DNA from: a virus
Taxonomy: Duplodnaviria; Caudoviricetes
Length of the DNA stretch: 64,000 bases
Virus record (IMG/VR): IMGVR_UViG_3300032301_000861
Coordinates: 3,744 to 67,743 of that record
Strand: one strand, 5' to 3'
Positions 1 to 64,000 of this stretch are shown piece after piece; the stretch's first letter is position 1, and the number at the start of each line of letters is the position of its first letter. Both the position numbers and the translations under genes were made by a program. The notes under the pieces are model-generated. The model ran no database searches. It had not been told where the DNA came from and saw only the letters and a program-made list of their open reading frames with translations.

Positions 1-61
1 AAATAATATAACTATATAATAACAAATTCGAGGCTTGGCCTTTTACAAAACCTGAAATAAT

Positions 62-85
62 AAAGCCCTAGGAAACTAGGGCTTT
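62..85. terminator. Intrinsic terminator (bidirectional hairpin)
   Basis: aaagccctag-gaaa-ctagggcttt perfect 10-bp stem with A/T flanks, directly downstream of ORF 90..497. Confidence 0.85.
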
Positions 86-89
86 TTCT

Positions 90-497
90 TTATGCGATTA
101 TGGGTTTACTTTTAAGAAATTCAGGGTATCTTTTGTTAAAATAGCGCATCACAATGCCTGCAACCTGATTTGCTTGATTTTCTTCGGGGCTACCTGTTTG
201 CCCACTATCAACATTTAATTGATGCTCGGTATCTTGTTTATAGTGTACCAGTTCGTGAGCCACAGTTCTCAGTATGTCTACTGGATGTCTATTAGCCAAG
301 GCTACTGATAATGTATGCTCGCCGTTAGAATATTGGCCAAAGGTAGGTTGATCTGTACTGTCAACATCGGTCATAAAAATTATCTTGGGCAATGATTTGA
401 GTTCTATTACTTCCATAGCAAGAGGCAAGAATTTAGAGAACATGTCCATGAACTGTTCTTTTGTTTCACTGTTGGATGTAAATTCTCTGGCTCGCAT
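90..497 (-). CDS. HExxH zinc metallopeptidase-like protein (IrrE/ImmA-like zincin) with MRAREF leader
   Basis: RTVAHELVHYKQ zinc motif, downstream E..AN motif; TAAATA 5 nt upstream of ATG. Confidence 0.7.
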   Translation of the reverse strand: MRAREFTSNSETKEQFMDMFSKFLPLAMEVIELKSLPKIIFMTDVDSTDQPTFGQYSNGEHTLSVALANRHPVDILRTVAHELVHYKQDTEHQLNVDSGQTGSPEENQANQVAGIVMRYFNKRYPEFLKSKPIIA

Positions 498-511
498 GGT
501 AGTATTTATGA

Positions 512-596
512 GTGCTCACTTGAAACAACAAGGGTAGCGAATCCTGTTGTTAGGCCAGCAGCCGGCCACATAACCCCAAACGGTCCTAGGGTATGT
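512..596 (-). ncRNA. Candidate structured RNA (three consecutive hairpins), family not recognised
   Basis: Stems ACAUACCCUAG/UUGGGGUUAUGU, GGCC/GGCC and AACAACA(GG)/(CCU)UGUUGUU fill the intergenic gap. Confidence 0.45.
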
Positions 597-1036
597 TAGT
601 TACACCAACTCTGTTTTGCCTCTCCATAATACTCACGAGCAAAACCATTGGCAATTAATTGTTGACGAAGACTTACACCATCGAGTATTAAATCACCTAG
701 TACTCGACCTCCAAATTTATCCCAATCCATGAGCATGACCTGCCGCTTCTTGCTTTTCTCTACTAATTTTTTAGTAAAATCTGTGGCAGCGGCACCTTTC
801 TGTGCTTCACTGTCGCATTTGGCTCTAAAACCTTTTTCCGGAGTGTCCACACCATATACTCTTAGACGCAGTTCTGGCTTTAGGGGTGCAGGAAGATAAG
901 GGGCTTCAAACCCCACTGTGTCCCCGTCTACCACTCGGGTAATGACCACATCGTAAGTCACTCCCTGTGGTTGTTTTTGTGCTAAAACCGCAACGGGTAT
1001 TAAAAATGCTACTAATAATACTAGAACTGCTTTCAT
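596..1036 (-). CDS. Thermonuclease (SNase family) with signal peptide
   Basis: VVDGDT, RLRVYGVDTPE and DKFGGRVLG motifs; hydrophobic N-terminus MKAVLVLLVAFLIPVAVLA; start placed after AGGA RBS. Confidence 0.9.
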   Translation of the reverse strand: MKAVLVLLVAFLIPVAVLAQKQPQGVTYDVVITRVVDGDTVGFEAPYLPAPLKPELRLRVYGVDTPEKGFRAKCDSEAQKGAAATDFTKKLVEKSKKRQVMLMDWDKFGGRVLGDLILDGVSLRQQLIANGFAREYYGEAKQSWCN

Positions 1037-1069
1037 AATTTTCCTTTTGTGCATTTACAATGACATTAT

Positions 1070-4000
1070 TTATATACTACCAAATCCAAATATCCATACA
1101 CCGCCGATGGCAGAGGTAGTTGATAATACTTCAATCATCATACTTTTTTGTTGTGCTGTGCCGCTAACTAATTTGAAGGTATTAACACCGTTACTACACT
1201 GACTGGCTGTGACACCGGTAAATGTGAAAATATTGTTAACATTATTTGGTGTGATAAAGATCTTGACTCTGCGTCCTGCTGTAAAGTTACTTAGAGTGAT
1301 AGACCGATTACCGGCACTACTTGGGTTCCAAAATATCATAGTTGGACCGTTAGTCATATCAACAGACAATGTAGTAATCTGTGTAGTAACTAGAGAAGTA
1401 AAACTATCAATACCAGTCTGTACAGCACTGATAATCCCTGCGTTGGCTGTGATGGTTGTGCCGTCTACTTGAGCAATACCAAATGTGCTAGTGCTGGCCT
1501 TGTCTATTGTTCCGCCTAGTGTTAGGTTACCTGATGTTGTAACGGTTCCCGTTAATGTCAGTCCACTGATTGTGCCCGTGCCACTAACGCGGGTCACTGT
1601 GCCTGTAGCGGTATTAGTAGCACTGATTGTTATGGCTGCGGATCCATTGTAGGTAGTGCCTGTGCTAAATGATATGCCTGTGCCTGCTGTTAAGTTTTGT
1701 CTAACATTGTTAGCTGATCCACTGATGCTGCCCACGATCTGATTGGCAAATGTAGCAATACCACTTGAGTTCACTGAGACAGCATCAGTGCCGCTGTTGT
1801 TGGTTACTATGCGAAGACTATTGTTGCCCAGTGTACCAATAACTAGATCGCTGGACACCGCAGCGAGGTAAACAGCATTAGGTAAAGCAAAACTACCAAC
1901 GCCGCTGAACCCACTTGAGTTCATACCAAACTCACCATAGTAGGTGCTGGCTGTACCTTGATTGTTGCTGACAATGTAGTTAGTACTGGCTGCGGCACCA
2001 CTACTTCTATTCTGTAGTATTACCTGATTGTAACTATTGACTGACATGCTAAAGTCAGCCATGATACCTGTATCACTGTAACTCAAGTCACCAAAGTTGA
2101 AAGGACCGTGATCTGTGCTGAGACTAGCATCTCGTGTGGCTGTGTAGTCTTTGGCTATTAGTCCGCCCGAACCATCTCTTAATGCTATTGTGTTATTGGT
2201 ATCATTAGTTGTGGCATCACTGGTAACTGTGACAGCGCCGCTGACCACACTGGCTGAAATATGATTAGTGCCTGTAACTGTCAGTACACCAGTATTGGAT
2301 ATTGTAACTGTGCCAGTGCCCGATACACCAATGCCTGTACCTGCGGATATACCAACTATACCATTATTAGATAGTGTTATTGATCCACCCAATGCCACTG
2401 TGCCGCCACCTAATAGTCCTGTGCCTGCGTTAACAGTTATTGAACTGTTGGCAAGTTTAGCGTTGGCAATGCTGCTTGTATTCAGTGTATTGGTAATGTC
2501 TAAACTATCAACCTGAACTGCACCAGTGCGGGCTGTGCCGCCATTAAACTTGATACTGGTCACTGTGTTCTGATTGCCTGGAATATCGTTCCAGGTAGCA
2601 CCGTCATAGATAACTAAATCACCCACATTAAATGTTACAGAGCCATTACCTAAATCCCGTGTGCCTGCAACTGTAACAATATATTCCCATCCTGACTCTG
2701 CGCCTGCCTGATTAGCACTTAGTGCCGGAGTATTAGTACTTGCGTCCCAAGGTCCTTTAAAAATCACGGTGCCGCTGAATATAGGCAGAGTTTGCCATGA
2801 CATTGTGGTGCCGTTTGAATTTAACCATTTATCTGCTTGACTCACTGGTGTTGGGAAGTAGGTTAATCTATCACCATTGCGGAAGGTGATACCTGCTGTG
2901 GTGTCCACTGCTCCGGCAAATGTTATACCGGTACTATCAACTGTGGCTGATAATTGTGCGGCTGCGCTACCTATAGGAGTAGTTTGAAATGTAAACTTGG
3001 TACCTGCCGCTGAGTTAGTAAAGTTTTCTGCGGCTATAGCATCGAAGCGGCTGATACCCGTTTTATATTCGCTGGCTCCGTAGCCCACTGCTGAAAAGCG
3101 CGATAGTATGTCTCCACTTTGTGATGCTGTAGGAGCACTGACTGTGCCACGGGCCGCACGGCCCGCATACAAAGGATATGTGCCCGTGCCAAAACTGTCT
3201 GAACTTATACGACTGCTTTTACCGTCCTGTGCTGTTATGTGTAACAGTGTACCATCGTAGAATGCGCCACGAGGCTGTGTCAGTCCACCAGTAGTACCAA
3301 TGATGTTCAGTGTGCCTTTGTTGGGGTCAGCACCGCTGGGTGTATAGATTGTAGTGATACCAGTTCTATCAACTTCAAAAGCCAATGCTCCCAGCGAGTC
3401 TTTAACTTTGATAGCACGATTGAATACTACACCGGCTGTGGCTCCTGATGAACCAATGATGATATCGCGGGCAGGGTTGGCAATTCTCAGTTGATTGTCT
3501 ATTAAAGTAAACTCACCAACAGTAAGTCCGGCACCGTTTTGTACATATAGCAAGCCATCACGGGCACCGATAGAAAGATCCTTGCCCAGCGTTTCATCCA
3601 GCACATAGATAGTGCCTGGACCAATGTAAACTGATTTCCAGCGTTTGGTTGGTGAACCTAGATTGCTGATGTTGGTGGTTACTGGCAAGATATTGGTGTT
3701 GACAATAACATCGCCTAGTCCAGTGCTGTCTAGGAAGATGTCTGTGCCTGCGGCACTTTGAATGTTTAGGTTGGCTTTGTTCAGAGGACGAGTAAGGTTG
3801 AATACAGCGCCTGGTAAAGGCAGTACCTGCCCTAATCCTGCTAGATCCAAGTCAACTATGACATAAGTATTCCAAGATGAAGTATCACCGCCCCCGGGGC
3901 CGCCTAAGCCACGATCTTTAACCGTGCTGGGAACAATGCCTGCTCCGGTTAGTTTGTCGTCAATTTCAATAGCACTGATAGGTGTGCCACTGATGCCTGG

Positions 4001-4555
4001 ACTTAGTTCAAATACTGTCCAAGGAGCAGGTACACCGTTGATGTTACCATAGGTGCTAATGGCTAGGGTAGCGCTGGTGCCAGTGCTAGAGTCAACTATG
4101 CTGGTCAACTCATAGGTTGTGATATAGGCTTCAATGTTTAAGGTAGTGTTGAGCACCGAGCCCTGTGTGCCAATCTTAAGAGCAGGTACACGCACACTGC
4201 CGTTGAGTGGTACTAGTACAATATCAGCACCATTGACACTGCCCAGTATAGTCTGCAGGTTAGTATCTGCTGGATCAGCGTTGGGATCATTGCCCACTGA
4301 TAGATTTTTTAACTCGTTGGCCGGAGCAAATGTAAACACGCCAGTGGTGTTGTCATAGGCTAAACTGCCACCAAGGTATGATGAGGTTGTTACAACACTC
4401 AATGCTGTTAGATCCATTCCGCCTCCACTGCTGTATGTTAAGACCCGCAAGACTGGTTCACCAGCAGCATTATAGGTCATTGCCTTGTGTATGTTTAGTA
4501 GGTTAGGTTCATCTGGGTGAACATAACTGGTACTGTTAGGATTTTGAACGCCCAT
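1070..4555 (-). CDS. Large virion fibre/structural protein (1161 aa)
   Basis: G/T/S-rich beta-strand repeats typical of phage fibres; within late structural block. Confidence 0.7.
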   Translation of the reverse strand: MGVQNPNSTSYVHPDEPNLLNIHKAMTYNAAGEPVLRVLTYSSGGGMDLTALSVVTTSSYLGGSLAYDNTTGVFTFAPANELKNLSVGNDPNADPADTNLQTILGSVNGADIVLVPLNGSVRVPALKIGTQGSVLNTTLNIEAYITTYELTSIVDSSTGTSATLAISTYGNINGVPAPWTVFELSPGISGTPISAIEIDDKLTGAGIVPSTVKDRGLGGPGGGDTSSWNTYVIVDLDLAGLGQVLPLPGAVFNLTRPLNKANLNIQSAAGTDIFLDSTGLGDVIVNTNILPVTTNISNLGSPTKRWKSVYIGPGTIYVLDETLGKDLSIGARDGLLYVQNGAGLTVGEFTLIDNQLRIANPARDIIIGSSGATAGVVFNRAIKVKDSLGALAFEVDRTGITTIYTPSGADPNKGTLNIIGTTGGLTQPRGAFYDGTLLHITAQDGKSSRISSDSFGTGTYPLYAGRAARGTVSAPTASQSGDILSRFSAVGYGASEYKTGISRFDAIAAENFTNSAAGTKFTFQTTPIGSAAAQLSATVDSTGITFAGAVDTTAGITFRNGDRLTYFPTPVSQADKWLNSNGTTMSWQTLPIFSGTVIFKGPWDASTNTPALSANQAGAESGWEYIVTVAGTRDLGNGSVTFNVGDLVIYDGATWNDIPGNQNTVTSIKFNGGTARTGAVQVDSLDITNTLNTSSIANAKLANSSITVNAGTGLLGGGTVALGGSITLSNNGIVGISAGTGIGVSGTGTVTISNTGVLTVTGTNHISASVVSGAVTVTSDATTNDTNNTIALRDGSGGLIAKDYTATRDASLSTDHGPFNFGDLSYSDTGIMADFSMSVNSYNQVILQNRSSGAAASTNYIVSNNQGTASTYYGEFGMNSSGFSGVGSFALPNAVYLAAVSSDLVIGTLGNNSLRIVTNNSGTDAVSVNSSGIATFANQIVGSISGSANNVRQNLTAGTGISFSTGTTYNGSAAITISATNTATGTVTRVSGTGTISGLTLTGTVTTSGNLTLGGTIDKASTSTFGIAQVDGTTITANAGIISAVQTGIDSFTSLVTTQITTLSVDMTNGPTMIFWNPSSAGNRSITLSNFTAGRRVKIFITPNNVNNIFTFTGVTASQCSNGVNTFKLVSGTAQQKSMMIEVLSTTSAIGGVWIFGFGSI

Positions 4556-4559
4556 TTAA

Positions 4560-5699
4560 TTACAATCCGTATCTGCCAAGAATGGCGTTGTGATTTTGTA
4601 GCATTTCTGCGCCGCTTAGTGCTCGATCGTATATAGTTGCTACAGCAACATCACCGTGCCACAAGGTGCCATCATCAGCTTTACCAATCAACTGTGGGTC
4701 AGTACCAGAACTGTATGTATTTGTAAATGATAGCCCCGTAGTTACTCCAACTGCCTGTCCATTGAAGTAGAAAGTAATATCCCCAGTGGCCGCTTGTGTA
4801 GCACCAAATGTAAACCATTGACCCGCTGTTAAAGTCAAATTATCGGACCATCCGTTGGTGCCAATACCTCCAAAGCTGGCATGTACTTGATAGACTGGGC
4901 CGGCCTGTTTGTATATGTAGGTGTTAAAGGTTCTGTTAGGGTTGACACCAAATATTCCGTGATATCCATCTGTTATACCAGCATCCATCCTTGCCACGAA
5001 GAATGTGCTCTTACCTGTGTAGGTATCACCGTATTTTGTGTGTGGTGTGGTAGCATACTTGGCACTGTCATTAGGGAATGTAAAGTAACTACTAGCACCT
5101 GCGCTGGTAAATGCAGGACTGCCAACTAAAGTAGCATTGTTAGTATTAGAGCTTAAATCAACCCAAGATGTGTCAGACCCGTTGTAACTAGATGAATTAC
5201 CGGCATCAAGATATAATCTCAGACCTGATGTTACTATAGTATAAGTTGGTGCTGAAATCCACGGCCTATGAATGACCAAGGTGCTGGTAGTTCCCACAGT
5301 GCTGGTATTGCTAGTATACTTGTCTGCTAGCAAATCTTCATCATAGACATTATATAGTCTATAGTAATTGGTAGTGGTATTACCCCCTGCTTGACGACGT
5401 AACTGTGCCAGTTCTAGTTTGGCCAATTGCCTATCCACTTTAGTAGTAGCAGTTGAAGAAATAGTATTACTACTGTAAATTGTAGTAGCAGTGGTAATGC
5501 CATAAGATCCCAGCGAGCCACTGACCAACACCGTGGCGGTTGTGGTAACAGGGTTTATGATGTAAAACTGCATGACAGCGGTGCTAACACCTTCAGCAGT
5601 GTTAACCAAGGTTTTTAATTGGGCCACAGTGGTTGCTGTGGTTGCCGCAATGGATAATTTTGTAGCACTGTTGAGAAAACTTTGAACCAGAATAGCCAT
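4560..5699 (-). CDS. Virion protein: N-terminal ubiquitin-like segment plus C-terminal LamG/ConA-like lectin domain
   Basis: GLRLYLDAGN..SY.GS...W.DLS start and RALS..E..QN.NA...RYGL end typical of LamG-like domain; N-terminus matches ubiquitin pattern. Confidence 0.7.
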   Translation of the reverse strand: MAILVQSFLNSATKLSIAATTATTVAQLKTLVNTAEGVSTAVMQFYIINPVTTTATVLVSGSLGSYGITTATTIYSSNTISSTATTKVDRQLAKLELAQLRRQAGGNTTTNYYRLYNVYDEDLLADKYTSNTSTVGTTSTLVIHRPWISAPTYTIVTSGLRLYLDAGNSSSYNGSDTSWVDLSSNTNNATLVGSPAFTSAGASSYFTFPNDSAKYATTPHTKYGDTYTGKSTFFVARMDAGITDGYHGIFGVNPNRTFNTYIYKQAGPVYQVHASFGGIGTNGWSDNLTLTAGQWFTFGATQAATGDITFYFNGQAVGVTTGLSFTNTYSSGTDPQLIGKADDGTLWHGDVAVATIYDRALSGAEMLQNHNAILGRYGL

Positions 5700-5701
5700 A
5701 C

Positions 5702-6037
5702 TTAGACTCCTGGCTTATGCGTATAATTTGGGTACAGACTCACACTGTCCGATCGCATGTCAGCAGGGTTTTTTGGACCATTCCACCCCCCGCCTGCATG
5801 TGCGGTTACTGAATCAATACCCGCTACTACTTCCGCAGGGCTATTGTCATAAACTTGATTAGTTTGAGCACTTAGTAGATCGAAAATTTGACGAAATCTG
5901 TTAACATCGTCACCATGCGGCCCAGTAGTGGGCTCTGCTATAGCGGTTACAGCAACAACTTCGGGTTCTGCTGATTGCTCAGCATCAACTTGATCGATAA
6001 CATCTAGAATAGTTCTAATAATTTCAGTGGCTCGCAT
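5702..6037 (-). CDS. Hypothetical late protein with MRATEI leader
   Basis: 111-aa ORF, GGAG RBS and upstream TAAATA. Confidence 0.75.
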   Translation of the reverse strand: MRATEIIRTILDVIDQVDAEQSAEPEVVAVTAIAEPTTGPHGDDVNRFRQIFDLLSAQTNQVYDNSPAEVVAGIDSVTAHAGGGWNGPKNPADMRSDSVSLYPNYTHKPGV

Positions 6038-6089
6038 GGCACTGCTCTCCCAATAATGTATTTATTAAGGGAGAGCAGGGCGAGACAGG

Positions 6090-6944
6090 TTACTCTAAAC
6101 CCATATCCTTGCGTATTTTAGTAGCACTGATAGCATGAGTAGCATCATCGAACGTTTCCTGTTCAATTTTGTACCCCACATCTCTTCCATACGTCACATT
6201 AACAATATTGGGCACAAGAACCACAGTATATTGTCCTTGATATACAGGATCTAGATCACGCTGAATAAACGCTTTAACCTGTTCAAAATCAAAGGGATTG
6301 GTGTCATTCCAGCCCTGGCAATCGCGAATCATAACGCAAACTTGACCGGTTTTAGCAATGGCACGGTCAAACAGTGCTCTATGTCCAGCATGCCAAGGTT
6401 GGTAGCGTCCTAGTAGTTGTACAGTTTCTTTGCGTGGGTCAAAGGTAGGTCTACGACGATTATGTAGAATGTGCTCACCTACAAATTCTGACCATACTTC
6501 GGCGTTCTGCTCGGTGATCCTAAAATCATAAACATCCGGGGGAATAAATGCCTTATTCGTATCTTCGTAGCGACCTGCATCTATAGTGTCAATCCAAATG
6601 ACCCAATCTGCTTTAAAGTTGTGTCGCATCTCAGGTAATGGTGCCACAAAGTCACAGATCACATAGTCACCGGTACACTTGAATGCGAACTCGGCCATAC
6701 GCAGACTTTGACGAATTCTACCTTCGCGACTAAAATCCCAGTCATTAAATCGTTTGCGTATATCATCAGCATTAAACCAATCTACAGTAGATTTATAGTT
6801 TGAGGGCGGTGATTCCATTTGTGCCATTCTACTTGCGGGCATGGTGGCCAGACTAGAGTTATCTTCTAGATACTGTTTGAGTCGTTCTGCAAAATAAGTT
6901 TTGCCTGCACCTGGAAGACCCATGATTAATATTTTTACTGCCAT
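6090..6944 (-). CDS. Adenylyl-sulfate (APS) kinase-like domain fused to HxGH nucleotidyltransferase domain
   Basis: P-loop GLPGAGKT, NADDIR..DWDFS.EGR, CDFVAP; C-terminal GRYQPWHAGH and ISATKIR; start after AGGA RBS. Confidence 0.8.
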   Translation of the reverse strand: MAVKILIMGLPGAGKTYFAERLKQYLEDNSSLATMPASRMAQMESPPSNYKSTVDWFNADDIRKRFNDWDFSREGRIRQSLRMAEFAFKCTGDYVICDFVAPLPEMRHNFKADWVIWIDTIDAGRYEDTNKAFIPPDVYDFRITEQNAEVWSEFVGEHILHNRRRPTFDPRKETVQLLGRYQPWHAGHRALFDRAIAKTGQVCVMIRDCQGWNDTNPFDFEQVKAFIQRDLDPVYQGQYTVVLVPNIVNVTYGRDVGYKIEQETFDDATHAISATKIRKDMGLE

Positions 6945-6993
6945 CGTATTTTTCCTCATTTGTTAACAGTATAGATGTTTTCTATTAAAAATG

Positions 6994-7968
6994 CTACCAA
7001 GCAGTGACTATGACCAGGCCAGCGCCACCCTGACCGCCCTGACTTCTGGTTCCGGATCGCCCACCACCACCACCTCCACCGCCACAGCCATACCCCCCGG
7101 CACCACCATTGCCCCCACTGCCGCCGGCAGAACCGCTACACCCGCCACCGGTTCCTCCGTAAAAGTAAAGTAAGTTAGGTATGGCCTGATATCCACTACT
7201 GCCAGAGCCTCCATCGGCGGTGGCACCAACTCCTCCAGCGCCGCCGCCGGGATGTAAGGGGAAAATACCACCAGCAGGCACAGTAAGGGGCCCTCCGGCA
7301 TTCGATGTTGACGTCGTTACCGAGCCTCCACCAGTTCCTGCGGTGACAATTAATCCTGTGGTGGGAAGAACAACTTGTCCGCCCTCGCCGCCAGCAGGCA
7401 TTGTGCCGCCTGCGGCACTGTTTTGTCCTACCAAACTGATGTTTGTGGCAGCGTGTCCCCATCCAAACACGCCCAGGCCCGCAAGAGGACCAACAGTTAT
7501 GGCATTAACGGTACCGCCAGCAGCAGCACCGCCTGCTGCGCCTGCTGTACCAACACCGCCACCGGTGCCACCGTTAACCCGACACAAGACATAATTTGCT
7601 GTGATTGCCGGATATATGCTTATACTGCATTCGCCTCCTTGGGATCCGGCGCCATCGACTGACCCAGACCCAATAACACCCTCAACACCGCCTCGTCCGC
7701 CGATACCTACAAAGATGTATAATACATCAGGCAACGCCCAGGCTGGGAACAATGCTCTACATTGAGAACCCGAACCGCCACCTCCGCCACCTCCACTAGT
7801 ATTACCCACTGGGCCGCCGGCGCCGCCGCCACCGCCCGCAGATAGCGCAGTGATCTGTACAAAATTCACACCGCGTGGTTTAAGCCAAGTTCGATAACTT
7901 TGATTTGTGGCATAAAAAATCTGCCGATCGGCCTTGGTTGATCTAGGTATGTGTGAAAAGTCAAGCAT
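6994..7968 (-). CDS. Glycine-rich virion/adhesin protein, paralog 1
   Basis: Poly-Gly motifs; shares MLDxxH..QIFYA, LPDxLYIxVG, GGYGCGGGGGG with the next two ORFs. Confidence 0.8.
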   Translation of the reverse strand: MLDFSHIPRSTKADRQIFYATNQSYRTWLKPRGVNFVQITALSAGGGGGAGGPVGNTSGGGGGGGSGSQCRALFPAWALPDVLYIFVGIGGRGGVEGVIGSGSVDGAGSQGGECSISIYPAITANYVLCRVNGGTGGGVGTAGAAGGAAAGGTVNAITVGPLAGLGVFGWGHAATNISLVGQNSAAGGTMPAGGEGGQVVLPTTGLIVTAGTGGGSVTTSTSNAGGPLTVPAGGIFPLHPGGGAGGVGATADGGSGSSGYQAIPNLLYFYGGTGGGCSGSAGGSGGNGGAGGYGCGGGGGGGGRSGTRSQGGQGGAGLVIVTAW

Positions 7969-7971
7969 TGT

Positions 7972-8904
7972 TTACCACCAAGTTATAATACACAAGCCAT
8001 CGCCGCCGCGGCCACCTGGACTTGCAGTACCACCTGTATTCGCGCCGCCTCCGCCACCACCACCGCAGCCATAACCACCGGCACCACCGACCCCGCCAGT
8101 AGTAGCAGCACTACGGCCACCCGAGCCTCCCCCTGTTCCACCATAAAATTGAAGTAAGTTAGATATAGCTTGAAATCCGTTGCTGCCATTACCGCCGTTA
8201 GTTGTTGTTCCGCCTGCTGTACCACCAATCTGAGCCGGATAAACACCACCTGCGATAGCAGCGATCCTGCCGCCAGCCTGTCCGGCAGCGCCAGCACCGG
8301 CATTGCCGCCAGCTCCAGTGCCGCCTGTTACTCGTAGCCCAGTAGTTGGTAAAGTTATATCAACGCCGGGATTCGCGTTGTTACCCGCGAGTGTTCCGGC
8401 CTGCCCTGCCAAACTAATATTTGTAGCAGCCTGTCCCCAAGCAGGAAATCCCAGTCCTGCCAGCGGTGCCTGAGCAATAGTGGTCACAGCACCAGCAGCA
8501 CCGGCCCCACCAGCGGCATAGCTTTGAGCACCACCTCCGGGATTGGCCTGACATAGTATATAATTTACTGTGGTTGCTGGATATATAGTTACATAACTGG
8601 CTGTACCGTTGCCTGCTAAACCAGTAGTAATAGGGCCGGCTGTACCACCAACTCCGACATTAACGTAAAGTATGTCAGGCATAAATGATGCTGGAAATGT
8701 CAATATACATTGGGCGCCGGAACCGCCCCCGGCACCATTTCTGGCGCTGGCCGTAAGTTGGCCGCCGCCACCGCCGCCGCCACCGCCCAGTAGAAAAAAT
8801 TGTATAAAACTTGCACCGCGGGGTTTTTGCCAAATTTGCCAAGATCCATTAGTGGCATATAAAATTTGTTGATTGTTTTGAGATAAATGATTGACATCAA
8901 GCAT
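7972..8904 (-). CDS. Glycine-rich virion/adhesin protein, paralog 2
   Basis: Same conserved blocks as neighbours. Confidence 0.8.
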   Translation of the reverse strand: MLDVNHLSQNNQQILYATNGSWQIWQKPRGASFIQFFLLGGGGGGGGGQLTASARNGAGGGSGAQCILTFPASFMPDILYVNVGVGGTAGPITTGLAGNGTASYVTIYPATTVNYILCQANPGGGAQSYAAGGAGAAGAVTTIAQAPLAGLGFPAWGQAATNISLAGQAGTLAGNNANPGVDITLPTTGLRVTGGTGAGGNAGAGAAGQAGGRIAAIAGGVYPAQIGGTAGGTTTNGGNGSNGFQAISNLLQFYGGTGGGSGGRSAATTGGVGGAGGYGCGGGGGGGANTGGTASPGGRGGDGLCIITWW

Positions 8905-8914
8905 TATGTATTCC

Positions 8915-9850
8915 TCACCAGGCTGTGGCTATAACTAGGCCATCTCCACCTGCACCACCACCGCCAGCGGCGCCGCTGGCGGAACCGGCACCTCCACCGC
9001 CTCCACCGCAACCATAACCGCCACGTCCGCCGGTTCCTCCACTGCTGCCGGCAGTGGAGGTCGCACCACCACCACCGGTGCCTCCGTAGAATAATAATAA
9101 GTTAGGTATAGCTCGATACCCATTGAGACCACTACCTCCTCTACCTGCGCCGATTGCGGCAATACCACCGGGGTGTGGAGGATAAACTGCACCAGCAGGA
9201 ACAGTAAGTGCGCCACCCGTGGTACCTGCAATACCACCTCCGGCACCCGTGCCGCCTGTAACCATTAGGCCGCTAGTCGGGAGAGTTACAGGGAAACCAT
9301 TAGTATTATTAGTACCGCCCTGACCGCCATCCTGTCCTACCAAACTGATATTTGTGGCTGCTTGTCCCCAGGCAGGAAATCCTAATCCAGCTAGTGGTGC
9401 ATTGGCTATAGTGGTCACGGTACCAGCAGCACCCCCGAGTAGGGTGGCGGTACCTCCTCCACCCCCACCATTGGCCTGACATAATATATAATTTACTGTA
9501 GTTGATGTGCTTATGCTTATATAGCTAGGAACTCCATTGCCTCCATCACTGGTAGCACCAGCAGTACCTCCGGCACCTACACTAATGTACAGTATATCGG
9601 GCAAATCTGCTGTGGGAAATATTAGACTACATTGAGCACTGCTTCCGCCGCCACCGCCGCCGGTGGTGGTGGCTCCATTCCCCTGACCAGCGCCACCTCC
9701 TCCACCACCCCCAAGTACAAAAAAATGTACAAAACTCACACCACGGGGTTTAAGCCAAGTTTGCCAATTTGTACCCGCAGTAGGGGTGGCAGCATAAAAT
9801 ATCTGCTGATTGGCTCGAGAACTTGTGGGTAAGTGTAAGACATCAAGCAT
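8915..9850 (-). CDS. Glycine-rich virion/adhesin protein, paralog 3
   Basis: Same conserved blocks as neighbours. Confidence 0.8.
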   Translation of the reverse strand: MLDVLHLPTSSRANQQIFYAATPTAGTNWQTWLKPRGVSFVHFFVLGGGGGGGAGQGNGATTTGGGGGGSSAQCSLIFPTADLPDILYISVGAGGTAGATSDGGNGVPSYISISTSTTVNYILCQANGGGGGGTATLLGGAAGTVTTIANAPLAGLGFPAWGQAATNISLVGQDGGQGGTNNTNGFPVTLPTSGLMVTGGTGAGGGIAGTTGGALTVPAGAVYPPHPGGIAAIGAGRGGSGLNGYRAIPNLLLFYGGTGGGGATSTAGSSGGTGGRGGYGCGGGGGGAGSASGAAGGGGAGGDGLVIATAW

Positions 9851-9853
9851 AAA

Positions 9854-10600
9854 TCAATAACTTCCGCCGAACGCGGTCACCTGCCATCCTGCTCCTGCGT
9901 TTGTGCCCAGTCCCACTAATATTCGATGTCCCGGAGGTAGAGCAAAGTTAAGTGGATAATCAATATCAGAGGTAGCAGCAGTTTGAACACCGGTGGTAAT
10001 GGGCAGCGACACTTCACCAACAAAGAAATTGTTGTTCACACCAGATAGGGCAAGATTGTCTCTAATACCAGTAGCAGTTGTTTGTACAAATGTGTTGGTG
10101 GTGGTCGAAAAATAAGTAACTTGGCCACCGGATAGTGGGCCCACATACAGTCTATAACTAGTACTACCCGTAGAAACTCCCCAAGTCCAAGTTATACTAC
10201 CATTAACTGTTCCTGCAATCTGTACCAGAGCACTTTCCCCACTACTCGTGGTAAATGAACCGTATTGATCCTGTGCCACAATCTTGGCATAAAATGGTTG
10301 CTGTCGTAATGATCCACCTGTAGTGGATGTGGTAGCACTGGGCGTACCAGGACTAGGTATATTAGTTTGTAAGCGGCCGAAGCTGTTGTTAACATACATG
10401 CGGGCCACTGTGGCTGTTGAGTTTGTGCCCATGGCCTTAAATCTCAATCTCTGAACATATCCGCCATTGACCTCGTCTGCAGTAAACACCACAACATTGT
10501 TGGTACTGGTACCGGTATAGTCAGCGGCTGCGATAGTAAGTATATCACCCCCCTGTATATCACCCACGGCTGAATAAATTGGACTTGTATTTGCTGCCAT
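9854..10600 (-). CDS. Virion structural protein (beta-rich)
   Basis: 248-aa ORF, AGGA RBS, upstream TAAATA late promoter. Confidence 0.7.
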   Translation of the reverse strand: MAANTSPIYSAVGDIQGGDILTIAAADYTGTSTNNVVVFTADEVNGGYVQRLRFKAMGTNSTATVARMYVNNSFGRLQTNIPSPGTPSATTSTTGGSLRQQPFYAKIVAQDQYGSFTTSSGESALVQIAGTVNGSITWTWGVSTGSTSYRLYVGPLSGGQVTYFSTTTNTFVQTTATGIRDNLALSGVNNNFFVGEVSLPITTGVQTAATSDIDYPLNFALPPGHRILVGLGTNAGAGWQVTAFGGSY

Positions 10601-10638
10601 TTCTATTAATTCCTTTTAATTTCTTTGTGTATATTTAA

Positions 10639-12945
10639 TTAGGGCATGGCCATGCCCATTGAAATTGCGACTGCCTGGCCTTGAGTTATACCTCCGCCGC
10701 CGCCACCGGTAAAAATTGTTCCATTTATGTATAGATTGCTACCATCAACCCGAAGACGCTCGGTGGTGCCGGCTGCGATGATCACAGTGCCGGATAATCC
10801 TGCTGTACCACTTACACTGCCTATTATGGTATTACCATTACCTGTGGTTATACTGTTACCTGCGTTGTAACCTATACCTATATTGTACTGCCCAGAACTG
10901 ATATTTTGAAGAGCACGTGCCCCTAAAGCAGTGCCTGCAAAAGCATTTGTTGTTCCGAACATTGTTTCATGACCCACAGCAACATTATTAGCCCCAGTTT
11001 CGTTACTGTTTAGAGCAAGATAACCAACGGCAATGTTATTAGTGCCTGTAGTATTCGTATCTAGTGCGCCAGAGCCTGCGGCTAGATTGGTTGAGATCGA
11101 TCCGTTACCTCGACCAATTCGTATTCCATTAAAGTAACCATCTTGTTCCGCATATAAATTGCCTCCTATGCCCACTCCACCGCGAACCTGCAGTGCACCT
11201 GTACTAGTAGAACTGGCCGCAGTGGTATTGGTAATGGTGAAAATACCCGAAAAGGGGCTAGACAATCCACTCGAGCCGGTACTGACCGCAAATCCATTAA
11301 TAGTGATCTGAGTAGCGGTGATTGTACCGCCTACAAATAATCCTCCACCTATACCTACACCACCATTGACTACCTGAAGAGCACCAGTTTGAGTTGAATT
11401 AACTCCAGTAGAGTTGTTAATGGTTAACGAACCGGTGATTGTACCACCATTGAAAGAACTACTTAATGTGGTCCAAGACACACCATTGCCCGTGGAGATT
11501 AGGACCTGCCCGTTGGTGCCAGTAGTACCTCCAGCAGATAATACTCCACTAATGGTCAAGGTGTTGGCCACTATCACATTGGTTGCGGTTACTGTTCCAG
11601 CAACATCAAGGGCTACAGAAGGAACAGATTTACCTGTTCCGATACCAACATTACCAGCAAACCAATTTTGTGCCGTGCCTGCGGCATGTACATTCCATTT
11701 ACTAGCACCGCTCGCAATTCCACTATAAAGTCCATAGGCATTGGTTGCTGCTGTGCCTAGAGAAGAATCTGCGCTAAATCCATAGGCATTAGTAATAGTA
11801 CTGCCAACGCCCACTGTGTTAAATCCTGCACTGAAAGCACGATACGCACTGAGCGTAAACGAAGCCGCTTGTGTATTCATAGAGGCCAGCACACCATAAG
11901 CATTTACAGTTACATCAGACTGTATGGTATTGCTGGCGTTAAATGATCCTACAGTTGTGCCGCCAGTTAGAACAGCATTGTTACTAAACCCATAGCGAGA
12001 ATTAATACCATTAATACCCATATTGCTGGCAGCATTTACAACATCCACTGTAAGTGTACTGGTCCAAGATATGCCATTACCCGTGGAACTCAACAACTGA
12101 TTGTTGGTACCAGTAGTACCACCAGCATATAATGCGCCGCCAATGGCCACATTTCCGCCTATTCCTACCCCGCCTTTAACCTGTAGTGCACCGGTATTAG
12201 TAGAACTGGCCGCTGTAGTGGCGTTTACAAAAAGTGAGCCATTAGATACAGTTAGGCCGTCACCGTCAATTAGCACCCTTTGTGTATTGAAAGTGAGGAA
12301 GGCAAATTGACCTGCAGGAGCATTAATACTTGCATTGCCACTTAAATTATTAATGACTATTTGAGTACTTCCTTGTCCAATTGTAGCTGTGGTTCCTCCT
12401 ACATAAAGACTACCCCCGATACCTACACCACCTATTACTTGGAATGCACCGGTAATGGTAGATATTGCCTGAGTGGTATTAGTCACCGTGGTAATCCCAC
12501 TAAACTGACCTATAGTAGCAGTTACAGTACCACCATTAACATTGGTAGCATTAACCGATTGATTAGCTGTACCTATATGTGTAGTACCAGTATTAGCCAA
12601 TGCATATGCAGTGGCAGCAGCAGTAGATGTAGAAGCAGTTCCTGTCAAATTGCCAATAAATGTAGTAGCTGTAACTACACCACCTACCCATAGATCCCTA
12701 CCAATACCTGCACCGCCTGTGACTATGAGAGCACCGGTGGTAGTTGATGTTGCTTGAGTTGAACTTGTGATTGATAGGGCGGTAGTAAATGTTCCACCAT
12801 TGGCAATATAATTGATTAAATTGCCTGAAGTTTTGTAATAAAGTTTACCGTCAGCGTAGTTTAGTGCCAGTTCACCAAAGACTAAATCACCTACAAGAGG
12901 AACTTTGCCCGAGACCGAGCTTTTTTTGAGAATAATAGTAGACAT
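10639..12945 (-). CDS. Tail/capsid fibre protein
   Basis: N-terminal IILKKSS..GKVP...GELALNYADG; repeated STTTGALxVxGGxGIG modules; NxAxGxxAL trimeric-autotransporter-like repeats. Confidence 0.8.
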   Translation of the reverse strand: MSTIILKKSSVSGKVPLVGDLVFGELALNYADGKLYYKTSGNLINYIANGGTFTTALSITSSTQATSTTTGALIVTGGAGIGRDLWVGGVVTATTFIGNLTGTASTSTAAATAYALANTGTTHIGTANQSVNATNVNGGTVTATIGQFSGITTVTNTTQAISTITGAFQVIGGVGIGGSLYVGGTTATIGQGSTQIVINNLSGNASINAPAGQFAFLTFNTQRVLIDGDGLTVSNGSLFVNATTAASSTNTGALQVKGGVGIGGNVAIGGALYAGGTTGTNNQLLSSTGNGISWTSTLTVDVVNAASNMGINGINSRYGFSNNAVLTGGTTVGSFNASNTIQSDVTVNAYGVLASMNTQAASFTLSAYRAFSAGFNTVGVGSTITNAYGFSADSSLGTAATNAYGLYSGIASGASKWNVHAAGTAQNWFAGNVGIGTGKSVPSVALDVAGTVTATNVIVANTLTISGVLSAGGTTGTNGQVLISTGNGVSWTTLSSSFNGGTITGSLTINNSTGVNSTQTGALQVVNGGVGIGGGLFVGGTITATQITINGFAVSTGSSGLSSPFSGIFTITNTTAASSTSTGALQVRGGVGIGGNLYAEQDGYFNGIRIGRGNGSISTNLAAGSGALDTNTTGTNNIAVGYLALNSNETGANNVAVGHETMFGTTNAFAGTALGARALQNISSGQYNIGIGYNAGNSITTGNGNTIIGSVSGTAGLSGTVIIAAGTTERLRVDGSNLYINGTIFTGGGGGGITQGQAVAISMGMAMP

Positions 12946-12969
12946 TATACACCCTAAAAAGGATTAATT

Positions 12970-12989
12970 GGGAGAATAAAAATTCTCCC
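12970..12989. terminator. Hairpin, probable terminator/processing site between fibre genes
   Basis: gggagaat-aaaa-attctccc perfect 8-bp stem. Confidence 0.5.
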
Positions 12990-13005
12990 GTATTTCAAAA
13001 ACTAT

Positions 13006-16000
13006 TTAGTAAGTACCGCCATCAATATCGCCATAAATCAAAGCACTACCTGCAGTGTTGACCTGTAGTACTTGTCCCGCAGTGCCCAAGGGTAAGTATG
13101 CAGTCGAACCAGCAACACTTTGATATACCAGTTGATAACTGCCGCTGCCGCCTGTTAGGTTTGTCGCATTGGTAGCAACTGCTACATGTATACTACCTGT
13201 GGTAACGAATGTTGCTGTTGTAGCGTTACTTTGTAGTAAACTGCCCGCGCCGCCTACCCCGATAAACTGGGTAACACCTACAGCACTTTGGTAAGGTAAA
13301 GCACCTGCAGTACCACCTGCTATATTTGTAGCCGTGACCGCAAAGTTAGCTGTACCTACATGAGTAGTACCAGTATTGGCTAAACTATAAGCAGTAGCAG
13401 CACTAGTAGCTGTAGCCGCACTAACCGCAAAGTTAGCTGTACCCACGTGCGTAGTACCAGTATTGGCCAGTGAGTAAGCAGTAGCCGCACTAGTGGCTGT
13501 AGCCGCAAAGTTAGCTGTGCCTACGTGTGTGGTGCTAGTATTAGCTAAACTATAGGCAGTAGCTGCATTAGTGGCTGTAGCAGCACTGACCGCAAAGTTA
13601 GCTGTACCCACATGAGTGGTACCAGTATTGGCCAGCGCGTAAGCAGTAGCCGCATTAGTCGCTGTGGTCGCACTGACCGCAAAATTGGCTGTACCTACGT
13701 GTGCGGTGCTGGTATTGGCCAGCGCGTAAGCAGTGGCAGCACTGGTCGCCGTGGACGCAAAACTAGCTATTCCCACATGTGTGGTGCTAGTACTGGCCAA
13801 CGAATAAGCAACAGCAGCACTGGTAGCAGTTACAGCATTGGCTGCTGTATTAGCATATCCTACATAGATACTGCCGGTATTGGTATAAGTAGGAGCACTA
13901 GTACCAGCACTGACTAATATCTGTCCTGCGGTGCCGGGTCCATAAAAACTAGTTAAACCTGGACCTGTTTGATAAGGGACCCGACCAGCAGTCCCCCCTG
14001 CTATATTGGTTGCGGTGCTAATGCTACCTTCAATTGTAGCATTAATAGTTCCGCTAACAGTTAGATTGCCGCCGACAAACATATTGCCGCCGACTCCTGC
14101 TCCACCTGCCACTACAAGAGCGCCTGTACTGGTATTATTACTAGCGGTAGTATTGGTTAGTATGATTCCGCCAGTTTTAAATATGCCGTAAACTCCGCTA
14201 GTAAATGTGCCCCCGACTGTTTCTTGCCCTGTTCCGTACCACTCTAGATAACCACTGTCATTGTCCCACCCGAGGAAACTGTCGTTGTCTACGCCTTTGT
14301 AACTATGAAACACAAATCCAATGTCTTTGCCGTCATCAACTGTCCACGCACCGCCGACTCCGCCTGCAGGAGTGTGCAGGTTAAGAATATTGTCAGTAAT
14401 AACTGTTTGAGTGGAGAATACATATGTGGTTGTTCCACTGAATACCACATCGTTCTGGAATACCGCAGGACCTGTAACATACAATGAACTGCCGATGCCT
14501 ACACCGCCGGCTACGTATAGTGCATTGTTGGCCACTGTTGTAGTGCTGGCCATAGTACTCAGTATTGTAGCACTATTTCCAACGAATAAATTACCTCCAA
14601 TTCCAACGCCGCCACGAACTTGGAATGCACCGGTACTAGTAGATGTTGCCTGAGTGGTATTTGTTACTGTACTAACAGCACTAAATGATCCAGCAGTAGC
14701 GGTTACAGTACCACCGTTGACATTATTGGCATTAACTGCCTGGTTAGCTGTACCCACATGAGTGGTACCAGTATTAGCCAATGAGTAAGCAGTAGCAGCA
14801 TTAGTGGCTGTAGCCGCACTGACCGCAAAATTGGCTGTACCTACATGTGTGGTACCAGTGTTGACCAATGAGTAAGCAGTAGCAGCATTAGTGGCTGTAG
14901 CCGCACTGACCGCAAAATTGGCTGTACCTACGTGTGTAGTGCTGGTATTGGCCAATGAGTAAGCAGTAGCAGCACTAGTCGCTGTAGCAGCACTGACCGC
15001 AAAGTTAGCCGTGCCCACATGAGTGGTACTAGTATTGGCTAAACTATAAGCAGTGGCAGCATTAGTGGCAGTAGCAGCACTGACCGCAAAGTTAGCCGTG
15101 CCCACATGAGTGGTACTAGTATTGGCCAATGAGTAAGCAGTAGCCGCGTTAGTGGCAGTAGCAGCACTGACCGCAAAGTTAGCCGTGCCCACATGAGTGG
15201 TACTAGTATTGGCCAATGAGTAAGCAGTAGCAGCACTAGTCGCTGTAGCAGCACTGACCGCAAAGTTAGCCGTGCCCACATGTGTAGTGCTGGTATTGGC
15301 CAATGAGTAAGCAGTGGCCGCGTTAGTAGCAGTAGCAGCGAAACTGGCTATGCCCACATGTGTAGTGCTGGTATTAGCCAATGCGTAAGCAGTAGCCGCA
15401 TTAGTGGCGGTGGCAGCAAAACTGGCTGTACCTACATGTATACTACTTGTAGTGACAAACGTTGCTGTACTGCTAGCGCCCATCTGTAATAAAGTTCCAA
15501 CAGTACCTGTTCCGATAAACTGAGTAACACCAGTAGCACTTTGATAGTGTATTGCACCTGCAGTACCGCCTGAGATATTTGTAGCATTAGTAGCGTTTGT
15601 CGAACTAACTGCAAAGTTAGCTGTACCTACATGGGTAGTGCTGGTATTAGCCAATGCATAAGCAGTAGCCGCGTTAGTTGCTGTAGATGCAAAACTGGCT
15701 GTACCTACATGTATACTGCTCGATGAAACAAAAGTTGCTGTACTGCTAGCACCCATCTGTAATATTGAACCAGTAGTACCTGTTCCAATAAACTGAGTAA
15801 CACCGCTAGCACTTTGATAGTGCAGTGCTCCTGCAGTACCACCTGAAATATTAGTAGCAGCGCCTGCATTGTTAGCATAACCCACTACTAGTGTGGAAGT
15901 TGATGCCCAAGTTGCTGTAGAACCGCTGCTTAACAGTATCTGCCCGGCGGAACCTGCAATGATAAAGGATGTGGCACCAGCAGCAGTCTGGATGGGAATA

Positions 16001-16521
16001 TAACCGGCAAGACCACCTGCTAAATTAGTAGCAGTTGTTGAAGCAGCGGCATTTGCCCAGGATAGGTTTCCAGCGCCATCTGTGGTTAATACATAGCCCG
16101 ATGTTCCATTTGTAGTCGGAAATGTGTATGCGTTGTAGAATCTTATCTTACCAGAACCCGCCGGAATTAGGTTAATATCTCCGTTAGCATTTGTGCTTGC
16201 GATTACGTTTTCAACACCGGCGCCACCAATTTGCAAGTTAGTAGTTTTTAGTACATCAATTTTATTATCAGCACCTACTATGATTGCAGAACTAGTTGTC
16301 AGCGTGCCCGGAACATGGTCCAGCATATCAGTGAAATACTTACCACCGATTACTAGATGATTCGCAGCATTTCCACCAGTTTCTGTACCTTGGCCAATGT
16401 ATAAGCGATCACCACCGTTAGATTGTGTGCCAGCAAGTGCCGAGTAGGCTAATTCTCCGGTTGCCAGCGTAGCCGGATTTCCGGTCGAATCAGATCGTTT
16501 AATTCTAATAGTTGTCGCCAC
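13006..16521 (-). CDS. Tail/capsid fibre protein with tandem 26-29 aa repeats
   Basis: GTG start with GGGAG RBS; N-terminal IRIKRS...GELAYS; C-terminal DIDGGTY. Confidence 0.85.
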   Translation of the reverse strand: MATTIRIKRSDSTGNPATLATGELAYSALAGTQSNGGDRLYIGQGTETGGNAANHLVIGGKYFTDMLDHVPGTLTTSSAIIVGADNKIDVLKTTNLQIGGAGVENVIASTNANGDINLIPAGSGKIRFYNAYTFPTTNGTSGYVLTTDGAGNLSWANAAASTTATNLAGGLAGYIPIQTAAGATSFIIAGSAGQILLSSGSTATWASTSTLVVGYANNAGAATNISGGTAGALHYQSASGVTQFIGTGTTGSILQMGASSTATFVSSSSIHVGTASFASTATNAATAYALANTSTTHVGTANFAVSSTNATNATNISGGTAGAIHYQSATGVTQFIGTGTVGTLLQMGASSTATFVTTSSIHVGTASFAATATNAATAYALANTSTTHVGIASFAATATNAATAYSLANTSTTHVGTANFAVSAATATSAATAYSLANTSTTHVGTANFAVSAATATNAATAYSLANTSTTHVGTANFAVSAATATNAATAYSLANTSTTHVGTANFAVSAATATSAATAYSLANTSTTHVGTANFAVSAATATNAATAYSLVNTGTTHVGTANFAVSAATATNAATAYSLANTGTTHVGTANQAVNANNVNGGTVTATAGSFSAVSTVTNTTQATSTSTGAFQVRGGVGIGGNLFVGNSATILSTMASTTTVANNALYVAGGVGIGSSLYVTGPAVFQNDVVFSGTTTYVFSTQTVITDNILNLHTPAGGVGGAWTVDDGKDIGFVFHSYKGVDNDSFLGWDNDSGYLEWYGTGQETVGGTFTSGVYGIFKTGGIILTNTTASNNTSTGALVVAGGAGVGGNMFVGGNLTVSGTINATIEGSISTATNIAGGTAGRVPYQTGPGLTSFYGPGTAGQILVSAGTSAPTYTNTGSIYVGYANTAANAVTATSAAVAYSLASTSTTHVGIASFASTATSAATAYALANTSTAHVGTANFAVSATTATNAATAYALANTGTTHVGTANFAVSAATATNAATAYSLANTSTTHVGTANFAATATSAATAYSLANTGTTHVGTANFAVSAATATSAATAYSLANTGTTHVGTANFAVTATNIAGGTAGALPYQSAVGVTQFIGVGGAGSLLQSNATTATFVTTGSIHVAVATNATNLTGGSGSYQLVYQSVAGSTAYLPLGTAGQVLQVNTAGSALIYGDIDGGTY
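13330..15700 (-). repeat. Coding tandem repeats (~87 bp; ATAYSLANTSTTHVGTANFAVSAATATNA), 15 copies: blocks of 8 and 6 plus a single copy
   Basis: Counted in translation of 13006..16521. Confidence 0.9.
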
Positions 16522-16541
16522 TTACAATCTCCCGTAATTCT

Positions 16542-16841
16542 TTAAAAATGCCCGCCGTCCATGTTCTGTTTGGTAAGGTCTTTGGTTCCGACCCACTTAT
16601 TTATGCTATTATCGTACACAAGAACCTCCCCATCAGCAGGGCTAGCAGCCAATACGTCGCTTAGGCCTTGTAATGTAGTAACACTGTTGGCATAATCTAA
16701 ATCATTCCAACGGTCTACACCGTTGCCTATTTTAAATTTACCAGTATCAGACTCTGCAGCCAATTCACCGTCTGCAAGTATAGGATTCGCAATGGTCCAT
16801 TGTGCCGCAAATCCGCGCCGTATCTGTATTCTAACAGCCAT
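16542..16841 (-). CDS. Small fibre-associated protein with Mtd-N/hyaluronidase-N-like anchor domain
   Basis: IQIRRG.AA.W..ANPILA.GE...E.DTGKFKIGNG...W..L; ends DGGHF. Confidence 0.75.
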   Translation of the reverse strand: MAVRIQIRRGFAAQWTIANPILADGELAAESDTGKFKIGNGVDRWNDLDYANSVTTLQGLSDVLAASPADGEVLVYDNSINKWVGTKDLTKQNMDGGHF

Positions 16842-17596
16842 TAAATTCCACCTCCGTCTACCGGATCTAATCCACCATATACTGAATTTGGAGTTCCACC
16901 ATCCAAATTACCGAATCCTAGTGCCTCTATAGTTATCGTTTTATAGGGCGATGCGGCAGGATCTGTGGTTATGGTAATTGCGTTACCTGCTACAAATTCT
17001 ATAATATCTTCTCCGCTGGCCACTAGATCTGTAGAACTATTGACTTTTATAGTTTTAAAAGTACTCGAAACTCCTGCCGTAGCAGTATTAGCATTTAATG
17101 TTCCATCAGGACCAATGGTTAAATTTGCACCAACTTTGATACCACCTAGTGTTGAAGTAGTAGCGGCGGGCAATACATATGAACTGGTACTTACTGCGGA
17201 CAGTGTTCCATCACCACTGATACTAAGACCAGTGCCAACTTTGACCCCGCCCAATACACTACTTGTAGCAGTGTTTAACACATAAGGTGCTGGTATATTA
17301 GTTAGATCATTGTAATTGCCACTAAAAGGTGCCGCAACAGAGATAGTGCCATCTGCTGTGATTGAGACATTGGCGCCAATCTTGACGCCACCCAGCCTGG
17401 TATTTGTGGCTGTGACCAGTACATAAGTGCTAGTGCCACCACCCCCACTAGTGAACAGTATTCCACCGGGTGTATAACCGTCACTGAGTCTTAATTCGGG
17501 AGTATCTTCGTCGTAGAATATCGTGCCCTTATCACCTACATAAGTAGGAGCCTGAACGGTAATTATTCTACCTGATTTTATCTTTTGTACGGGCAC
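16841..17596 (-). CDS. Fibre-like protein with AT.S.LGGVKVG repeats
   Basis: Three LGG(V/I)K(I/V)G repeats; C-terminal DGG motifs. Confidence 0.75.
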   Translation of the reverse strand: MPVQKIKSGRIITVQAPTYVGDKGTIFYDEDTPELRLSDGYTPGGILFTSGGGGTSTYVLVTATNTRLGGVKIGANVSITADGTISVAAPFSGNYNDLTNIPAPYVLNTATSSVLGGVKVGTGLSISGDGTLSAVSTSSYVLPAATTSTLGGIKVGANLTIGPDGTLNANTATAGVSSTFKTIKVNSSTDLVASGEDIIEFVAGNAITITTDPAASPYKTITIEALGFGNLDGGTPNSVYGGLDPVDGGGI

Positions 17597-17638
17597 ACTA
17601 AATCTTCCAATTTAGTGTATTTACCGTTTGAACCCAGA

Positions 17639-17983
17639 CTAGGCTTCCCTCAGGGTCTGTTGATATTCATTGGCCAGTGCGTCAAAACTTTCAGATACAT
17701 CAAATTCTGTTTGTTCTGCAACTTCTTCACTAGATTCTTCAGAATAGGCACCGTTGTCGTCAAGTATTTGACTGAGTACTTTACTACGCTTGCCTTCTTG
17801 GTGTTTGAGCAATTCTAGTTGCTGCTGTAATGGAAACACATTAACAGGAGCCGGGGGTAGTTCTTTTTCCGGGGCAGAGGCCACAACTGGATCACCGCTA
17901 CCCGACGGTATAGTAATAGTAATAGGGATATTGATAGTAACTACTTTACCGTCAGATTCTGATAAAAATTCTCTTGCTCTCAT
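17639..17983 (-). CDS. Hypothetical late protein with MRAREFLSE leader
   Basis: 114-aa acidic ORF; TAAATA 7 nt upstream of ATG. Confidence 0.75.
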   Translation of the reverse strand: MRAREFLSESDGKVVTINIPITITIPSGSGDPVVASAPEKELPPAPVNVFPLQQQLELLKHQEGKRSKVLSQILDDNGAYSEESSEEVAEQTEFDVSESFDALANEYQQTLREA

Positions 17984-17997
17984 AGTATATTATTTAT

Positions 17998-20853
17998 TCA
18001 GACACCCTCTAGATAAGTTCCATTCATTGTTGGCGCCGATGAATAAGTTACTACCAGCGTTTCATTTGGCCTCAACGAATAAAACCCTTGTGTTTTACCA
18101 GTTACCGTAGTATTTGCGCCTCGACCCCTGGCCACCGACGATACGGTACCACCTACAACATACACTAGAATTCGATTAGTTGTTGTATTAGTATACGAAT
18201 AAGGCGAAGCACCAACGGTTATGGTTGGTATGCCTGATCCTGTCGGGGCGTTGAATCCGGCAATATCGCCAACTGAAGAATCACATTCAAGATACAACTC
18301 TTCAAGTTTCCCGGGTTGGTTCATGAAAACAGACTCGGATATAAAATATTGAGTACCTGAAACGCTTACCGTAGCCTGTTCAGCAATATACAAACTACCT
18401 TTGAATCTGTACACATTAGTTGCCGCTGTTGCTAGTTCAAGTATTCTACATGAACCAGTTTTATTACCCTTGTTCATTCTATAAGATTTAAGATTGAACT
18501 CGAAAATTCCAGTATTTGATGAGTCAACATAGACGCCGGTGCCGCCGCTATCTTGCAATACTCCATCCAGATAAAAATTGTGTGTATTTCTAATTTCCAG
18601 TAATGCCCGAGTAGCGGTGCCTGTGCTCGATTCACGCCCGTTTGGATCGGAACTGTCCTGTAATTTAGTGTTTGTAATTCTTAAATTTTCAACTCCGCCT
18701 GCAGTGCCACCATCGATGTATACCAATACTCCTGGTGAATTTTTAAATGTAACATTATCGAGTATAACATCTTTTGTAGGAAACCCGCTTCTTGCACCGA
18801 TATAACATCCGGTTAAAGTCGTCGGTGAACTGCCCGGTAGTGTGAACGTCCTTCCTATATTTGTTGCAATAAAATTGGATACTCTAATATTATCATTACC
18901 GAGTGTGTCAAATGATCCTTCTGAATGTATATACAATCCAGTACAAGATGTGTAGTTATGATTCCTAACAGTGCCCCCTCCGGCAAGTGTACCCGCTGCT
19001 GTGGCAGTAATAACTTGATTTACGGAGGGTATTTGAGTTAGACCGCTAAAGTATGCCTGCCACTGACCTAGTGAGGTAGTTGATGTTGTTATCACAGTGT
19101 AATTTGTACCGCTAGAGATCGTAGAAGTCGTTACTTCTCTACTAGCACTCAGTGAATTTGAATATTGTGCTGGTATAAATCCATCAACCGAACAACCGAT
19201 GTTAACTACATCTTTTGCTCCGACATAAGCAAACGCCCGCGCCCACTTGCAACCTCTAACATGATTATTCTGATCTAGAATTTGCGATGGTTGCCCAGGA
19301 GAGCCGCCGGTGGCATATCCAACAACAGGAAAAGCATCATCGCCGCTGGCCTCTACTGTATTATTAATACGCTTGATGTTTCTAGATGTTCCTGTTATAT
19401 GCAATGCATCCTTATAACATTCTTGAACAAGATTATTAACTATTTCTGAATCTGTTACATGACGATACATCAATACTGTGCCGTATTGATTTTTAAATAT
19501 GCAATTTTTTACTATTATATTATTACATGTAGTAAACTTTAGGCAACCTTGCGATTCGATCTGATTTTGATTTGTTTCAGTGGCCGCTGTATTGGGGCTA
19601 TTAAAGAAAATTGAATCAATTGTTACATTATTAATATTGCTATGTGTTATAGCACAGTTACCTTTCCCCCCGGTGCTAATATTTCTAAGTTCTGTTTGAC
19701 CATAAACACCAAGCAATGATACACCAGGATTTGCAATAGTGCCTGAATAGCAATATATTCCGGGAGGAATATATAAATTAACTCCAGCTGAGAATGCTTG
19801 TGTAAGAGCGGTCGATATGGCTGATGTTTGATCAGTTACGTTATTGGAATATACACCATAACTGTTTATATTGATATATCCAGGGCCTATTACGGTATTG
19901 TCAGTCCAAACAGTATCAAAGCTAGCAGTAGAGGCTTTAGCTAATACCTGACCCGTTGATCCCCCAGAAGCAATTCCCGGTCCCTGAGGTCCCTGAGGTC
20001 CGGTAACTCCTTGTGGTCCCTGTGGTCCAGTGACTCCTTGTGGTCCCTGTGGTCCCTGTGGTCCGGTGACTCCTTGTGGTCCCTGTGGTCCGGTGACTCC
20101 TTGTGGTCCCTGAGGTCCAACAGCATTGACTAATTGGCCATTAGTATAGATGTTGCCGGCATACAAAGAACCGCCTATGCCAACACCGCCTGCAACAACT
20201 AAAGCACCTGTTGTGGTAGAACTGGCGGCAGTGTTATTGGTTGTTTGAATGATATCATCTGTTTTGACTAAGGTTGTAGTAACGGTAGTATATTCAATAG
20301 TTAATTTTTGGGCAACAATTTCTCCGCCCACATATAAATTACCACCAATACCGGCACCGCCCGTTACTTGTAATGCACCAGTAGCAGTACTTGTTGCCGC
20401 ATTATTATTGGTAACTGCAATAGCAGCATATGTTACTGAGCTTGTTGTATATAAATCTTGGTCGGTTCGGCTAGGTCCCTGCGGTCCAGTAACTCCCTGT
20501 GGTCCCTGTGGTCCGGTAACTCCTTGTGGTCCCTGTGGTCCGGTAACTCCTTGTGGTCCCTGTGGTCCGGTAACTCCTTGTGGTCCTTGCGGTCCAGTAA
20601 CTCCCTGTGGTCCGGTAACTCCTTGTGGTCCCTGTGGTCCGGTAACTCCTTGTGGTCCTTGCGGTCCAGTAACTCCCTGTGGTCCCTGCGGGCCTCCGCC
20701 AACAGCGCTCAACGCACTCCATACTGTCGTACCGTCACCAACTCGCAGTTCATTGTTGGTAGTGTCATAGCCTGCTTCACCAAGGGCCAGTATTGGATCA
20801 TTGGCAGTCCAATTAGCCGCTGTATCTCTACGCAGTTTAATTCGTGTTGTCAT
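17998..20853 (-). CDS. Collagen-stalk fibre/tailspike with pectate-lyase-like beta-helix (putative depolymerase)
   Basis: Mtd-N-like N-terminus; (GPQ/GVT)n repeats; DQT.AI..AL......LYIPPG.Y beta-helix entry motif. Confidence 0.8.
19979..20693 (-). repeat. Collagen-coding 27-bp repeats (GPQGPQGVT) in two blocks (~19979-20119, ~20477-20693)
   Basis: ggtccctgtggtccggtaactccttgt units visible in DNA. Confidence 0.9.
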
Positions 20854-20866
20854 TTATATGCTCCAA

Positions 20867-21073
20867 TTATGATGTTCCACCATCCAAGGTGAGGTCTGTT
20901 GCTGTGGTGTAGCTCCAGGCCGAATCGCCACCTTCTACATAATATTTTGCTTGATTATTAGTAATTGCTTCGCTCGATGACCAACGATCACCGGTCCATG
21001 TATAAGTTACTGCGTTAGTAGCCACATAACTTTTCCCTATTGTAGCGGTTGTTGGAAATATTACTGCTGTCAT
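20867..21073 (-). CDS. Small fibre-associated protein
   Basis: FPT...G..Y....VTYTWTG.RW motif, ends DGGTS; TAAATA-5nt-ATG. Confidence 0.7.
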   Translation of the reverse strand: MTAVIFPTTATIGKSYVATNAVTYTWTGDRWSSSEAITNNQAKYYVEGGDSAWSYTTATDLTLDGGTS

Positions 21074-21089
21074 GTGTATATTTATTCTA

Positions 21090-21815
21090 TTATAGTCCGA
21101 ATCTTGCCCGTAGAGAATTGTAGTTCTGTAGTTGTTCTGCTTCAGTCAGTACTCTGTTATACATTAATACTAAGGCAATCTTACCCTGCATGTGGCGATT
21201 TTCATAGCCACTGGTACCGATATATAACTGATTAGGTCCAGAGTAAACGCCGTTGGTTGTTGCACCGCCCATGATGTTCCACCCTGATACTGCTTGATCG
21301 CTTACTGCTCCATTTATATAGAATGTTGTTGCGCCGCCGGATCCAGCAGCCCAATCGTCGTCGTTACCAGGATTAGGTGCTTGCCAGTTGGCGCCATAAA
21401 ATCTCATACTCTTGTCACCAGGAACGCCAAATAGGCCTGTCATTCCACTCACAGTGAAATCTGGTTGGAACACCATGGTAAAGTCCTGATACACATTGAG
21501 CGAGGCGGTGTGGATACTGCCACCAAACGCATTGCTTCCACTGCCGCTGCCGCCTACATTGGTGGACCAGTTGAAATAACTGGTCTGTCCATTAGCAACA
21601 TAGGATATAGCACTGTAATCGTTGACCACAGTTCCATTATTTGTAGCAGTCGACAAGTCAGTTATGCTTGTGCCAGATCCTGGGTAACTGGCAGGATTGC
21701 TAAAATCGTAGTGTAGTACCAATCCATTGCTGACAACGGAAGTGGGAATGTAGGGATTAGCATCTAGAACTACGCCCGGGCCTATAGTGAATCCTGAATT
21801 TAATATTAGGCTCAT
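21090..21815 (-). CDS. LamG/ConA-like lectin-domain virion protein
   Basis: GLVLHYDFSNPASYPGSG and YNRVLTEAEQLQNYNSLRARFGL, paralogous to C-terminus of 4560..5699. Confidence 0.75.
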   Translation of the reverse strand: MSLILNSGFTIGPGVVLDANPYIPTSVVSNGLVLHYDFSNPASYPGSGTSITDLSTATNNGTVVNDYSAISYVANGQTSYFNWSTNVGGSGSGSNAFGGSIHTASLNVYQDFTMVFQPDFTVSGMTGLFGVPGDKSMRFYGANWQAPNPGNDDDWAAGSGGATTFYINGAVSDQAVSGWNIMGGATTNGVYSGPNQLYIGTSGYENRHMQGKIALVLMYNRVLTEAEQLQNYNSLRARFGL

Positions 21816-21818
21816 ATA

Positions 21819-24800
21819 TTACAGAGTTGTATAACCCCAGTAGATTGTTTGCGTTGATGTGTTATTGTTTGTAATACCAAAGCTAAACACATTAGAAGTA
21901 GTTCCGACGTAACTACTGGATGTGCTGATAACACCCGCTGTTCCTACAATTTGATTGGGTATAGCAGTTAGCACCAACGCATTTCCTGCGGCATAATACC
22001 ACGCATATTGGCTTCCTATTACCGGCACATTGGGATTTGAAACATTCACTGTGGCATTCCATTCAACAATGCCGTTCGGAATATTTCCATTGACCCACAT
22101 TTGGTAGTTGCCATTTAAGGGCACAGTGATACTGACTGTGTTAGAACCTGTGGCCAAAGTCCAACTACCCGATGTTCTGTTGTCTACATAGGCTGTTGTT
22201 TGTACTGTATTATCTGGGAATGTTAATGTTCCGGTGTTGCTAAAGGTCCAATGCTGTACACCTGCACCAATGCCCACTGAGCCTGCGCTGGTAATGTTGT
22301 CATATCTTGACGGGGGTGTCCCGCTGACATAGGTAACCACACTTGTTGGATCAGTTGAAAACACTGGTCCAGCACTTTCAAATGTTGTAACATTGAACAC
22401 AATGTCATTGGCAGGTGTTGTTCCACCCGGGAATGTTGTTCCCGGTATGGTTAAATTAACACTGTCTGGACCATACCCACCTGCTCCTACTGCTACACTC
22501 ATATTGACGAAAGTGTTGTCTGGTAGCACAGTAAATGTTAATTGTGTAGCGCCGTATGTTACAGGAATTGCTGTAAAGGTTGTTGGTACATAATTCCAGG
22601 CTACCGAAGGAACTGTTGTAGTACCGTCTGTGCCAAAAATCCATTTACTGTTGTCCATTGTAAGGTCTACAGTTCCGCGTATATCGGTAGTAACTAGTCC
22701 AGTAAAGTTGTTAGTAAAGGATTGTTGTGAAGCATTATTTTTCCACTGTAAGTCTAAAGTACCACTACCGGCAACATTGGCATACAATACCTTGTAGGAA
22801 ACTACCTGTCCCCGTGTTAGTACAACCACTACTGGAGTGTTTATTTCTGGAACTGGGCTGATATCGCCATCGATTACAATGAAATAATAATCGTCAGCAG
22901 ATACGTTAAACGTGTAAGTGCCGTCTTCCGGTGCTCTAAAGTATCCAGTGAGTTCCCAAGTTTGTTCAGGAATACCTGTCCAATAGATGGGAGTTACTGT
23001 GGCTGTAGCGACAGCAGTCCATCCGGCTATTGCCGTTGCTAATTCGCTGTATGTTGGATTAGGAAGAGCATATCCGCCCAAATACTCACTATAAATTTTT
23101 CTAGTCAGTCCCAATATGGTGCCAAGTTGAAGTCCTACATCGATAGTTCCGCTGTTTGGCAATATTATACCACCTGATCCACCAGTTCCACTTAATGTCA
23201 AAAAGCCGTTAGCAGGATTAATTCCGACTTTAGATGTGTTATTCCAAGTACCATCATAGAATACTAGATTAGCAACACCGCTTACATTATCACCGTTGGC
23301 TGGAACTAGTACGCCAGGGTAGGCTGTGGTCTGTGCTGTAGCATCTGGGAATGTTATTTGCCCACCTGATGCCAAAATCAATCTATCAGCATTGATGAAC
23401 TGAAAGTAATCAACAGAATTGGTTGAACCACCTGTTGCTGACAGGGCTACTAAGGTTGAACCAGGCTTGTCATATACACAGTTGAATATTGAGTAAAAAC
23501 CATTCAACACAACCGGAGCAACACTAGTCAATGCTGAGGTTAGTATTTGGCTGTTGGCCAAAGTAATAAATGTTCCGGAAGATGCAGTTACGGCATTGGT
23601 CACGGCAGCAATCACTACTGTCTGTACCAGGCTTAGACTTCCCGCAGTTAGTACTGGAGCAACAGTAGTTCCGTTTTTAATCAGCACAGTTGCGGCAGCG
23701 TTGTTGACTGTTACAAAGTTTGTGTTACCACCATAGATATCAACCAATCCACTACCAGTAATAGTTGCGGCAGCAAAATCAGTTAAACGAACCAGTGTGT
23801 AGTCACCAGAGCCACTCTTGGTAAGTGTGCCACTAATTTCGCAGTTGAGTATGTTTACATTTCCAGTACCAGTTGTCGCGGTGCTGGTTAGGTTTGTTAT
23901 TTTTAGTCCTGAAATAGTACAACCAGTGGTTGCGGTCAGAGTTCCAGAAATCACAATATTTCCACCAAGAAGTCCGGGCCCAGTCAACACTGTGTATTGA
24001 ACTGTTATTGTTGGGCTTTCAGTGTAAGTGCCCGGGTGAATAATTACAGTTCTTCTTTCGCCAGTTACCAAAGTCAATGCCTTGGTAATTGACGCAACTG
24101 GTTTCAGCAAGTCGCCATTGCCAGTGGTGTCGTTACCGTCAGTTTGACTAACGTGGATTTCATAGTCATATCCAGTAAAGATACCTGGGTAGGCAGTAGT
24201 CTGTACTGTTGAGTCAGGGAATGTTAAACCACCATCTGCGGCAAAGGTCCAATTTGCTGGATTAGTTCCTGTACTGGCTACAATAGTAACATCGGTACCT
24301 GTGCCACCACCTTTGATTGTTCCACCTTCGGGTAGTGTTAAATTACCGTCTGTGCCAAAGGTCCAGGTGCTGGTTGTTGTAGCAGTTGAATAAGTTCCGA
24401 CAACTATGTCACCACTATGATCAACTTTGACATACTGACTGTCGCTGCCTAAATATAAATCAGTCTCACCACCGCCTGCTGTCAAGTGTATGTGATTACC
24501 ATCCTGGATTGTGGGATAAATCAACAATGATTGGGTAGCACTAGATACGCCCGATGGTATAAGTCTAATAGCCCCAGTATCATCTGCTATCGTGCCACCG
24601 TTTGGTAATGTCAGTATACCGTTTGATCCTAAACTCACTACCGATGTGCTTGATGTTAGTTGCCATCCGCCGCTGCTGCTGCCGGTAACTTCACTACCAT
24701 TAACTAATAGTGTACCACTAGTATTAATCGTTAATGTAGAACTATTGATATACAATATGCTACCATCAATTTCAATATCGTCTAAGTATGTAGATGGACT

Positions 24801-27410
24801 TGGTATTTGTGTTGGGTTAGCATCTACCCATTGTTCACCGTAGGCAATATAGGTGCGTCCATCAATAGTATTATACCATTGTGATCCTTCTGTGGTTGCT
24901 GCAGGAGCGGTATCACTTACAATCACACTGCCCAGTACTAAATCGGTATTGCCTTGAACGGTCAGTGTACCTGATGTGCTAACTGTGATAATAGGATTAC
25001 CGTCAACTGTAACATAGTTATTTTCGTTAACACCCAGTGCCACTCCACCGATGTAGATTGTGCCTGTGCCAACATAGATACTACGCCATTGACTTGATGT
25101 AGATCCTAAATCATAGGTTAAATCTGCTGCGGGCATAAGATTGTGCGATACAATATCTCCAGCAACTCCAATACCACCGACAACGGTCAAAGCACCTGTG
25201 GTGGTGCTTGTGCTCTCTGTGCCCGCAGCATCGAATGTAGCCACGATGTTTTCTTCTAGTGTGCCGCCGATGTGTATCTTGACTGTGGTTCCGGAACTGT
25301 CAGTACCTATAGTTAAATTGTTGCCGGACACGTAGAGATATCCGTCTCTACCTCCGGATACAGTCCAATCTTCGTTGACGTAGTTACTACCATTAATACC
25401 AAGATCTATGTAATCAGTTTCATCATCACCGCTGTCTGCAGTGGCCACAAAGTCTGTACTAGCACTAGTACCTGTACTCTGATTTTGTGCCTGTATTTGA
25501 CTGTATCCATTAACATCAGAGACAAACACAGACAAGGGATTAACCACTGTCCAGGAAGGCAGATTACCAAAAAATCCTGTTCTAGCATACAGATTACGCC
25601 AGTGAGTAGCAGTAGATCCCAGATCATGTGTGTACTGGGTATCAGGAGTAACATCAGTATGAATTTGAGTAAGATCGAGTTCATTGCCTAGATTTCTGAT
25701 CAAAAACTGCCCGGTATCAATGCTATCATACTCGCAGGCATAGTATAGTGTATCTGGTGCATCTTCCGGAACGGTAAATGTCAGTGTGCCAACTTCAACA
25801 CCATTGTTAATAATCCCATCAGTGAGTACAGAATTTATGTCAAACGCACCCGGAGTAGATTGAATCCAAAATGGATGGCCAGGAACGTTTGCTTCAAAAT
25901 AATAAGTTAGTCCCCGAATTAATACTATATCAGGACTGCTCGGTGTTCCATCAAACACGTAATGTTCACCGGGTCCATCTTCAGTTACTACAAAAGTTCT
26001 ACCTTTTAGGCCGGATAGTACAGAAAGACCATTTCTCTGAATATCGCCCTCAAGGGGCAATGTTAATACACCAGTAGGATTAAATATCCATTCCTGCTCA
26101 TTTGACTTTACTGTTAATCTAGCCTCTACATCCTGGAATTCTAATTGTCCACCACCCTCAAAGGTACCAGTGAACGCATAAGACGCTTGATTTACCAGTG
26201 GCCAAGTATTCTCTAGAATAAACTGATAAAGAACCCTACTAGATGTGGTCTGTGTGTTTACGGCTAATACTTTTGATTTACCTACACCGTCACTGATGTA
26301 AATGGGGCCAACCATTGCGGCATGGTGCTGGCACTGATAATATAATGTATCCGGTGCGTTTAGGGGTACTGTGAAAGTGATAATGCCTTCACCGGTACCT
26401 TGATTTGTAACACCAAGACTATAAACGTCAGCAGGATTATAACCTGCTCCTGTGGTCTGTATATAAACAGGGTGTGGGGGAGCAAATACATCCAGGTAGT
26501 AGGTATTTCCCCTCTGCAGATATAGTGGTTTGTTAACTTCTCCATCCACAAGATATGCCAAAAATCCAGGCTGTTTGATTACGGTATACGTGGTATTATC
26601 CGGATCAGGTTGATCTATGCCCGAACCACTAGCATACCAGTTAACACGAACATTAACTATGTCAGGATAAACATCAAGGAATTGACTGATTATGTTAGAT
26701 CTACCAGTAGTACCTGTATTGGTAAATGTCTCAGAGTTGGATAACCCAAGGAAAGGGGTGTAACCTGTTCCGTCAACTGGAATAGATAACGCAGCATCTT
26801 CATATAGATCCACTGTGGTAGTGTTTACCACAGAAACATAGTGATACTTGTTGTTAAGTTCTACAGTGGTTCCGATACCCGTGAGTTTTACTAGATCAGA
26901 GTTACTTAGAGTATGCGGACCAATAGTATGTATCATGACTGGGGAATCCAGCATGATATCATCGATTAAAAAGATTGTGGCTGTGGTCGAAGAACTAATA
27001 TAGGACTGTAGCACTCCATTCGGAGGGAAGTTTAAACTTCCTTGAGCGTCTAATCGTACCCGAGCAGAACCGTTGATTAAAGAACTGGTGGACGCAAATC
27101 CACTCTGAAATGGTGTGCCGTTAATTGTGATATTTCCGCTACCGTTAATGGTTAACGCATTGCCATTAATAGTAACACCATCTGGACCCACATATAACCT
27201 GTCCCATTGCTTACTGGAACTGCCTAGGTTACGTGCTTGGTCATTATCTGGAACAAGACTACTGGAAATTGCCAACAGATCAAAATTTGTACCTGTGGCT
27301 ATCGTGGCCAATTCCGCAAAGTTAGCATTAACTTTACTAAATGCTGTGCGAATACTGTCGCCGTTGCCCGAATTAGGGCCAGTTCCTGTGTTAATGACTT
27401 GAATGGTCAT
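21819..27410 (-). CDS. Giant baseplate/fibre protein (1863 aa): T4 gp9/gp10-like N-terminus, two cupredoxin-like repeats, beta-helix, PA14 domain
   Basis: INTGTGPNSGNGDSIRTAFSKVNANF; FTVP..APDTLYYxC x2; GYFRAPEDGTYTF..SADD. Confidence 0.75.
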   Translation of the reverse strand: MTIQVINTGTGPNSGNGDSIRTAFSKVNANFAELATIATGTNFDLLAISSSLVPDNDQARNLGSSSKQWDRLYVGPDGVTINGNALTINGSGNITINGTPFQSGFASTSSLINGSARVRLDAQGSLNFPPNGVLQSYISSSTTATIFLIDDIMLDSPVMIHTIGPHTLSNSDLVKLTGIGTTVELNNKYHYVSVVNTTTVDLYEDAALSIPVDGTGYTPFLGLSNSETFTNTGTTGRSNIISQFLDVYPDIVNVRVNWYASGSGIDQPDPDNTTYTVIKQPGFLAYLVDGEVNKPLYLQRGNTYYLDVFAPPHPVYIQTTGAGYNPADVYSLGVTNQGTGEGIITFTVPLNAPDTLYYQCQHHAAMVGPIYISDGVGKSKVLAVNTQTTSSRVLYQFILENTWPLVNQASYAFTGTFEGGGQLEFQDVEARLTVKSNEQEWIFNPTGVLTLPLEGDIQRNGLSVLSGLKGRTFVVTEDGPGEHYVFDGTPSSPDIVLIRGLTYYFEANVPGHPFWIQSTPGAFDINSVLTDGIINNGVEVGTLTFTVPEDAPDTLYYACEYDSIDTGQFLIRNLGNELDLTQIHTDVTPDTQYTHDLGSTATHWRNLYARTGFFGNLPSWTVVNPLSVFVSDVNGYSQIQAQNQSTGTSASTDFVATADSGDDETDYIDLGINGSNYVNEDWTVSGGRDGYLYVSGNNLTIGTDSSGTTVKIHIGGTLEENIVATFDAAGTESTSTTTGALTVVGGIGVAGDIVSHNLMPAADLTYDLGSTSSQWRSIYVGTGTIYIGGVALGVNENNYVTVDGNPIITVSTSGTLTVQGNTDLVLGSVIVSDTAPAATTEGSQWYNTIDGRTYIAYGEQWVDANPTQIPSPSTYLDDIEIDGSILYINSSTLTINTSGTLLVNGSEVTGSSSGGWQLTSSTSVVSLGSNGILTLPNGGTIADDTGAIRLIPSGVSSATQSLLIYPTIQDGNHIHLTAGGGETDLYLGSDSQYVKVDHSGDIVVGTYSTATTTSTWTFGTDGNLTLPEGGTIKGGGTGTDVTIVASTGTNPANWTFAADGGLTFPDSTVQTTAYPGIFTGYDYEIHVSQTDGNDTTGNGDLLKPVASITKALTLVTGERRTVIIHPGTYTESPTITVQYTVLTGPGLLGGNIVISGTLTATTGCTISGLKITNLTSTATTGTGNVNILNCEISGTLTKSGSGDYTLVRLTDFAAATITGSGLVDIYGGNTNFVTVNNAAATVLIKNGTTVAPVLTAGSLSLVQTVVIAAVTNAVTASSGTFITLANSQILTSALTSVAPVVLNGFYSIFNCVYDKPGSTLVALSATGGSTNSVDYFQFINADRLILASGGQITFPDATAQTTAYPGVLVPANGDNVSGVANLVFYDGTWNNTSKVGINPANGFLTLSGTGGSGGIILPNSGTIDVGLQLGTILGLTRKIYSEYLGGYALPNPTYSELATAIAGWTAVATATVTPIYWTGIPEQTWELTGYFRAPEDGTYTFNVSADDYYFIVIDGDISPVPEINTPVVVVLTRGQVVSYKVLYANVAGSGTLDLQWKNNASQQSFTNNFTGLVTTDIRGTVDLTMDNSKWIFGTDGTTTVPSVAWNYVPTTFTAIPVTYGATQLTFTVLPDNTFVNMSVAVGAGGYGPDSVNLTIPGTTFPGGTTPANDIVFNVTTFESAGPVFSTDPTSVVTYVSGTPPSRYDNITSAGSVGIGAGVQHWTFSNTGTLTFPDNTVQTTAYVDNRTSGSWTLATGSNTVSITVPLNGNYQMWVNGNIPNGIVEWNATVNVSNPNVPVIGSQYAWYYAAGNALVLTAIPNQIVGTAGVISTSSSYVGTTSNVFSFGITNNNTSTQTIYWGYTTL

Positions 27411-27412
27411 GG

Positions 27413-27715
27413 TTAAATTCCTGCAAGTTTGCGTATTGCTTCTAATTCTACATTAGGTTCTGCTTCTGGTTGTTCTTTTGCTGCCAACTGATCGTATTGA
27501 TCCATGGTCAGGGTACCCTGATTTTTCATTTCAACTAATTTTGAAACAAGATCGTGTAATTCAGTGTCGGATTTTATATCTTCCCTGGCTAATTCTAGAA
27601 TTTTAGTTAATAAAGGGACATCCATAGTCACAGTGTCTACTGGATCTTGTGTTTCTTTAAGGTTTGGCTTGGCTGGGTTTACCAGGCTGGAATGTATAAT
27701 AGTAGAATAAGTCAT
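27413..27715 (-). CDS. Hypothetical late protein
   Basis: Start moved to MTYST (TAAATA-5nt-ATG); ends ELEAIRKLAGI. Confidence 0.65.
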   Translation of the reverse strand: MTYSTIIHSSLVNPAKPNLKETQDPVDTVTMDVPLLTKILELAREDIKSDTELHDLVSKLVEMKNQGTLTMDQYDQLAAKEQPEAEPNVELEAIRKLAGI

Positions 27716-27792
27716 ATGACTATTTAGTTGCTCTTTTATAGTTTTAATCTTATAATAGTCTGTACAACTATTCGAATAAATATTACTATAAT

Positions 27793-28302
27793 ATGGCCGC
27801 ACTAATGTTGAATGCTGACGGAGCACCTATTTCATATTTGCCTCTCTCCATCATTACTTGGGAAGAATCCATTAAGTACCTAGTTTTAGAAAAAGCCAGT
27901 GTACTTGAATTCTATGAAGATTGGATAGTTCGCAGTGCCAATTGGAGCACACACGTTCCAGCAGTAATGATCCTAAAAGACTACGAAAAAAGAAAAACCA
28001 CTGTGAGATTTTCCAAACAGAATGTTTTTTTGCGAGACGGGTACGTCTGCCAATATTGCGGAGTTCAACTGAATAAAAAGACCGCAACTCTAGATCACGT
28101 GCTACCAATTAGCCACGGTGGGAAATCTAACTTTGAAAACTGCACTACCAGTTGCGGACCTTGTAATGCCGTTAAAGGGAACAATCAGAAAATTGTTCCT
28201 GCAGTAAAACCCAACAAACCCAGTTATTTTACACTGGTTGAAAAGAGAAAGAAACTAAAATGGGAAATAGCCCATTCAAGTTGGGCAAACTATTTAGATT
28301 AG
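27793..28302 (+). CDS. HNH endonuclease
   Basis: RDGYVCQYCG, TLDHVLP.SHGG, CGPCNAVKG. Confidence 0.9.
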   Translation: MAALMLNADGAPISYLPLSIITWEESIKYLVLEKASVLEFYEDWIVRSANWSTHVPAVMILKDYEKRKTTVRFSKQNVFLRDGYVCQYCGVQLNKKTATLDHVLPISHGGKSNFENCTTSCGPCNAVKGNNQKIVPAVKPNKPSYFTLVEKRKKLKWEIAHSSWANYLD

Positions 28303-28303
28303 T

Positions 28304-28519
28304 CTATTTTTCTCTATACACAATGCGACCTTTAGATAGATCGTAGACTGAAAGTTCTATTGTTACTCGATCGCCTTCTAAAATTTGAATTTTATTCTGG
28401 CGCATCTTGCCGCTGATATGTCCTAAAATAGTGGATCCTGTTTCTAACTTAACTCTAAACATTGCGCCGGGTAAACATTTATCAACTACACCGGGCATTT
28501 CGATCACATCATTCTTCAT
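28304..28519 (-). CDS. infA: Translation initiation factor IF-1
   Basis: IEM.G.V...[18 protein letters not shown]...[21 protein letters not shown]. Confidence 0.95.
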
Positions 28520-28562
28520 CTAACTTTTTATGTCCTCTTTATTAAAATAATACTTAGTAAAA

Positions 28563-29243
28563 TCAGTCCCATAATCCAGAGTAATATTTTCCAAACAACC
28601 GCAAGCCATTATCAATACGATCTTGATGCTGCTTTAATCCTTCGTGGTCAATTGTAAAAGTATCTTTAGGACCACGTTTCATTTCGTACATAGTAGGCTT
28701 GCCCTGTTCATCATGAGCACTGGGTTCAAAATAACTGTCATGTTTTCCGGAATAATATTGCTGCTCCCAGTCACACTCGGGATGTTGTTGTTCAAAGGTC
28801 CAGATTAGTTCACTCATTACCCAATTCCATCTACGATGAACGTTTTCATCAGTGTCCCATTCATTTTCTTTAGGAGGTGCTTCTGTGGATCGCAGATTCA
28901 ACCCCTCGGGTACATCCTCGTCGTCAACCAAGGCACTGCCCTTTTTAGTTGCCTGTAGTTGTTTGAGCATGGGTAAAATAATCATGCTCAATGTACCGTC
29001 CATATTCCAAGTATCATAGCAGTCAATACGAATTTTTACTCTGCGGGTACGCTTACGATCAAACCAATTGCAGAAATCATCCACCCATGTAGTAGATAAC
29101 CACTCACCTATGCGATCATGCAGCCGGTAGTCCCACCGATCAATAAGATCGTCACTAGGATAGTGATCGTGCCAAAAAAACACAGCATCAACAATTTGAT
29201 AAGGTCCCCAATAGTTTTTATATGGTCCTATATACAGTTTCAT
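28563..29243 (-). CDS. Conserved hypothetical phage protein
   Basis: 226-aa co-oriented ORF, tight packing. Confidence 0.75.
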   Translation of the reverse strand: MKLYIGPYKNYWGPYQIVDAVFFWHDHYPSDDLIDRWDYRLHDRIGEWLSTTWVDDFCNWFDRKRTRRVKIRIDCYDTWNMDGTLSMIILPMLKQLQATKKGSALVDDEDVPEGLNLRSTEAPPKENEWDTDENVHRRWNWVMSELIWTFEQQHPECDWEQQYYSGKHDSYFEPSAHDEQGKPTMYEMKRGPKDTFTIDHEGLKQHQDRIDNGLRLFGKYYSGLWD

Positions 29244-29256
29244 GAGTTATTGTCCT

Positions 29257-29679
29257 TTAAGCAACGTCTTCAGTTTTTTGATCACTGGGATATTTATTAC
29301 TGGCCATACGAATAATTAGAATGCTAATGGATAGTACCATGGTGGTACCTCCCAGGGTGGCTATTTCCCAAACCCGATCTGATCCTACAGCCACAAGGTC
29401 CACTAAGTGTCTGGTCAATGCTGTAATTGCAATATAAACCAGAAATCTCACTGGCATATGATTGGTCTTGAAATAGATACCAACCATGGCTCCAATTTCC
29501 AAATAGATAAACAACAGCAGTAGATCTGGGATAGTGGCATGATGCTTGTTAAAAAACTCAACCACAGTCCAACCAGCAGCCCATACAGTGGCGGCACCGA
29601 TCACAAACAAGGCCAGTCTATGAAATAGACCTACCAGTACGTTGCCCACGGCGTCAAGATTTTGTAATTGTTTTTGCAT
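29257..29679 (-). CDS. psiE: Phosphate-starvation-inducible membrane protein PsiE
   Basis: DLLLLFIYLEIGAMVGIYFKTNHMPVRFLVYIAITALTR; four TM segments. Confidence 0.9.
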   Translation of the reverse strand: MQKQLQNLDAVGNVLVGLFHRLALFVIGAATVWAAGWTVVEFFNKHHATIPDLLLLFIYLEIGAMVGIYFKTNHMPVRFLVYIAITALTRHLVDLVAVGSDRVWEIATLGGTTMVLSISILIIRMASNKYPSDQKTEDVA

Positions 29680-29988
29680 TTAAGCCACCAACCAGACATA
29701 GTCTTGTTTTAGTCGCACAGTTTCACGACCATCGTATTCTTCAATTATGAATTCTGCGCCCAGGTCCACCCACTCAATGGTCAGACTCCATGCTGCGCCA
29801 TAGTATCCATCCTGCCCATAGGTTTGTTTGCAGTAGGGTATAATCCGTTCATGCTGCTCATTTTCCACCATGGCCACAATCTCAGGATCAAAGAGAATTT
29901 CAGGCTTGTCCATCCAAGTAGACCATCCTGCACCAAAATTAGGGGTAATCAATACTGCCACTTGACCATTTCGAATTACTCGATTCAT
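29680..29988 (-). CDS. Hypothetical phage protein
   Basis: VAVL.TP.FGAGWSTW ... IEEYDG.E motif ORF. Confidence 0.75.
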   Translation of the reverse strand: MNRVIRNGQVAVLITPNFGAGWSTWMDKPEILFDPEIVAMVENEQHERIIPYCKQTYGQDGYYGAAWSLTIEWVDLGAEFIIEEYDGRETVRLKQDYVWLVA

Positions 29989-30016
29989 TTGCTTATCCTA
30001 TAGTTATGTGCGTACA

Positions 30017-30247
30017 TTACAGGTCAACTGGCCAAGCCCAATTAACCGTGATCCAATCTGACAAACAGTCTTCAAAGGAGTAGTCGCGGTCAACTGTGTC
30101 TTGCCCGTACTTTTCACACATTTTCTTATACCAATAGAGCCAGTAGGTTCGTCTGACATCATCTTCACTGACAGTTTCCACATAGCCACCGCTGGCATCT
30201 GCTCGTGGATTACCCGGATTATATTCGTTGTAAGAATAGTATCTCAT
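30017..30247 (-). CDS. Hypothetical protein
   Basis: Co-oriented ORF, AGGA RBS. Confidence 0.65.
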   Translation of the reverse strand: MRYYSYNEYNPGNPRADASGGYVETVSEDDVRRTYWLYWYKKMCEKYGQDTVDRDYSFEDCLSDWITVNWAWPVDL

Positions 30248-30273
30248 TTCTTATCCTTTAGCAAGACCTTGAC

Positions 30274-30609
30274 TTATTCATAATTGTTCCACTCGGTGAG
30301 AACGAATTTCAGACTTGCCCAAGCCTTATCCTCCGCATCAATCTCTACGGTGACTTCAAAGCCACCTGAAGAACTCAAATACTGTTTACCATCATTATCA
30401 CGGGCCCACTCAATGCCCTCAATCAGACGGCGACGAGCCTCGGTTCGCAGTTGGATAACATCAGGAACAAAAACTTGTTCAGGTTTATCTGGAAAATTTT
30501 TATGCCAGGTCCAACCCAGATAGGTCATTACACTGTGAACACGCGCAAAGTAAAAGTTCTCCAGAATTTCCCAGACTACATCGTGATCGCTTTCAGTCAG
30601 GTTTGCCAT
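30274..30609 (-). CDS. Hypothetical protein
   Basis: Co-oriented ORF overlapping neighbour. Confidence 0.65.
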   Translation of the reverse strand: MANLTESDHDVVWEILENFYFARVHSVMTYLGWTWHKNFPDKPEQVFVPDVIQLRTEARRRLIEGIEWARDNDGKQYLSSSGGFEVTVEIDAEDKAWASLKFVLTEWNNYE

Positions 30610-30880
30610 TTTTCAAATCCTCCGCTAATCGTTTGTGAAAAGTATCTTCGCCATCATCGCCACTGACCAGCCAGTCAATGCGTTGAGCATAGATAAGTGC
30701 TTGGTTCAACAGTTCAACGGCCCGCTTGAATTCCCTAATGGTTTCATCTGAGTATTCACGACCCTTAGGATTGCCCCAGTCGTTGAGTTCTTGAGAATGA
30801 TTGTCCCTAATCAACTGCTCGACAGCATCTGCGATATAACCTAATCGGTACTGTTGATAATCAAAAAAGCCGCCACTCAT
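30593..30880 (-). CDS. Hypothetical protein (MSGG.FDY family)
   Basis: Directly downstream of sigma70 promoter, GGAG RBS. Confidence 0.75.
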   Translation of the reverse strand: MSGGFFDYQQYRLGYIADAVEQLIRDNHSQELNDWGNPKGREYSDETIREFKRAVELLNQALIYAQRIDWLVSGDDGEDTFHKRLAEDLKNGKPD

Positions 30881-30912
30881 GGTTAAACTCCGTTTTACTA
30901 GTGTATGTGTAT

Positions 30913-30941
30913 AGTATACAGTAAACTGGATTCATTGTCAA
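30913..30941 (-). promoter_or_regulatory. sigma70 promoter
   Basis: TTGACA-17-TATACT on minus strand. Confidence 0.85.
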
Positions 30942-30950
30942 GCCCAGGGT

Positions 30951-31373
30951 TTACCAACTGATTGAAATACGCTGATTGCCCGACTCATTCCAAGACCACT
31001 CACATCCACATTCTTCAATTATGGGCAAAATACTTTTGAGATTTTCCACACCTAGGGGTGTGCCACTGAAACAGAATACAGAATTGTCCTGCTGTTCTGG
31101 ACTGTAATGTGGGAATGTGTCAAAGTCTGCTTCAGTTACCCCCTCTGGCAAGATTCGTTCCTGCTTTTCATCATTCCATTCACATTCCATTTCACAGTCC
31201 TGTTCGTGATTGAACAGCACACGATCAAAGTCTATATCCTGACCCGTGAATGGTCCTTGCTCGTGCTCACCGGGTAAACTCTGCCAAGCACAAGTTTGGC
31301 AACAGGGTAGAGCCCAGGCCACATACCAGCCTTGCTCGGTTAATCGATCTTGTAGTCGTCTAAATCCGTTCAT
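30951..31373 (-). CDS. Hypothetical protein (CCQTC motif)
   Basis: 140-aa ORF, ATGA overlap with upstream gene. Confidence 0.7.
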   Translation of the reverse strand: MNGFRRLQDRLTEQGWYVAWALPCCQTCAWQSLPGEHEQGPFTGQDIDFDRVLFNHEQDCEMECEWNDEKQERILPEGVTEADFDTFPHYSPEQQDNSVFCFSGTPLGVENLKSILPIIEECGCEWSWNESGNQRISISW

Positions 31374-31603
31374 TCTTCAACTCCAAAATGTTTCGTAATC
31401 GCTAATCCTACCCATTCCGCACCTAATGCCTGTTCATCTTCGCCATCTGCTTCGAACACATCGCGCATTTTATCTACTTGCGTTAAGCATTCTTTCACAA
31501 TCAACTCGGCGAATTTATCTTTAAAAGATGATTGCCACCATTCTGGACCAAAATCTTCTGCTCGGCATGCCTGTTTAGCTAGTTCTTTGATTAGTTCGTT
31601 CAT
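31370..31603 (-). CDS. Small paralog 1 (MN..I.ELA...KFAELI..EC...HFGVE)
   Basis: Tandem triplication, ATGA overlaps. Confidence 0.75.
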   Translation of the reverse strand: MNELIKELAKQACRAEDFGPEWWQSSFKDKFAELIVKECLTQVDKMRDVFEADGEDEQALGAEWVGLAITKHFGVEE

Positions 31604-31854
31604 TCTTCAACTCCAAAATGATACTTCATTTTTGCCACCAGGTGACCGCGAAATGCGTTCTCGATCTGATCACGATAATCGCCGTACCATGACGGGTAGT
31701 TCTCTACGATGCCGATACATTCCTCAGCAATCAACTGAGCGAATTTTTCTTTATCAAACTTATAGTGATCAATAGTCTTTTGATTATATGAATCCCAAGT
31801 AGAATAATCTAATACCTTAGCCTGGTCAGCAAGTTCTTGAATTCGTTTGTTCAC
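31600..31854 (-). CDS. Small paralog 2
   Basis: As above; GTG start. Confidence 0.75.
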   Translation of the reverse strand: MNKRIQELADQAKVLDYSTWDSYNQKTIDHYKFDKEKFAQLIAEECIGIVENYPSWYGDYRDQIENAFRGHLVAKMKYHFGVEE

Positions 31855-32063
31855 GATTCAACTCCAAAATGTTCTTTTAACCTATAAGACAAAACTTCTC
31901 CGCTACCTTGATCCTGCTCTACAAATTCAGCACATTCTCTGACCAATAACTCGGCAAACTTCTCCAAAAACAACCGTTGCTGTTCTTCGTGTGATGCGTC
32001 CGAGTGTTCATTACCAACATAAAAGTCGCAATGTTCAGCGAGTTCACGAATTCGGTGGTTCAC
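31851..32063 (-). CDS. Small paralog 3
   Basis: As above; GTG start. Confidence 0.75.
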   Translation of the reverse strand: MNHRIRELAEHCDFYVGNEHSDASHEEQQRLFLEKFAELLVRECAEFVEQDQGSGEVLSYRLKEHFGVES

Positions 32064-32229
32064 GATTCAAATTCTCCTGAATAAGTTGTTCTAACTCTGC
32101 GTACTCTTTTGGATTGCGGTCAATGATTTCTTCAACTACACTATCCAATTCACAAATACTTCGCAATTTGTTTTTTGGATTTCGCATATGATTGAGCATT
32201 TCATCTATGGTATATTCTTTATCTGCCAT
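32044..32229 (-). CDS. Hypothetical protein
   Basis: Co-oriented ORF filling gap. Confidence 0.55.
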   Translation of the reverse strand: MADKEYTIDEMLNHMRNPKNKLRSICELDSVVEEIIDRNPKEYAELEQLIQENLNREPPNS

Positions 32230-32572
32230 TATTTTTCTCCGGGTTCATTTCCTCAGTAGGATAATCTGAATATACCTTAATAGTCAGATCAGGATCACTT
32301 TTGCATTCTTCTAGCCAGCTATTGAGTATTGATTGGGTCAAGAAACTTAACCCTTGATTATATTTAAAACAACGATAGATGCTGCCTGAATGGTTCAAAA
32401 ATTCAAAAGCATCGCCAAGGTCCGCAGTATCAACTACACCAGAACTCAACTTCCAAGAGTCAGCACCGGCAAATCCGCCATACCAGCCAGCCAGTATTTT
32501 TTGAGTAATGTCTTCTGCTTGTTGAAATTCGACCACTACCCATCGATCGGGTGTATAAATTCGACTGTTCAC
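32219..32572 (-). CDS. Conserved phage hypothetical (Y.PD.WV...GWYGGF.G.DSWKLSSG)
   Basis: Downstream of sigma70 promoter with GGAG RBS. Confidence 0.75.
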   Translation of the reverse strand: MNSRIYTPDRWVVVEFQQAEDITQKILAGWYGGFAGADSWKLSSGVVDTADLGDAFEFLNHSGSIYRCFKYNQGLSFLTQSILNSWLEECKSDPDLTIKVYSDYPTEEMNPEKNNGR

Positions 32573-32598
32573 AAGTTAACTCCGGTTTTCTAGTATAT

Positions 32599-32627
32599 AG
32601 TATAACACAGATTGATCAATCGGTCAA
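32599..32627 (-). promoter_or_regulatory. sigma70 promoter
   Basis: TTGACC-17-TATACT on minus strand. Confidence 0.8.
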
Positions 32628-32634
32628 GACGGGA

Positions 32635-32850
32635 TTATTTGGTTTTGGGTACTCGTTTGCGTAGCCCATTCATCCAATTGAGCACACTTTGATCGATAAG
32701 CGGTTCGATCGAGTCGTCGGAATTTTTGAACCCTTCCTTCATAACATCACGAATTGCTTCTCGTAGAGCATCGTGATCTGGATGTGTAGCAATCAAGGCC
32801 TTGACCATCACACTCAATGCTACAAATTGTGCCGCACTTTTTTCGTCCAT
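32635..32850 (-). CDS. Hypothetical protein
   Basis: 71-aa co-oriented ORF. Confidence 0.6.
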   Translation of the reverse strand: MDEKSAAQFVALSVMVKALIATHPDHDALREAIRDVMKEGFKNSDDSIEPLIDQSVLNWMNGLRKRVPKTK

Positions 32851-32853
32851 TTG

Positions 32854-33210
32854 TCACCTACAATTTTTTAGGCACGGTTCGCAAAGCGTTGTCAGCCATC
32901 CACCTTGGCGCGCTGTGCCACGATTGCCACATTGTTCGCAAATATACGCACTCAGGTCTTCGGCAAAACTGATATATGCGTCAGTCACGGTATATCCACC
33001 GGAGTAATAGAATCGCAGAGTGGCAAACTTTTCTTTGACTTGATCTGCAACCATCTGCTCACAAGCTGGATTTCGATCCAGAAAATTCTGTACCTTACTG
33101 CACATTACATCCAGCAGAGTGTACCAACCATCCCCGCATTCGATATCTTTACATCGACTGAAAATTTTAGGATACCGTTCGATTAGTTGTTGTTCAAGTT
33201 CTGGGCTCAT
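32854..33210 (-). CDS. Conserved phage hypothetical with zinc-ribbon (ECGDGW...QVKEKF..LRFY...CEQCG...CEPC)
   Basis: Motifs in translation. Confidence 0.75.
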   Translation of the reverse strand: MSPELEQQLIERYPKIFSRCKDIECGDGWYTLLDVMCSKVQNFLDRNPACEQMVADQVKEKFATLRFYYSGGYTVTDAYISFAEDLSAYICEQCGNRGTARQGGWLTTLCEPCLKNCR

Positions 33211-33547
33211 TTTTTGTTCGCTCTATTTCAGTAATAGCAGATTGTAGCGCAGCGGCATAGTTTAGCGCAACTTGTTTGGAAAACAAAGATGCTGATTCGT
33301 ATTTGATTACACCAGTGGTCAGCAACTGCCAAATGTGTTGCCAGCGAGTTGCTCGCCACCCACTGGTATGCTGCTGTGTATATACAGAAACAACCACATC
33401 GTCCTCATCAAAGTCTACATCAACTATGTGGTTACAACTCGGTTCACCGCAGTTACAGTCTACACGGAATCTCTTCCACGTGGGCCTATCTTCTAGTTTA
33501 GAAATCTGTGTTGCCGGAGTTTCTGGTTTCATTGCGTTTATTCTCAA
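33194..33547 (-). CDS. Hypothetical protein
   Basis: Co-oriented overlapping ORF, CxC..C.H motif; start uncertain. Confidence 0.6.
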   Translation of the reverse strand: MRINAMKPETPATQISKLEDRPTWKRFRVDCNCGEPSCNHIVDVDFDEDDVVVSVYTQQHTSGWRATRWQHIWQLLTTGVIKYESASLFSKQVALNYAAALQSAITEIERTKNEPRT

Positions 33548-33926
33548 AATGAGTTTTAATTAATTCAGCGTACTCGCTGGCCGGGATGCCCTGATTGACC
33601 GCGTTCTTTACCACTGATACGCATTCGTCAACGGTCTCGTATTCTAGATTATGAATATCAATATAGCCTGCGACCTGGGCCTGTACATAAGATTCCATTC
33701 CAAATCCAAACACATCATAAAGTGTTCCTCGATAACTTGAATTTTTAACGAACAAGGCTTTATGAATACGACGAACCACAGCACAGAATACGGATAGCCT
33801 TTGATCCTCAGTGAGACTGTTCCAATATGCTTCCTGGTCCTGCTCAATTTCTTTCATGGCCTGATTGAACACTTCCGAAATGCTTTCTAGTGATTCAAGT
33901 AGTGATTTTTTATTTTCATTATCCAT
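33498..33926 (-). CDS. Hypothetical protein
   Basis: Co-oriented ORF abutting ligase. Confidence 0.6.
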   Translation of the reverse strand: MDNENKKSLLESLESISEVFNQAMKEIEQDQEAYWNSLTEDQRLSVFCAVVRRIHKALFVKNSSYRGTLYDVFGFGMESYVQAQVAGYIDIHNLEYETVDECVSVVKNAVNQGIPASEYAELIKTHFENKRNETRNSGNTDF

Positions 33927-35227
33927 TAAAATTTTTCTCCTGCTCTAAATCCCCTAAACTTTTCAAATCTAGGAAATCTAAGACTATACACATTGTCGCT
34001 GTCTTGATTTTTAGTTACACAATCTGCTTTAATTTCTACAATCTGTCCGATAATTGAATCTTTGTTTACCCAAATTTCTTCTCTTTGTTCGTCGGTGAGA
34101 CCAGATCCAACATTAACCCGAATCTTTTTATCTTGATCAAAACCCTCACAGACTAATGCGCCCAGCTTGCCTGAATTTTTTCCCGTGCCTTCTTCAAGGT
34201 CCACTACAGCAAGATCGAATGTAACCACTGGTTTCATTTTCAACCAAGATACACTACGCTTACACTGATATTGTGCGTCAGGATCTTTTACCATAATGCC
34301 TTCGAAGCTCTGTTCAATAGCCCAGCGATTATACTCTTCAAATTCCAGTCTACCAACCATTGTATCCAAATCCACTTCTTTTTGTGGGATAAGATCAATA
34401 AAGCCTACCTTGTCAAATACTGCCTTCATACTACGCAGAAGATTTGTTCGGCGGCGTTGACCCAACACACTCTGCCCAGCCTGGAATTCTGAAAGAGGAA
34501 TGATATCAAACAGCATTAGCTTGGCATCTTCACTGTGTACATTCTCTTTACGATGTACCTGTTTCATTAATGCTTGAAAACTGGATGATACCATTTCTCC
34601 ATCAAGAACTACGCTTCGATCAAATAGATCAATATTTTGTTCAATGGCCTGAGTGATATGTCCAAAGTTTTCTAAAATCTTTCCGTTGCGGGTATACTGC
34701 GTTACTGTCTTGGCCTGTGAATCAATAATAGTAAGAACTCTAACACCGTCAAGTTTAGGCTCAATTAATTTTTTCCCAGCAACTTTCTTTTCATGATTGG
34801 CACCATCATGAGACAGCATACATTCGAATACTGGAACAGCATCTTTAACAATTTTGTTAATGGTCTTTTCACTAACACCACATCGTAGATCTTTGATAAG
34901 AATTCTTCGATACCAATCATTCCATTGTGTTTTAGTACTGGCAGTAAGTGCTAGCTCAATAGCAGCTCGAGCATCATCACCAGTAAGTTGGCGTGTGCTC
35001 AAAAGATGTGTAAGTTCTTTAAATGCAGCCCAGGGAAGCCCTTGTCCATCTGGACCGCTGTGTGCGGGAATTTTCTTAACACCAAATGTAATGTAAGGAC
35101 TTAGTGCTAGTTCGAAGCCTTCAAACAACTCTGCATTATCAATTTGAGCTTCGATAATAGATTCTTTATTAAGACGGCTAGAGTGATCCTCTAGCATACG
35201 GATTACACTATCACAGGGGTCAATCAT
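33926..35227 (-). CDS. ATP-dependent DNA ligase
   Basis: KxDG motif (EPKLDGVR), VLDGE, EGIMVK, WLKMK, SLRFPRF. Confidence 0.95.
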   Translation of the reverse strand: MIDPCDSVIRMLEDHSSRLNKESIIEAQIDNAELFEGFELALSPYITFGVKKIPAHSGPDGQGLPWAAFKELTHLLSTRQLTGDDARAAIELALTASTKTQWNDWYRRILIKDLRCGVSEKTINKIVKDAVPVFECMLSHDGANHEKKVAGKKLIEPKLDGVRVLTIIDSQAKTVTQYTRNGKILENFGHITQAIEQNIDLFDRSVVLDGEMVSSSFQALMKQVHRKENVHSEDAKLMLFDIIPLSEFQAGQSVLGQRRRTNLLRSMKAVFDKVGFIDLIPQKEVDLDTMVGRLEFEEYNRWAIEQSFEGIMVKDPDAQYQCKRSVSWLKMKPVVTFDLAVVDLEEGTGKNSGKLGALVCEGFDQDKKIRVNVGSGLTDEQREEIWVNKDSIIGQIVEIKADCVTKNQDSDNVYSLRFPRFEKFRGFRAGEKF

Positions 35228-35230
35228 GGA

Positions 35231-36172
35231 TTATTCCTGGGTAAACAATGTTGGATGAATTACTGGACTTTCGAAACGTTCACTCATTTTGTTAAACATT
35301 TTAACATCTCTTTCTATCAAAATGCAATCTCTCTGTGTATTTTTAGCTGCAATGCCTGTGCTTCCAGACCCGGCAAATGTGTCTAAAATCAAATCTCCCG
35401 GATTGGTACACAGTTCAATAAAATATTCAAGAATTTCTGTAGGTTTTTGAGTGGGGTGAATTTTATTTTTACCTAGCCCACCACTGAATGTAATAGTATT
35501 TGGAATTACTGCCTGAATTTTGCCACTATTATCTCTCTTCCTACTTTTGATCATAGATTCTGCTTCTACCAATGCCTTGGCAAAAATACTTTCTAAGTTT
35601 TGTTTGCCCAGGCCTTCTTTGACTTCTTTGTATAAGATAGAGCTAACTTTATCTGCAACCGCATATCTGTCCACAATCGAGTTTAAGTCTGTGTCAGAAT
35701 TAAAGATTCTTTTGCCACCGGGCTTGATTCCCCAAAGAATGTATTCACAACCGCTGACCGGATTAACCTGTCGATTAAATGGTACCGCAGCAGGTTTCTT
35801 CCAAGTCCATACACGCTTTGGTTCAAAGCCTGCTTCAGCCATAATTTTCCAAAGATAAGAAATATATTGATCTGATATAAACACTGCAAAAGATCCTCCT
35901 TTTCTTACTTTTTGGAACCACATCTTGCTCCAATGTTCGAGCTGAACTAAAAATTCTTCGTGAGTAACACTATCCCAATCTTCATCGAAGTTTTCCGAAA
36001 ACTTTTGACTGTGAATTGTATTTTTATTTTCGCCAGTTTCTTTGTCAATCCAAACAGGTTTTGCTCCGTCGTTGGAAATGTTATAAGGAGGATCTGTAAG
36101 TAAAAAATCTACAGATTCGTTTTTAATTTGATCTGCAGTCTCTAAACAACTGCCTTGGATAAGTGTAATCAT
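35231..36172 (-). CDS. Amino (N6-A/N4-C) DNA methyltransferase, beta class
   Basis: LTDPPY near N-terminus, HPTQKP and LDTFAGSGSTG near C-terminus. Confidence 0.92.
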   Translation of the reverse strand: MITLIQGSCLETADQIKNESVDFLLTDPPYNISNDGAKPVWIDKETGENKNTIHSQKFSENFDEDWDSVTHEEFLVQLEHWSKMWFQKVRKGGSFAVFISDQYISYLWKIMAEAGFEPKRVWTWKKPAAVPFNRQVNPVSGCEYILWGIKPGGKRIFNSDTDLNSIVDRYAVADKVSSILYKEVKEGLGKQNLESIFAKALVEAESMIKSRKRDNSGKIQAVIPNTITFSGGLGKNKIHPTQKPTEILEYFIELCTNPGDLILDTFAGSGSTGIAAKNTQRDCILIERDVKMFNKMSERFESPVIHPTLFTQE

Positions 36173-36178
36173 ACTACG

Positions 36179-36207
36179 ATTATACTAGACTTTTTAGCAA
36201 TTGTCAA
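36179..36207 (-). promoter_or_regulatory. sigma70 promoter for methyltransferase, probably leaderless
   Basis: TTGACA-17-TATAAT, ATG 6 nt after the -10 box. Confidence 0.85.
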
Positions 36208-36209
36208 TC

Positions 36210-37871
36210 TTAAAAAAATCTAATATGGAATCCAGGTGCGTTTTGATTTACTGTGTCAGTTCCGGCATGATATTGATAACCAAATTTAGCATTTTCAAAG
36301 GAACGTTGTTGGACCGAAATAGTACCGTTACTGTTAATGATAATCCAGGCAGCAATTGCTTTTCGTCGTTTCATAATATTAGTAATGGTAGTTTCCATTT
36401 CTAAAGCCATTTCACCTTCAACCACCTGATTTCGAAATCCCATTCCTAACATATAAGTTAGTTGCCTACTCGCTGCTCTCACAAAGTTAGCATCGAATTT
36501 TTTCTTTCCTGCAGAACGAGAAGATTGGATTCCAACATCGTCTTCGGTGTTTGCTCTTATGTATTTTTTATAATCAGCCGGCATTCCGACCGGTATCAAT
36601 TTTGGAAGAAAATTAGTTTTAGATTTTCTATTTTCTTTCTGTTTAGTCGTTCTTCCGGAAGATAGAGCAGCCGGTAATACTGCCTGCAGATATCTTGAAT
36701 AAAGAGCATCACTTCCAGAGGCCTGTAACTTTTTCACAAAGTTAGCAACTGCAGATTCCATTTCCGAATAATTGTTTATTTCTGAAACTCCTAAAATTTT
36801 AATTAAGGATTGATATTCGGGAATACCTGCAGTCTTAGCAGCTCTAATTAATTTATCTGTAGTTCTTCCATCAGAACTAACAAAATCTTTTAGCACTTTT
36901 AGAGAAACAGATAAAGTATTGCCAGGAAGTGAGGCCATTTCTTTTTCATATTGATCAATTTGATCTTTTATCACCATGAAACTATTTCCACTACCACTTA
37001 AACTTTTTACAGCCGTATCTTGACCATTAATAGTTACATCTATTAGCGGTTCGTTAGATTTTGGTGAAAACTTAATCGGTTGCGACCCTTTGGTCATTAC
37101 AATAGGAGTGAGTATTTCCCCAAAATCTTGACTAATTAATTTTATGCATCCAGACATCCAAGACATTGCCTGAGGATCTACGTTTTCCTTTTCGCCCAAG
37201 GCGACATCAACTAATTGGCTCAATCCGTTTAGTAATTGCTGATCCGGGCCAATAACATTAGGCAACTCTTCTTTAACCTTGCTGGCCAATTCTATTCTAG
37301 TTCCGGTCCAGCCTAGTAATTTAAACTTTTCAGGTCGTAATTGCTGGGGACCTACTTGACATCCCTCTCCAGTTTTTTGTGTACTCCCTTTTCCAGCAAT
37401 AACAATTGTAAAGAGATTATTATTATTTTTTAAAGAATAGGTATCCGATTGATAAGTATCAGAAATCATTAGTTGTACAGAATCCGGATCTCTAAGTACT
37501 AATCCATTCTTTTTTAAAAGATCGATAACCGTTGATTTTGGAAGTGCATTTAAAATGCGAATATGAGGAACTAATTTATTATCATTAGGTTTTGCAAATT
37601 GTACTCGGACCGCTACATTCGGAAATTGATCAACAAGAAGTTCTTTAATTTTAAGAGCTACTTCATCATTAGGTTGTACCGCAGCATATTCAATTCCGTT
37701 AATATTGTATGATTTTTCTAATGTAGATTTAGACCGTTTCGGTAGTAAATCACCAATATCTTTAATTCCTGTAGACAACGCACTTGTTGATGTTTGAATA
37801 GTAATAGGTTGGGCAACATCAGGTGATGCCAAACCCGGCGGTTGAGGTGCAATCATTTCAAAAAATCTCAT
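36210..37871 (-). CDS. Putative PD-(D/E)XK-fold nuclease, late gene
   Basis: DFGEIL...SNEPLIDV...TAVKS variant motif; TATAAATA-5nt-ATG fixes start at MRFFEM. Confidence 0.5.
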   Translation of the reverse strand: MRFFEMIAPQPPGLASPDVAQPITIQTSTSALSTGIKDIGDLLPKRSKSTLEKSYNINGIEYAAVQPNDEVALKIKELLVDQFPNVAVRVQFAKPNDNKLVPHIRILNALPKSTVIDLLKKNGLVLRDPDSVQLMISDTYQSDTYSLKNNNNLFTIVIAGKGSTQKTGEGCQVGPQQLRPEKFKLLGWTGTRIELASKVKEELPNVIGPDQQLLNGLSQLVDVALGEKENVDPQAMSWMSGCIKLISQDFGEILTPIVMTKGSQPIKFSPKSNEPLIDVTINGQDTAVKSLSGSGNSFMVIKDQIDQYEKEMASLPGNTLSVSLKVLKDFVSSDGRTTDKLIRAAKTAGIPEYQSLIKILGVSEINNYSEMESAVANFVKKLQASGSDALYSRYLQAVLPAALSSGRTTKQKENRKSKTNFLPKLIPVGMPADYKKYIRANTEDDVGIQSSRSAGKKKFDANFVRAASRQLTYMLGMGFRNQVVEGEMALEMETTITNIMKRRKAIAAWIIINSNGTISVQQRSFENAKFGYQYHAGTDTVNQNAPGFHIRFF

Positions 37872-37987
37872 ACCAGTATTTATATCGTAGTTTCTATACA
37901 GAACTTTATTAATAATATAGATTATAAATAGAAAAGGATTCAAAAAATATCAATTTGATAAAATAACTTTCTAGAAAGTTTTCGAGT

Positions 37988-38326
37988 ATGAAACCCTGGC
38001 TTAGAGAAGATACCAAAGATTGGATTAACCAAGTAGAGCATCGCATCGAAGATATAGATTACTATCTCAAACGCACCATAGAATGGTGCGAGATCAATGA
38101 AGTTTACCAAGACGAGCAGGTGTTTATGTGTAGTTTTTTAACCTGTATTTGGGTATGTAGAATGCGTAATGAGCAGGTTTCATATAATGAACTATTGGAA
38201 ATATTGGGATTAGAAAGTCATACTATCCCAAACGCCGATAAACTATATGACCTAGGTCCCATGTTTGAAAATCTAGATCACGAAGAAATACTCAATTTGG
38301 CAGTCAGGCACTTTCCAAAATTTTAA
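37988..38326 (+). CDS. Hypothetical protein
   Basis: 112-aa ORF convergent with 38327..38572. Confidence 0.65.
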   Translation: MKPWLREDTKDWINQVEHRIEDIDYYLKRTIEWCEINEVYQDEQVFMCSFLTCIWVCRMRNEQVSYNELLEILGLESHTIPNADKLYDLGPMFENLDHEEILNLAVRHFPKF

Positions 38327-38572
38327 TTACTTGCTGTCGTAGTCCTTAACCGGACCGCCATGTATTTCGCTTTTGGCCTTTTTACCTTTAAGACGAACAC
38401 CGCTACCTTTTCGACCTTGCTGACCAGTACCGGCTGTATGATCAGTGTCGTGTGCTCTTAGACCCAAACTCACGCATTGAGAATATCTCACATTACTTAA
38501 CCGTTTGACAGCACACTGACTCTTAGTGGGATTTGCTATCTTTTTTTCTAGAATAAATTCAATGGCACGCAT
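38327..38572 (-). CDS. Small basic late protein with MRAIEFILE leader
   Basis: TAAATA-5nt-ATG; K/R/G-rich. Confidence 0.7.
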   Translation of the reverse strand: MRAIEFILEKKIANPTKSQCAVKRLSNVRYSQCVSLGLRAHDTDHTAGTGQQGRKGSGVRLKGKKAKSEIHGGPVKDYDSK

Positions 38573-38576
38573 GTGA

Positions 38577-39131
38577 TTATTTACCAATTAAATCCGCAAG
38601 ATTAACCGTTTCCTGCTTAACCACTTGTAGAGCATTTTGATCAAAAGCAATGTAACTCATCTGACCGGGATCTTCTATTTGATTTACATATCTAAATCCT
38701 TCAATACCGCATTTTCTTAGAATATTAATAAATTCATCAATAAATTTCTGAGCATTGGGTATCAGTCGAGCTTTGACTCTAAGACTGATATCAGTTAATT
38801 GTTCGGCGCCACCGCAAGATTTAATCCTAGGATCCTTTTTTAATTCCGGAATCCATTTGACTAACTTTTTAAAATCGCCGGGAGGATCACCTAAATTGGG
38901 ATAATCTGTCACAAGAGCAGTTTTGCTGGTATCCAAATTTACTGTGTAAATGTAAGCACTAGTTTTGGACTGCCAGTCGGGCTCATTGGTATGCACTTGC
39001 ACCAGTCTATCTAATGCAGCCCGACGACTACCCAAATGTGTAAAAGGTCTAAATTTCTTAATATTGGGACTAAAACTGCCATGAAAAGCAGATCCGCTTA
39101 TGTCTTCAGTTAATAGATCACAGATTTTCAT
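38577..39131 (-). CDS. ADP-ribosyltransferase-fold protein (ART-PolyVal-like) with MKICDLLTE leader
   Basis: FHG, THLGS, YIY.V.L, GF.Y.N..ED....SYI.F pattern. Confidence 0.55.
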   Translation of the reverse strand: MKICDLLTEDISGSAFHGSFSPNIKKFRPFTHLGSRRAALDRLVQVHTNEPDWQSKTSAYIYTVNLDTSKTALVTDYPNLGDPPGDFKKLVKWIPELKKDPRIKSCGGAEQLTDISLRVKARLIPNAQKFIDEFINILRKCGIEGFRYVNQIEDPGQMSYIAFDQNALQVVKQETVNLADLIGK

Positions 39132-39135
39132 ACGA

Positions 39136-39861
39136 TTATTTATCGTAGAAGATGTGTGCTCCGGTTCTGGTTACTCGATTTAATCTCCACCCTGGATTAA
39201 CATAGTAAGCATGATAATGAAAACTAGTCGAATACTTTTTCTTCCATTCCTCATAGCCATCAGTTATCACTTTCTTGGCCACACGCTGGCTAGCAATCCA
39301 TCTGGGATTATCATCAGCGGGTTCCTTAACCGCTTCACAGGTCCACGAAAACTGACAAACGGTCCAGGTTTTGTTAACTTCTTTAGTTTTATTTTTAGAT
39401 ATCTTAACCGTTTTAACTGCGGAAAAAGAACTACGCTGATAAACTACATCGCACAATGTTTTAGGATAAGACCTGTTGTTCAATCTATTTAAAGTAACAA
39501 TACCCACAGCAGCCATACCTTCCTCAGGTTCATTAGCTGCTTCGTGATAGATATTACGAGATAAACAATAAAAATCTTTAGATGTTATAGGTGCGGGGGT
39601 GGCAGTTGCTTTTCGAATAATAGATTCTAATGCATCTGCTCCAGCGCCCATAACTCTGCCAAAAAACCCGGGCTTTTTCTCCGGTTGAACTTGCTCTACC
39701 ACTATGTCAATACCGGAATCAGTCTTTTCTATTATTTCTTGTATAGACTGTTCTGCTGAAATCGAATTGTCAAGATTTAACTTTTCTTCTGCGGCCCGCA
39801 CGGGCACTGCTGTTAAACTAAATGCCAATAATAAAACTCCAAATAAAGTTATTTTGGTCAT
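39136..39861 (-). CDS. Cell wall hydrolase, SleB/Hydrolase_2 family
   Basis: CLSRNIYHEA.NEP..G..AV..V.LNR, QFSW, HIFY; signal peptide. Confidence 0.88.
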   Translation of the reverse strand: MTKITLFGVLLLAFSLTAVPVRAAEEKLNLDNSISAEQSIQEIIEKTDSGIDIVVEQVQPEKKPGFFGRVMGAGADALESIIRKATATPAPITSKDFYCLSRNIYHEAANEPEEGMAAVGIVTLNRLNNRSYPKTLCDVVYQRSSFSAVKTVKISKNKTKEVNKTWTVCQFSWTCEAVKEPADDNPRWIASQRVAKKVITDGYEEWKKKYSTSFHYHAYYVNPGWRLNRVTRTGAHIFYDK

Positions 39862-39875
39862 CGAACTCTCCCATA

Positions 39876-40397
39876 TTATTCATAAAACACATGCCTCCCG
39901 ATTTTAGTCACGGGCTGCTTGCCCCATTTGGGGTCAACATAATCGGCGTGATAAAATAATGACGCCTTTACTGATCTAACACGAACATTATCCAAAAGTA
40001 CCTGCTTGGCTACTTCCATTGATTCTACATAGGCCTTTATATTTATAGGTTTTTTAATGATGTCTTTTTCACAATACCAGGAAAATTGACAAACTGATTG
40101 AACTTTTTGATATATCACCTGACAAACATCACTAGGGAACTTGCCACTTTTTACCCGATTTATGGTAACCTGTGCTACAGCGACCTTACCTTCCCAGGGT
40201 TCAGATGCTGCTTCGTAGTAGATATTTTTAGTAAGGCAGTCAATGTGTTGTGCGTTAAATCTCCGTGAGTTAGTTGCAGATCCCTTATCAACCCAAATCT
40301 CTCGTTGTTTAATAGTTAGGGCAGGTGAGTCAACCGGCTGGATAAGACTAAAAAATAATAAAGTTGCAACCAAAGATCTAATAATTTTTTTCGACAT
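39876..40397 (-). CDS. Cell wall hydrolase, SleB/Hydrolase_2 family (paralog)
   Basis: CLTKNIYYEA.SEP.EGKVAVAQVTINRV, QFSW, YHADYV.P.W, IGRHVFY. Confidence 0.9.
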   Translation of the reverse strand: MSKKIIRSLVATLLFFSLIQPVDSPALTIKQREIWVDKGSATNSRRFNAQHIDCLTKNIYYEAASEPWEGKVAVAQVTINRVKSGKFPSDVCQVIYQKVQSVCQFSWYCEKDIIKKPINIKAYVESMEVAKQVLLDNVRVRSVKASLFYHADYVDPKWGKQPVTKIGRHVFYE

Positions 40398-40470
40398 TGT
40401 TAATTACCTATATGTAAGTTAAAGTTGTTATTAGGTGCAAAAATAGTCGCAGATGCTAGAAGCAACCGCA

Positions 40471-40499
40471 AGTTTACATTAAAAACAACAGGAAATCAA
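40471..40499 (-). promoter_or_regulatory. sigma70-like promoter upstream of wall hydrolases
   Basis: TTGATT-17-TAAACT on minus strand. Confidence 0.6.
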
Positions 40500-40515
40500 G
40501 AAAGGCGTGTGGCTT

Positions 40516-41109
40516 TTATTTGACGCCTATTACCATGTATCTTGTAAATTTCCAATCTGGATAATTAAAATCCAAACTACCACGATACATTGTATCGGTT
40601 AATGAGTAGTTAGCACAAAAATCATCTAAAGAATCACTACAAAAGTAGTGATCATCATGTGGCATATTGTTACCCTGCAGAGCCACTACAGTTCCCTGAG
40701 GTATATTATCAAACCATTCCTTTGAAGTAAAATGTTCTGTACTAGTATTAATTATAAGATCAACACCCTTGGGGTGTAATTTATTACAGTCATCAGTAAC
40801 TGCTTTAAACTGCCATTCTTTAATAACCCAATTCTCGTTGAGCATATCTGCCACTGATTCGCAGTGAGGGTCGATGTCGATGCTGCGTATCTCTTTAATT
40901 TCTATTCGATTGCGTGATCGTAACAACAGAGCGGTTACAGCATACCAACCACCGTAGATCCATATTGAATCTATTTTTTCAAATAGTTCTTCTAATTGTT
41001 CGCAGAGCCAAAGTTTGCTGCCCATCTGACCACTGCTGAAAGCGTCTTTATCTACTGAGATCATAGTTCTTGTATTCGAGATAGAGTTTGATCTGTGGTC
41101 TTGTGCCAA
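40516..41109 (-). CDS. Class I SAM-dependent methyltransferase-like protein
   Basis: IYGGWY glycine loop, acidic SIDIDP, IINTSTEH; start uncertain. Confidence 0.6.
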   Translation of the reverse strand: MAQDHRSNSISNTRTMISVDKDAFSSGQMGSKLWLCEQLEELFEKIDSIWIYGGWYAVTALLLRSRNRIEIKEIRSIDIDPHCESVADMLNENWVIKEWQFKAVTDDCNKLHPKGVDLIINTSTEHFTSKEWFDNIPQGTVVALQGNNMPHDDHYFCSDSLDDFCANYSLTDTMYRGSLDFNYPDWKFTRYMVIGVK

Positions 41110-41543
41110 ACACCTATACCTCCGGCTCGATCCCAGTCCATTATGTTTTGCAGCCTATCATCAATTAAAATAGAATTACCTGTACACCACTTTGACTTAT
41201 CTTTACTGTATGGACCAAACCAAACTGGAATGGTCGGATAATACCGATTGGCCCATTCGATCTTATCGCTGAATGCCCAAGGAAAGTCATTGTCTCTAGG
41301 CACAGCGGTTAAGAATCTCAAGTCGTAATTTTTCTTCTGAGATAAGGTGATAGCAGCCTCCACAATTAGATCTGCGTCTTTACATTTTTCCAAATCTCGA
41401 TAAAATCTCGGATACTGTAAAAATTTATCCCAATCTTCTTTAGGATATTTGGCTCCTTGATCAACTAGATACCCAGCAAGTTCAAATGCCCTTTTGCTAA
41501 AATCGGCTACTACATCATCCATATCTAAAAATATAACAGACAT
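41061..41543 (-). CDS. 5'(3')-deoxyribonucleotidase (HAD, NT5C-like)
   Basis: FLDMDDVVADF, FLTA.P, K..W, ILIDDR..N...W...GG. Confidence 0.8.
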   Translation of the reverse strand: MSVIFLDMDDVVADFSKRAFELAGYLVDQGAKYPKEDWDKFLQYPRFYRDLEKCKDADLIVEAAITLSQKKNYDLRFLTAVPRDNDFPWAFSDKIEWANRYYPTIPVWFGPYSKDKSKWCTGNSILIDDRLQNIMDWDRAGGIGVWHKTTDQTLSRIQEL

Positions 41544-41557
41544 TCGAAAATCCTTGA

Positions 41558-41680
41558 TTAATAAATGAAGGGATCTCTTTCTTTGAGTTCCTTTAAACGT
41601 TTTTTATATCTATAATGTCGAATAAGTTTTCCAAAAAATAATTCTATCAAAAAATCTTTGACTTTAATTATGTATTTCAT
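41558..41680 (-). CDS. 40-aa basic peptide (MKYIIK...LKELKERDPFIY), not in ORF track
   Basis: Translated by hand; fills intergenic gap in the operon direction. Confidence 0.55.
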   Translation of the reverse strand: MKYIIKVKDFLIELFFGKLIRHYRYKKRLKELKERDPFIY

Positions 41681-41684
41681 ACTA

Positions 41685-42023
41685 TTATCTCTTATAAGCA
41701 GTAACCGATGATATCAACCCATCATTGTCGAATTGTATAACATCTACAACATTTATAGAATTAACAATATCTTGTATCGAAATTTGAATCTTCATTTCAG
41801 CGATAGCTGTATTATTTTTAGTTATTAGATTTATAACTTCGATGCTAATACTATCTACTAGAGAAAATAATTTTTCATTAGCGGCGACCACTTGATCTTT
41901 GCCTATACAACTGTTTTCCCAATCTTGTAGGAAAATGTCTTCAGAAAACATATCGCTCAATGATGCAATATCTTTATTTTGAAAATGTTTAAAATAATCA
42001 TAAACTTTTAAATCAATCATCAC
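41685..42023 (-). CDS. NTF2/SnoaL-like protein
   Basis: YF..F..KD...L..MFSEDI.L.DW...VVDVI.FD.DG.I..V.AYK. Confidence 0.75.
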   Translation of the reverse strand: MMIDLKVYDYFKHFQNKDIASLSDMFSEDIFLQDWENSCIGKDQVVAANEKLFSLVDSISIEVINLITKNNTAIAEMKIQISIQDIVNSINVVDVIQFDNDGLISSVTAYKR

Positions 42024-42131
42024 TACTCCGGTTCTTCAAATCTTTTATTTTAATTTAAATTACTAATAACATCTGTCGATCTGTCAATAGGATCCATATA
42101 TAGTTTTACTATTATAATTCAAATTAAATTC

Positions 42132-42914
42132 TTACAATCCATTTAAATTGTACGGCGCATGGAATTTATGCTCAATGTTTAAACATTGTACAAATTCGTT
42201 AGGGCTGATGCCCAACTCAACATGTTCTTTCCTATAAATGCAGTACACTGTATGTGCAGTATTTAATGCGGTGATTCCAATCTTTTCTAACCATTCTCCT
42301 AATATATTTGCTTCCCAAATATTTTTTTCTACTTGAATTATAAATTTAGATGCTTTTTTCATTGTCTCAGAGCTTCCTAGAAACATTACATCATCAATCC
42401 TAATAGGATTGTATCCTAATGTGTACAATGCAGTAGGATCGCCATTAAATCGTAAAACTTCCTCATTTAAATTTCTTTCTGTTGGAAAAATAATATCTGG
42501 TCTAATCTTAACAACAATATCATATTGAAAATTATTTATTTTCTCATAATTTTCAACTAATTGTAGCACTTTATACCATGAATACCACTGCGGGGAAAAA
42601 TGATGTAAATTAATAAAAAATGGCAATGCAAGAAATTTATTTTGATTTTCTATTTCTATGGACACAAATTTATTGTCATACATACCGTTTAGTTGTTCTA
42701 CCAAATGGTAGCTTGACATTTTATATAAATTTTGAGTTTGTGTTTTGTTTAACGCAGGGAGGCTATCACGATGCCATGGTTTCGATTCGGATATATCCCA
42801 TGTATGCATAAAGAAGTCAATATCATCATATAAATATCTAAACCAGTGTTTTAGATTCTCAGCCGATTCGACTCCTGCTCGAATCATTCCTATAAAGCAA
42901 ACAGCTATTTTCAT
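42132..42914 (-). CDS. Putative glycosyltransferase/polysaccharide-modifying protein, paralog A
   Basis: MKIAVCF.G..R, YDIVVKIRPD motifs shared with neighbours. Confidence 0.6.
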   Translation of the reverse strand: MKIAVCFIGMIRAGVESAENLKHWFRYLYDDIDFFMHTWDISESKPWHRDSLPALNKTQTQNLYKMSSYHLVEQLNGMYDNKFVSIEIENQNKFLALPFFINLHHFSPQWYSWYKVLQLVENYEKINNFQYDIVVKIRPDIIFPTERNLNEEVLRFNGDPTALYTLGYNPIRIDDVMFLGSSETMKKASKFIIQVEKNIWEANILGEWLEKIGITALNTAHTVYCIYRKEHVELGISPNEFVQCLNIEHKFHAPYNLNGL

Positions 42915-43721
42915 TTATTTTTCAACATCCATAAACCAACCAACTTTATGAACTTTATCCCATTCTGTCTTATAATCTAGACCCAATGATTGCTTTCTAA
43001 TAATTGAATATCGTACCATACCTTCCCTGAAATTAATATTTTTCATTGTGCACCATTTATACAACAATGCTCCATCTCCTACTCTATTCCAGGCTGGATT
43101 TGCAGCATCAAAATTTACTAATTGCTTGAATTTATTGTCCACTAATATATTATAAAATGAGTCCACTAGATCCATAGTAAACGAAGATCCATAATGAAAA
43201 ATTTGATTAGGGTTTGGTAGAACAAACTCATGACGCATTAATCCAAAATGTGTATACAATGTTTTTTCTTCTATTAGAAAATTTATATAATGTTCAAATA
43301 AAGAATTATGCGGATAGACTATATCATATCTGGCCCGTATAACCAAATCAAACATCATATTATTTTCTATTTCGTATTTTTGCTTTAAATAGTTAGCCAT
43401 CATTTGACTGTAAAGCTGAACACCGAAGTTAAAATTACGTTGTTTTTCAGGTTCAACAAGTAACTTAGAAAAATTAAAATGAGAATTTAATTCAGTTTTT
43501 AATTTTTCAATTTCTAGTGTTTCAAATTCTTGATGTGATACACCGCTATCAGATTTTATTTTAAAGTAGTTTTTATCTGTGGTATGACCAAAAAAATAAT
43601 ATTGATTGTTTTTCTCAGAAGAGAAAAACTTATTAATTGATTCTGCACAATATTTAAATGTTCTACTTTGTCCGCTTAAACAAACTGCAATTTTGCAATT
43701 TTCAAATGGTTTCATATCCAT
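42915..43721 (-). CDS. Putative glycosyltransferase, paralog B
   Basis: KIAVCLSGQ.R, FDLVIRARYD. Confidence 0.6.
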   Translation of the reverse strand: MDMKPFENCKIAVCLSGQSRTFKYCAESINKFFSSEKNNQYYFFGHTTDKNYFKIKSDSGVSHQEFETLEIEKLKTELNSHFNFSKLLVEPEKQRNFNFGVQLYSQMMANYLKQKYEIENNMMFDLVIRARYDIVYPHNSLFEHYINFLIEEKTLYTHFGLMRHEFVLPNPNQIFHYGSSFTMDLVDSFYNILVDNKFKQLVNFDAANPAWNRVGDGALLYKWCTMKNINFREGMVRYSIIRKQSLGLDYKTEWDKVHKVGWFMDVEK

Positions 43722-44460
43722 CTAACTTACCCTTTAGAGCTAAAACTTGTTGATCACGCATTATTTTTACGCTAGGCGAAGTTGGGTAATTTAATAAACC
43801 AATACTGGCCATATAAAAATACATTGCGATTTCTGGTGGGGGACAATCTGTTTTTGTTACCCAATCAGTTGGGACAAATGAAAGAAATTTATAAAACTGA
43901 GCCATCTGATCAAACGTATAACTGTCAGTATAAAAGAATATATCCCCTACCCTATATACATTGTAAATTTCATCCCACGAACAATGTGTCGTATATACTG
44001 TGCTAGGCCGAGGGGGTTCCAAAACTAAATTATCTTCGAACCAAAGATCGGATCTCATGCGAATTACTAAATCATAACGGAAATCATTTTCTAATTCATA
44101 TTCTCTCTTAAGCATCGAGACATAATACAAACTATAAAATTGCTCTATACACCATGGTCCAAATTTTTTTGACACAGGAATGTCACAATTCCAATAATCG
44201 ATATTTTTTCTAGACTCAAACAAATATTTTTTTGGATTTAATGTTGAGATAATATCTTCTTTTTCGTCGTCAGGCAATAATTGGTCTTCTATTTCAACTA
44301 CACCACCATTATAAGTTTCTAATAGTCTAGGTAAAGTATTATAATCCCAAAAATGGAAGAAGAAATCTATTTCTCCTTGACCGCCAAATAATTCCATCCA
44401 ACGCGGATAACATTTTTTCCAAGTTCTCGGCTGACCACTAAGGCAGACTGCAATCTTCAT
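43702..44460 (-). CDS. Putative glycosyltransferase, paralog C
   Basis: MKIAVCLSGQPR, YDLVIRMRSD. Confidence 0.6.
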   Translation of the reverse strand: MKIAVCLSGQPRTWKKCYPRWMELFGGQGEIDFFFHFWDYNTLPRLLETYNGGVVEIEDQLLPDDEKEDIISTLNPKKYLFESRKNIDYWNCDIPVSKKFGPWCIEQFYSLYYVSMLKREYELENDFRYDLVIRMRSDLWFEDNLVLEPPRPSTVYTTHCSWDEIYNVYRVGDIFFYTDSYTFDQMAQFYKFLSFVPTDWVTKTDCPPPEIAMYFYMASIGLLNYPTSPSVKIMRDQQVLALKGKLDGYETI

Positions 44461-46013
44461 TTAAACTGATCCTTGGCGGCTCGACAAAGTTCGTAAAATT
44501 CAGTCATTTCAGGAAATGTTTTTAAAAAATTAGTACCTTTTCTGTTATCTATTTCGTTTACAAAATCATAAAACTTAGCTCTATGCTCTATCACGGTCTC
44601 GTTTGAATCACCGTGAGTTTTATTAAAATGCATAGCCTCCAAGACTATTCGTTTCATTTTCTCAATTTCATATTGTTCAAAACCTTGATGTAAACCCCAA
44701 GTAATATTTCCCGCATTGCTTGTCATATAATTCATAGCAGGTATTAGGTATTTTTCTATTAATTTTTTATCAGCATAGTGAGCATCTAATAAAGCAGGAC
44801 TTCTTAGATAGGGTATATCAATACCTACAATAGAATAATGACTAGGGCCTAATTTTTCTCTCTCTACATGGGGTCTTTCGCCGCCCAGATTAAAATCAAA
44901 TTCTTTTTCCCACTTAGACATAGTTTTATCTAAATTATATTTTCTCTTGAGATCAGCTTGCCACTCAAGCAGTTCTTTAATACTTGTAATACTCAACAAA
45001 TTAAAAGTGCACATCACAATGCACCTAATATTTCCTAATTCTAATATCTGTTCGTATCTCTTTTTAAACAGCTCAAAATCTAAACCAGGACGAATATATT
45101 CAGCTCGTTCTCCCCAACCATCAATGCTAGTAAATAAACTAAATTTCTTTACATAATTTCCACTAGATAGAATTTTTATTTTTTCTACAAATTGATTCCA
45201 TATTTTATCCGGAACACCTAAATTACTGTTAATGCTAAATTCAATTTCAGTATTGGGATTTTTAATGAACCAATCAATACTACGAAAAGTTTCTTTGCTT
45301 AGAAGGGGTTCCCCACCAGTGATTCTATAAACCTTTAAATGTTTATATGCTTCCGGAAACCATTTCCAAAATGCATCAATATAAGGATTAAACTCACGAT
45401 TTTTATAATTAAGATCATCTAAATTCGGTTGCCATCCCTGTACCCACTGCACTTTCTGAGTATTTTCTAAAACTTTAATGGGACCGTGTGTTTTTAAATC
45501 ATCTACCCAAACACTACTAAATTCCGGGCCGCAATATAAACAACTAAAATTACAAACATTACTAAAGTCTACTTCAAGATATCTCGGATAATAGTCAACT
45601 TCCCAGCCTTGCTCTTTAATTTTATCGTGATCCGAAAGAGCCCAAGATTCTATACTTTTGTAAAATCTATCACTGGGATTATTACTGTCTTCCATACGCC
45701 AACAATAATCACATTCCTCAGGACGATCGCCACTTAACATTTCTTTTCTAGCCCGCTTAAGATGTTGAGTATTAAACAAAGCATTAGGGCTACTTTCTAT
45801 TTCTTCTAAAGGAATTTTATGAGGAACTGGATGGTGACATGCATGAGTCATGCCTGTTCCTAGGTGCATGGTTACCTGTGTAAACTTTGCTAGACAAAAT
45901 CCATTCCCTGTAGAATCCAAAAGCTCCTTTATATTTTTAATATTCGATTGATTATTAACAATATGATCGTGCTCGTTCTTAATCCAAATAATATCATTCA
46001 GCTTTTTGGTCAT
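44457..46013 (-). CDS. Radical SAM protein with N-terminal Cys-rich (twitch-like) domain
   Basis: CNFSCLYC (CxxxCxxC), TGGEPLL, additional C..KF, CHHP, ECDYCW clusters. Confidence 0.9.
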   Translation of the reverse strand: MTKKLNDIIWIKNEHDHIVNNQSNIKNIKELLDSTGNGFCLAKFTQVTMHLGTGMTHACHHPVPHKIPLEEIESSPNALFNTQHLKRARKEMLSGDRPEECDYCWRMEDSNNPSDRFYKSIESWALSDHDKIKEQGWEVDYYPRYLEVDFSNVCNFSCLYCGPEFSSVWVDDLKTHGPIKVLENTQKVQWVQGWQPNLDDLNYKNREFNPYIDAFWKWFPEAYKHLKVYRITGGEPLLSKETFRSIDWFIKNPNTEIEFSINSNLGVPDKIWNQFVEKIKILSSGNYVKKFSLFTSIDGWGERAEYIRPGLDFELFKKRYEQILELGNIRCIVMCTFNLLSITSIKELLEWQADLKRKYNLDKTMSKWEKEFDFNLGGERPHVEREKLGPSHYSIVGIDIPYLRSPALLDAHYADKKLIEKYLIPAMNYMTSNAGNITWGLHQGFEQYEIEKMKRIVLEAMHFNKTHGDSNETVIEHRAKFYDFVNEIDNRKGTNFLKTFPEMTEFYELCRAAKDQFK

Positions 46014-48006
46014 TTTTTAGTTTCTTATATTGTTTTTCTAACCACACTCGATCATTAATTTTCAATAGCAAGTTATGATCATTTATATATTTCTCGGCAT
46101 ATTCTATGGCCTCTTTTGCTCCACGAACTGCATACTGATCTCGAGAAACAAGCCAGGATTCCAATCTATTTTTTTGTTCTAAATTTTCCGGATGTTGAAT
46201 AGAATTATGATACAACTTTACACATTCCCTAAATGCACTGCGCCAAGTAGAAAAAGGATCTGTATTAAATTCAGTTACATTACTTATTTCTTCCATGACC
46301 TTGATGTCTCGAACTACGGCCGCAAACATATCAAGTTCTTCCCAAGATCGAAGATTCAATATAGCCGACTTGGAAAATAATTTAACTCCCCCATATCCAT
46401 ACACCAAATCATTAATTGGATTTTTTGAATTCCATACATATGAGCAATCTCGATCAAATAGTCCCGGTTGATAATTAAATTCAAAAGAGTTAACGAGCCA
46501 TGCATCGCCGTCTACTACATAAAACATATCGGTATCTGCTAGTCTAGCAGCGGCTTTGTGTGCCTGAAATATGCCTTTGATTCTATCCACTCTTTTGGCC
46601 CAAGGTGCTTTCTCTAGTACACGATGCCAATTCTTTTCTGCGTTGGGTTCATTATAACTGATAAACACCACATCCAATCTATTGGCCAGCAGGGGTACAA
46701 CACGACCTACATCCTTTTCACCCCAGATTATACTTGATACTGTTTTCTTTGCGGCCCATATTTTCTCATCTCCGGTATACAACTCGTCTAGATACCAAAT
46801 ATGAGTGTAATATCTATCATAATAGGGAATATCATAATCAATGTCCAGTTTTAGATTTTTAAGATCGGTGTTATATTCTACAGTTTCTACAGGGTATAAC
46901 TCCCCTATGTTTTTCCATCCCTGAGGTTTATTGATCAATTTGACTCTAATGGCCCAAATGTCTTGACCCTCAGACAATCTAGAATCTAATTTCCAAACGT
47001 GTTCATACTTAAAATCATAGTACTGTATATCATAATCAATGGCAAAATCGTAGCCCATGAGATCGGGATTTTCCACTATTTGAACTATAGGCGAAACTGA
47101 TTCCATGGTCTTAACACCCACAGGATATTCTGTGGCAGACATTTTAACAACCCATATCTCATCCTCAAGTGTTTTAGTGTGTCGAGTATCCAAATACCAA
47201 ACGTGCTCATAGGACAAATCATGCCACGGGATTGCGTAGTCTATATCATATTCCAACAGGGGTAGATCAGGATTATGTTCGACCTTGATCTCAGGAGATA
47301 TAGTACCATACCATTTCCACTCCTTGACTTTTCTGTAGTTAGGAGTGAACTTGAATATATACTGTCGCTCACCGGTGGCATGCTTCTGATCCAACTCCCA
47401 GGCACACTCCCAGGTTAGATCATAAAAGGCAGGGCAGCAGGCATCAATGTCAATGTTAAAGTCTGGAAGATGCTCATTAAACGTAACTGTAACATCGGGA
47501 GTTAAATAACCCATATCTTTAGTGCCAATGACCTCTTTACCCGAAGGCACACAGGACATGACCCATACATTGTCTTCGAGAGGATTGAATCTAAGGTCCA
47601 TGTACCATACTAACCGGTAACCCGTATCCCAGGGCTCGGGTTCAAATAGAGCGTAGGGGTCGTCGATAAAGGTCATTAACCTGTCTAGATCTGGATTTTT
47701 AGTCCAGATAAATTTAGGCTTCTTGATCTCCTTGTGTTCAAACCCCGAGTCATAATTCCAATCTGCTCTGAACAATTTGGCCACCCACTCCCCCTGGTAA
47801 GACCAAATTTGACACTGTGTCAGATCCTCAACCTGATCTATATAATGCTCCAGTTTAGGATCCGATAGGTAGGGGTTTACTACTAAATTACACTTATGAT
47901 TTCGACATAGCTCAAACAGATCCAGGTCATATTGACGATCATCTCCAGTCCACTCTACTGTCTTGACCAATTCTGGATCTAGCTTAAAAATTTTTCTCTG
48001 GGACAT
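45994..48006 (-). CDS. Repeat-domain protein with C-terminal GT-A-like glycosyltransferase domain
   Basis: About five 60-70 aa repeats; DVVFISYNE, HKAAA, FYVVDGD (DxD), FSTWRSAFRECVKL. Confidence 0.7.
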   Translation of the reverse strand: MSQRKIFKLDPELVKTVEWTGDDRQYDLDLFELCRNHKCNLVVNPYLSDPKLEHYIDQVEDLTQCQIWSYQGEWVAKLFRADWNYDSGFEHKEIKKPKFIWTKNPDLDRLMTFIDDPYALFEPEPWDTGYRLVWYMDLRFNPLEDNVWVMSCVPSGKEVIGTKDMGYLTPDVTVTFNEHLPDFNIDIDACCPAFYDLTWECAWELDQKHATGERQYIFKFTPNYRKVKEWKWYGTISPEIKVEHNPDLPLLEYDIDYAIPWHDLSYEHVWYLDTRHTKTLEDEIWVVKMSATEYPVGVKTMESVSPIVQIVENPDLMGYDFAIDYDIQYYDFKYEHVWKLDSRLSEGQDIWAIRVKLINKPQGWKNIGELYPVETVEYNTDLKNLKLDIDYDIPYYDRYYTHIWYLDELYTGDEKIWAAKKTVSSIIWGEKDVGRVVPLLANRLDVVFISYNEPNAEKNWHRVLEKAPWAKRVDRIKGIFQAHKAAARLADTDMFYVVDGDAWLVNSFEFNYQPGLFDRDCSYVWNSKNPINDLVYGYGGVKLFSKSAILNLRSWEELDMFAAVVRDIKVMEEISNVTEFNTDPFSTWRSAFRECVKLYHNSIQHPENLEQKNRLESWLVSRDQYAVRGAKEAIEYAEKYINDHNLLLKINDRVWLEKQYKKLKNDQKAE

Positions 48007-48071
48007 AATATATGCTAATTATCATAGTATATAATATAATCATACATCATCTGAAACAACGACTAAAAAAC

Positions 48072-48812
48072 ATGAACAATACAACTAAAGACCTTAAAAA
48101 AAGACCTAAACTGGGCATCATACAGAGCAGAGGACTGGGAGATTTAATCATAGCCCTACCCATAGCTAAATTCTATGCAGATCAGGGCCGTGAGATCTAC
48201 TGGCCTATAGCGGAAGAATTTTTATCCAGTATGCAGTCCGCAGCACCCTGGGTCAAATGGATACCAATTCCTGTAGATCGGGGCGCATTCTTTTATGACG
48301 TCCCCATGCAGAGACTGCGTAACTTCAAGGTCGACGAGGTCTTATGTCTGTATCAGGCTCTTACAGGACACCCAGAATTCTCCCAAGAAGTATTCTTTCA
48401 ACATACTAAATTTGATCAGTACAAATACATTCAGGCTGGGGTACCATTTCTGAAAAAATGGCAGCTGGCCGAATGTATCACTAGAAATCACGATCGTGAG
48501 CAGAAATTATATGATCAACTGGTCACTAACCCCAACTATGTGGTAATACATCTCGAGGGCAGTGATCACAAAGCACACTTTGATAGAAATATAATTCCAC
48601 AGGATTGGCAGATCATTGAGATCACTGAGCAAACTGATTCAGTATTTGACTGGCTCAAAATACTAGAAGGCGCACAGAGCTTGATCATGGTAGACAGTGT
48701 GTTTGCCAATCTAGTGGATCAACTGGCCATAGGTGATGATAGATACTTTATACCCCGTAGCCACATAGGACTAACACCTGTACAGGGACAACACTGGACC
48801 TGGATCAAATGA
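48072..48812 (+). CDS. Glycosyltransferase family 9 (heptosyltransferase)-like protein
   Basis: RGLGDLIIALP, YVVIHLEG, DWL.IL.GA...I.VDS..ANL. Confidence 0.65.
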   Translation: MNNTTKDLKKRPKLGIIQSRGLGDLIIALPIAKFYADQGREIYWPIAEEFLSSMQSAAPWVKWIPIPVDRGAFFYDVPMQRLRNFKVDEVLCLYQALTGHPEFSQEVFFQHTKFDQYKYIQAGVPFLKKWQLAECITRNHDREQKLYDQLVTNPNYVVIHLEGSDHKAHFDRNIIPQDWQIIEITEQTDSVFDWLKILEGAQSLIMVDSVFANLVDQLAIGDDRYFIPRSHIGLTPVQGQHWTWIK

Positions 48813-49573
48813 CAGAGAAGAACAGTCCAGAAATACTGGTGCCCGCTCGATCAGCTATTCTGTTTGCAGGTCCCCCTCGTTGGTGCAGATTCACTGATCT
48901 ACAGTTGGCCGCATTGAATACACAGGGCACAGTGGATTGGTATGTGACCTTTTGGGCAGAAAATACACAAAAGGATCCCTTGATCAACTCTAATTGGGCT
49001 GTGGAAACACCACAGGACGCACTGTTCCGCTTGGGCAAAAATTTACCCCAAGGACACAGAATACAGCATTGCGAACTGCTATATCCACATATCCTACCCC
49101 CAATTCCCCGGACCAACTACTCAGCTACACAACTACTGCCCCCGGACATTTGGCGAGAGTACTGGTGCTTACAGCGTTGCGATCAGGCTAGACAGCGCAG
49201 CGGAATTGAATACGATCTTGTGATCAAAAGTAGACCCGAACTGGCCATTACCCAGGGCAAGATCAATCTAGATCTAGCTGCGAGATTTCTAAGAAAAAAT
49301 CCCGAAACACTGATCACAGCTAGAAATCTTAGACTGGGACCCAAGAAATTTTCCGAACATCTAGTGGTGGCTCGACCCAGTGCTATGACAGAGTTTACCA
49401 ATTCAATAGATCACTGGGATCGAGCTTATCAGGGTGGTGTGGCCTATCACCCCGCACACTTGTTAGGCGCCCTACTGGCCACACAGGGCTATCAATGGCC
49501 CCAGACTGACTTTGAAATCACCGTGCTGGATCCTCTAAGAACTGAACGTCCCGCTTGGGGTCGCTGGTGCTAG
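48809..49573 (+). CDS. Putative glycosyltransferase, divergent paralog D
   Basis: AILFAGPPR, YDLVIKSRPE resemble paralogs A-C. Confidence 0.5.
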   Translation: MTEKNSPEILVPARSAILFAGPPRWCRFTDLQLAALNTQGTVDWYVTFWAENTQKDPLINSNWAVETPQDALFRLGKNLPQGHRIQHCELLYPHILPPIPRTNYSATQLLPPDIWREYWCLQRCDQARQRSGIEYDLVIKSRPELAITQGKINLDLAARFLRKNPETLITARNLRLGPKKFSEHLVVARPSAMTEFTNSIDHWDRAYQGGVAYHPAHLLGALLATQGYQWPQTDFEITVLDPLRTERPAWGRWC

Positions 49574-49581
49574 AACACCTT

Positions 49582-50352
49582 TTAGCTTAAATTCATACGG
49601 CCCATAACTTTTAAGGCTATATGAATGTGATCTTGGGGCCCGGGATGACTGAGATCTCGACCTCGAATAGTTAGGTTCTGTGGATCCGTGAACAAGGGAA
49701 TGAACTGCACTTGAGGTCTTGTAAACTGCCGGGACCAAGTGCAGTGATAAACAGGTACACCACGAGATCCCCACATGATGTCCAGGGATTGGCGGTACTG
49801 ATCGGCCCAAAAATCGCCTAAATACGGATCCAGGGCCCAGCTGAGACCTAATTGTATACTGGGATCCTGAGAATCCGGGCGATCAGCATTCCAGGTACCG
49901 TGCCCCCGCGCATGAGTCATCTGAGAATCTGCTAGAGTAAACATACGTGATGTATCGGGCCAATAATAGACCACAGCACGGGGCTTGTGTCCTTCTGCTA
50001 TAACACGCAGACTGTTGACCCAGTTGTAACCCCAACCCTGCCCACCCTGTGCAAGATTGATCACAGGAATCTTGGTGAACTGAGACAATTTATAGGGCCA
50101 AGCATCAGAATCACCCACGGCAATTCCAAAGGTATTAGAACAACCAAAAGCCAATATGCTTCGGCCCCAATCTAACTCAGAGAACTCCCCACATCTAAAA
50201 CCTTGACTGTTTAAGGTGTAGGTAACTGAGTGAGTTCTCCAATACCAATCTGAGGGCTGCAGGCCGAGATTTTTTTTAAATAGTTCCTCAGTGTCAGCGG
50301 GACAGTAATGGTGTATCCCGGATAAATTGATAGATTTTAACAGACACAGCAT
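49582..50352 (-). CDS. SGNH-hydrolase-like protein
   Basis: NSQGFR, AFGCSNTFG, INLAQGG, DLSHPG. Confidence 0.6.
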   Translation of the reverse strand: MLCLLKSINLSGIHHYCPADTEELFKKNLGLQPSDWYWRTHSVTYTLNSQGFRCGEFSELDWGRSILAFGCSNTFGIAVGDSDAWPYKLSQFTKIPVINLAQGGQGWGYNWVNSLRVIAEGHKPRAVVYYWPDTSRMFTLADSQMTHARGHGTWNADRPDSQDPSIQLGLSWALDPYLGDFWADQYRQSLDIMWGSRGVPVYHCTWSRQFTRPQVQFIPLFTDPQNLTIRGRDLSHPGPQDHIHIALKVMGRMNLS

Positions 50353-51473
50353 ATAGCCTATATTTATAGATCTAGAAATTTATAGTTAAAGTTATTCCCG
50401 AATGAGCAGTGAGATTGGGCCTTAATCGATATCTTAGCTGGTGCAGCCAAATACCCCGCTGTAGGGGACTAGCAAATACAATACATAATAACATATATAC
50501 AAATACCCCGCTGTAGGGGTTTAGACAAATCACTCAATTCATACACATACAGATATCTATACACACACATACATACGTATATACAGTGTGTATGTGTGTG
50601 CGTAGAATCTTTCACTGAAAACTAGTAAGAAGAAAAGAAAATCACACTGTGGGAGAACTGGGGGAACCGCAAAGGATCAGTGGGGGAATGGTAGGAGAAC
50701 ACTGTAGAGAACCGCAAAGGATCAATGAGGGAACTGGGGATTATGGTGAAAAGTATTTTAACTAAACCCCCCACCCCCACCCTGGTCTCACGGTGAATCA
50801 CTATAGAAACGGTATCCAAACCTGTCAAATGGTGTCTAGAGTGGGGCCAAAATGGGAGAATAATAGTGATTTTTGGTCCCATTTATCAAAGTTTTAGACC
50901 ATTTTGACCCCATATATAAATAGAATTCTAAACCGAGCGCTAGTGGGAATCTAGGATCTAATCTACCGGGCACTCTAGGGCCGACGGGTTGATTCATTCT
51001 AGAGGTCATGAGGACATGGTCCCTTGAATCTACAGCTAGTCTGCGACCAACTTAGAGAGGTAAGACCGCCCGAGTAGGGGTTAACAGCGGAACGGGACTG
51101 CTAGGAATTGGTCAGCTAGAGCAGTACTACTGGGGGGCACACTGTATACACGTATACTCTGTGCCTCTTAGTTTCTCTCACAGAGCACTGTATATACATA
51201 TACAACACTATATGTATAGTATAAGCAGATTGGGATCTCACTGACCGTAATCCCACTGTATATACTCACTATACTAGTATAGGATTATAGTGGGATTACG
51301 GTCTTATTCTCACGGGATTATAGTGGTATAATATTATCTGATTATACGGGGAGTATACGGCTATAATCCCGGGTTTTAAAACTATAATATTATAGGGTTA
51401 TACGGGGTTTTAACTAGATAATATTATGTCAGTATACGGGATTATATCAGAATAATGTTATCTGATTATAAGT
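50353..51473. other. Non-coding strand-switch region rich in direct and inverted repeats (origin/terminus candidate)
   Basis: No credible ORF over 1.1 kb; 20-bp and 16-bp direct repeats, 15-bp inverted repeat, iterated TATACGGG/ATAATATTAT. Confidence 0.6.
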
Positions 51474-51518
51474 GGAGTGCCGGGGTGTTGTCAAAATACA
51501 ACACCTTTTTTGGTTGAC
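51474..51518 (+). repeat. 45-bp module GGAGTGCCGG-GGTGTTGT-N6-ACAACACC-T6-GGTTGAC, copy 1 (others 53115, 56716, 58443 partial, 60755 rearranged)
   Basis: Near-identical copies; 8-bp hairpin plus T-run fused to a -35 box. Confidence 0.9.
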
Positions 51519-51547
51519 TTTTGGGCTAGACCCTGTATAATACGAGA

Positions 51548-51892
51548 ATGGACACACAGACTACACCCCGTAAGAAGCGCAGCGACCGCAATCACATTGT
51601 GTACGAGCTAGTTATCGGCTCAGAGAACTATGTGGGAGTCACTGCTAAGACTGAAAGCACTGTGGTCAAGAGTGTGCAGAGCAGGCTCTCAAAGCACTGG
51701 TATCGTGCACAGACTGAGAGCAAGGACTGGGCCTTGTGCCGTGCTTTGAGACAGTTGACCAGTCGTGAACTAGTTGAGATCCGCATACACGAGGTCGTGC
51801 GGGGCAAGACGGCCGCACACAAGAGGGAAGTTGAGATCCGGCGTGGCGTTAAACCCACACTGAATACAGATGTTAGAGGCGATTTTGCTTGA
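51548..51892 (+). CDS. GIY-YIG nuclease family protein
   Basis: HIVY....NYVGVT, RL.KH, A...E; ATG 6 nt after TATAAT. Confidence 0.75.
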   Translation: MDTQTTPRKKRSDRNHIVYELVIGSENYVGVTAKTESTVVKSVQSRLSKHWYRAQTESKDWALCRALRQLTSRELVEIRIHEVVRGKTAAHKREVEIRRGVKPTLNTDVRGDFA

Positions 51893-51952
51893 CAAAAGTC
51901 TAGCAGTAGGCTATAATACTTGAACACTAACACAACAGAGAGAGCACACGCT

Positions 51953-52141
51953 ATGCTATACGACCTCGACACGTTCGTTAACACTAACGCTAGCACCTTT
52001 GAGGGATCGCTTGAGGAGTTCACCAGCACATTCCCTGCAGCAGACTGTGACGAGACAGCAGACCCGGTGCTAGTGTACCTGCGAGCGGGAGTGCCTGTTG
52101 CCTGGTACGACCTCGAACTTGAGTGCGGGTTTGTGGCTTAA
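51953..52141 (+). CDS. Small acidic early protein
   Basis: Own promoter and leader; start corrected from TTG call. Confidence 0.7.
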   Translation: MLYDLDTFVNTNASTFEGSLEEFTSTFPAADCDETADPVLVYLRAGVPVAWYDLELECGFVA

Positions 52142-52219
52142 ATGCCACAATCTGTGGGGTTGACAACAGCCCCACAGTTCGCTATAATACTTGAACACTA
52201 ACAGCACGGAGCACTAGAG

Positions 52220-53110
52220 ATGAAAGCAGAAATTATTTTCCAAGACGGCAATTGGATCGGTATGGCAGCAGGCAAGAAAGTGGTCAAGAGCTACGATCAA
52301 ACTCGTGTGGTCAAGATGATGCTCAAAGCGGGCTACAAGAATGTGCCCATCCGGGGTGAGGATGTTACCACAGCAGTGGAAGATGCAGAGTGCCAGTGGG
52401 ACATCAATCAGCGATTCAGTTTCCTCACTGACCTCGTTACCATGGTAGCCAAGCGTCAGGCTGTGAGTGTGGTTGTTACAGGTCCTGGAGGCCTTGGCAA
52501 GACGCATACTGTACAGGCTGCGCTCAAGGCAGCAGGTCTCAAAGATGCCAGCGACATGAACAGCTTCGGCAAAGACGGGCTGTATCGCGTGATCAAAGGC
52601 TATAGCACTGCTAAAGGCCTGTTCCGTGAACTCTACGAGAACCGTGACAGTGTGATCGTGTTTGACGACTGTGATGCTGTGCTCAAGGATCCCGTAGCAC
52701 TCAACCTGCTCAAAGGTGCTCTGGACAGTTACGACAAGCGAGTGATTTCGTGGAATGCAGACTTCCGCGACGAAGATCTCGAGCGCAGTTTCCAGTTCAC
52801 GGGGCGTGTGATCTTTATCAGCAACATCAAGCGTGAGAATCTTGATGCTGCCTTGCTGACTCGTGCCTACTGTGTTGACCTGCGTATGACTGACGCACAG
52901 AAACTGGAGCGTATGAGTGTGCTAGCAGAGAGTGAGGACTTCCTGCCGCAGTTTGACATCAAGCACAAGCGGGAAGCACTGGCTCTGATTGGGGAAGTGG
53001 GAGATCGTGCTCGTGAGATCAGCCTGCGTACACTACAGGCAGTGACTCGCATTCGTGCTGCTAACACTAAGAACTGGCGTGCGCTGGCAGAGTACACTTT
53101 GACCAACTGA
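52220..53110 (+). CDS. AAA+ ATPase, paralog 1
   Basis: Walker A GPGGLGKT, Walker B IVFDDCD, LLKGALDS. Confidence 0.9.
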   Translation: MKAEIIFQDGNWIGMAAGKKVVKSYDQTRVVKMMLKAGYKNVPIRGEDVTTAVEDAECQWDINQRFSFLTDLVTMVAKRQAVSVVVTGPGGLGKTHTVQAALKAAGLKDASDMNSFGKDGLYRVIKGYSTAKGLFRELYENRDSVIVFDDCDAVLKDPVALNLLKGALDSYDKRVISWNADFRDEDLERSFQFTGRVIFISNIKRENLDAALLTRAYCVDLRMTDAQKLERMSVLAESEDFLPQFDIKHKREALALIGEVGDRAREISLRTLQAVTRIRAANTKNWRALAEYTLTN

Positions 53111-53214
53111 GGCTGGAGTGCCGGGGTGTTGTAGAAATACAACACCTTTTTTGGTTGACAAACGCCCGAGAGTTCGCTATAATCATTGAACACTAACAGC
53201 ACGGAGCAGCAAAG

Positions 53215-53700
53215 ATGAGAAAAAATCTTGTACTCATGCGGGATGTAATTACTCGTTATCATCCGGAGTTTGTGCAAAGCCGAGATCTGTGCAGTTATGG
53301 GCTCGAGCATAGCGATATCTTCAATGTGGAGAGGCTAGTTGAAGAGTGCCTGGCTGCTGTGGGAGGATACCAGTTCGTTGATCAAGAGGGTTATGACTTC
53401 AGCGACTTCAGCGACAGTAAGACAGTCACTGTGAACGCAAAGTCGCGAAGAGCCGAGATCCACAGGGTGGAATGCAAAATCGGAGCGTTGAGGATCACCA
53501 CTTACAATCCTCACAAGAACGGTGTGGACTTCTTCTTTGTGCCCGAGCGAGATCTGGGCCGCGTCAAATCTCCCTGCTATGGCAAGAACAGCCATGGTGA
53601 GAGGATCGCGTTTACTTGGAACAACCGTTTTGATCACTACAATTGGTTCGAGAGCTACAGGCTCAACAGCTTCGCAGAGCTGGCCCGGTCTTGTGGTTGA
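53215..53700 (+). CDS. Putative PD-(D/E)XK nuclease
   Basis: E helix (VERLVEE), GYDF...SDSKT motif. Confidence 0.5.
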   Translation: MRKNLVLMRDVITRYHPEFVQSRDLCSYGLEHSDIFNVERLVEECLAAVGGYQFVDQEGYDFSDFSDSKTVTVNAKSRRAEIHRVECKIGALRITTYNPHKNGVDFFFVPERDLGRVKSPCYGKNSHGERIAFTWNNRFDHYNWFESYRLNSFAELARSCG

Positions 53701-53754
53701 CTTCTGGTTAGATCGGCTATATAATCATTGAACACTAAGCAAATGGAGCACGAG

Positions 53755-54039
53755 ATGTTGCAAGACTACACCATGTACATCTGGAAACTGGATTCTCGCT
53801 ACAAGACCGGCCGCCGTGCCGTTCAAACCTATGTTTACCGCGCCAAGCATGATCAATGGATGAGGGAAGAGGTCCGTGATCTGCAGAGTGGGCTGTACCC
53901 CAAGAGCAAGGGGTTCATCCTCGAGTTCGTGCCCACCATGCGAACTGTGAAGAACCTGATGACTGGGGAGGAAGTGCAGATCCCCTATGATACTCCTCGC
54001 TCTTGTGATCCCAGCACTGAACTCTATTGGAGCATGTAA
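53755..54039 (+). CDS. Small early protein (TP..CDPS.E.YWSM)
   Basis: Own promoter, GGAGCA RBS. Confidence 0.75.
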   Translation: MLQDYTMYIWKLDSRYKTGRRAVQTYVYRAKHDQWMREEVRDLQSGLYPKSKGFILEFVPTMRTVKNLMTGEEVQIPYDTPRSCDPSTELYWSM

Positions 54040-54040
54040 C

Positions 54041-54280
54041 ATGAATTGGATTCTACTAGCAGTGGCCACTCTGCAGCCCATTTCCGCTCACACCACGCGA
54101 GTGGGTTGTGAGTTGGAGATCAGACAGAAGATTCGGCAGGAGAACCCCATGCCCCACCACTTGACATTCGAGCAAGAAGAAGCATACAAGATTACAATCG
54201 ATGCACTATACAACGGTCAAAAATCCTACCTCTGTGTGCGAAATAAGCCACAATCTTCGGTTGACAAGCCAGTTCGATGA
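54041..54280 (+). CDS. Hypothetical protein
   Basis: GGAGCA RBS; reads through next -35. Confidence 0.55.
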   Translation: MNWILLAVATLQPISAHTTRVGCELEIRQKIRQENPMPHHLTFEQEEAYKITIDALYNGQKSYLCVRNKPQSSVDKPVR

Positions 54281-54319
54281 TTGTATAATACTTGAACACT
54301 GGGAAACAAGGAGTAGCAG

Positions 54320-54409
54320 ATGTTAACAGTTCTTGTAGTTTGGTTTGCGGTCAGTGTGCCTGTGGCTCTGCTGGTAGGCGCTGTAATCCGATTTGGCTCA
54401 GGAGAGTAA
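54320..54409 (+). CDS. 29-aa single-TM peptide (MLTVLVVWFAVSVPVALLVGAVIRFGSGE)
   Basis: Hand-translated; first ORF after promoter 54261 with GGAG RBS. Confidence 0.6.
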   Translation: MLTVLVVWFAVSVPVALLVGAVIRFGSGE

Positions 54410-54413
54410 CAGT

Positions 54414-54590
54414 ATGAAAATTGATACCATGATGGAAATTGGTGAAATTCAAGGTCTGCTCGAAGATCTCACCGAGCGAGTTTGCCGTTTGCCCATTAGC
54501 ACCGTGAAACGGCGACTGCTGGAGAGCAAACTCATGGAGATCGAGGACTTTCTGGACGAAGAGGTGCAGTTGGAAAGTACCGACTGGTAG
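54414..54590 (+). CDS. Small acidic helical protein
   Basis: GGAG RBS; start MKIDT. Confidence 0.65.
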   Translation: MKIDTMMEIGEIQGLLEDLTERVCRLPISTVKRRLLESKLMEIEDFLDEEVQLESTDW

Positions 54591-54650
54591 GTTGACACAA
54601 GGCCCAAAAGGCCTTATAATACTTGAACACTAGCAAACAAGGAGCAGCAA

Positions 54651-54983
54651 ATGAACTACACTCAAGAGCAGATCACAGCAATCGTAGCAGAAGCCCAAGT
54701 TGAAGCCCGCCGGGCAGCAGAAGCATTCCACGCCCAGTATGGCGATCGTGATTGCTGTGGCTTTGCGTGGACCAACATCTACGGCATCAAAGGCAACACC
54801 AAGGTGGGCAAGATGCTCAAGGCTGCTGGTGTGCGGCAGGATTACACCAAGGCCTTCCAGATCTGGAATCCTTCAAAGTTCCCCACGCAGAGCATGAACA
54901 TTCTGGAAGCGGGTGCACAGGCCGCAGCGGAAGTGTTCCGCAAGTACGGCTTCGACAGCCTTGCTGGCAGCAGGATGGACTGA
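54651..54983 (+). CDS. Small early protein (CGFAW family)
   Basis: Own promoter, GGAGCA RBS. Confidence 0.8.
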   Translation: MNYTQEQITAIVAEAQVEARRAAEAFHAQYGDRDCCGFAWTNIYGIKGNTKVGKMLKAAGVRQDYTKAFQIWNPSKFPTQSMNILEAGAQAAAEVFRKYGFDSLAGSRMD

Positions 54984-55094
54984 TCCACAAGGGGTGTGGC
55001 ATATACACCACACCCCAGGCTCTCCACTCAAGTGGTTGACAGATGCCCAAGAGTTCGCTATAATACTTGAACACTAACAGCAAGGAGCAGCAAG

Positions 55095-55313
55095 ATGCAG
55101 TGGAACTTGGAAGGCTTGAGAGTTTGGGGACACTACCTGGACATGTTCCCGGTCAGCGGAGAGGTTGTGCTGAGCCGTGTGTGCTACGGTGGCGGGGTGC
55201 AGCATACCGTGGTGCTGGAGCAGCCCTTGACGGTGTTTGGTCGGGTGCGCGAAGCGGGCGAGCGGGTCTTGCTGGACCATAAGGATGTGGTTCGTGTAAA
55301 GGATGCGGTATGA
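55095..55313 (+). CDS. Small early protein
   Basis: Own promoter, GGAGCA RBS. Confidence 0.75.
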   Translation: MQWNLEGLRVWGHYLDMFPVSGEVVLSRVCYGGGVQHTVVLEQPLTVFGRVREAGERVLLDHKDVVRVKDAV

Positions 55314-55489
55314 ACTGGGCTAGAGTTTTGTTTTACCGACGGGACCTCTTTACAGTATGCAGAGTGGGCTTTATGGCTAACCGCATTGATCCACTGTGGT
55401 GTGAAGGGTGGATCTTGGAGGATCGCCTGGATCAGTTGACGCACAAGAACATTTGGTTCACTACAGATCTAGACGGGGTCAAACAATGA
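55310..55489 (+). CDS. 59-aa protein (MNWARVLFYRR...), not in ORF track
   Basis: ATGA overlaps at both ends. Confidence 0.6.
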   Translation: MNWARVLFYRRDLFTVCRVGFMANRIDPLWCEGWILEDRLDQLTHKNIWFTTDLDGVKQ

Positions 55490-55680
55490 TTGATGAGTAC
55501 ACTCCCACTGCTGCTGTTCGTTGGTGGTTCCGCAATGGTCACCAATGGTATCAGGCCTTTGACAGTCAGGCCGAACGGAACCATTGGATCAACCGTGTGG
55601 GCTTGGTCTCGCATCCGGACATTGTACGGGTTACCGTCTACGATGGTGACTTCGATCGGGATCTCAAACGACTCGGTTGA
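55486..55680 (+). CDS. Small early protein (MIDEYTP...)
   Basis: ATGA overlap; stop inside next -35. Confidence 0.65.
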   Translation: MIDEYTPTAAVRWWFRNGHQWYQAFDSQAERNHWINRVGLVSHPDIVRVTVYDGDFDRDLKRLG

Positions 55681-55732
55681 CAAGGCAGGGGCTTGGCAGT
55701 ACAATACTTGAACACTAGCAAGGAGCACGACT

Positions 55733-55957
55733 ATGAGCAGACGTATTGAGTACCGTGTGGATTTGGATGAGCGCGGTGAATTCCGTGCTACAGTCTACGA
55801 TGGCGACACTGTATTGGCCGAAGTTGACACCGAGGATATGATGTTTATGATAGAGAACATGGGGGTCCGTGATCCTCGTGATCACCATGGGTTGAGGGAT
55901 TATTTCCGCCTTGCTGGAGTGTTGGATTCTAGCGACACCTTCGAAGTCTGCGGTTGA
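55733..55957 (+). CDS. Small early protein
   Basis: Own promoter, GGAGCA RBS. Confidence 0.75.
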   Translation: MSRRIEYRVDLDERGEFRATVYDGDTVLAEVDTEDMMFMIENMGVRDPRDHHGLRDYFRLAGVLDSSDTFEVCG

Positions 55958-55973
55958 CCGGGAGGATTAAACA

Positions 55974-56144
55974 ATGGAATACCTCAAAAGAGCAGAACTC
56001 TACTGTGCGGCCAGAGGTGATGAACTTTGGTTCAAGAACCTGTACACGGGATTCCGGCAATACAATACTGTCTCTGACAGTGTATGGAAAACCTTGAGTT
56101 ACCTGTACAGCAACGAAACCGCTGATCTGCTGGAGAGCCAATAA
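55974..56144 (+). CDS. 56-aa protein (MEYLKRAELYC...), not in ORF track
   Basis: GGAGG RBS; fills gap to next promoter. Confidence 0.6.
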   Translation: MEYLKRAELYCAARGDELWFKNLYTGFRQYNTVSDSVWKTLSYLYSNETADLLESQ

Positions 56145-56208
56145 ACCGGTTGACAAGGCAGGGGCTCGGTGCTAAAATACACTTACACTGAAACACAAGG
56201 AGCAGCAA

Positions 56209-56352
56209 ATGGAAACTTTTGATGATATCCAGTGCGAAGAGTACTACGCCGCATTCGGCACCGAGCAAGAGCAGTTTGAGCAGTGGATGCAGTCCTTGGA
56301 GGCAGCAGAGATTGACAATGTCAACGCTGAACTCAGGTGCATTACTGGTTGA
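56209..56352 (+). CDS. 47-aa acidic protein (METFDDIQCEEY...), not in ORF track
   Basis: Own promoter, GGAGCA RBS, stop inside next -35. Confidence 0.7.
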   Translation: METFDDIQCEEYYAAFGTEQEQFEQWMQSLEAAEIDNVNAELRCITG

Positions 56353-56407
56353 CAACGCCCGAAAGGGCTGCTATAATACTTGAACACTAACGCAACGGAG
56401 CACGGAA

Positions 56408-56713
56408 ATGAGCTACCCCAATATGAGTTACTGCATGTGCGAAAACACTCTGCTGGCTCTGCAGCAGATCATTAACGCCATGAACATGGAAGGCACGGAC
56501 TTTATCCGTGACCTGAGCCGTAGTGAGCAGCGTGCGTTTGGTGAACTGCTCAACGCCTGCGAGGACTTTAGGGCGGTTGCAGAGGAACTGCAGGACGAAG
56601 CGGATCGTGAAGAAGAGTACGAGGACGATATGGACGGCGATCATGCCAGTGCTTTGGCATCAGCAGGCCTGGGCACTGATGAGGACTATGGTGCCTGTGA
56701 CGAGCGGTTCTAA
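56408..56713 (+). CDS. Acidic early protein (NMSYC..ENT family)
   Basis: Own promoter, GGAGCA RBS. Confidence 0.8.
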   Translation: MSYPNMSYCMCENTLLALQQIINAMNMEGTDFIRDLSRSEQRAFGELLNACEDFRAVAEELQDEADREEEYEDDMDGDHASALASAGLGTDEDYGACDERF

Positions 56714-56813
56714 TTGGAGTGCCGGGGTGTTGTAGAAATACAACACCTTTTTTGGTTGACAGGCCCTCCAGACTCCGCTATAATACTTGAACACTAACGC
56801 AATGGAGCAGCAA

Positions 56814-57071
56814 ATGATTTCAGCAAAACAGCAAGACCGTTTCGATCGCGAAGCACAGCAGCGCGAGTTCTTTGTTCGTTCATTGAACCAAATGATGGAG
56901 GCACAGCGTGAAAACTACAATGGTTACGCTTATAGTGCCGGTTGGCTGCAGAGTATGTTGACTCAGGTTTGGATGCAATTGCCCAAGGCAAAGCGCGAGC
57001 GGGTGCTGGAAGATGTGAAGGAGCAGACCATCAAGCAGTTGAAAGAAGTGGTTGACAAGGCTCGGGTTTGA
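56814..57071 (+). CDS. Small early protein
   Basis: Own promoter; start corrected to MISAK. Confidence 0.75.
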   Translation: MISAKQQDRFDREAQQREFFVRSLNQMMEAQRENYNGYAYSAGWLQSMLTQVWMQLPKAKRERVLEDVKEQTIKQLKEVVDKARV

Positions 57072-57109
57072 CAGTATAATCATTGAACACTAACAGCAAG
57101 GAGCACTAG

Positions 57110-57310
57110 ATGACTAACATCGAACTGGCAAAAGGCATCAAGCACGGTATGTTCGCTAGCCGCCCTACCGTTGAGGAGGCTTGGGACTATGTGGATCACA
57201 TTGCCCGCTCCTGCGGCAAGGACAACCGTGCGGCAGTGATCACTGCGGTACAGGTCATGCTCAACACCGTGGCAGAGCAGATGTTGCGTAACGAACACAC
57301 CGAAGTCTAA
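57110..57310 (+). CDS. Small early protein
   Basis: Own promoter, GGAGCA RBS. Confidence 0.75.
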   Translation: MTNIELAKGIKHGMFASRPTVEEAWDYVDHIARSCGKDNRAAVITAVQVMLNTVAEQMLRNEHTEV

Positions 57311-57376
57311 GAGGTTGACGCAGCCCTTCGGGGCTGCTATAATACTTGAACACTAACAGCACACGGAGCAGTCAAG

Positions 57377-57532
57377 ATGCAGCGTTATAAAATCACAATG
57401 GTTCTGGAACTAGACGAAGAAGCGAACCATCCCCGCAAGTGGCTTGCGGAAACCATCTACGACGCACTGCGTGATGGTGAGGATCTCGTTGAGATTCAGT
57501 ACGAAGAAGTAGTTGACACAGAGTCAGTTTGA
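57377..57532 (+). CDS. 51-aa acidic protein (MQRYKITMVLEL...), not in ORF track
   Basis: Own promoter, GGAGCA RBS. Confidence 0.7.
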   Translation: MQRYKITMVLELDEEANHPRKWLAETIYDALRDGEDLVEIQYEEVVDTESV

Positions 57533-57570
57533 CAATATAATACTTGAACACTAGAGCAATGGAGCAAGTG

Positions 57571-57846
57571 ATGCGAGTAAAAACGATCGACCCATACGAT
57601 ACCCGTGCGTACACCTGCGCGGTGCTGGAACTTGTTGACGAAGGTATGCTGGACAAGGACACACTGATCGCAGACTTGCTCAGTTGGATGAGCGAGTTCG
57701 AAGTTGAGCAGTTCTGCCAGAAGAACTTGCGGGACGATGACACCAACGAGTGCCTGATTGGGCCCGAGCAGGCGGATGAGGAAGAGGACAGTGACGAAGC
57801 AGCACTGAATGACTTTAACTATGTGGGTTCACGTCACCACTATTGA
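57571..57846 (+). CDS. Acidic early protein
   Basis: Own promoter; start corrected to MRVKT. Confidence 0.75.
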   Translation: MRVKTIDPYDTRAYTCAVLELVDEGMLDKDTLIADLLSWMSEFEVEQFCQKNLRDDDTNECLIGPEQADEEEDSDEAALNDFNYVGSRHHY

Positions 57847-57857
57847 TCGGAGAGCAT

Positions 57858-58040
57858 ATGATCCCGGAATTTATTCATAAGATCGACTGGGCTCTGTTAC
57901 GCAAACAGAAACGGTGGCTGCTGCATCAATCGGTTCTGGATTGTGCCGAAGCAGAGGGGCTACTGGCCCTAGTGGTTGCGATACAGGACTATGCAGTTGA
58001 TGAGATGTTTATTGATGAAACCTCTGTTTTTGGAGAATGA
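57858..58040 (+). CDS. Small protein
   Basis: GGAG RBS; start MIPEF. Confidence 0.6.
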   Translation: MIPEFIHKIDWALLRKQKRWLLHQSVLDCAEAEGLLALVVAIQDYAVDEMFIDETSVFGE

Positions 58041-58041
58041 T

Positions 58042-58206
58042 ATGAAAGATTGGTTCAATACTCGTTACAGTGCACAAGAGCTGCGTGAGATCGTTGCAGA
58101 CCATCCTGCTTGGATTTATCGTGAAGTGCCTGAGAATATGGGCCGTTGTAAGTTGGCCGCAGAGTTGGAGCGGTTGGATCAAGAACTAGAGGAGCAGGCC
58201 CTGTGA
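58042..58206 (+). CDS. Small protein
   Basis: GGAG RBS; start MKDWF. Confidence 0.6.
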   Translation: MKDWFNTRYSAQELREIVADHPAWIYREVPENMGRCKLAAELERLDQELEEQAL

Positions 58207-58442
58207 GGATTCCGTCGGGTCCTGTAGACAAGGCTCTTAAATGGACCGCCACTGTGATCTTGATTGTGGGGTCGCTGATCAACGGTTTAGGCTATTATCC
58301 TTGGGGTCCATTAATCCTCACAGCAGGCGGAGCCATTTGGCTCATAGTGGCCTGTCGGTGGCGTGAACCCAGTATGATCGTGACCAATGCTGTTATGTTT
58401 GTGGCAGGCGCAGGCGGGCTGTTATTCAATCTTATTAAGTGA
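58203..58442 (+). CDS. Small integral membrane protein (about three TM helices)
   Basis: Hydrophobic segments; GTGA overlap. Confidence 0.7.
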   Translation: MRIPSGPVDKALKWTATVILIVGSLINGLGYYPWGPLILTAGGAIWLIVACRWREPSMIVTNAVMFVAGAGGLLFNLIK

Positions 58443-58538
58443 AGTGCCGGGGTGTTGTCAAAATACAACAGAGATTTTGGTTGACAAGACAGAACAGATC
58501 CGCTATAATACTTGAACACTAACAGCACGGAGAACAAG

Positions 58539-58760
58539 ATGACAGACTTTCAAGACCGCGACAACGACAACTTAGACTTCCTGCTCAGTCTAGATCAAGC
58601 AGGCCTGGTTGTTTGGTTCATGCAGGCCTCAGCCGATGACGTTGCTTATGCTATGGAACTGATGACTAGGCACAGCGAGGAGTTGGCTATTGAGCGGACT
58701 CTTAACACCACGGAGTGGATTGAATCCAATGTGGTGCTGGAACGTTTTCGTTTACACTAA
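58539..58760 (+). CDS. Small acidic early protein
   Basis: Own promoter; start corrected to MTDFQ. Confidence 0.7.
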   Translation: MTDFQDRDNDNLDFLLSLDQAGLVVWFMQASADDVAYAMELMTRHSEELAIERTLNTTEWIESNVVLERFRLH

Positions 58761-58787
58761 TTCACACTAACAGCAAGGAGCAACTAA

Positions 58788-59222
58788 ATGGGAACTCGTA
58801 GCGCAATCGGTATGCAGTTTGGTGACATCATCAAAGCAGTCTACTGCCACTGGGATGGATATCCTGAAAACAATGGTCGTATCTTGATCGAGAACTATAC
58901 CGCCAGGACCAAGACAGCACATCTGATCAGCCTGGGCAATCTTTCCGTTCTGGGGCCTATGGTAGAGCCCGATCCGGAATTCCCGCATACCAAGCATCAA
59001 CCCCAACGAGATGTTTGTGTGTTCAAAGGTCGAGATTACGACGAGCCGGGCAATGAGTATCAGGTATTTGACTGTTCTGAAGAGTACAGGTGTGAGTTTG
59101 GGTCAGATGTAGAATACTTGTACCTGCTGACCACTGATGGTAACTGGTTGGTATGCGACAGCCGGAGCATCGATGGTCGTTGGCAACTGTTGGCTGATGT
59201 GCTAGAACAAGAAGAGGCCTAA
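58788..59222 (+). CDS. Conserved protein of unknown function (MGTRS.IG...YCHWDGYP family)
   Basis: Motif; preceded by the array leader without a promoter. Confidence 0.8.
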   Translation: MGTRSAIGMQFGDIIKAVYCHWDGYPENNGRILIENYTARTKTAHLISLGNLSVLGPMVEPDPEFPHTKHQPQRDVCVFKGRDYDEPGNEYQVFDCSEEYRCEFGSDVEYLYLLTTDGNWLVCDSRSIDGRWQLLADVLEQEEA

Positions 59223-59223
59223 T

Positions 59224-59430
59224 ATGAACAAGATCGAAAAGAAGATACTATCCGCACTAGAAGATCAAGACATCCTAGATGTATACTTTGATTCCGGGAG
59301 ACTGATCTATATGAACGATTGGGACGAGAGTGCCGTTCGAAAGATTGTTCAAGACCAATTCCCCCAATTTGATCCCTCAAATATTATCTATGATGAGGAG
59401 CCGGAATACTTTGGAAAAATTGGTTACTAA
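59224..59430 (+). CDS. Hypothetical protein
   Basis: GAGG RBS. Confidence 0.65.
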   Translation: MNKIEKKILSALEDQDILDVYFDSGRLIYMNDWDESAVRKIVQDQFPQFDPSNIIYDEEPEYFGKIGY

Positions 59431-59524
59431 AAACGGTTGACCATTCGAACAGAATACTGTATAATATTATTAATGCGAGATAATTCGCAGTCACACACAA
59501 CACACACACAGAAAGGATTTAATT

Positions 59525-59929
59525 ATGTCACAGTTTACATATGCAGGTGTTTCCAAACACAAAGGTGAGTTCAAAGTTCGATTTGCCAATGATCAGATGC
59601 GGGTCAAAGTTCTAGCCAAGAACGATCATACTGATATCGATATCATTGCTCTTCCGGACGCAATGACCAAAGAGGCCGCTGTAGTCTACCTAACCCAGAT
59701 CGCATTCTGGGACAAGGGCGGTGTAGTTAACGCTGAAGTCCGTGCTGCTATCGAAGCAGAGCAGACCAAACGTGAACCCAAGGCTGCTAGCAAGGACAAG
59801 CCCAAGAAAGAGGCCAAGAAGCCCAAGAAAGAAGTTCCCGCCAAGGCGATCACGCTGGACGCTATCAAGGCCAAAGCACCCAAGGTTGCCAAGCCCAATC
59901 TAGAAGATCTAGAAGAGGCTCCGTTCTAA
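59525..59929 (+). CDS. Putative DNA-binding protein with K/A/P-rich histone-like tail
   Basis: KAASKDKPKKEAKKPKKEVPAK tail; (CA)n enhancer-like leader and AGGA RBS. Confidence 0.6.
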   Translation: MSQFTYAGVSKHKGEFKVRFANDQMRVKVLAKNDHTDIDIIALPDAMTKEAAVVYLTQIAFWDKGGVVNAEVRAAIEAEQTKREPKAASKDKPKKEAKKPKKEVPAKAITLDAIKAKAPKVAKPNLEDLEEAPF

Positions 59930-60010
59930 ATCTAAGTACCCCCGAGACCGAGACTTGTAAATAATCTAGTCTCGGTACTACTTCGGGGTATTTAGAAATG
60001 GGTAAGGACG

Positions 60011-60334
60011 ATGGGAAAATTGACTATACTGACTAGATCATCTGTAAGGTTTGATCCCCGGGATCCAACTCATAGGTTATACTATTATCAGTACATACGA
60101 ACAAATAGACAGGGCGAATGTCCTGTAAGATTTACCACAGTTCAGGATGATCAGGGCAATATGGTAGAGAAGGTACGCAGAATGCTCTGCGATTACTATA
60201 CTGGCCTTGAGTTTCAGATGCATCAAGAACGAGATCCAAATTCTTTTACAGTTCGAGAAGAAAGGATCATCGCAGCAGAAATTCCGGATGAAATTCCTAC
60301 ACTGACAGATACAATTGGTGAAACTGAGGGTTGA
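60011..60334 (+). CDS. Hypothetical protein
   Basis: AAGGA RBS. Confidence 0.6.
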   Translation: MGKLTILTRSSVRFDPRDPTHRLYYYQYIRTNRQGECPVRFTTVQDDQGNMVEKVRRMLCDYYTGLEFQMHQERDPNSFTVREERIIAAEIPDEIPTLTDTIGETEG

Positions 60335-60405
60335 TTAACTGTGTTAATGTGTGTAATATTATTAGACACTGCACAGCGCAGTTAAAGAACAAAAAGGAAA
60401 ACAAA

Positions 60406-60648
60406 ATGAGTTTCACGCAAATTAAAACTACACAGAAAGAGTTTCTAGAAGATTATCTACGCGGTACAGGTCGCAGCCTATCAGGTGCCCAGGCCCGTGC
60501 TACATTTGGTATCATGAACCTCCGTGCTCGAGTATCAGAACTGCGTAAAGCAGGGCTCCGCGTTCGTCGTGAGCGTAACACGGAAGGCCGCAGCACCTAC
60601 GCAATCAGTGCTCGCGATGTTACCGGTAGCCGCAGCAACCTATTCTGA
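60406..60648 (+). CDS. Winged helix-turn-helix protein
   Basis: YL..TG.SLS..QA...FGI.NL.ARVSELR..G..V pattern. Confidence 0.7.
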   Translation: MSFTQIKTTQKEFLEDYLRGTGRSLSGAQARATFGIMNLRARVSELRKAGLRVRRERNTEGRSTYAISARDVTGSRSNLF

Positions 60649-60835
60649 GTAGAACCAGTCGCTCCGAAGTCCGGGGGTAGTGTCCCGGCAAACTGGAAGG
60701 GTCCCGCTGGGAAGCGTCGACCCTTCCGCCTTCTTCCACCGTTGCTCATCTGCCACAACCCCGGCACTGCCACCGTTGTACAAATATAACACCTTTTTTG
60801 GTTGACCAAAATCCTAGTTCCTGTATAATACGAAT

Positions 60836-61207
60836 ATGGACAACACGGAGCACAAGATGGATTACACCTTCGACAACGATACGGTTTCCGATCTGCACAA
60901 AGATGCCTACGGTTTCCGCCCCAGCGAACTGTTCTGGGAAGAGTGGATCGGGGCTACGGATGCTGAGCGGCAGGCCATCTGGGACAGTCTGGAGCGGGCC
61001 TTGGAGGTCAGCATGGAGATCGAGCGGGAGAACGAGCAGCGGGCCATTGACAGGTTCGAGGCCCTGGTCCGGGTGAACATTGACGCAGGTGCAGAGGACC
61101 GTGAGACCGCACTGCGCTGGATCATGGATGCCAGCCGTGCCAATGGTGACTGGGAGTACCTGTGCTGGGAGTACAGTCTGCCATATCGTTACTTTGAGCG
61201 GGGTTGA
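60836..61207 (+). CDS. Early protein (SDLHKDAYGFRP family)
   Basis: Own promoter; start 60836 or 60857; stop inside next -35. Confidence 0.8.
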   Translation: MDNTEHKMDYTFDNDTVSDLHKDAYGFRPSELFWEEWIGATDAERQAIWDSLERALEVSMEIERENEQRAIDRFEALVRVNIDAGAEDRETALRWIMDASRANGDWEYLCWEYSLPYRYFERG

Positions 61208-61255
61208 CAGGTAAATAGTGTGATAGTACAATGTACACACTTAGGAGAACACGCG

Positions 61256-61564
61256 ATGAAGAAGATTGCACTTGCCCTTGCTCTTACTGCTAGCCTAGTT
61301 GGCCATGCTCACGCTCACGGTGGCTATCGTGGTGCGCCAGTTTGGGGTGCTGTGGCAGCAGGTGCGATCCTCGGTGCTGCCATTGCCGGTGCCCCAGTAT
61401 ATGCTGCTCCTCCCGTGTATGTTGCTCCACAACCAGTTTATCCTCAAGCAGTATATCCCCAAACTCAAGGTTGCCCATATGGCACCTACCCGTCCTATAC
61501 TGCCGTGACTACCTATGATGCCTACGGAAGAGCATATAGCCAATATCAATTGACCTGCCGATAA
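61256..61564 (+). CDS. Exported/membrane Pro-Tyr-rich protein
   Basis: Signal peptide MKKIALALAL..., glycine-zipper segment, PVY repeats. Confidence 0.7.
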   Translation: MKKIALALALTASLVGHAHAHGGYRGAPVWGAVAAGAILGAAIAGAPVYAAPPVYVAPQPVYPQAVYPQTQGCPYGTYPSYTAVTTYDAYGRAYSQYQLTCR

Positions 61565-61585
61565 ACTATTAATTTTATACACAAT

Positions 61586-61662
61586 ACCACCGTGGTCTAA
61601 TTGAATAAGGCAACGCTCTTCTAAAGCGTACGATGTGAGTTTGAATCTCGCCGGTGGTACCA
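61586..61662 (+). tRNA. tRNA-Arg(UCU) with encoded CCA
   Basis: ACCACCG/CGGTGGT acceptor, ACGCT-CTTCTAA-AGCGT anticodon arm, GTGAG-TTTGAAT-CTCGC T arm. Confidence 0.9.
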
Positions 61663-61714
61663 ATTCTATTCATAGGTATAAATACTTCTAACAACCACTT
61701 AGAAGTTAGAACTT

Positions 61715-62401
61715 ATGAATTATACCAAAATATACGATCGACTTATACTACGAGCACAATCTAGACTTCAAAGTAAAGGCGAGTATTATGAAAAACATCA
61801 TATTATACCTCGATGCCTCAGTGGCACAGACGAGAAAGAAAATCTCGTCTCTCTTACCGCTAGAGAACATTTTATAGCACACCTTTGTCTTGTTAAGATT
61901 CATCCAGGTAACGGCTCATTAGTTAGAGCCGCTATGATGATGGCTTGTGAAAGCACTAATCAGAATCGCTCTGCTAATCGAGTATACGAATGGTTAAGAA
62001 TAAAGCACTCAAAAGCAATGAGTCAATCACAGACCGGAAAAGGAAATAGCCAGTTCGGAACAAGTTGGATTTTTAACCAAACGACCAATACTAATAAGAA
62101 AGTCCCAAATGACCAAATATCAAATTATTTGGAATCAGGATGGATTAAAGGAAGAGATGTAAAGTTCTATACCTGTGCGGTTTGTTTAAAATCTTTTAGT
62201 CATCATTTTAAAAAGAACACCTGTAGCAGTAAATGTTCTAAAATAGACAAACGACCGTTTCAAGTATTTGAAGGTAGAGAGCAAGAATTCTTAGATCATT
62301 ATCAAAATCTTAAAAGTATGAACAAGGCGTTACAGGCTATGGGATTCAAAGGAGCAATAAGTCACTACTACAAGTGGGCTAGATCAGTGCTTGACAAGTA
62401 G
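61715..62401 (+). mobile_element. Free-standing HNH homing endonuclease (T4 Mob/SegD-like) next to tRNA
   Basis: EKHHIIPRCL.G.D...NLV.LTAREHFIAH; NUMOD-like GKGNSQFG; AT-rich; TATAAATA at 61677. Confidence 0.8.
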
Positions 62402-62453
62402 ATAATTTTTTGTTATAATCATCAAAACTTAAACTAGAAAGGAAATAAAGAAA

Positions 62454-62600
62454 GTGCCTAAAATTCCAACTCATCAGATCCTCGATGACGAATGGGATGA
62501 GCCTAGAACCAAACAAGGCGTCAAACGCCTGCCCAAGCAGGACAAAGAATGGGAAGACCAACGCCGCGATGCTTGGCGTAAGAAGAACCGACAAGACTAA
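62454..62600 (+). CDS. 48-aa charged peptide (MPKIPTHQILDD...), not in ORF track
   Basis: GTG start after AAGGA, follows promoter 62391. Confidence 0.55.
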   Translation: MPKIPTHQILDDEWDEPRTKQGVKRLPKQDKEWEDQRRDAWRKKNRQD

Positions 62601-62622
62601 CACACACTGAGAGAGTATACAC

Positions 62623-62769
62623 ATGAACAAACCAGGAACTCAACAACCATCCAGCACCGGCGGCACTATTACCTATACCAAGACCGGACTGGTACACACA
62701 GCGGGCAAACATTTCAGTGGATCCACCGCCGAAGCAGATAAACCAAAAACTCCTAAAAAGAAAGGTTGA
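62623..62769 (+). CDS. 48-aa peptide (MNKPGTQ...TYTKTGLVH.A...PKKKG), not in ORF track
   Basis: GAGAG RBS; stop inside next -35. Confidence 0.55.
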   Translation: MNKPGTQQPSSTGGTITYTKTGLVHTAGKHFSGSTAEADKPKTPKKKG

Positions 62770-62830
62770 CTTTAGGCAGTCTTGATCGTATAATACACAG
62801 ACACTTAAATAATATTGAAAGGAAACAGAT

Positions 62831-63694
62831 ATGGCCCGTCCAGCAAAGAGTTCAGCAAGTGTAACCGTACTTGAGTTTGATACCGAAGCGATCAAACGCC
62901 GTGAACAAGAAGTGGCTCGTGAATCCGATGAGCAGATTCTTGAGCGACTGGCAGAACGGTTTGACATCCTAGACCACATGACCAAGGCTGTTAAGAGCGG
63001 TACCGTGCGTGCTATGATTGTATCAGGTCCCCCGGGTGTGGGCAAGAGTTTTGGTGTTGAGCGTGTGCTGGAGCGTGATGGTCTACTGGATCAGATCGCA
63101 GAACGCAAACCCAAATATGAAATTGTCAAGGGTGCTATGAGTGCCATTGGTCTATACAAGAAACTCTATGAGTTCAGTGCCAAAGGCAATGTTGTGGTGT
63201 TTGATGACTGCGACAGTATTCTTATGGAAGACCTGGCCCTGAACATTCTCAAAGGTGCCCTGGACAGCAGCAAAAAGCGATTTATCAGTTGGAACACGGA
63301 CAGCAGGATTCTGCGATCAGAAGGTATTCCAGATCGCTTTGAATTCAAGGGTGCTGCAATCTTTATTACCAATATCAAGTTTGAGCATGTTCGATCAAAG
63401 AAACTGAAAGATCACTTGGATGCACTAGAAAGCCGCTGCCACTACATTGATCTGCAGATGGACACACAGCGAGAAAAGATTCTCCGTATCAAACAGATTA
63501 TCAGCACTGGGATGCTGGACGAATACGAGTTTGAAGACTGTGTTAAAGATGAATTGGTTGACTTTATCGATCAGAACAAAGATCAACTGCGTGAATTGAG
63601 TCTGCGTATGGTACTCAAGATTGCAGATCTACGTAAGAGTTTTCCAACCAAATGGCAGTCAATGGTACGCACAACCTGTATGCGGCGTGTATGA
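62831..63694 (+). CDS. AAA+ ATPase, paralog 2
   Basis: GPPGVGKS, VVFDDCD, ILKGALDS, F.F.G..IFITN. Confidence 0.9.
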   Translation: MARPAKSSASVTVLEFDTEAIKRREQEVARESDEQILERLAERFDILDHMTKAVKSGTVRAMIVSGPPGVGKSFGVERVLERDGLLDQIAERKPKYEIVKGAMSAIGLYKKLYEFSAKGNVVVFDDCDSILMEDLALNILKGALDSSKKRFISWNTDSRILRSEGIPDRFEFKGAAIFITNIKFEHVRSKKLKDHLDALESRCHYIDLQMDTQREKILRIKQIISTGMLDEYEFEDCVKDELVDFIDQNKDQLRELSLRMVLKIADLRKSFPTKWQSMVRTTCMRRV

Positions 63695-63933
63695 ACCAGA
63701 GATATATTCAAACAGGTCTAGCCCTGATTCTTATGGTAGCGGTACTGTCCCTGTTGGGAGCCGACCTAGACAGCCCGCATTCCTGGGCTGTTTGGTCTAT
63801 CCTAGCCCTAGCAGTGGTTCTAGAGTATTTGGCCTACATCCAAGGTATCAATCGGGGCATTGAAATGTACCTAACTCTTACACCAGAACAACAGCAAGAA
63901 ATCAATCGAATTATTCGGGACAACGAAGAATGA
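63691..63933 (+). CDS. Small two-TM membrane protein
   Basis: ATGA overlap; hydrophobic segments. Confidence 0.65.
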   Translation: MNQRYIQTGLALILMVAVLSLLGADLDSPHSWAVWSILALAVVLEYLAYIQGINRGIEMYLTLTPEQQQEINRIIRDNEE

Positions 63934-64000
63934 GTACCTGCGAGTGGAGAAGCGGCTGTGATCATCCAGCCCTAGAAGGCAAGAGTTACTGTGAAGAACA
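63930..64000 (+). CDS. Partial ORF with C..C...YC.EH zinc-finger-like start
   Basis: MSTCEWRSGCDHPALEGKSYCEE, truncated by window end. Confidence 0.5.
   Translation, partial: MSTCEWRSGCDHPALEGKSYCEE

Follow-up and report, generated by a model that had tools for sequence, protein, structure and literature searches.

Does a promoter that is repeated every few hundred bases in front of small, unrelated phage genes serve only their expression, or is it also the place at which those genes are exchanged? We addressed this question in a 64,000-nt stretch of a viral metagenome record (IMG/VR IMGVR_UViG_3300032301_000861, positions 3,744 to 67,743), called the window here and used for all coordinates. 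Our preferred reading, to which we assign a probability of about 0.75, is that the locus is an early-gene ("hyperplastic") region in which homologous recombination between units of the promoter-early stem-loop (PeSL) type reshuffles gene cassettes.

The carrier phage and its relatives

The window represents part of the genome of an uncultured myovirus (contractile-tailed phage), probably of the jumbo type. Its core proteins are closest, at 36–55% amino acid identity, to those of the isolates PA5oct (Arenbergviridae) and Atu_ph07, and not to those of Straboviridae; terminase and sheath place PA5oct as the nearest cultured relative. Almost all comparison sequences were metagenome contigs of uncultured phages. 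One of these, L004, is 100% identical to the window and continues the array for ~4.4 kb beyond the window end; L002 is 87–96% identical, and G001, a 90–98% relative, encodes a UvsX-like recombinase, a T4-type terminase and a tail sheath. Searching 50,697 phage records by megablast with the array as query returned no match. CheckV completeness values of related records (14%, 20% and 55%) are mutually inconsistent, leaving the genome size uncertain. In lake- and freshwater-labelled sequencing runs, just 5–13% of words were present, and we assign no habitat. Matches to the T4 late box TATAAATA number 8 across the window, with 4.4 ± 2.1 expected; this is no enrichment, and we do not claim T4-type late promoters.

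A unidirectional array of consensus promoters and small genes

The array occupies 51514..62830 on the + strand (~11 kb), with all genes in one direction. Promoter-like sites number 56 in 49000–64000, versus 19.3 ± 5.8 in shuffles. The + strand of the full 67.7-kb record has 23 sites scoring at least 11/12, and 22 of them fall within window positions 51514–62794; the - strand holds four such sites in its entire length. Thirteen of the 22 are perfect 12/12 matches; the consensus applied is that of E. coli sigma70. One site, at 55824, is intragenic and doubtful, and setting it aside gives the 21 sigma70 promoters counted in an earlier, sequence-only reading of this DNA. Promoters are spaced 198–1365 nt apart (median ~425 nt), a density of about one unit per 0.5 kb. 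The main features, all on the + strand, are as follows.

51482..51513 (+): terminator hairpin and T6, joined to the next promoter (repeat family D6; -14.3 kcal/mol)
51514..51547 (+): promoter 11/12, 16-nt spacer; ATG 6 nt past the -10 box
51548..51892 (+): first gene, 114 aa, GIY-YIG-like nuclease fold; heads the array in relatives too; its stop is a TGA within the next -35 box
51889..51952 (+): promoter 12/12 and leader
52160..52219 (+): promoter 12/12 and leader, hairpin upstream
52220..53110 (+): AAA ATPase gene, 296 aa, paralogue of 62831-63694
53123..53154 (+): terminator hairpin and T6; 47 identical nt in common with the copy at 56715
53155..53214 (+): promoter 12/12 and leader
53215..53700 (+): 161-aa ORFan cassette; an unrelated gene stands in its place in L002
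53697..53754 (+): promoter 11/12 and leader; spacer holds the right breakpoint (53714) of the L002 replacement
54261..54319 (+): promoter 12/12 and leader variant
54592..54650 (+): promoter 12/12 and leader, hairpin between -35 and -10
55036..55094 (+): promoter 12/12 and leader, 9-bp hairpin upstream
55677..55732 (+): promoter 11/12 and leader; two-gene insertion here in L002
56150..56208 (+): promoter 11/12 and variant leader
56349..56407 (+): promoter 12/12 and leader
56724..56755 (+): terminator hairpin and T6; in L002 an inserted 1035-nt TctC gene lies just 5'
56756..56813 (+): promoter 12/12 and leader
57052..57109 (+): promoter 12/12 and leader
57315..57376 (+): promoter 11/12 and leader, 7-bp hairpin between -35 and -10
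57513..57570 (+): promoter 12/12 and leader
58449..58480 (+): terminator hairpin, decayed copy (-8.2 kcal/mol, z -0.8)
58481..58538 (+): promoter 12/12 and leader
58764..58790 (+): leader copy without promoter, preceding gene 58788-59222
59437..59524 (+): promoter 11/12, different, longer leader with conserved 5' hairpin
60775..60801 (+): decayed terminator copy, T6 tract
60802..60835 (+): promoter 11/12, type as at 51514 (D11)
61204..61255 (+): promoter 11/12; G001 has three extra cassettes exactly at the -35 box
61565..62582 (+): insertion with HNH homing endonuclease gene (61715-62401), missing in G001 and in runs X2-X4
62391..62419 (+): promoter 12/12, unrelated leader
62766..62830 (+): promoter 11/12, preceding the second AAA ATPase gene (62831-63694)

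The array holds 34 ORFs with a median of 79 aa; they are small, as the sequence-only reading had it, over a slightly wider range (29–296 aa) than the 30–160 aa given there for unrelated ORFs. By coding criteria, they are real genes: substitutions relative to L002 fall 102/86/295 at codon positions 1/2/3, and every frame is kept. Nearly all are ORFans, and the two AAA ATPases are the single paralogous pair. An assignment was possible for these two, for the GIY-YIG-like nuclease and for the HNH homing endonuclease of the insertion; a Pfam search of the ORFans at loose thresholds gave sub-threshold noise alone, and a profile search with the first gene yielded no useful match among PDB sequences. 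Third-position divergence varies from 4% to 36% among cassettes (chi-square p = 3e-8), which fits a mosaic ancestry.

The repeated promoter-leader unit

Boxes and leader are 82% identical among units, compared with 32%, approximately random, for the 17-nt spacers. There are exactly 14 copies of the leader core TTGAACACTA, each directly 3' of a -10 box, from 51920 to 58521, bearing out the claim of a common leader after 14 promoters; allowing up to one mismatch, there are 24 matches versus 6.5 ± 2.7 expected. A leader lacking its promoter, previously placed at 58761–58787, was indeed found at 58764–58790, following the stop of gene 58539–58760, and its orthologue in L001 has a full promoter. 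GGAG stands 6–9 nt upstream of the ATG in nearly all units, and the leader is predicted to form a short, CA-rich 5' UTR that is less structured than shuffles. At the 51514 promoter, the position of the ATG so close to the -10 box points to a probably leaderless mRNA. In the tract 5' of the -35 box, AT content averages 0.56 versus 0.51 for the array, and ~7 of the 21 units are clearly AT-rich (T6 tract).

Perfect stems of at least 5 bp are present in 16 of 26 units, versus 6.4 ± 2.2 in shuffles, at three positions (upstream of the promoter, over a box or between the boxes), and the hairpin sequences vary from unit to unit. We also predict intrinsic terminators, three strong (predicted folds of -14 to -17 kcal/mol) and two decayed, each fused to the next promoter, and these divide the array into blocks. 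Two terminator copies, at 53123 and 56715, share the longest exact repeat in the array, 47 nt. An 18-mer scan of genome contigs returned four single matches and no arrays, which we took as chance.

Among genomes, the motif past the -10 box differs (ACTTGAAC versus TGTTCTAC), and such variants might mark co-evolution with a phage factor acting on early transcripts. Leader distances are smaller within than between genomes (6.07 versus 6.57 of 14 nt; 0 of 500 permutations reach this value); the effect is small and comes mainly from L044, and we do not regard it as establishing gene conversion.

Cassette turnover at promoter units

We identified 18 structural events (indels or replacements) in seven close contig pairs. 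The window and L002 were compared by identity windows and direct reading of junctions, which replaced a global MAFFT alignment that had forced unrelated segments together. Promoter units, which make up 18–23% of the sequence, contain 23 of the 36 endpoints (binomial p about 1e-6), and 11 of the 18 events have both ends in units. In another five, every end lies outside units, indicating that other mechanisms act too; loss of gene 55310–55489, for example, runs from ATGA to ATGA outside units.

Homology of 8–41 nt was present at seven junctions. In five three-way alignments, we found hybrid units whose 5' side matches the left copy and whose 3' side matches the right copy, with crossovers in the -35 box, the -10 box or the leader; the left breakpoint of one replacement, at 57356, lies within the leader of unit 57315..57376. 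Population data from one study (runs X3 and X4) give cassette 53215–53700 a depth of 1.2–1.6 between flanks at 30–35, and an X2 contig joins 61209 to 56791 via a promoter. Order varies as well: L001 carries genes 56369, 55973 and 54755 in reversed order, and in L037 gene 54615 is placed after gene 59501. Three independent contigs (L033, L044 and L045) display one arrangement at 99.7–99.97% identity. A joint in X4 that goes back 65 nt (55097>55033) could reflect a tandem unit or the contig of a relative, and it was left out of the evidence. Relatives thus display the gain, loss and reordering of cassettes that the sequence-only reading proposed, and replacement in addition; the outcome it had named as contrary, a fixed order with breakpoints unrelated to repeats, is not what we found.

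A model for expression and exchange

In the proposed mechanism, host sigma70 RNA polymerase would start at the ~21 predicted consensus promoters, each driving one to four small ORFan genes through a short unstructured leader with a GGAG ribosome-binding site (RBS). The -35 box and the -10-plus-leader block provide ~30–47 nt of near-identity in direct repeats every few hundred bases, and since such repeats recur, homologous recombination between units could delete, insert, replace or move cassettes. Each exchange would always leave a working promoter and RBS, and often a stop codon, and a UvsX-like recombinase, as encoded in the genome of a close relative, could drive it. The two roles earlier proposed for the promoter-leader repeat, expression unit and recombination handle, are both supported, the second by hybrid junctions that lie within units; we infer promoter activity itself, early timing and the recombination enzyme. 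Anti-host or anti-defence functions of the cassettes, nearly all of them ORFans, and titration of host RNA polymerase, which the same reading suggested, would be further possibilities.

Nearly all intergenic space consists of units, and selection for intact genes alone would therefore place breakpoints there too. Only junction homology separates recombination between units from such selection. This matters for the view that the repeats are expression signals only, alike by selection, with illegitimate recombination generating the events and all other outcomes being lethal. Conservation limited to boxes and leader (82%) with random spacers (32%), retention of the leader in lineages with genes of only 65–80% identity, and events at junctions without a promoter would all suit that view. 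At illegitimate joins, however, homology is normally 0–5 nt, and units are left partial or duplicated; the seven junctions with 8–41 nt and the five clean two-unit hybrids, set beside a single partial or duplicated remnant, make it unlikely.

Shuffling could also be an artefact of assemblers joining co-occurring strains at common repeats. Logan contigs of the source run do end exactly at repeats, and all the relatives are uncultured contigs, but the longest exact repeat, 47 nt, is shorter than usual reads. Moreover, k-mer depth shows that 53215–53700 and the HNH insert are truly absent from other samples, evidence that is independent of contig joins and so eases the concern over chimeras. The agreement among L033, L044 and L045 (99.7–99.97%), the 100% match of L004 to the window, and the reordering of distant relatives in which all genes are similarly diverged add to this, and we judge an artefact quite improbable. 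Least credible of all is a true site-specific, integron-like system with a dedicated recombinase recognizing the hairpin or leader. Hairpin-bearing repeats that flank unrelated small genes and are more conserved than those genes would be expected of it, yet the array ORFs and the larger window ORFs yielded no integrase or other site-specific recombinase, crossovers are scattered over the -35 box, -10 box and leader with no one site, and hairpin sequences are unlike between units.

Relation to known systems

Units matching those of the array, and the concept of recombination between them, are already known as PeSLs, which the sequence-only reading did not mention; they are the basis of a modular-shuffling model for T4-type phages described in RB49/phi1, T4/PST and KVP40/nt-1 (Arbiol et al. 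2010, PMC2839356; Comeau et al. 2014, PMC4122927). In both, a consensus sigma70 promoter has a stem-loop upstream of, over or between its boxes, a Shine-Dalgarno sequence and ATG lie at the 3' end of the unit, and units precede ORFans in a plastic region. Ends of indels and replacements fall within units in close relatives, consistent with homologous recombination, and UvsX-type recombination is common to PeSL phages and the clade carrying the array (in the latter, as the recombinase gene of G001). By contrast, PeSL carriers are classical T4-like phages, whereas the core of the array carrier is nearest PA5oct and Atu_ph07. The array also differs in packing its units in one unidirectional run, in a 14-nt motif directly past the -10 box (predicted to be transcribed) that is as conserved as the boxes, and in the AT-rich upstream tract of PeSLs, which is clear in only ~7 of its 21 units. 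Excised mini-circles that carry one chimeric unit, and promoter and terminator activity in vivo, belong to the PeSL description; for the array, both activities are predicted from sequence.

The host-takeover and pre-early clusters of SPO1 and T5 consist of many small early genes with strong host-type promoters and RBSs and have a known role in host shut-off. The array resembles them as a small-gene cluster with a strong host-type promoter and RBS for each gene or nearly each; recombination at promoters is not known as a feature of those clusters, whereas cassette turnover is documented for the array. With integrons, the array shares unrelated small cassettes, hairpin-bearing repeats, and content and order that vary among relatives. 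It is not an integron: integrons have attI/attC sites and a single Pc promoter, whereas here there is a promoter per cassette or small operon, crossover points scatter across the repeat, the pattern of homologous recombination, and no match to an IntI integrase was found among the array and larger window ORFs searched. The integron-like platform of the sequence-only reading therefore holds as analogy only, with no integrase among the ORFs searched, no attC, and cassettes that carry their own promoters.

PA5oct relies on host RNA polymerase, and its mapped starts have TTGAC / TATAATA promoters, with no common leader or cassette array reported (Lood et al. 2020, PMC7318152). It has 11 perfect 12/12 promoters over 287 kb, compared with 13 in the 11 kb of the array.

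Implications

Such arrays break up short-read assemblies. Their units are predicted to be compact, portable promoter-UTR-terminator parts, and the ~35 expressed-looking ORFans are sensible candidates for host-takeover and counter-defence screens. More tentatively, the promoter-leader unit, nearly identical across lineages whose genes have fallen to 65–80% identity, may be a clade-wide universal adaptor through which ORFan cassettes pass between diverged co-infecting phages, possibly as packaged mini-circles; this is conceivable, though doubtful, and if true would make the array an integrase-free shared gene pool. Here, natural population variants document the shuffling, through hybrid promoter junctions and the presence or absence of cassettes across samples, and add an uncultured jumbo-related clade to the cultured T4-like phages in which PeSL-type cassette shuffling was known.

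A repeated promoter-leader unit in the array

Scanning 49000-64000 against the E. coli sigma70 consensus, which may not be that of the host, gave 56 promoter-like sites, compared with 19.3 ± 5.8 in shuffled sequences. Plus-strand sites matching at 11 or 12 of the 12 positions number 23 in the full 67,743-nt record; 22 of them fall within window 51514-62794, and 13 of these 22 predicted array promoters are perfect (TTGACA-N17-TATAAT). One site, at 55824, lies within a gene and is doubtful as a promoter, so the figure of 21 sigma70 promoters from the sequence-only reading stands. That reading had also placed a common leader behind 14 promoters and described one leader without a promoter; we found the leader core, TTGAACACTA, exactly 14 times, each immediately 3' of a -10 box, and the promoterless copy at 58764-58790.

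The unit is bipartite: identity between units is 82% over the boxes and the 23 nt past the -10 box, and 32%, approximately random, over the spacers between the boxes. Leaders have less structure than shuffled sequences, and perfect stems of at least 5 bp occur in 16 of 26 units, compared with 6.4 ± 2.2 in shuffles. Terminators were found at the following positions.

51482, 53123, 56724: three copies of a terminator hairpin with T6 tract (-14 to -17 kcal/mol)
58449, 60775: decayed terminator copies, each fused to the following promoter

GG (GGTTGACA) precedes nearly all -35 boxes and A follows all -10 boxes (window 51400-62900), extending the promoter consensus beyond the two hexamers. In 10 of 26 window units, an upstream open frame of at least 45 codons ends at the TGA within the -35 box (TTGACA); counting 51889-62769 and related loci, such stops occur in about a third of units (3-10 in each relative), so a crossover 3' of the -35 box would always restore a stop. 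The promoter at 59437 has a different leader (59466-59524), with a 5' hairpin (stem TGCGA/TCGCA), a CA-repeat tract and an RBS; the hairpin is retained in the related locus L001, where both sides have changed (TGCGG/CCGCA). A 1.1-kb non-coding, repeat-rich stretch (50353-51473; families D8, D10 and D12) separates the leftward genes from the array, and a perfect minus-strand promoter (51494-51465) is formed partly from the terminator hairpin.

Array genes

The array holds 34 called ORFs with a median of 79 aa. All reading frames are retained relative to L002, an 87-96% relative, and substitutions at codon positions 1, 2 and 3 number 102, 86 and 295, a combination indicating real genes under purifying selection. 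PHROGs and Pfam searches of these ORFs returned almost no matches beyond a few exceptions.

51548-51892: first array gene, 114 aa, GIY-YIG-like motif and fold
52220-53110 and 62831-63694: two paralogous AAA ATPases
61715-62401: HNH homing endonuclease (phrog_655)

The ATPases are the only paralogous pair among the array ORFs, so the repeats are not a by-product of tandem gene duplication. The best fold matches of the first gene are I-TevI, UvrC-N and T4 EndoII, with weak E-values and TM of 0.55-0.67. This gene begins 6 nt past its -10 box (51514-51892), its mRNA is probably leaderless, and it also heads the array in L002, L026 and L041. The HNH gene and its flanks (61565-62582) are present in this variant only; the close-relative contig G001 has 85 nt there, and sequencing runs X2-X4 show zero depth over the insert and a joint 61564>62583. 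Within the insert, at 61677, is a TATAAATA box.

Rearrangements between relatives

Searching with an 18-nt word across the -10 box and leader start, we found 4 viral and 41 metagenome loci, about 25 of them with same-strand promoter arrays. L002 is collinear with the window except for five large events.

53215-53700: gene replaced; homology stops at the ATG that follows the leader, restarting in the next promoter's spacer
57377-57532: gene replaced; break within the leader, homology back immediately 5' of the -35 box that follows
55677 promoter: two genes inserted behind it, with a leftover -35 box at the far junction
56724 terminator repeat: 1035-nt AT-rich TctC-family gene inserted exactly between it and a stop codon
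55310-55489: gene lost between two ATGA overlaps, away from repeats

The TctC insert (L002:9537-10573, between window 56713 and 56718) encodes a 315-aa TctC/Bug-family periplasmic receptor (Pfam PF03401, E = 2e-23) without its own promoter; the gene appears to come from a host and may give a clue to the host group.

Seven close pairs yielded 18 structural events, with both ends in units in 11 and a junction overlap of 8-41 nt in 7. The sequence-only reading had called for comparing cassette content and order in relatives; these proved not to be fixed, with hybrid junctions and 23 of 36 event endpoints within units, which make up 18-23% of the sequence (binomial p about 1e-6). Intergenic space is almost all units, so breakpoint location alone cannot separate repeat recombination from selection for intact genes; junction homology is the evidence that discriminates between them. 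In five three-way alignments, a single unit matches the left copy 5' and the right copy 3', with the crossover in the -35 box, -10 box or leader. Read from these alignments, such hybrids are the footprint expected of homologous recombination between direct repeats. The main technical risk is that chimeric metagenome joins at repeats produce apparent rearrangements, most compared sequences being metagenome contigs, but no exact repeat exceeds 47 nt, depth evidence is independent of contig joins, and one arrangement is common to three independent contigs.

Four runs of a single study (X1-X4) supplied contigs that were placed on the array region. Cassette 53215-53700 has a depth of 1.2-1.6 in X3 and X4, compared with 30-35 in its flanks, and an X2 contig links 61209 (-35 box) to 56791 (leader) via a different spacer and -10 box, so that the 60857 gene is followed by the 56814 cassette. 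Relatives at 65-80% nucleotide identity carry common genes in changed order: in L001 the 56369, 55973 and 54755 genes run in the order opposite to the window's, and in L037 the 54615 gene follows the 59501 gene. Third-position divergence from L002 varies by cassette, between 4% and 36% (chi-square p = 3e-8), as would be expected of cassettes with different histories. Within gene 58788-59222, a 187-nt segment (58864-59052) is swapped for 184 unrelated letters in X3 and X4, and L002 is only ~65% identical over it, the pattern of a mosaic within a gene.

Carrier phage

The window covers 3744-67743 of one 67.7-kb virus record, itself a fragment; L004, 100% identical, extends 5.6 kb beyond the window end with 4 further promoters. 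G001 (71.6 kb, a 90-98% relative) begins within the array and past it carries, on the minus strand:

T4-type large terminase, 55% amino acid identity to PA5oct
986-aa tail sheath, 36% to PA5oct and 46% to Atu_ph07
DnaB-type helicase
UvsX-like recombinase

Judging by this gene set, the carrier is a contractile-tailed phage, uncultured, with jumbo phages as its closest cultured relatives; CheckV estimates bearing on its size disagree. In G001 (L050:9822-16291), a block matching window 28582-33936 comes directly after the predicted early array; either the two close relatives differ by a large-scale rearrangement, or the block exists as a second copy. PA5oct depends on host RNA polymerase and uses TTGAC/TATAATA promoters (PMC7318152). 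Its 287 kb contain just 11 perfect promoters, so a density like that of the array characterizes this clade.

Relation to known cassette systems

In promoter-early stem-loop cassettes (PeSLs), described in PMC2839356 (Arbiol et al. 2010) and PMC4122927 (Comeau et al. 2014), an early promoter of sigma70 consensus carries a stem-loop that may lie upstream of the boxes, over them or between them, and a Shine-Dalgarno sequence and ATG close the unit on its 3' side. PeSLs precede ORFans in hyperplastic regions, where recombination between them yields indels, replacements and mini-circles (PMC2839356, PMC4122927). Stems in the array occupy the same three positions, and every sequence-level PeSL feature is found here except a general AT-rich tract upstream, which is clear in about 7 of 21 units. 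The "integron-like" label, by contrast, holds as an analogy only, as no integrase turned up among the array ORFs or the larger window ORFs, there are no attC sites, and the cassettes carry their own promoters. The proposal that the repeat is both expression unit and recombination handle is borne out in substance, but not as a novelty, PeSLs having already been described. Judged by sequence, the array is best read as PeSL-type cassettes of early genes, borne by a new clade of uncultured phages. PeSL-type promoters are already known from T4-type phages; what is new here is the uncultured phage clade bearing them.
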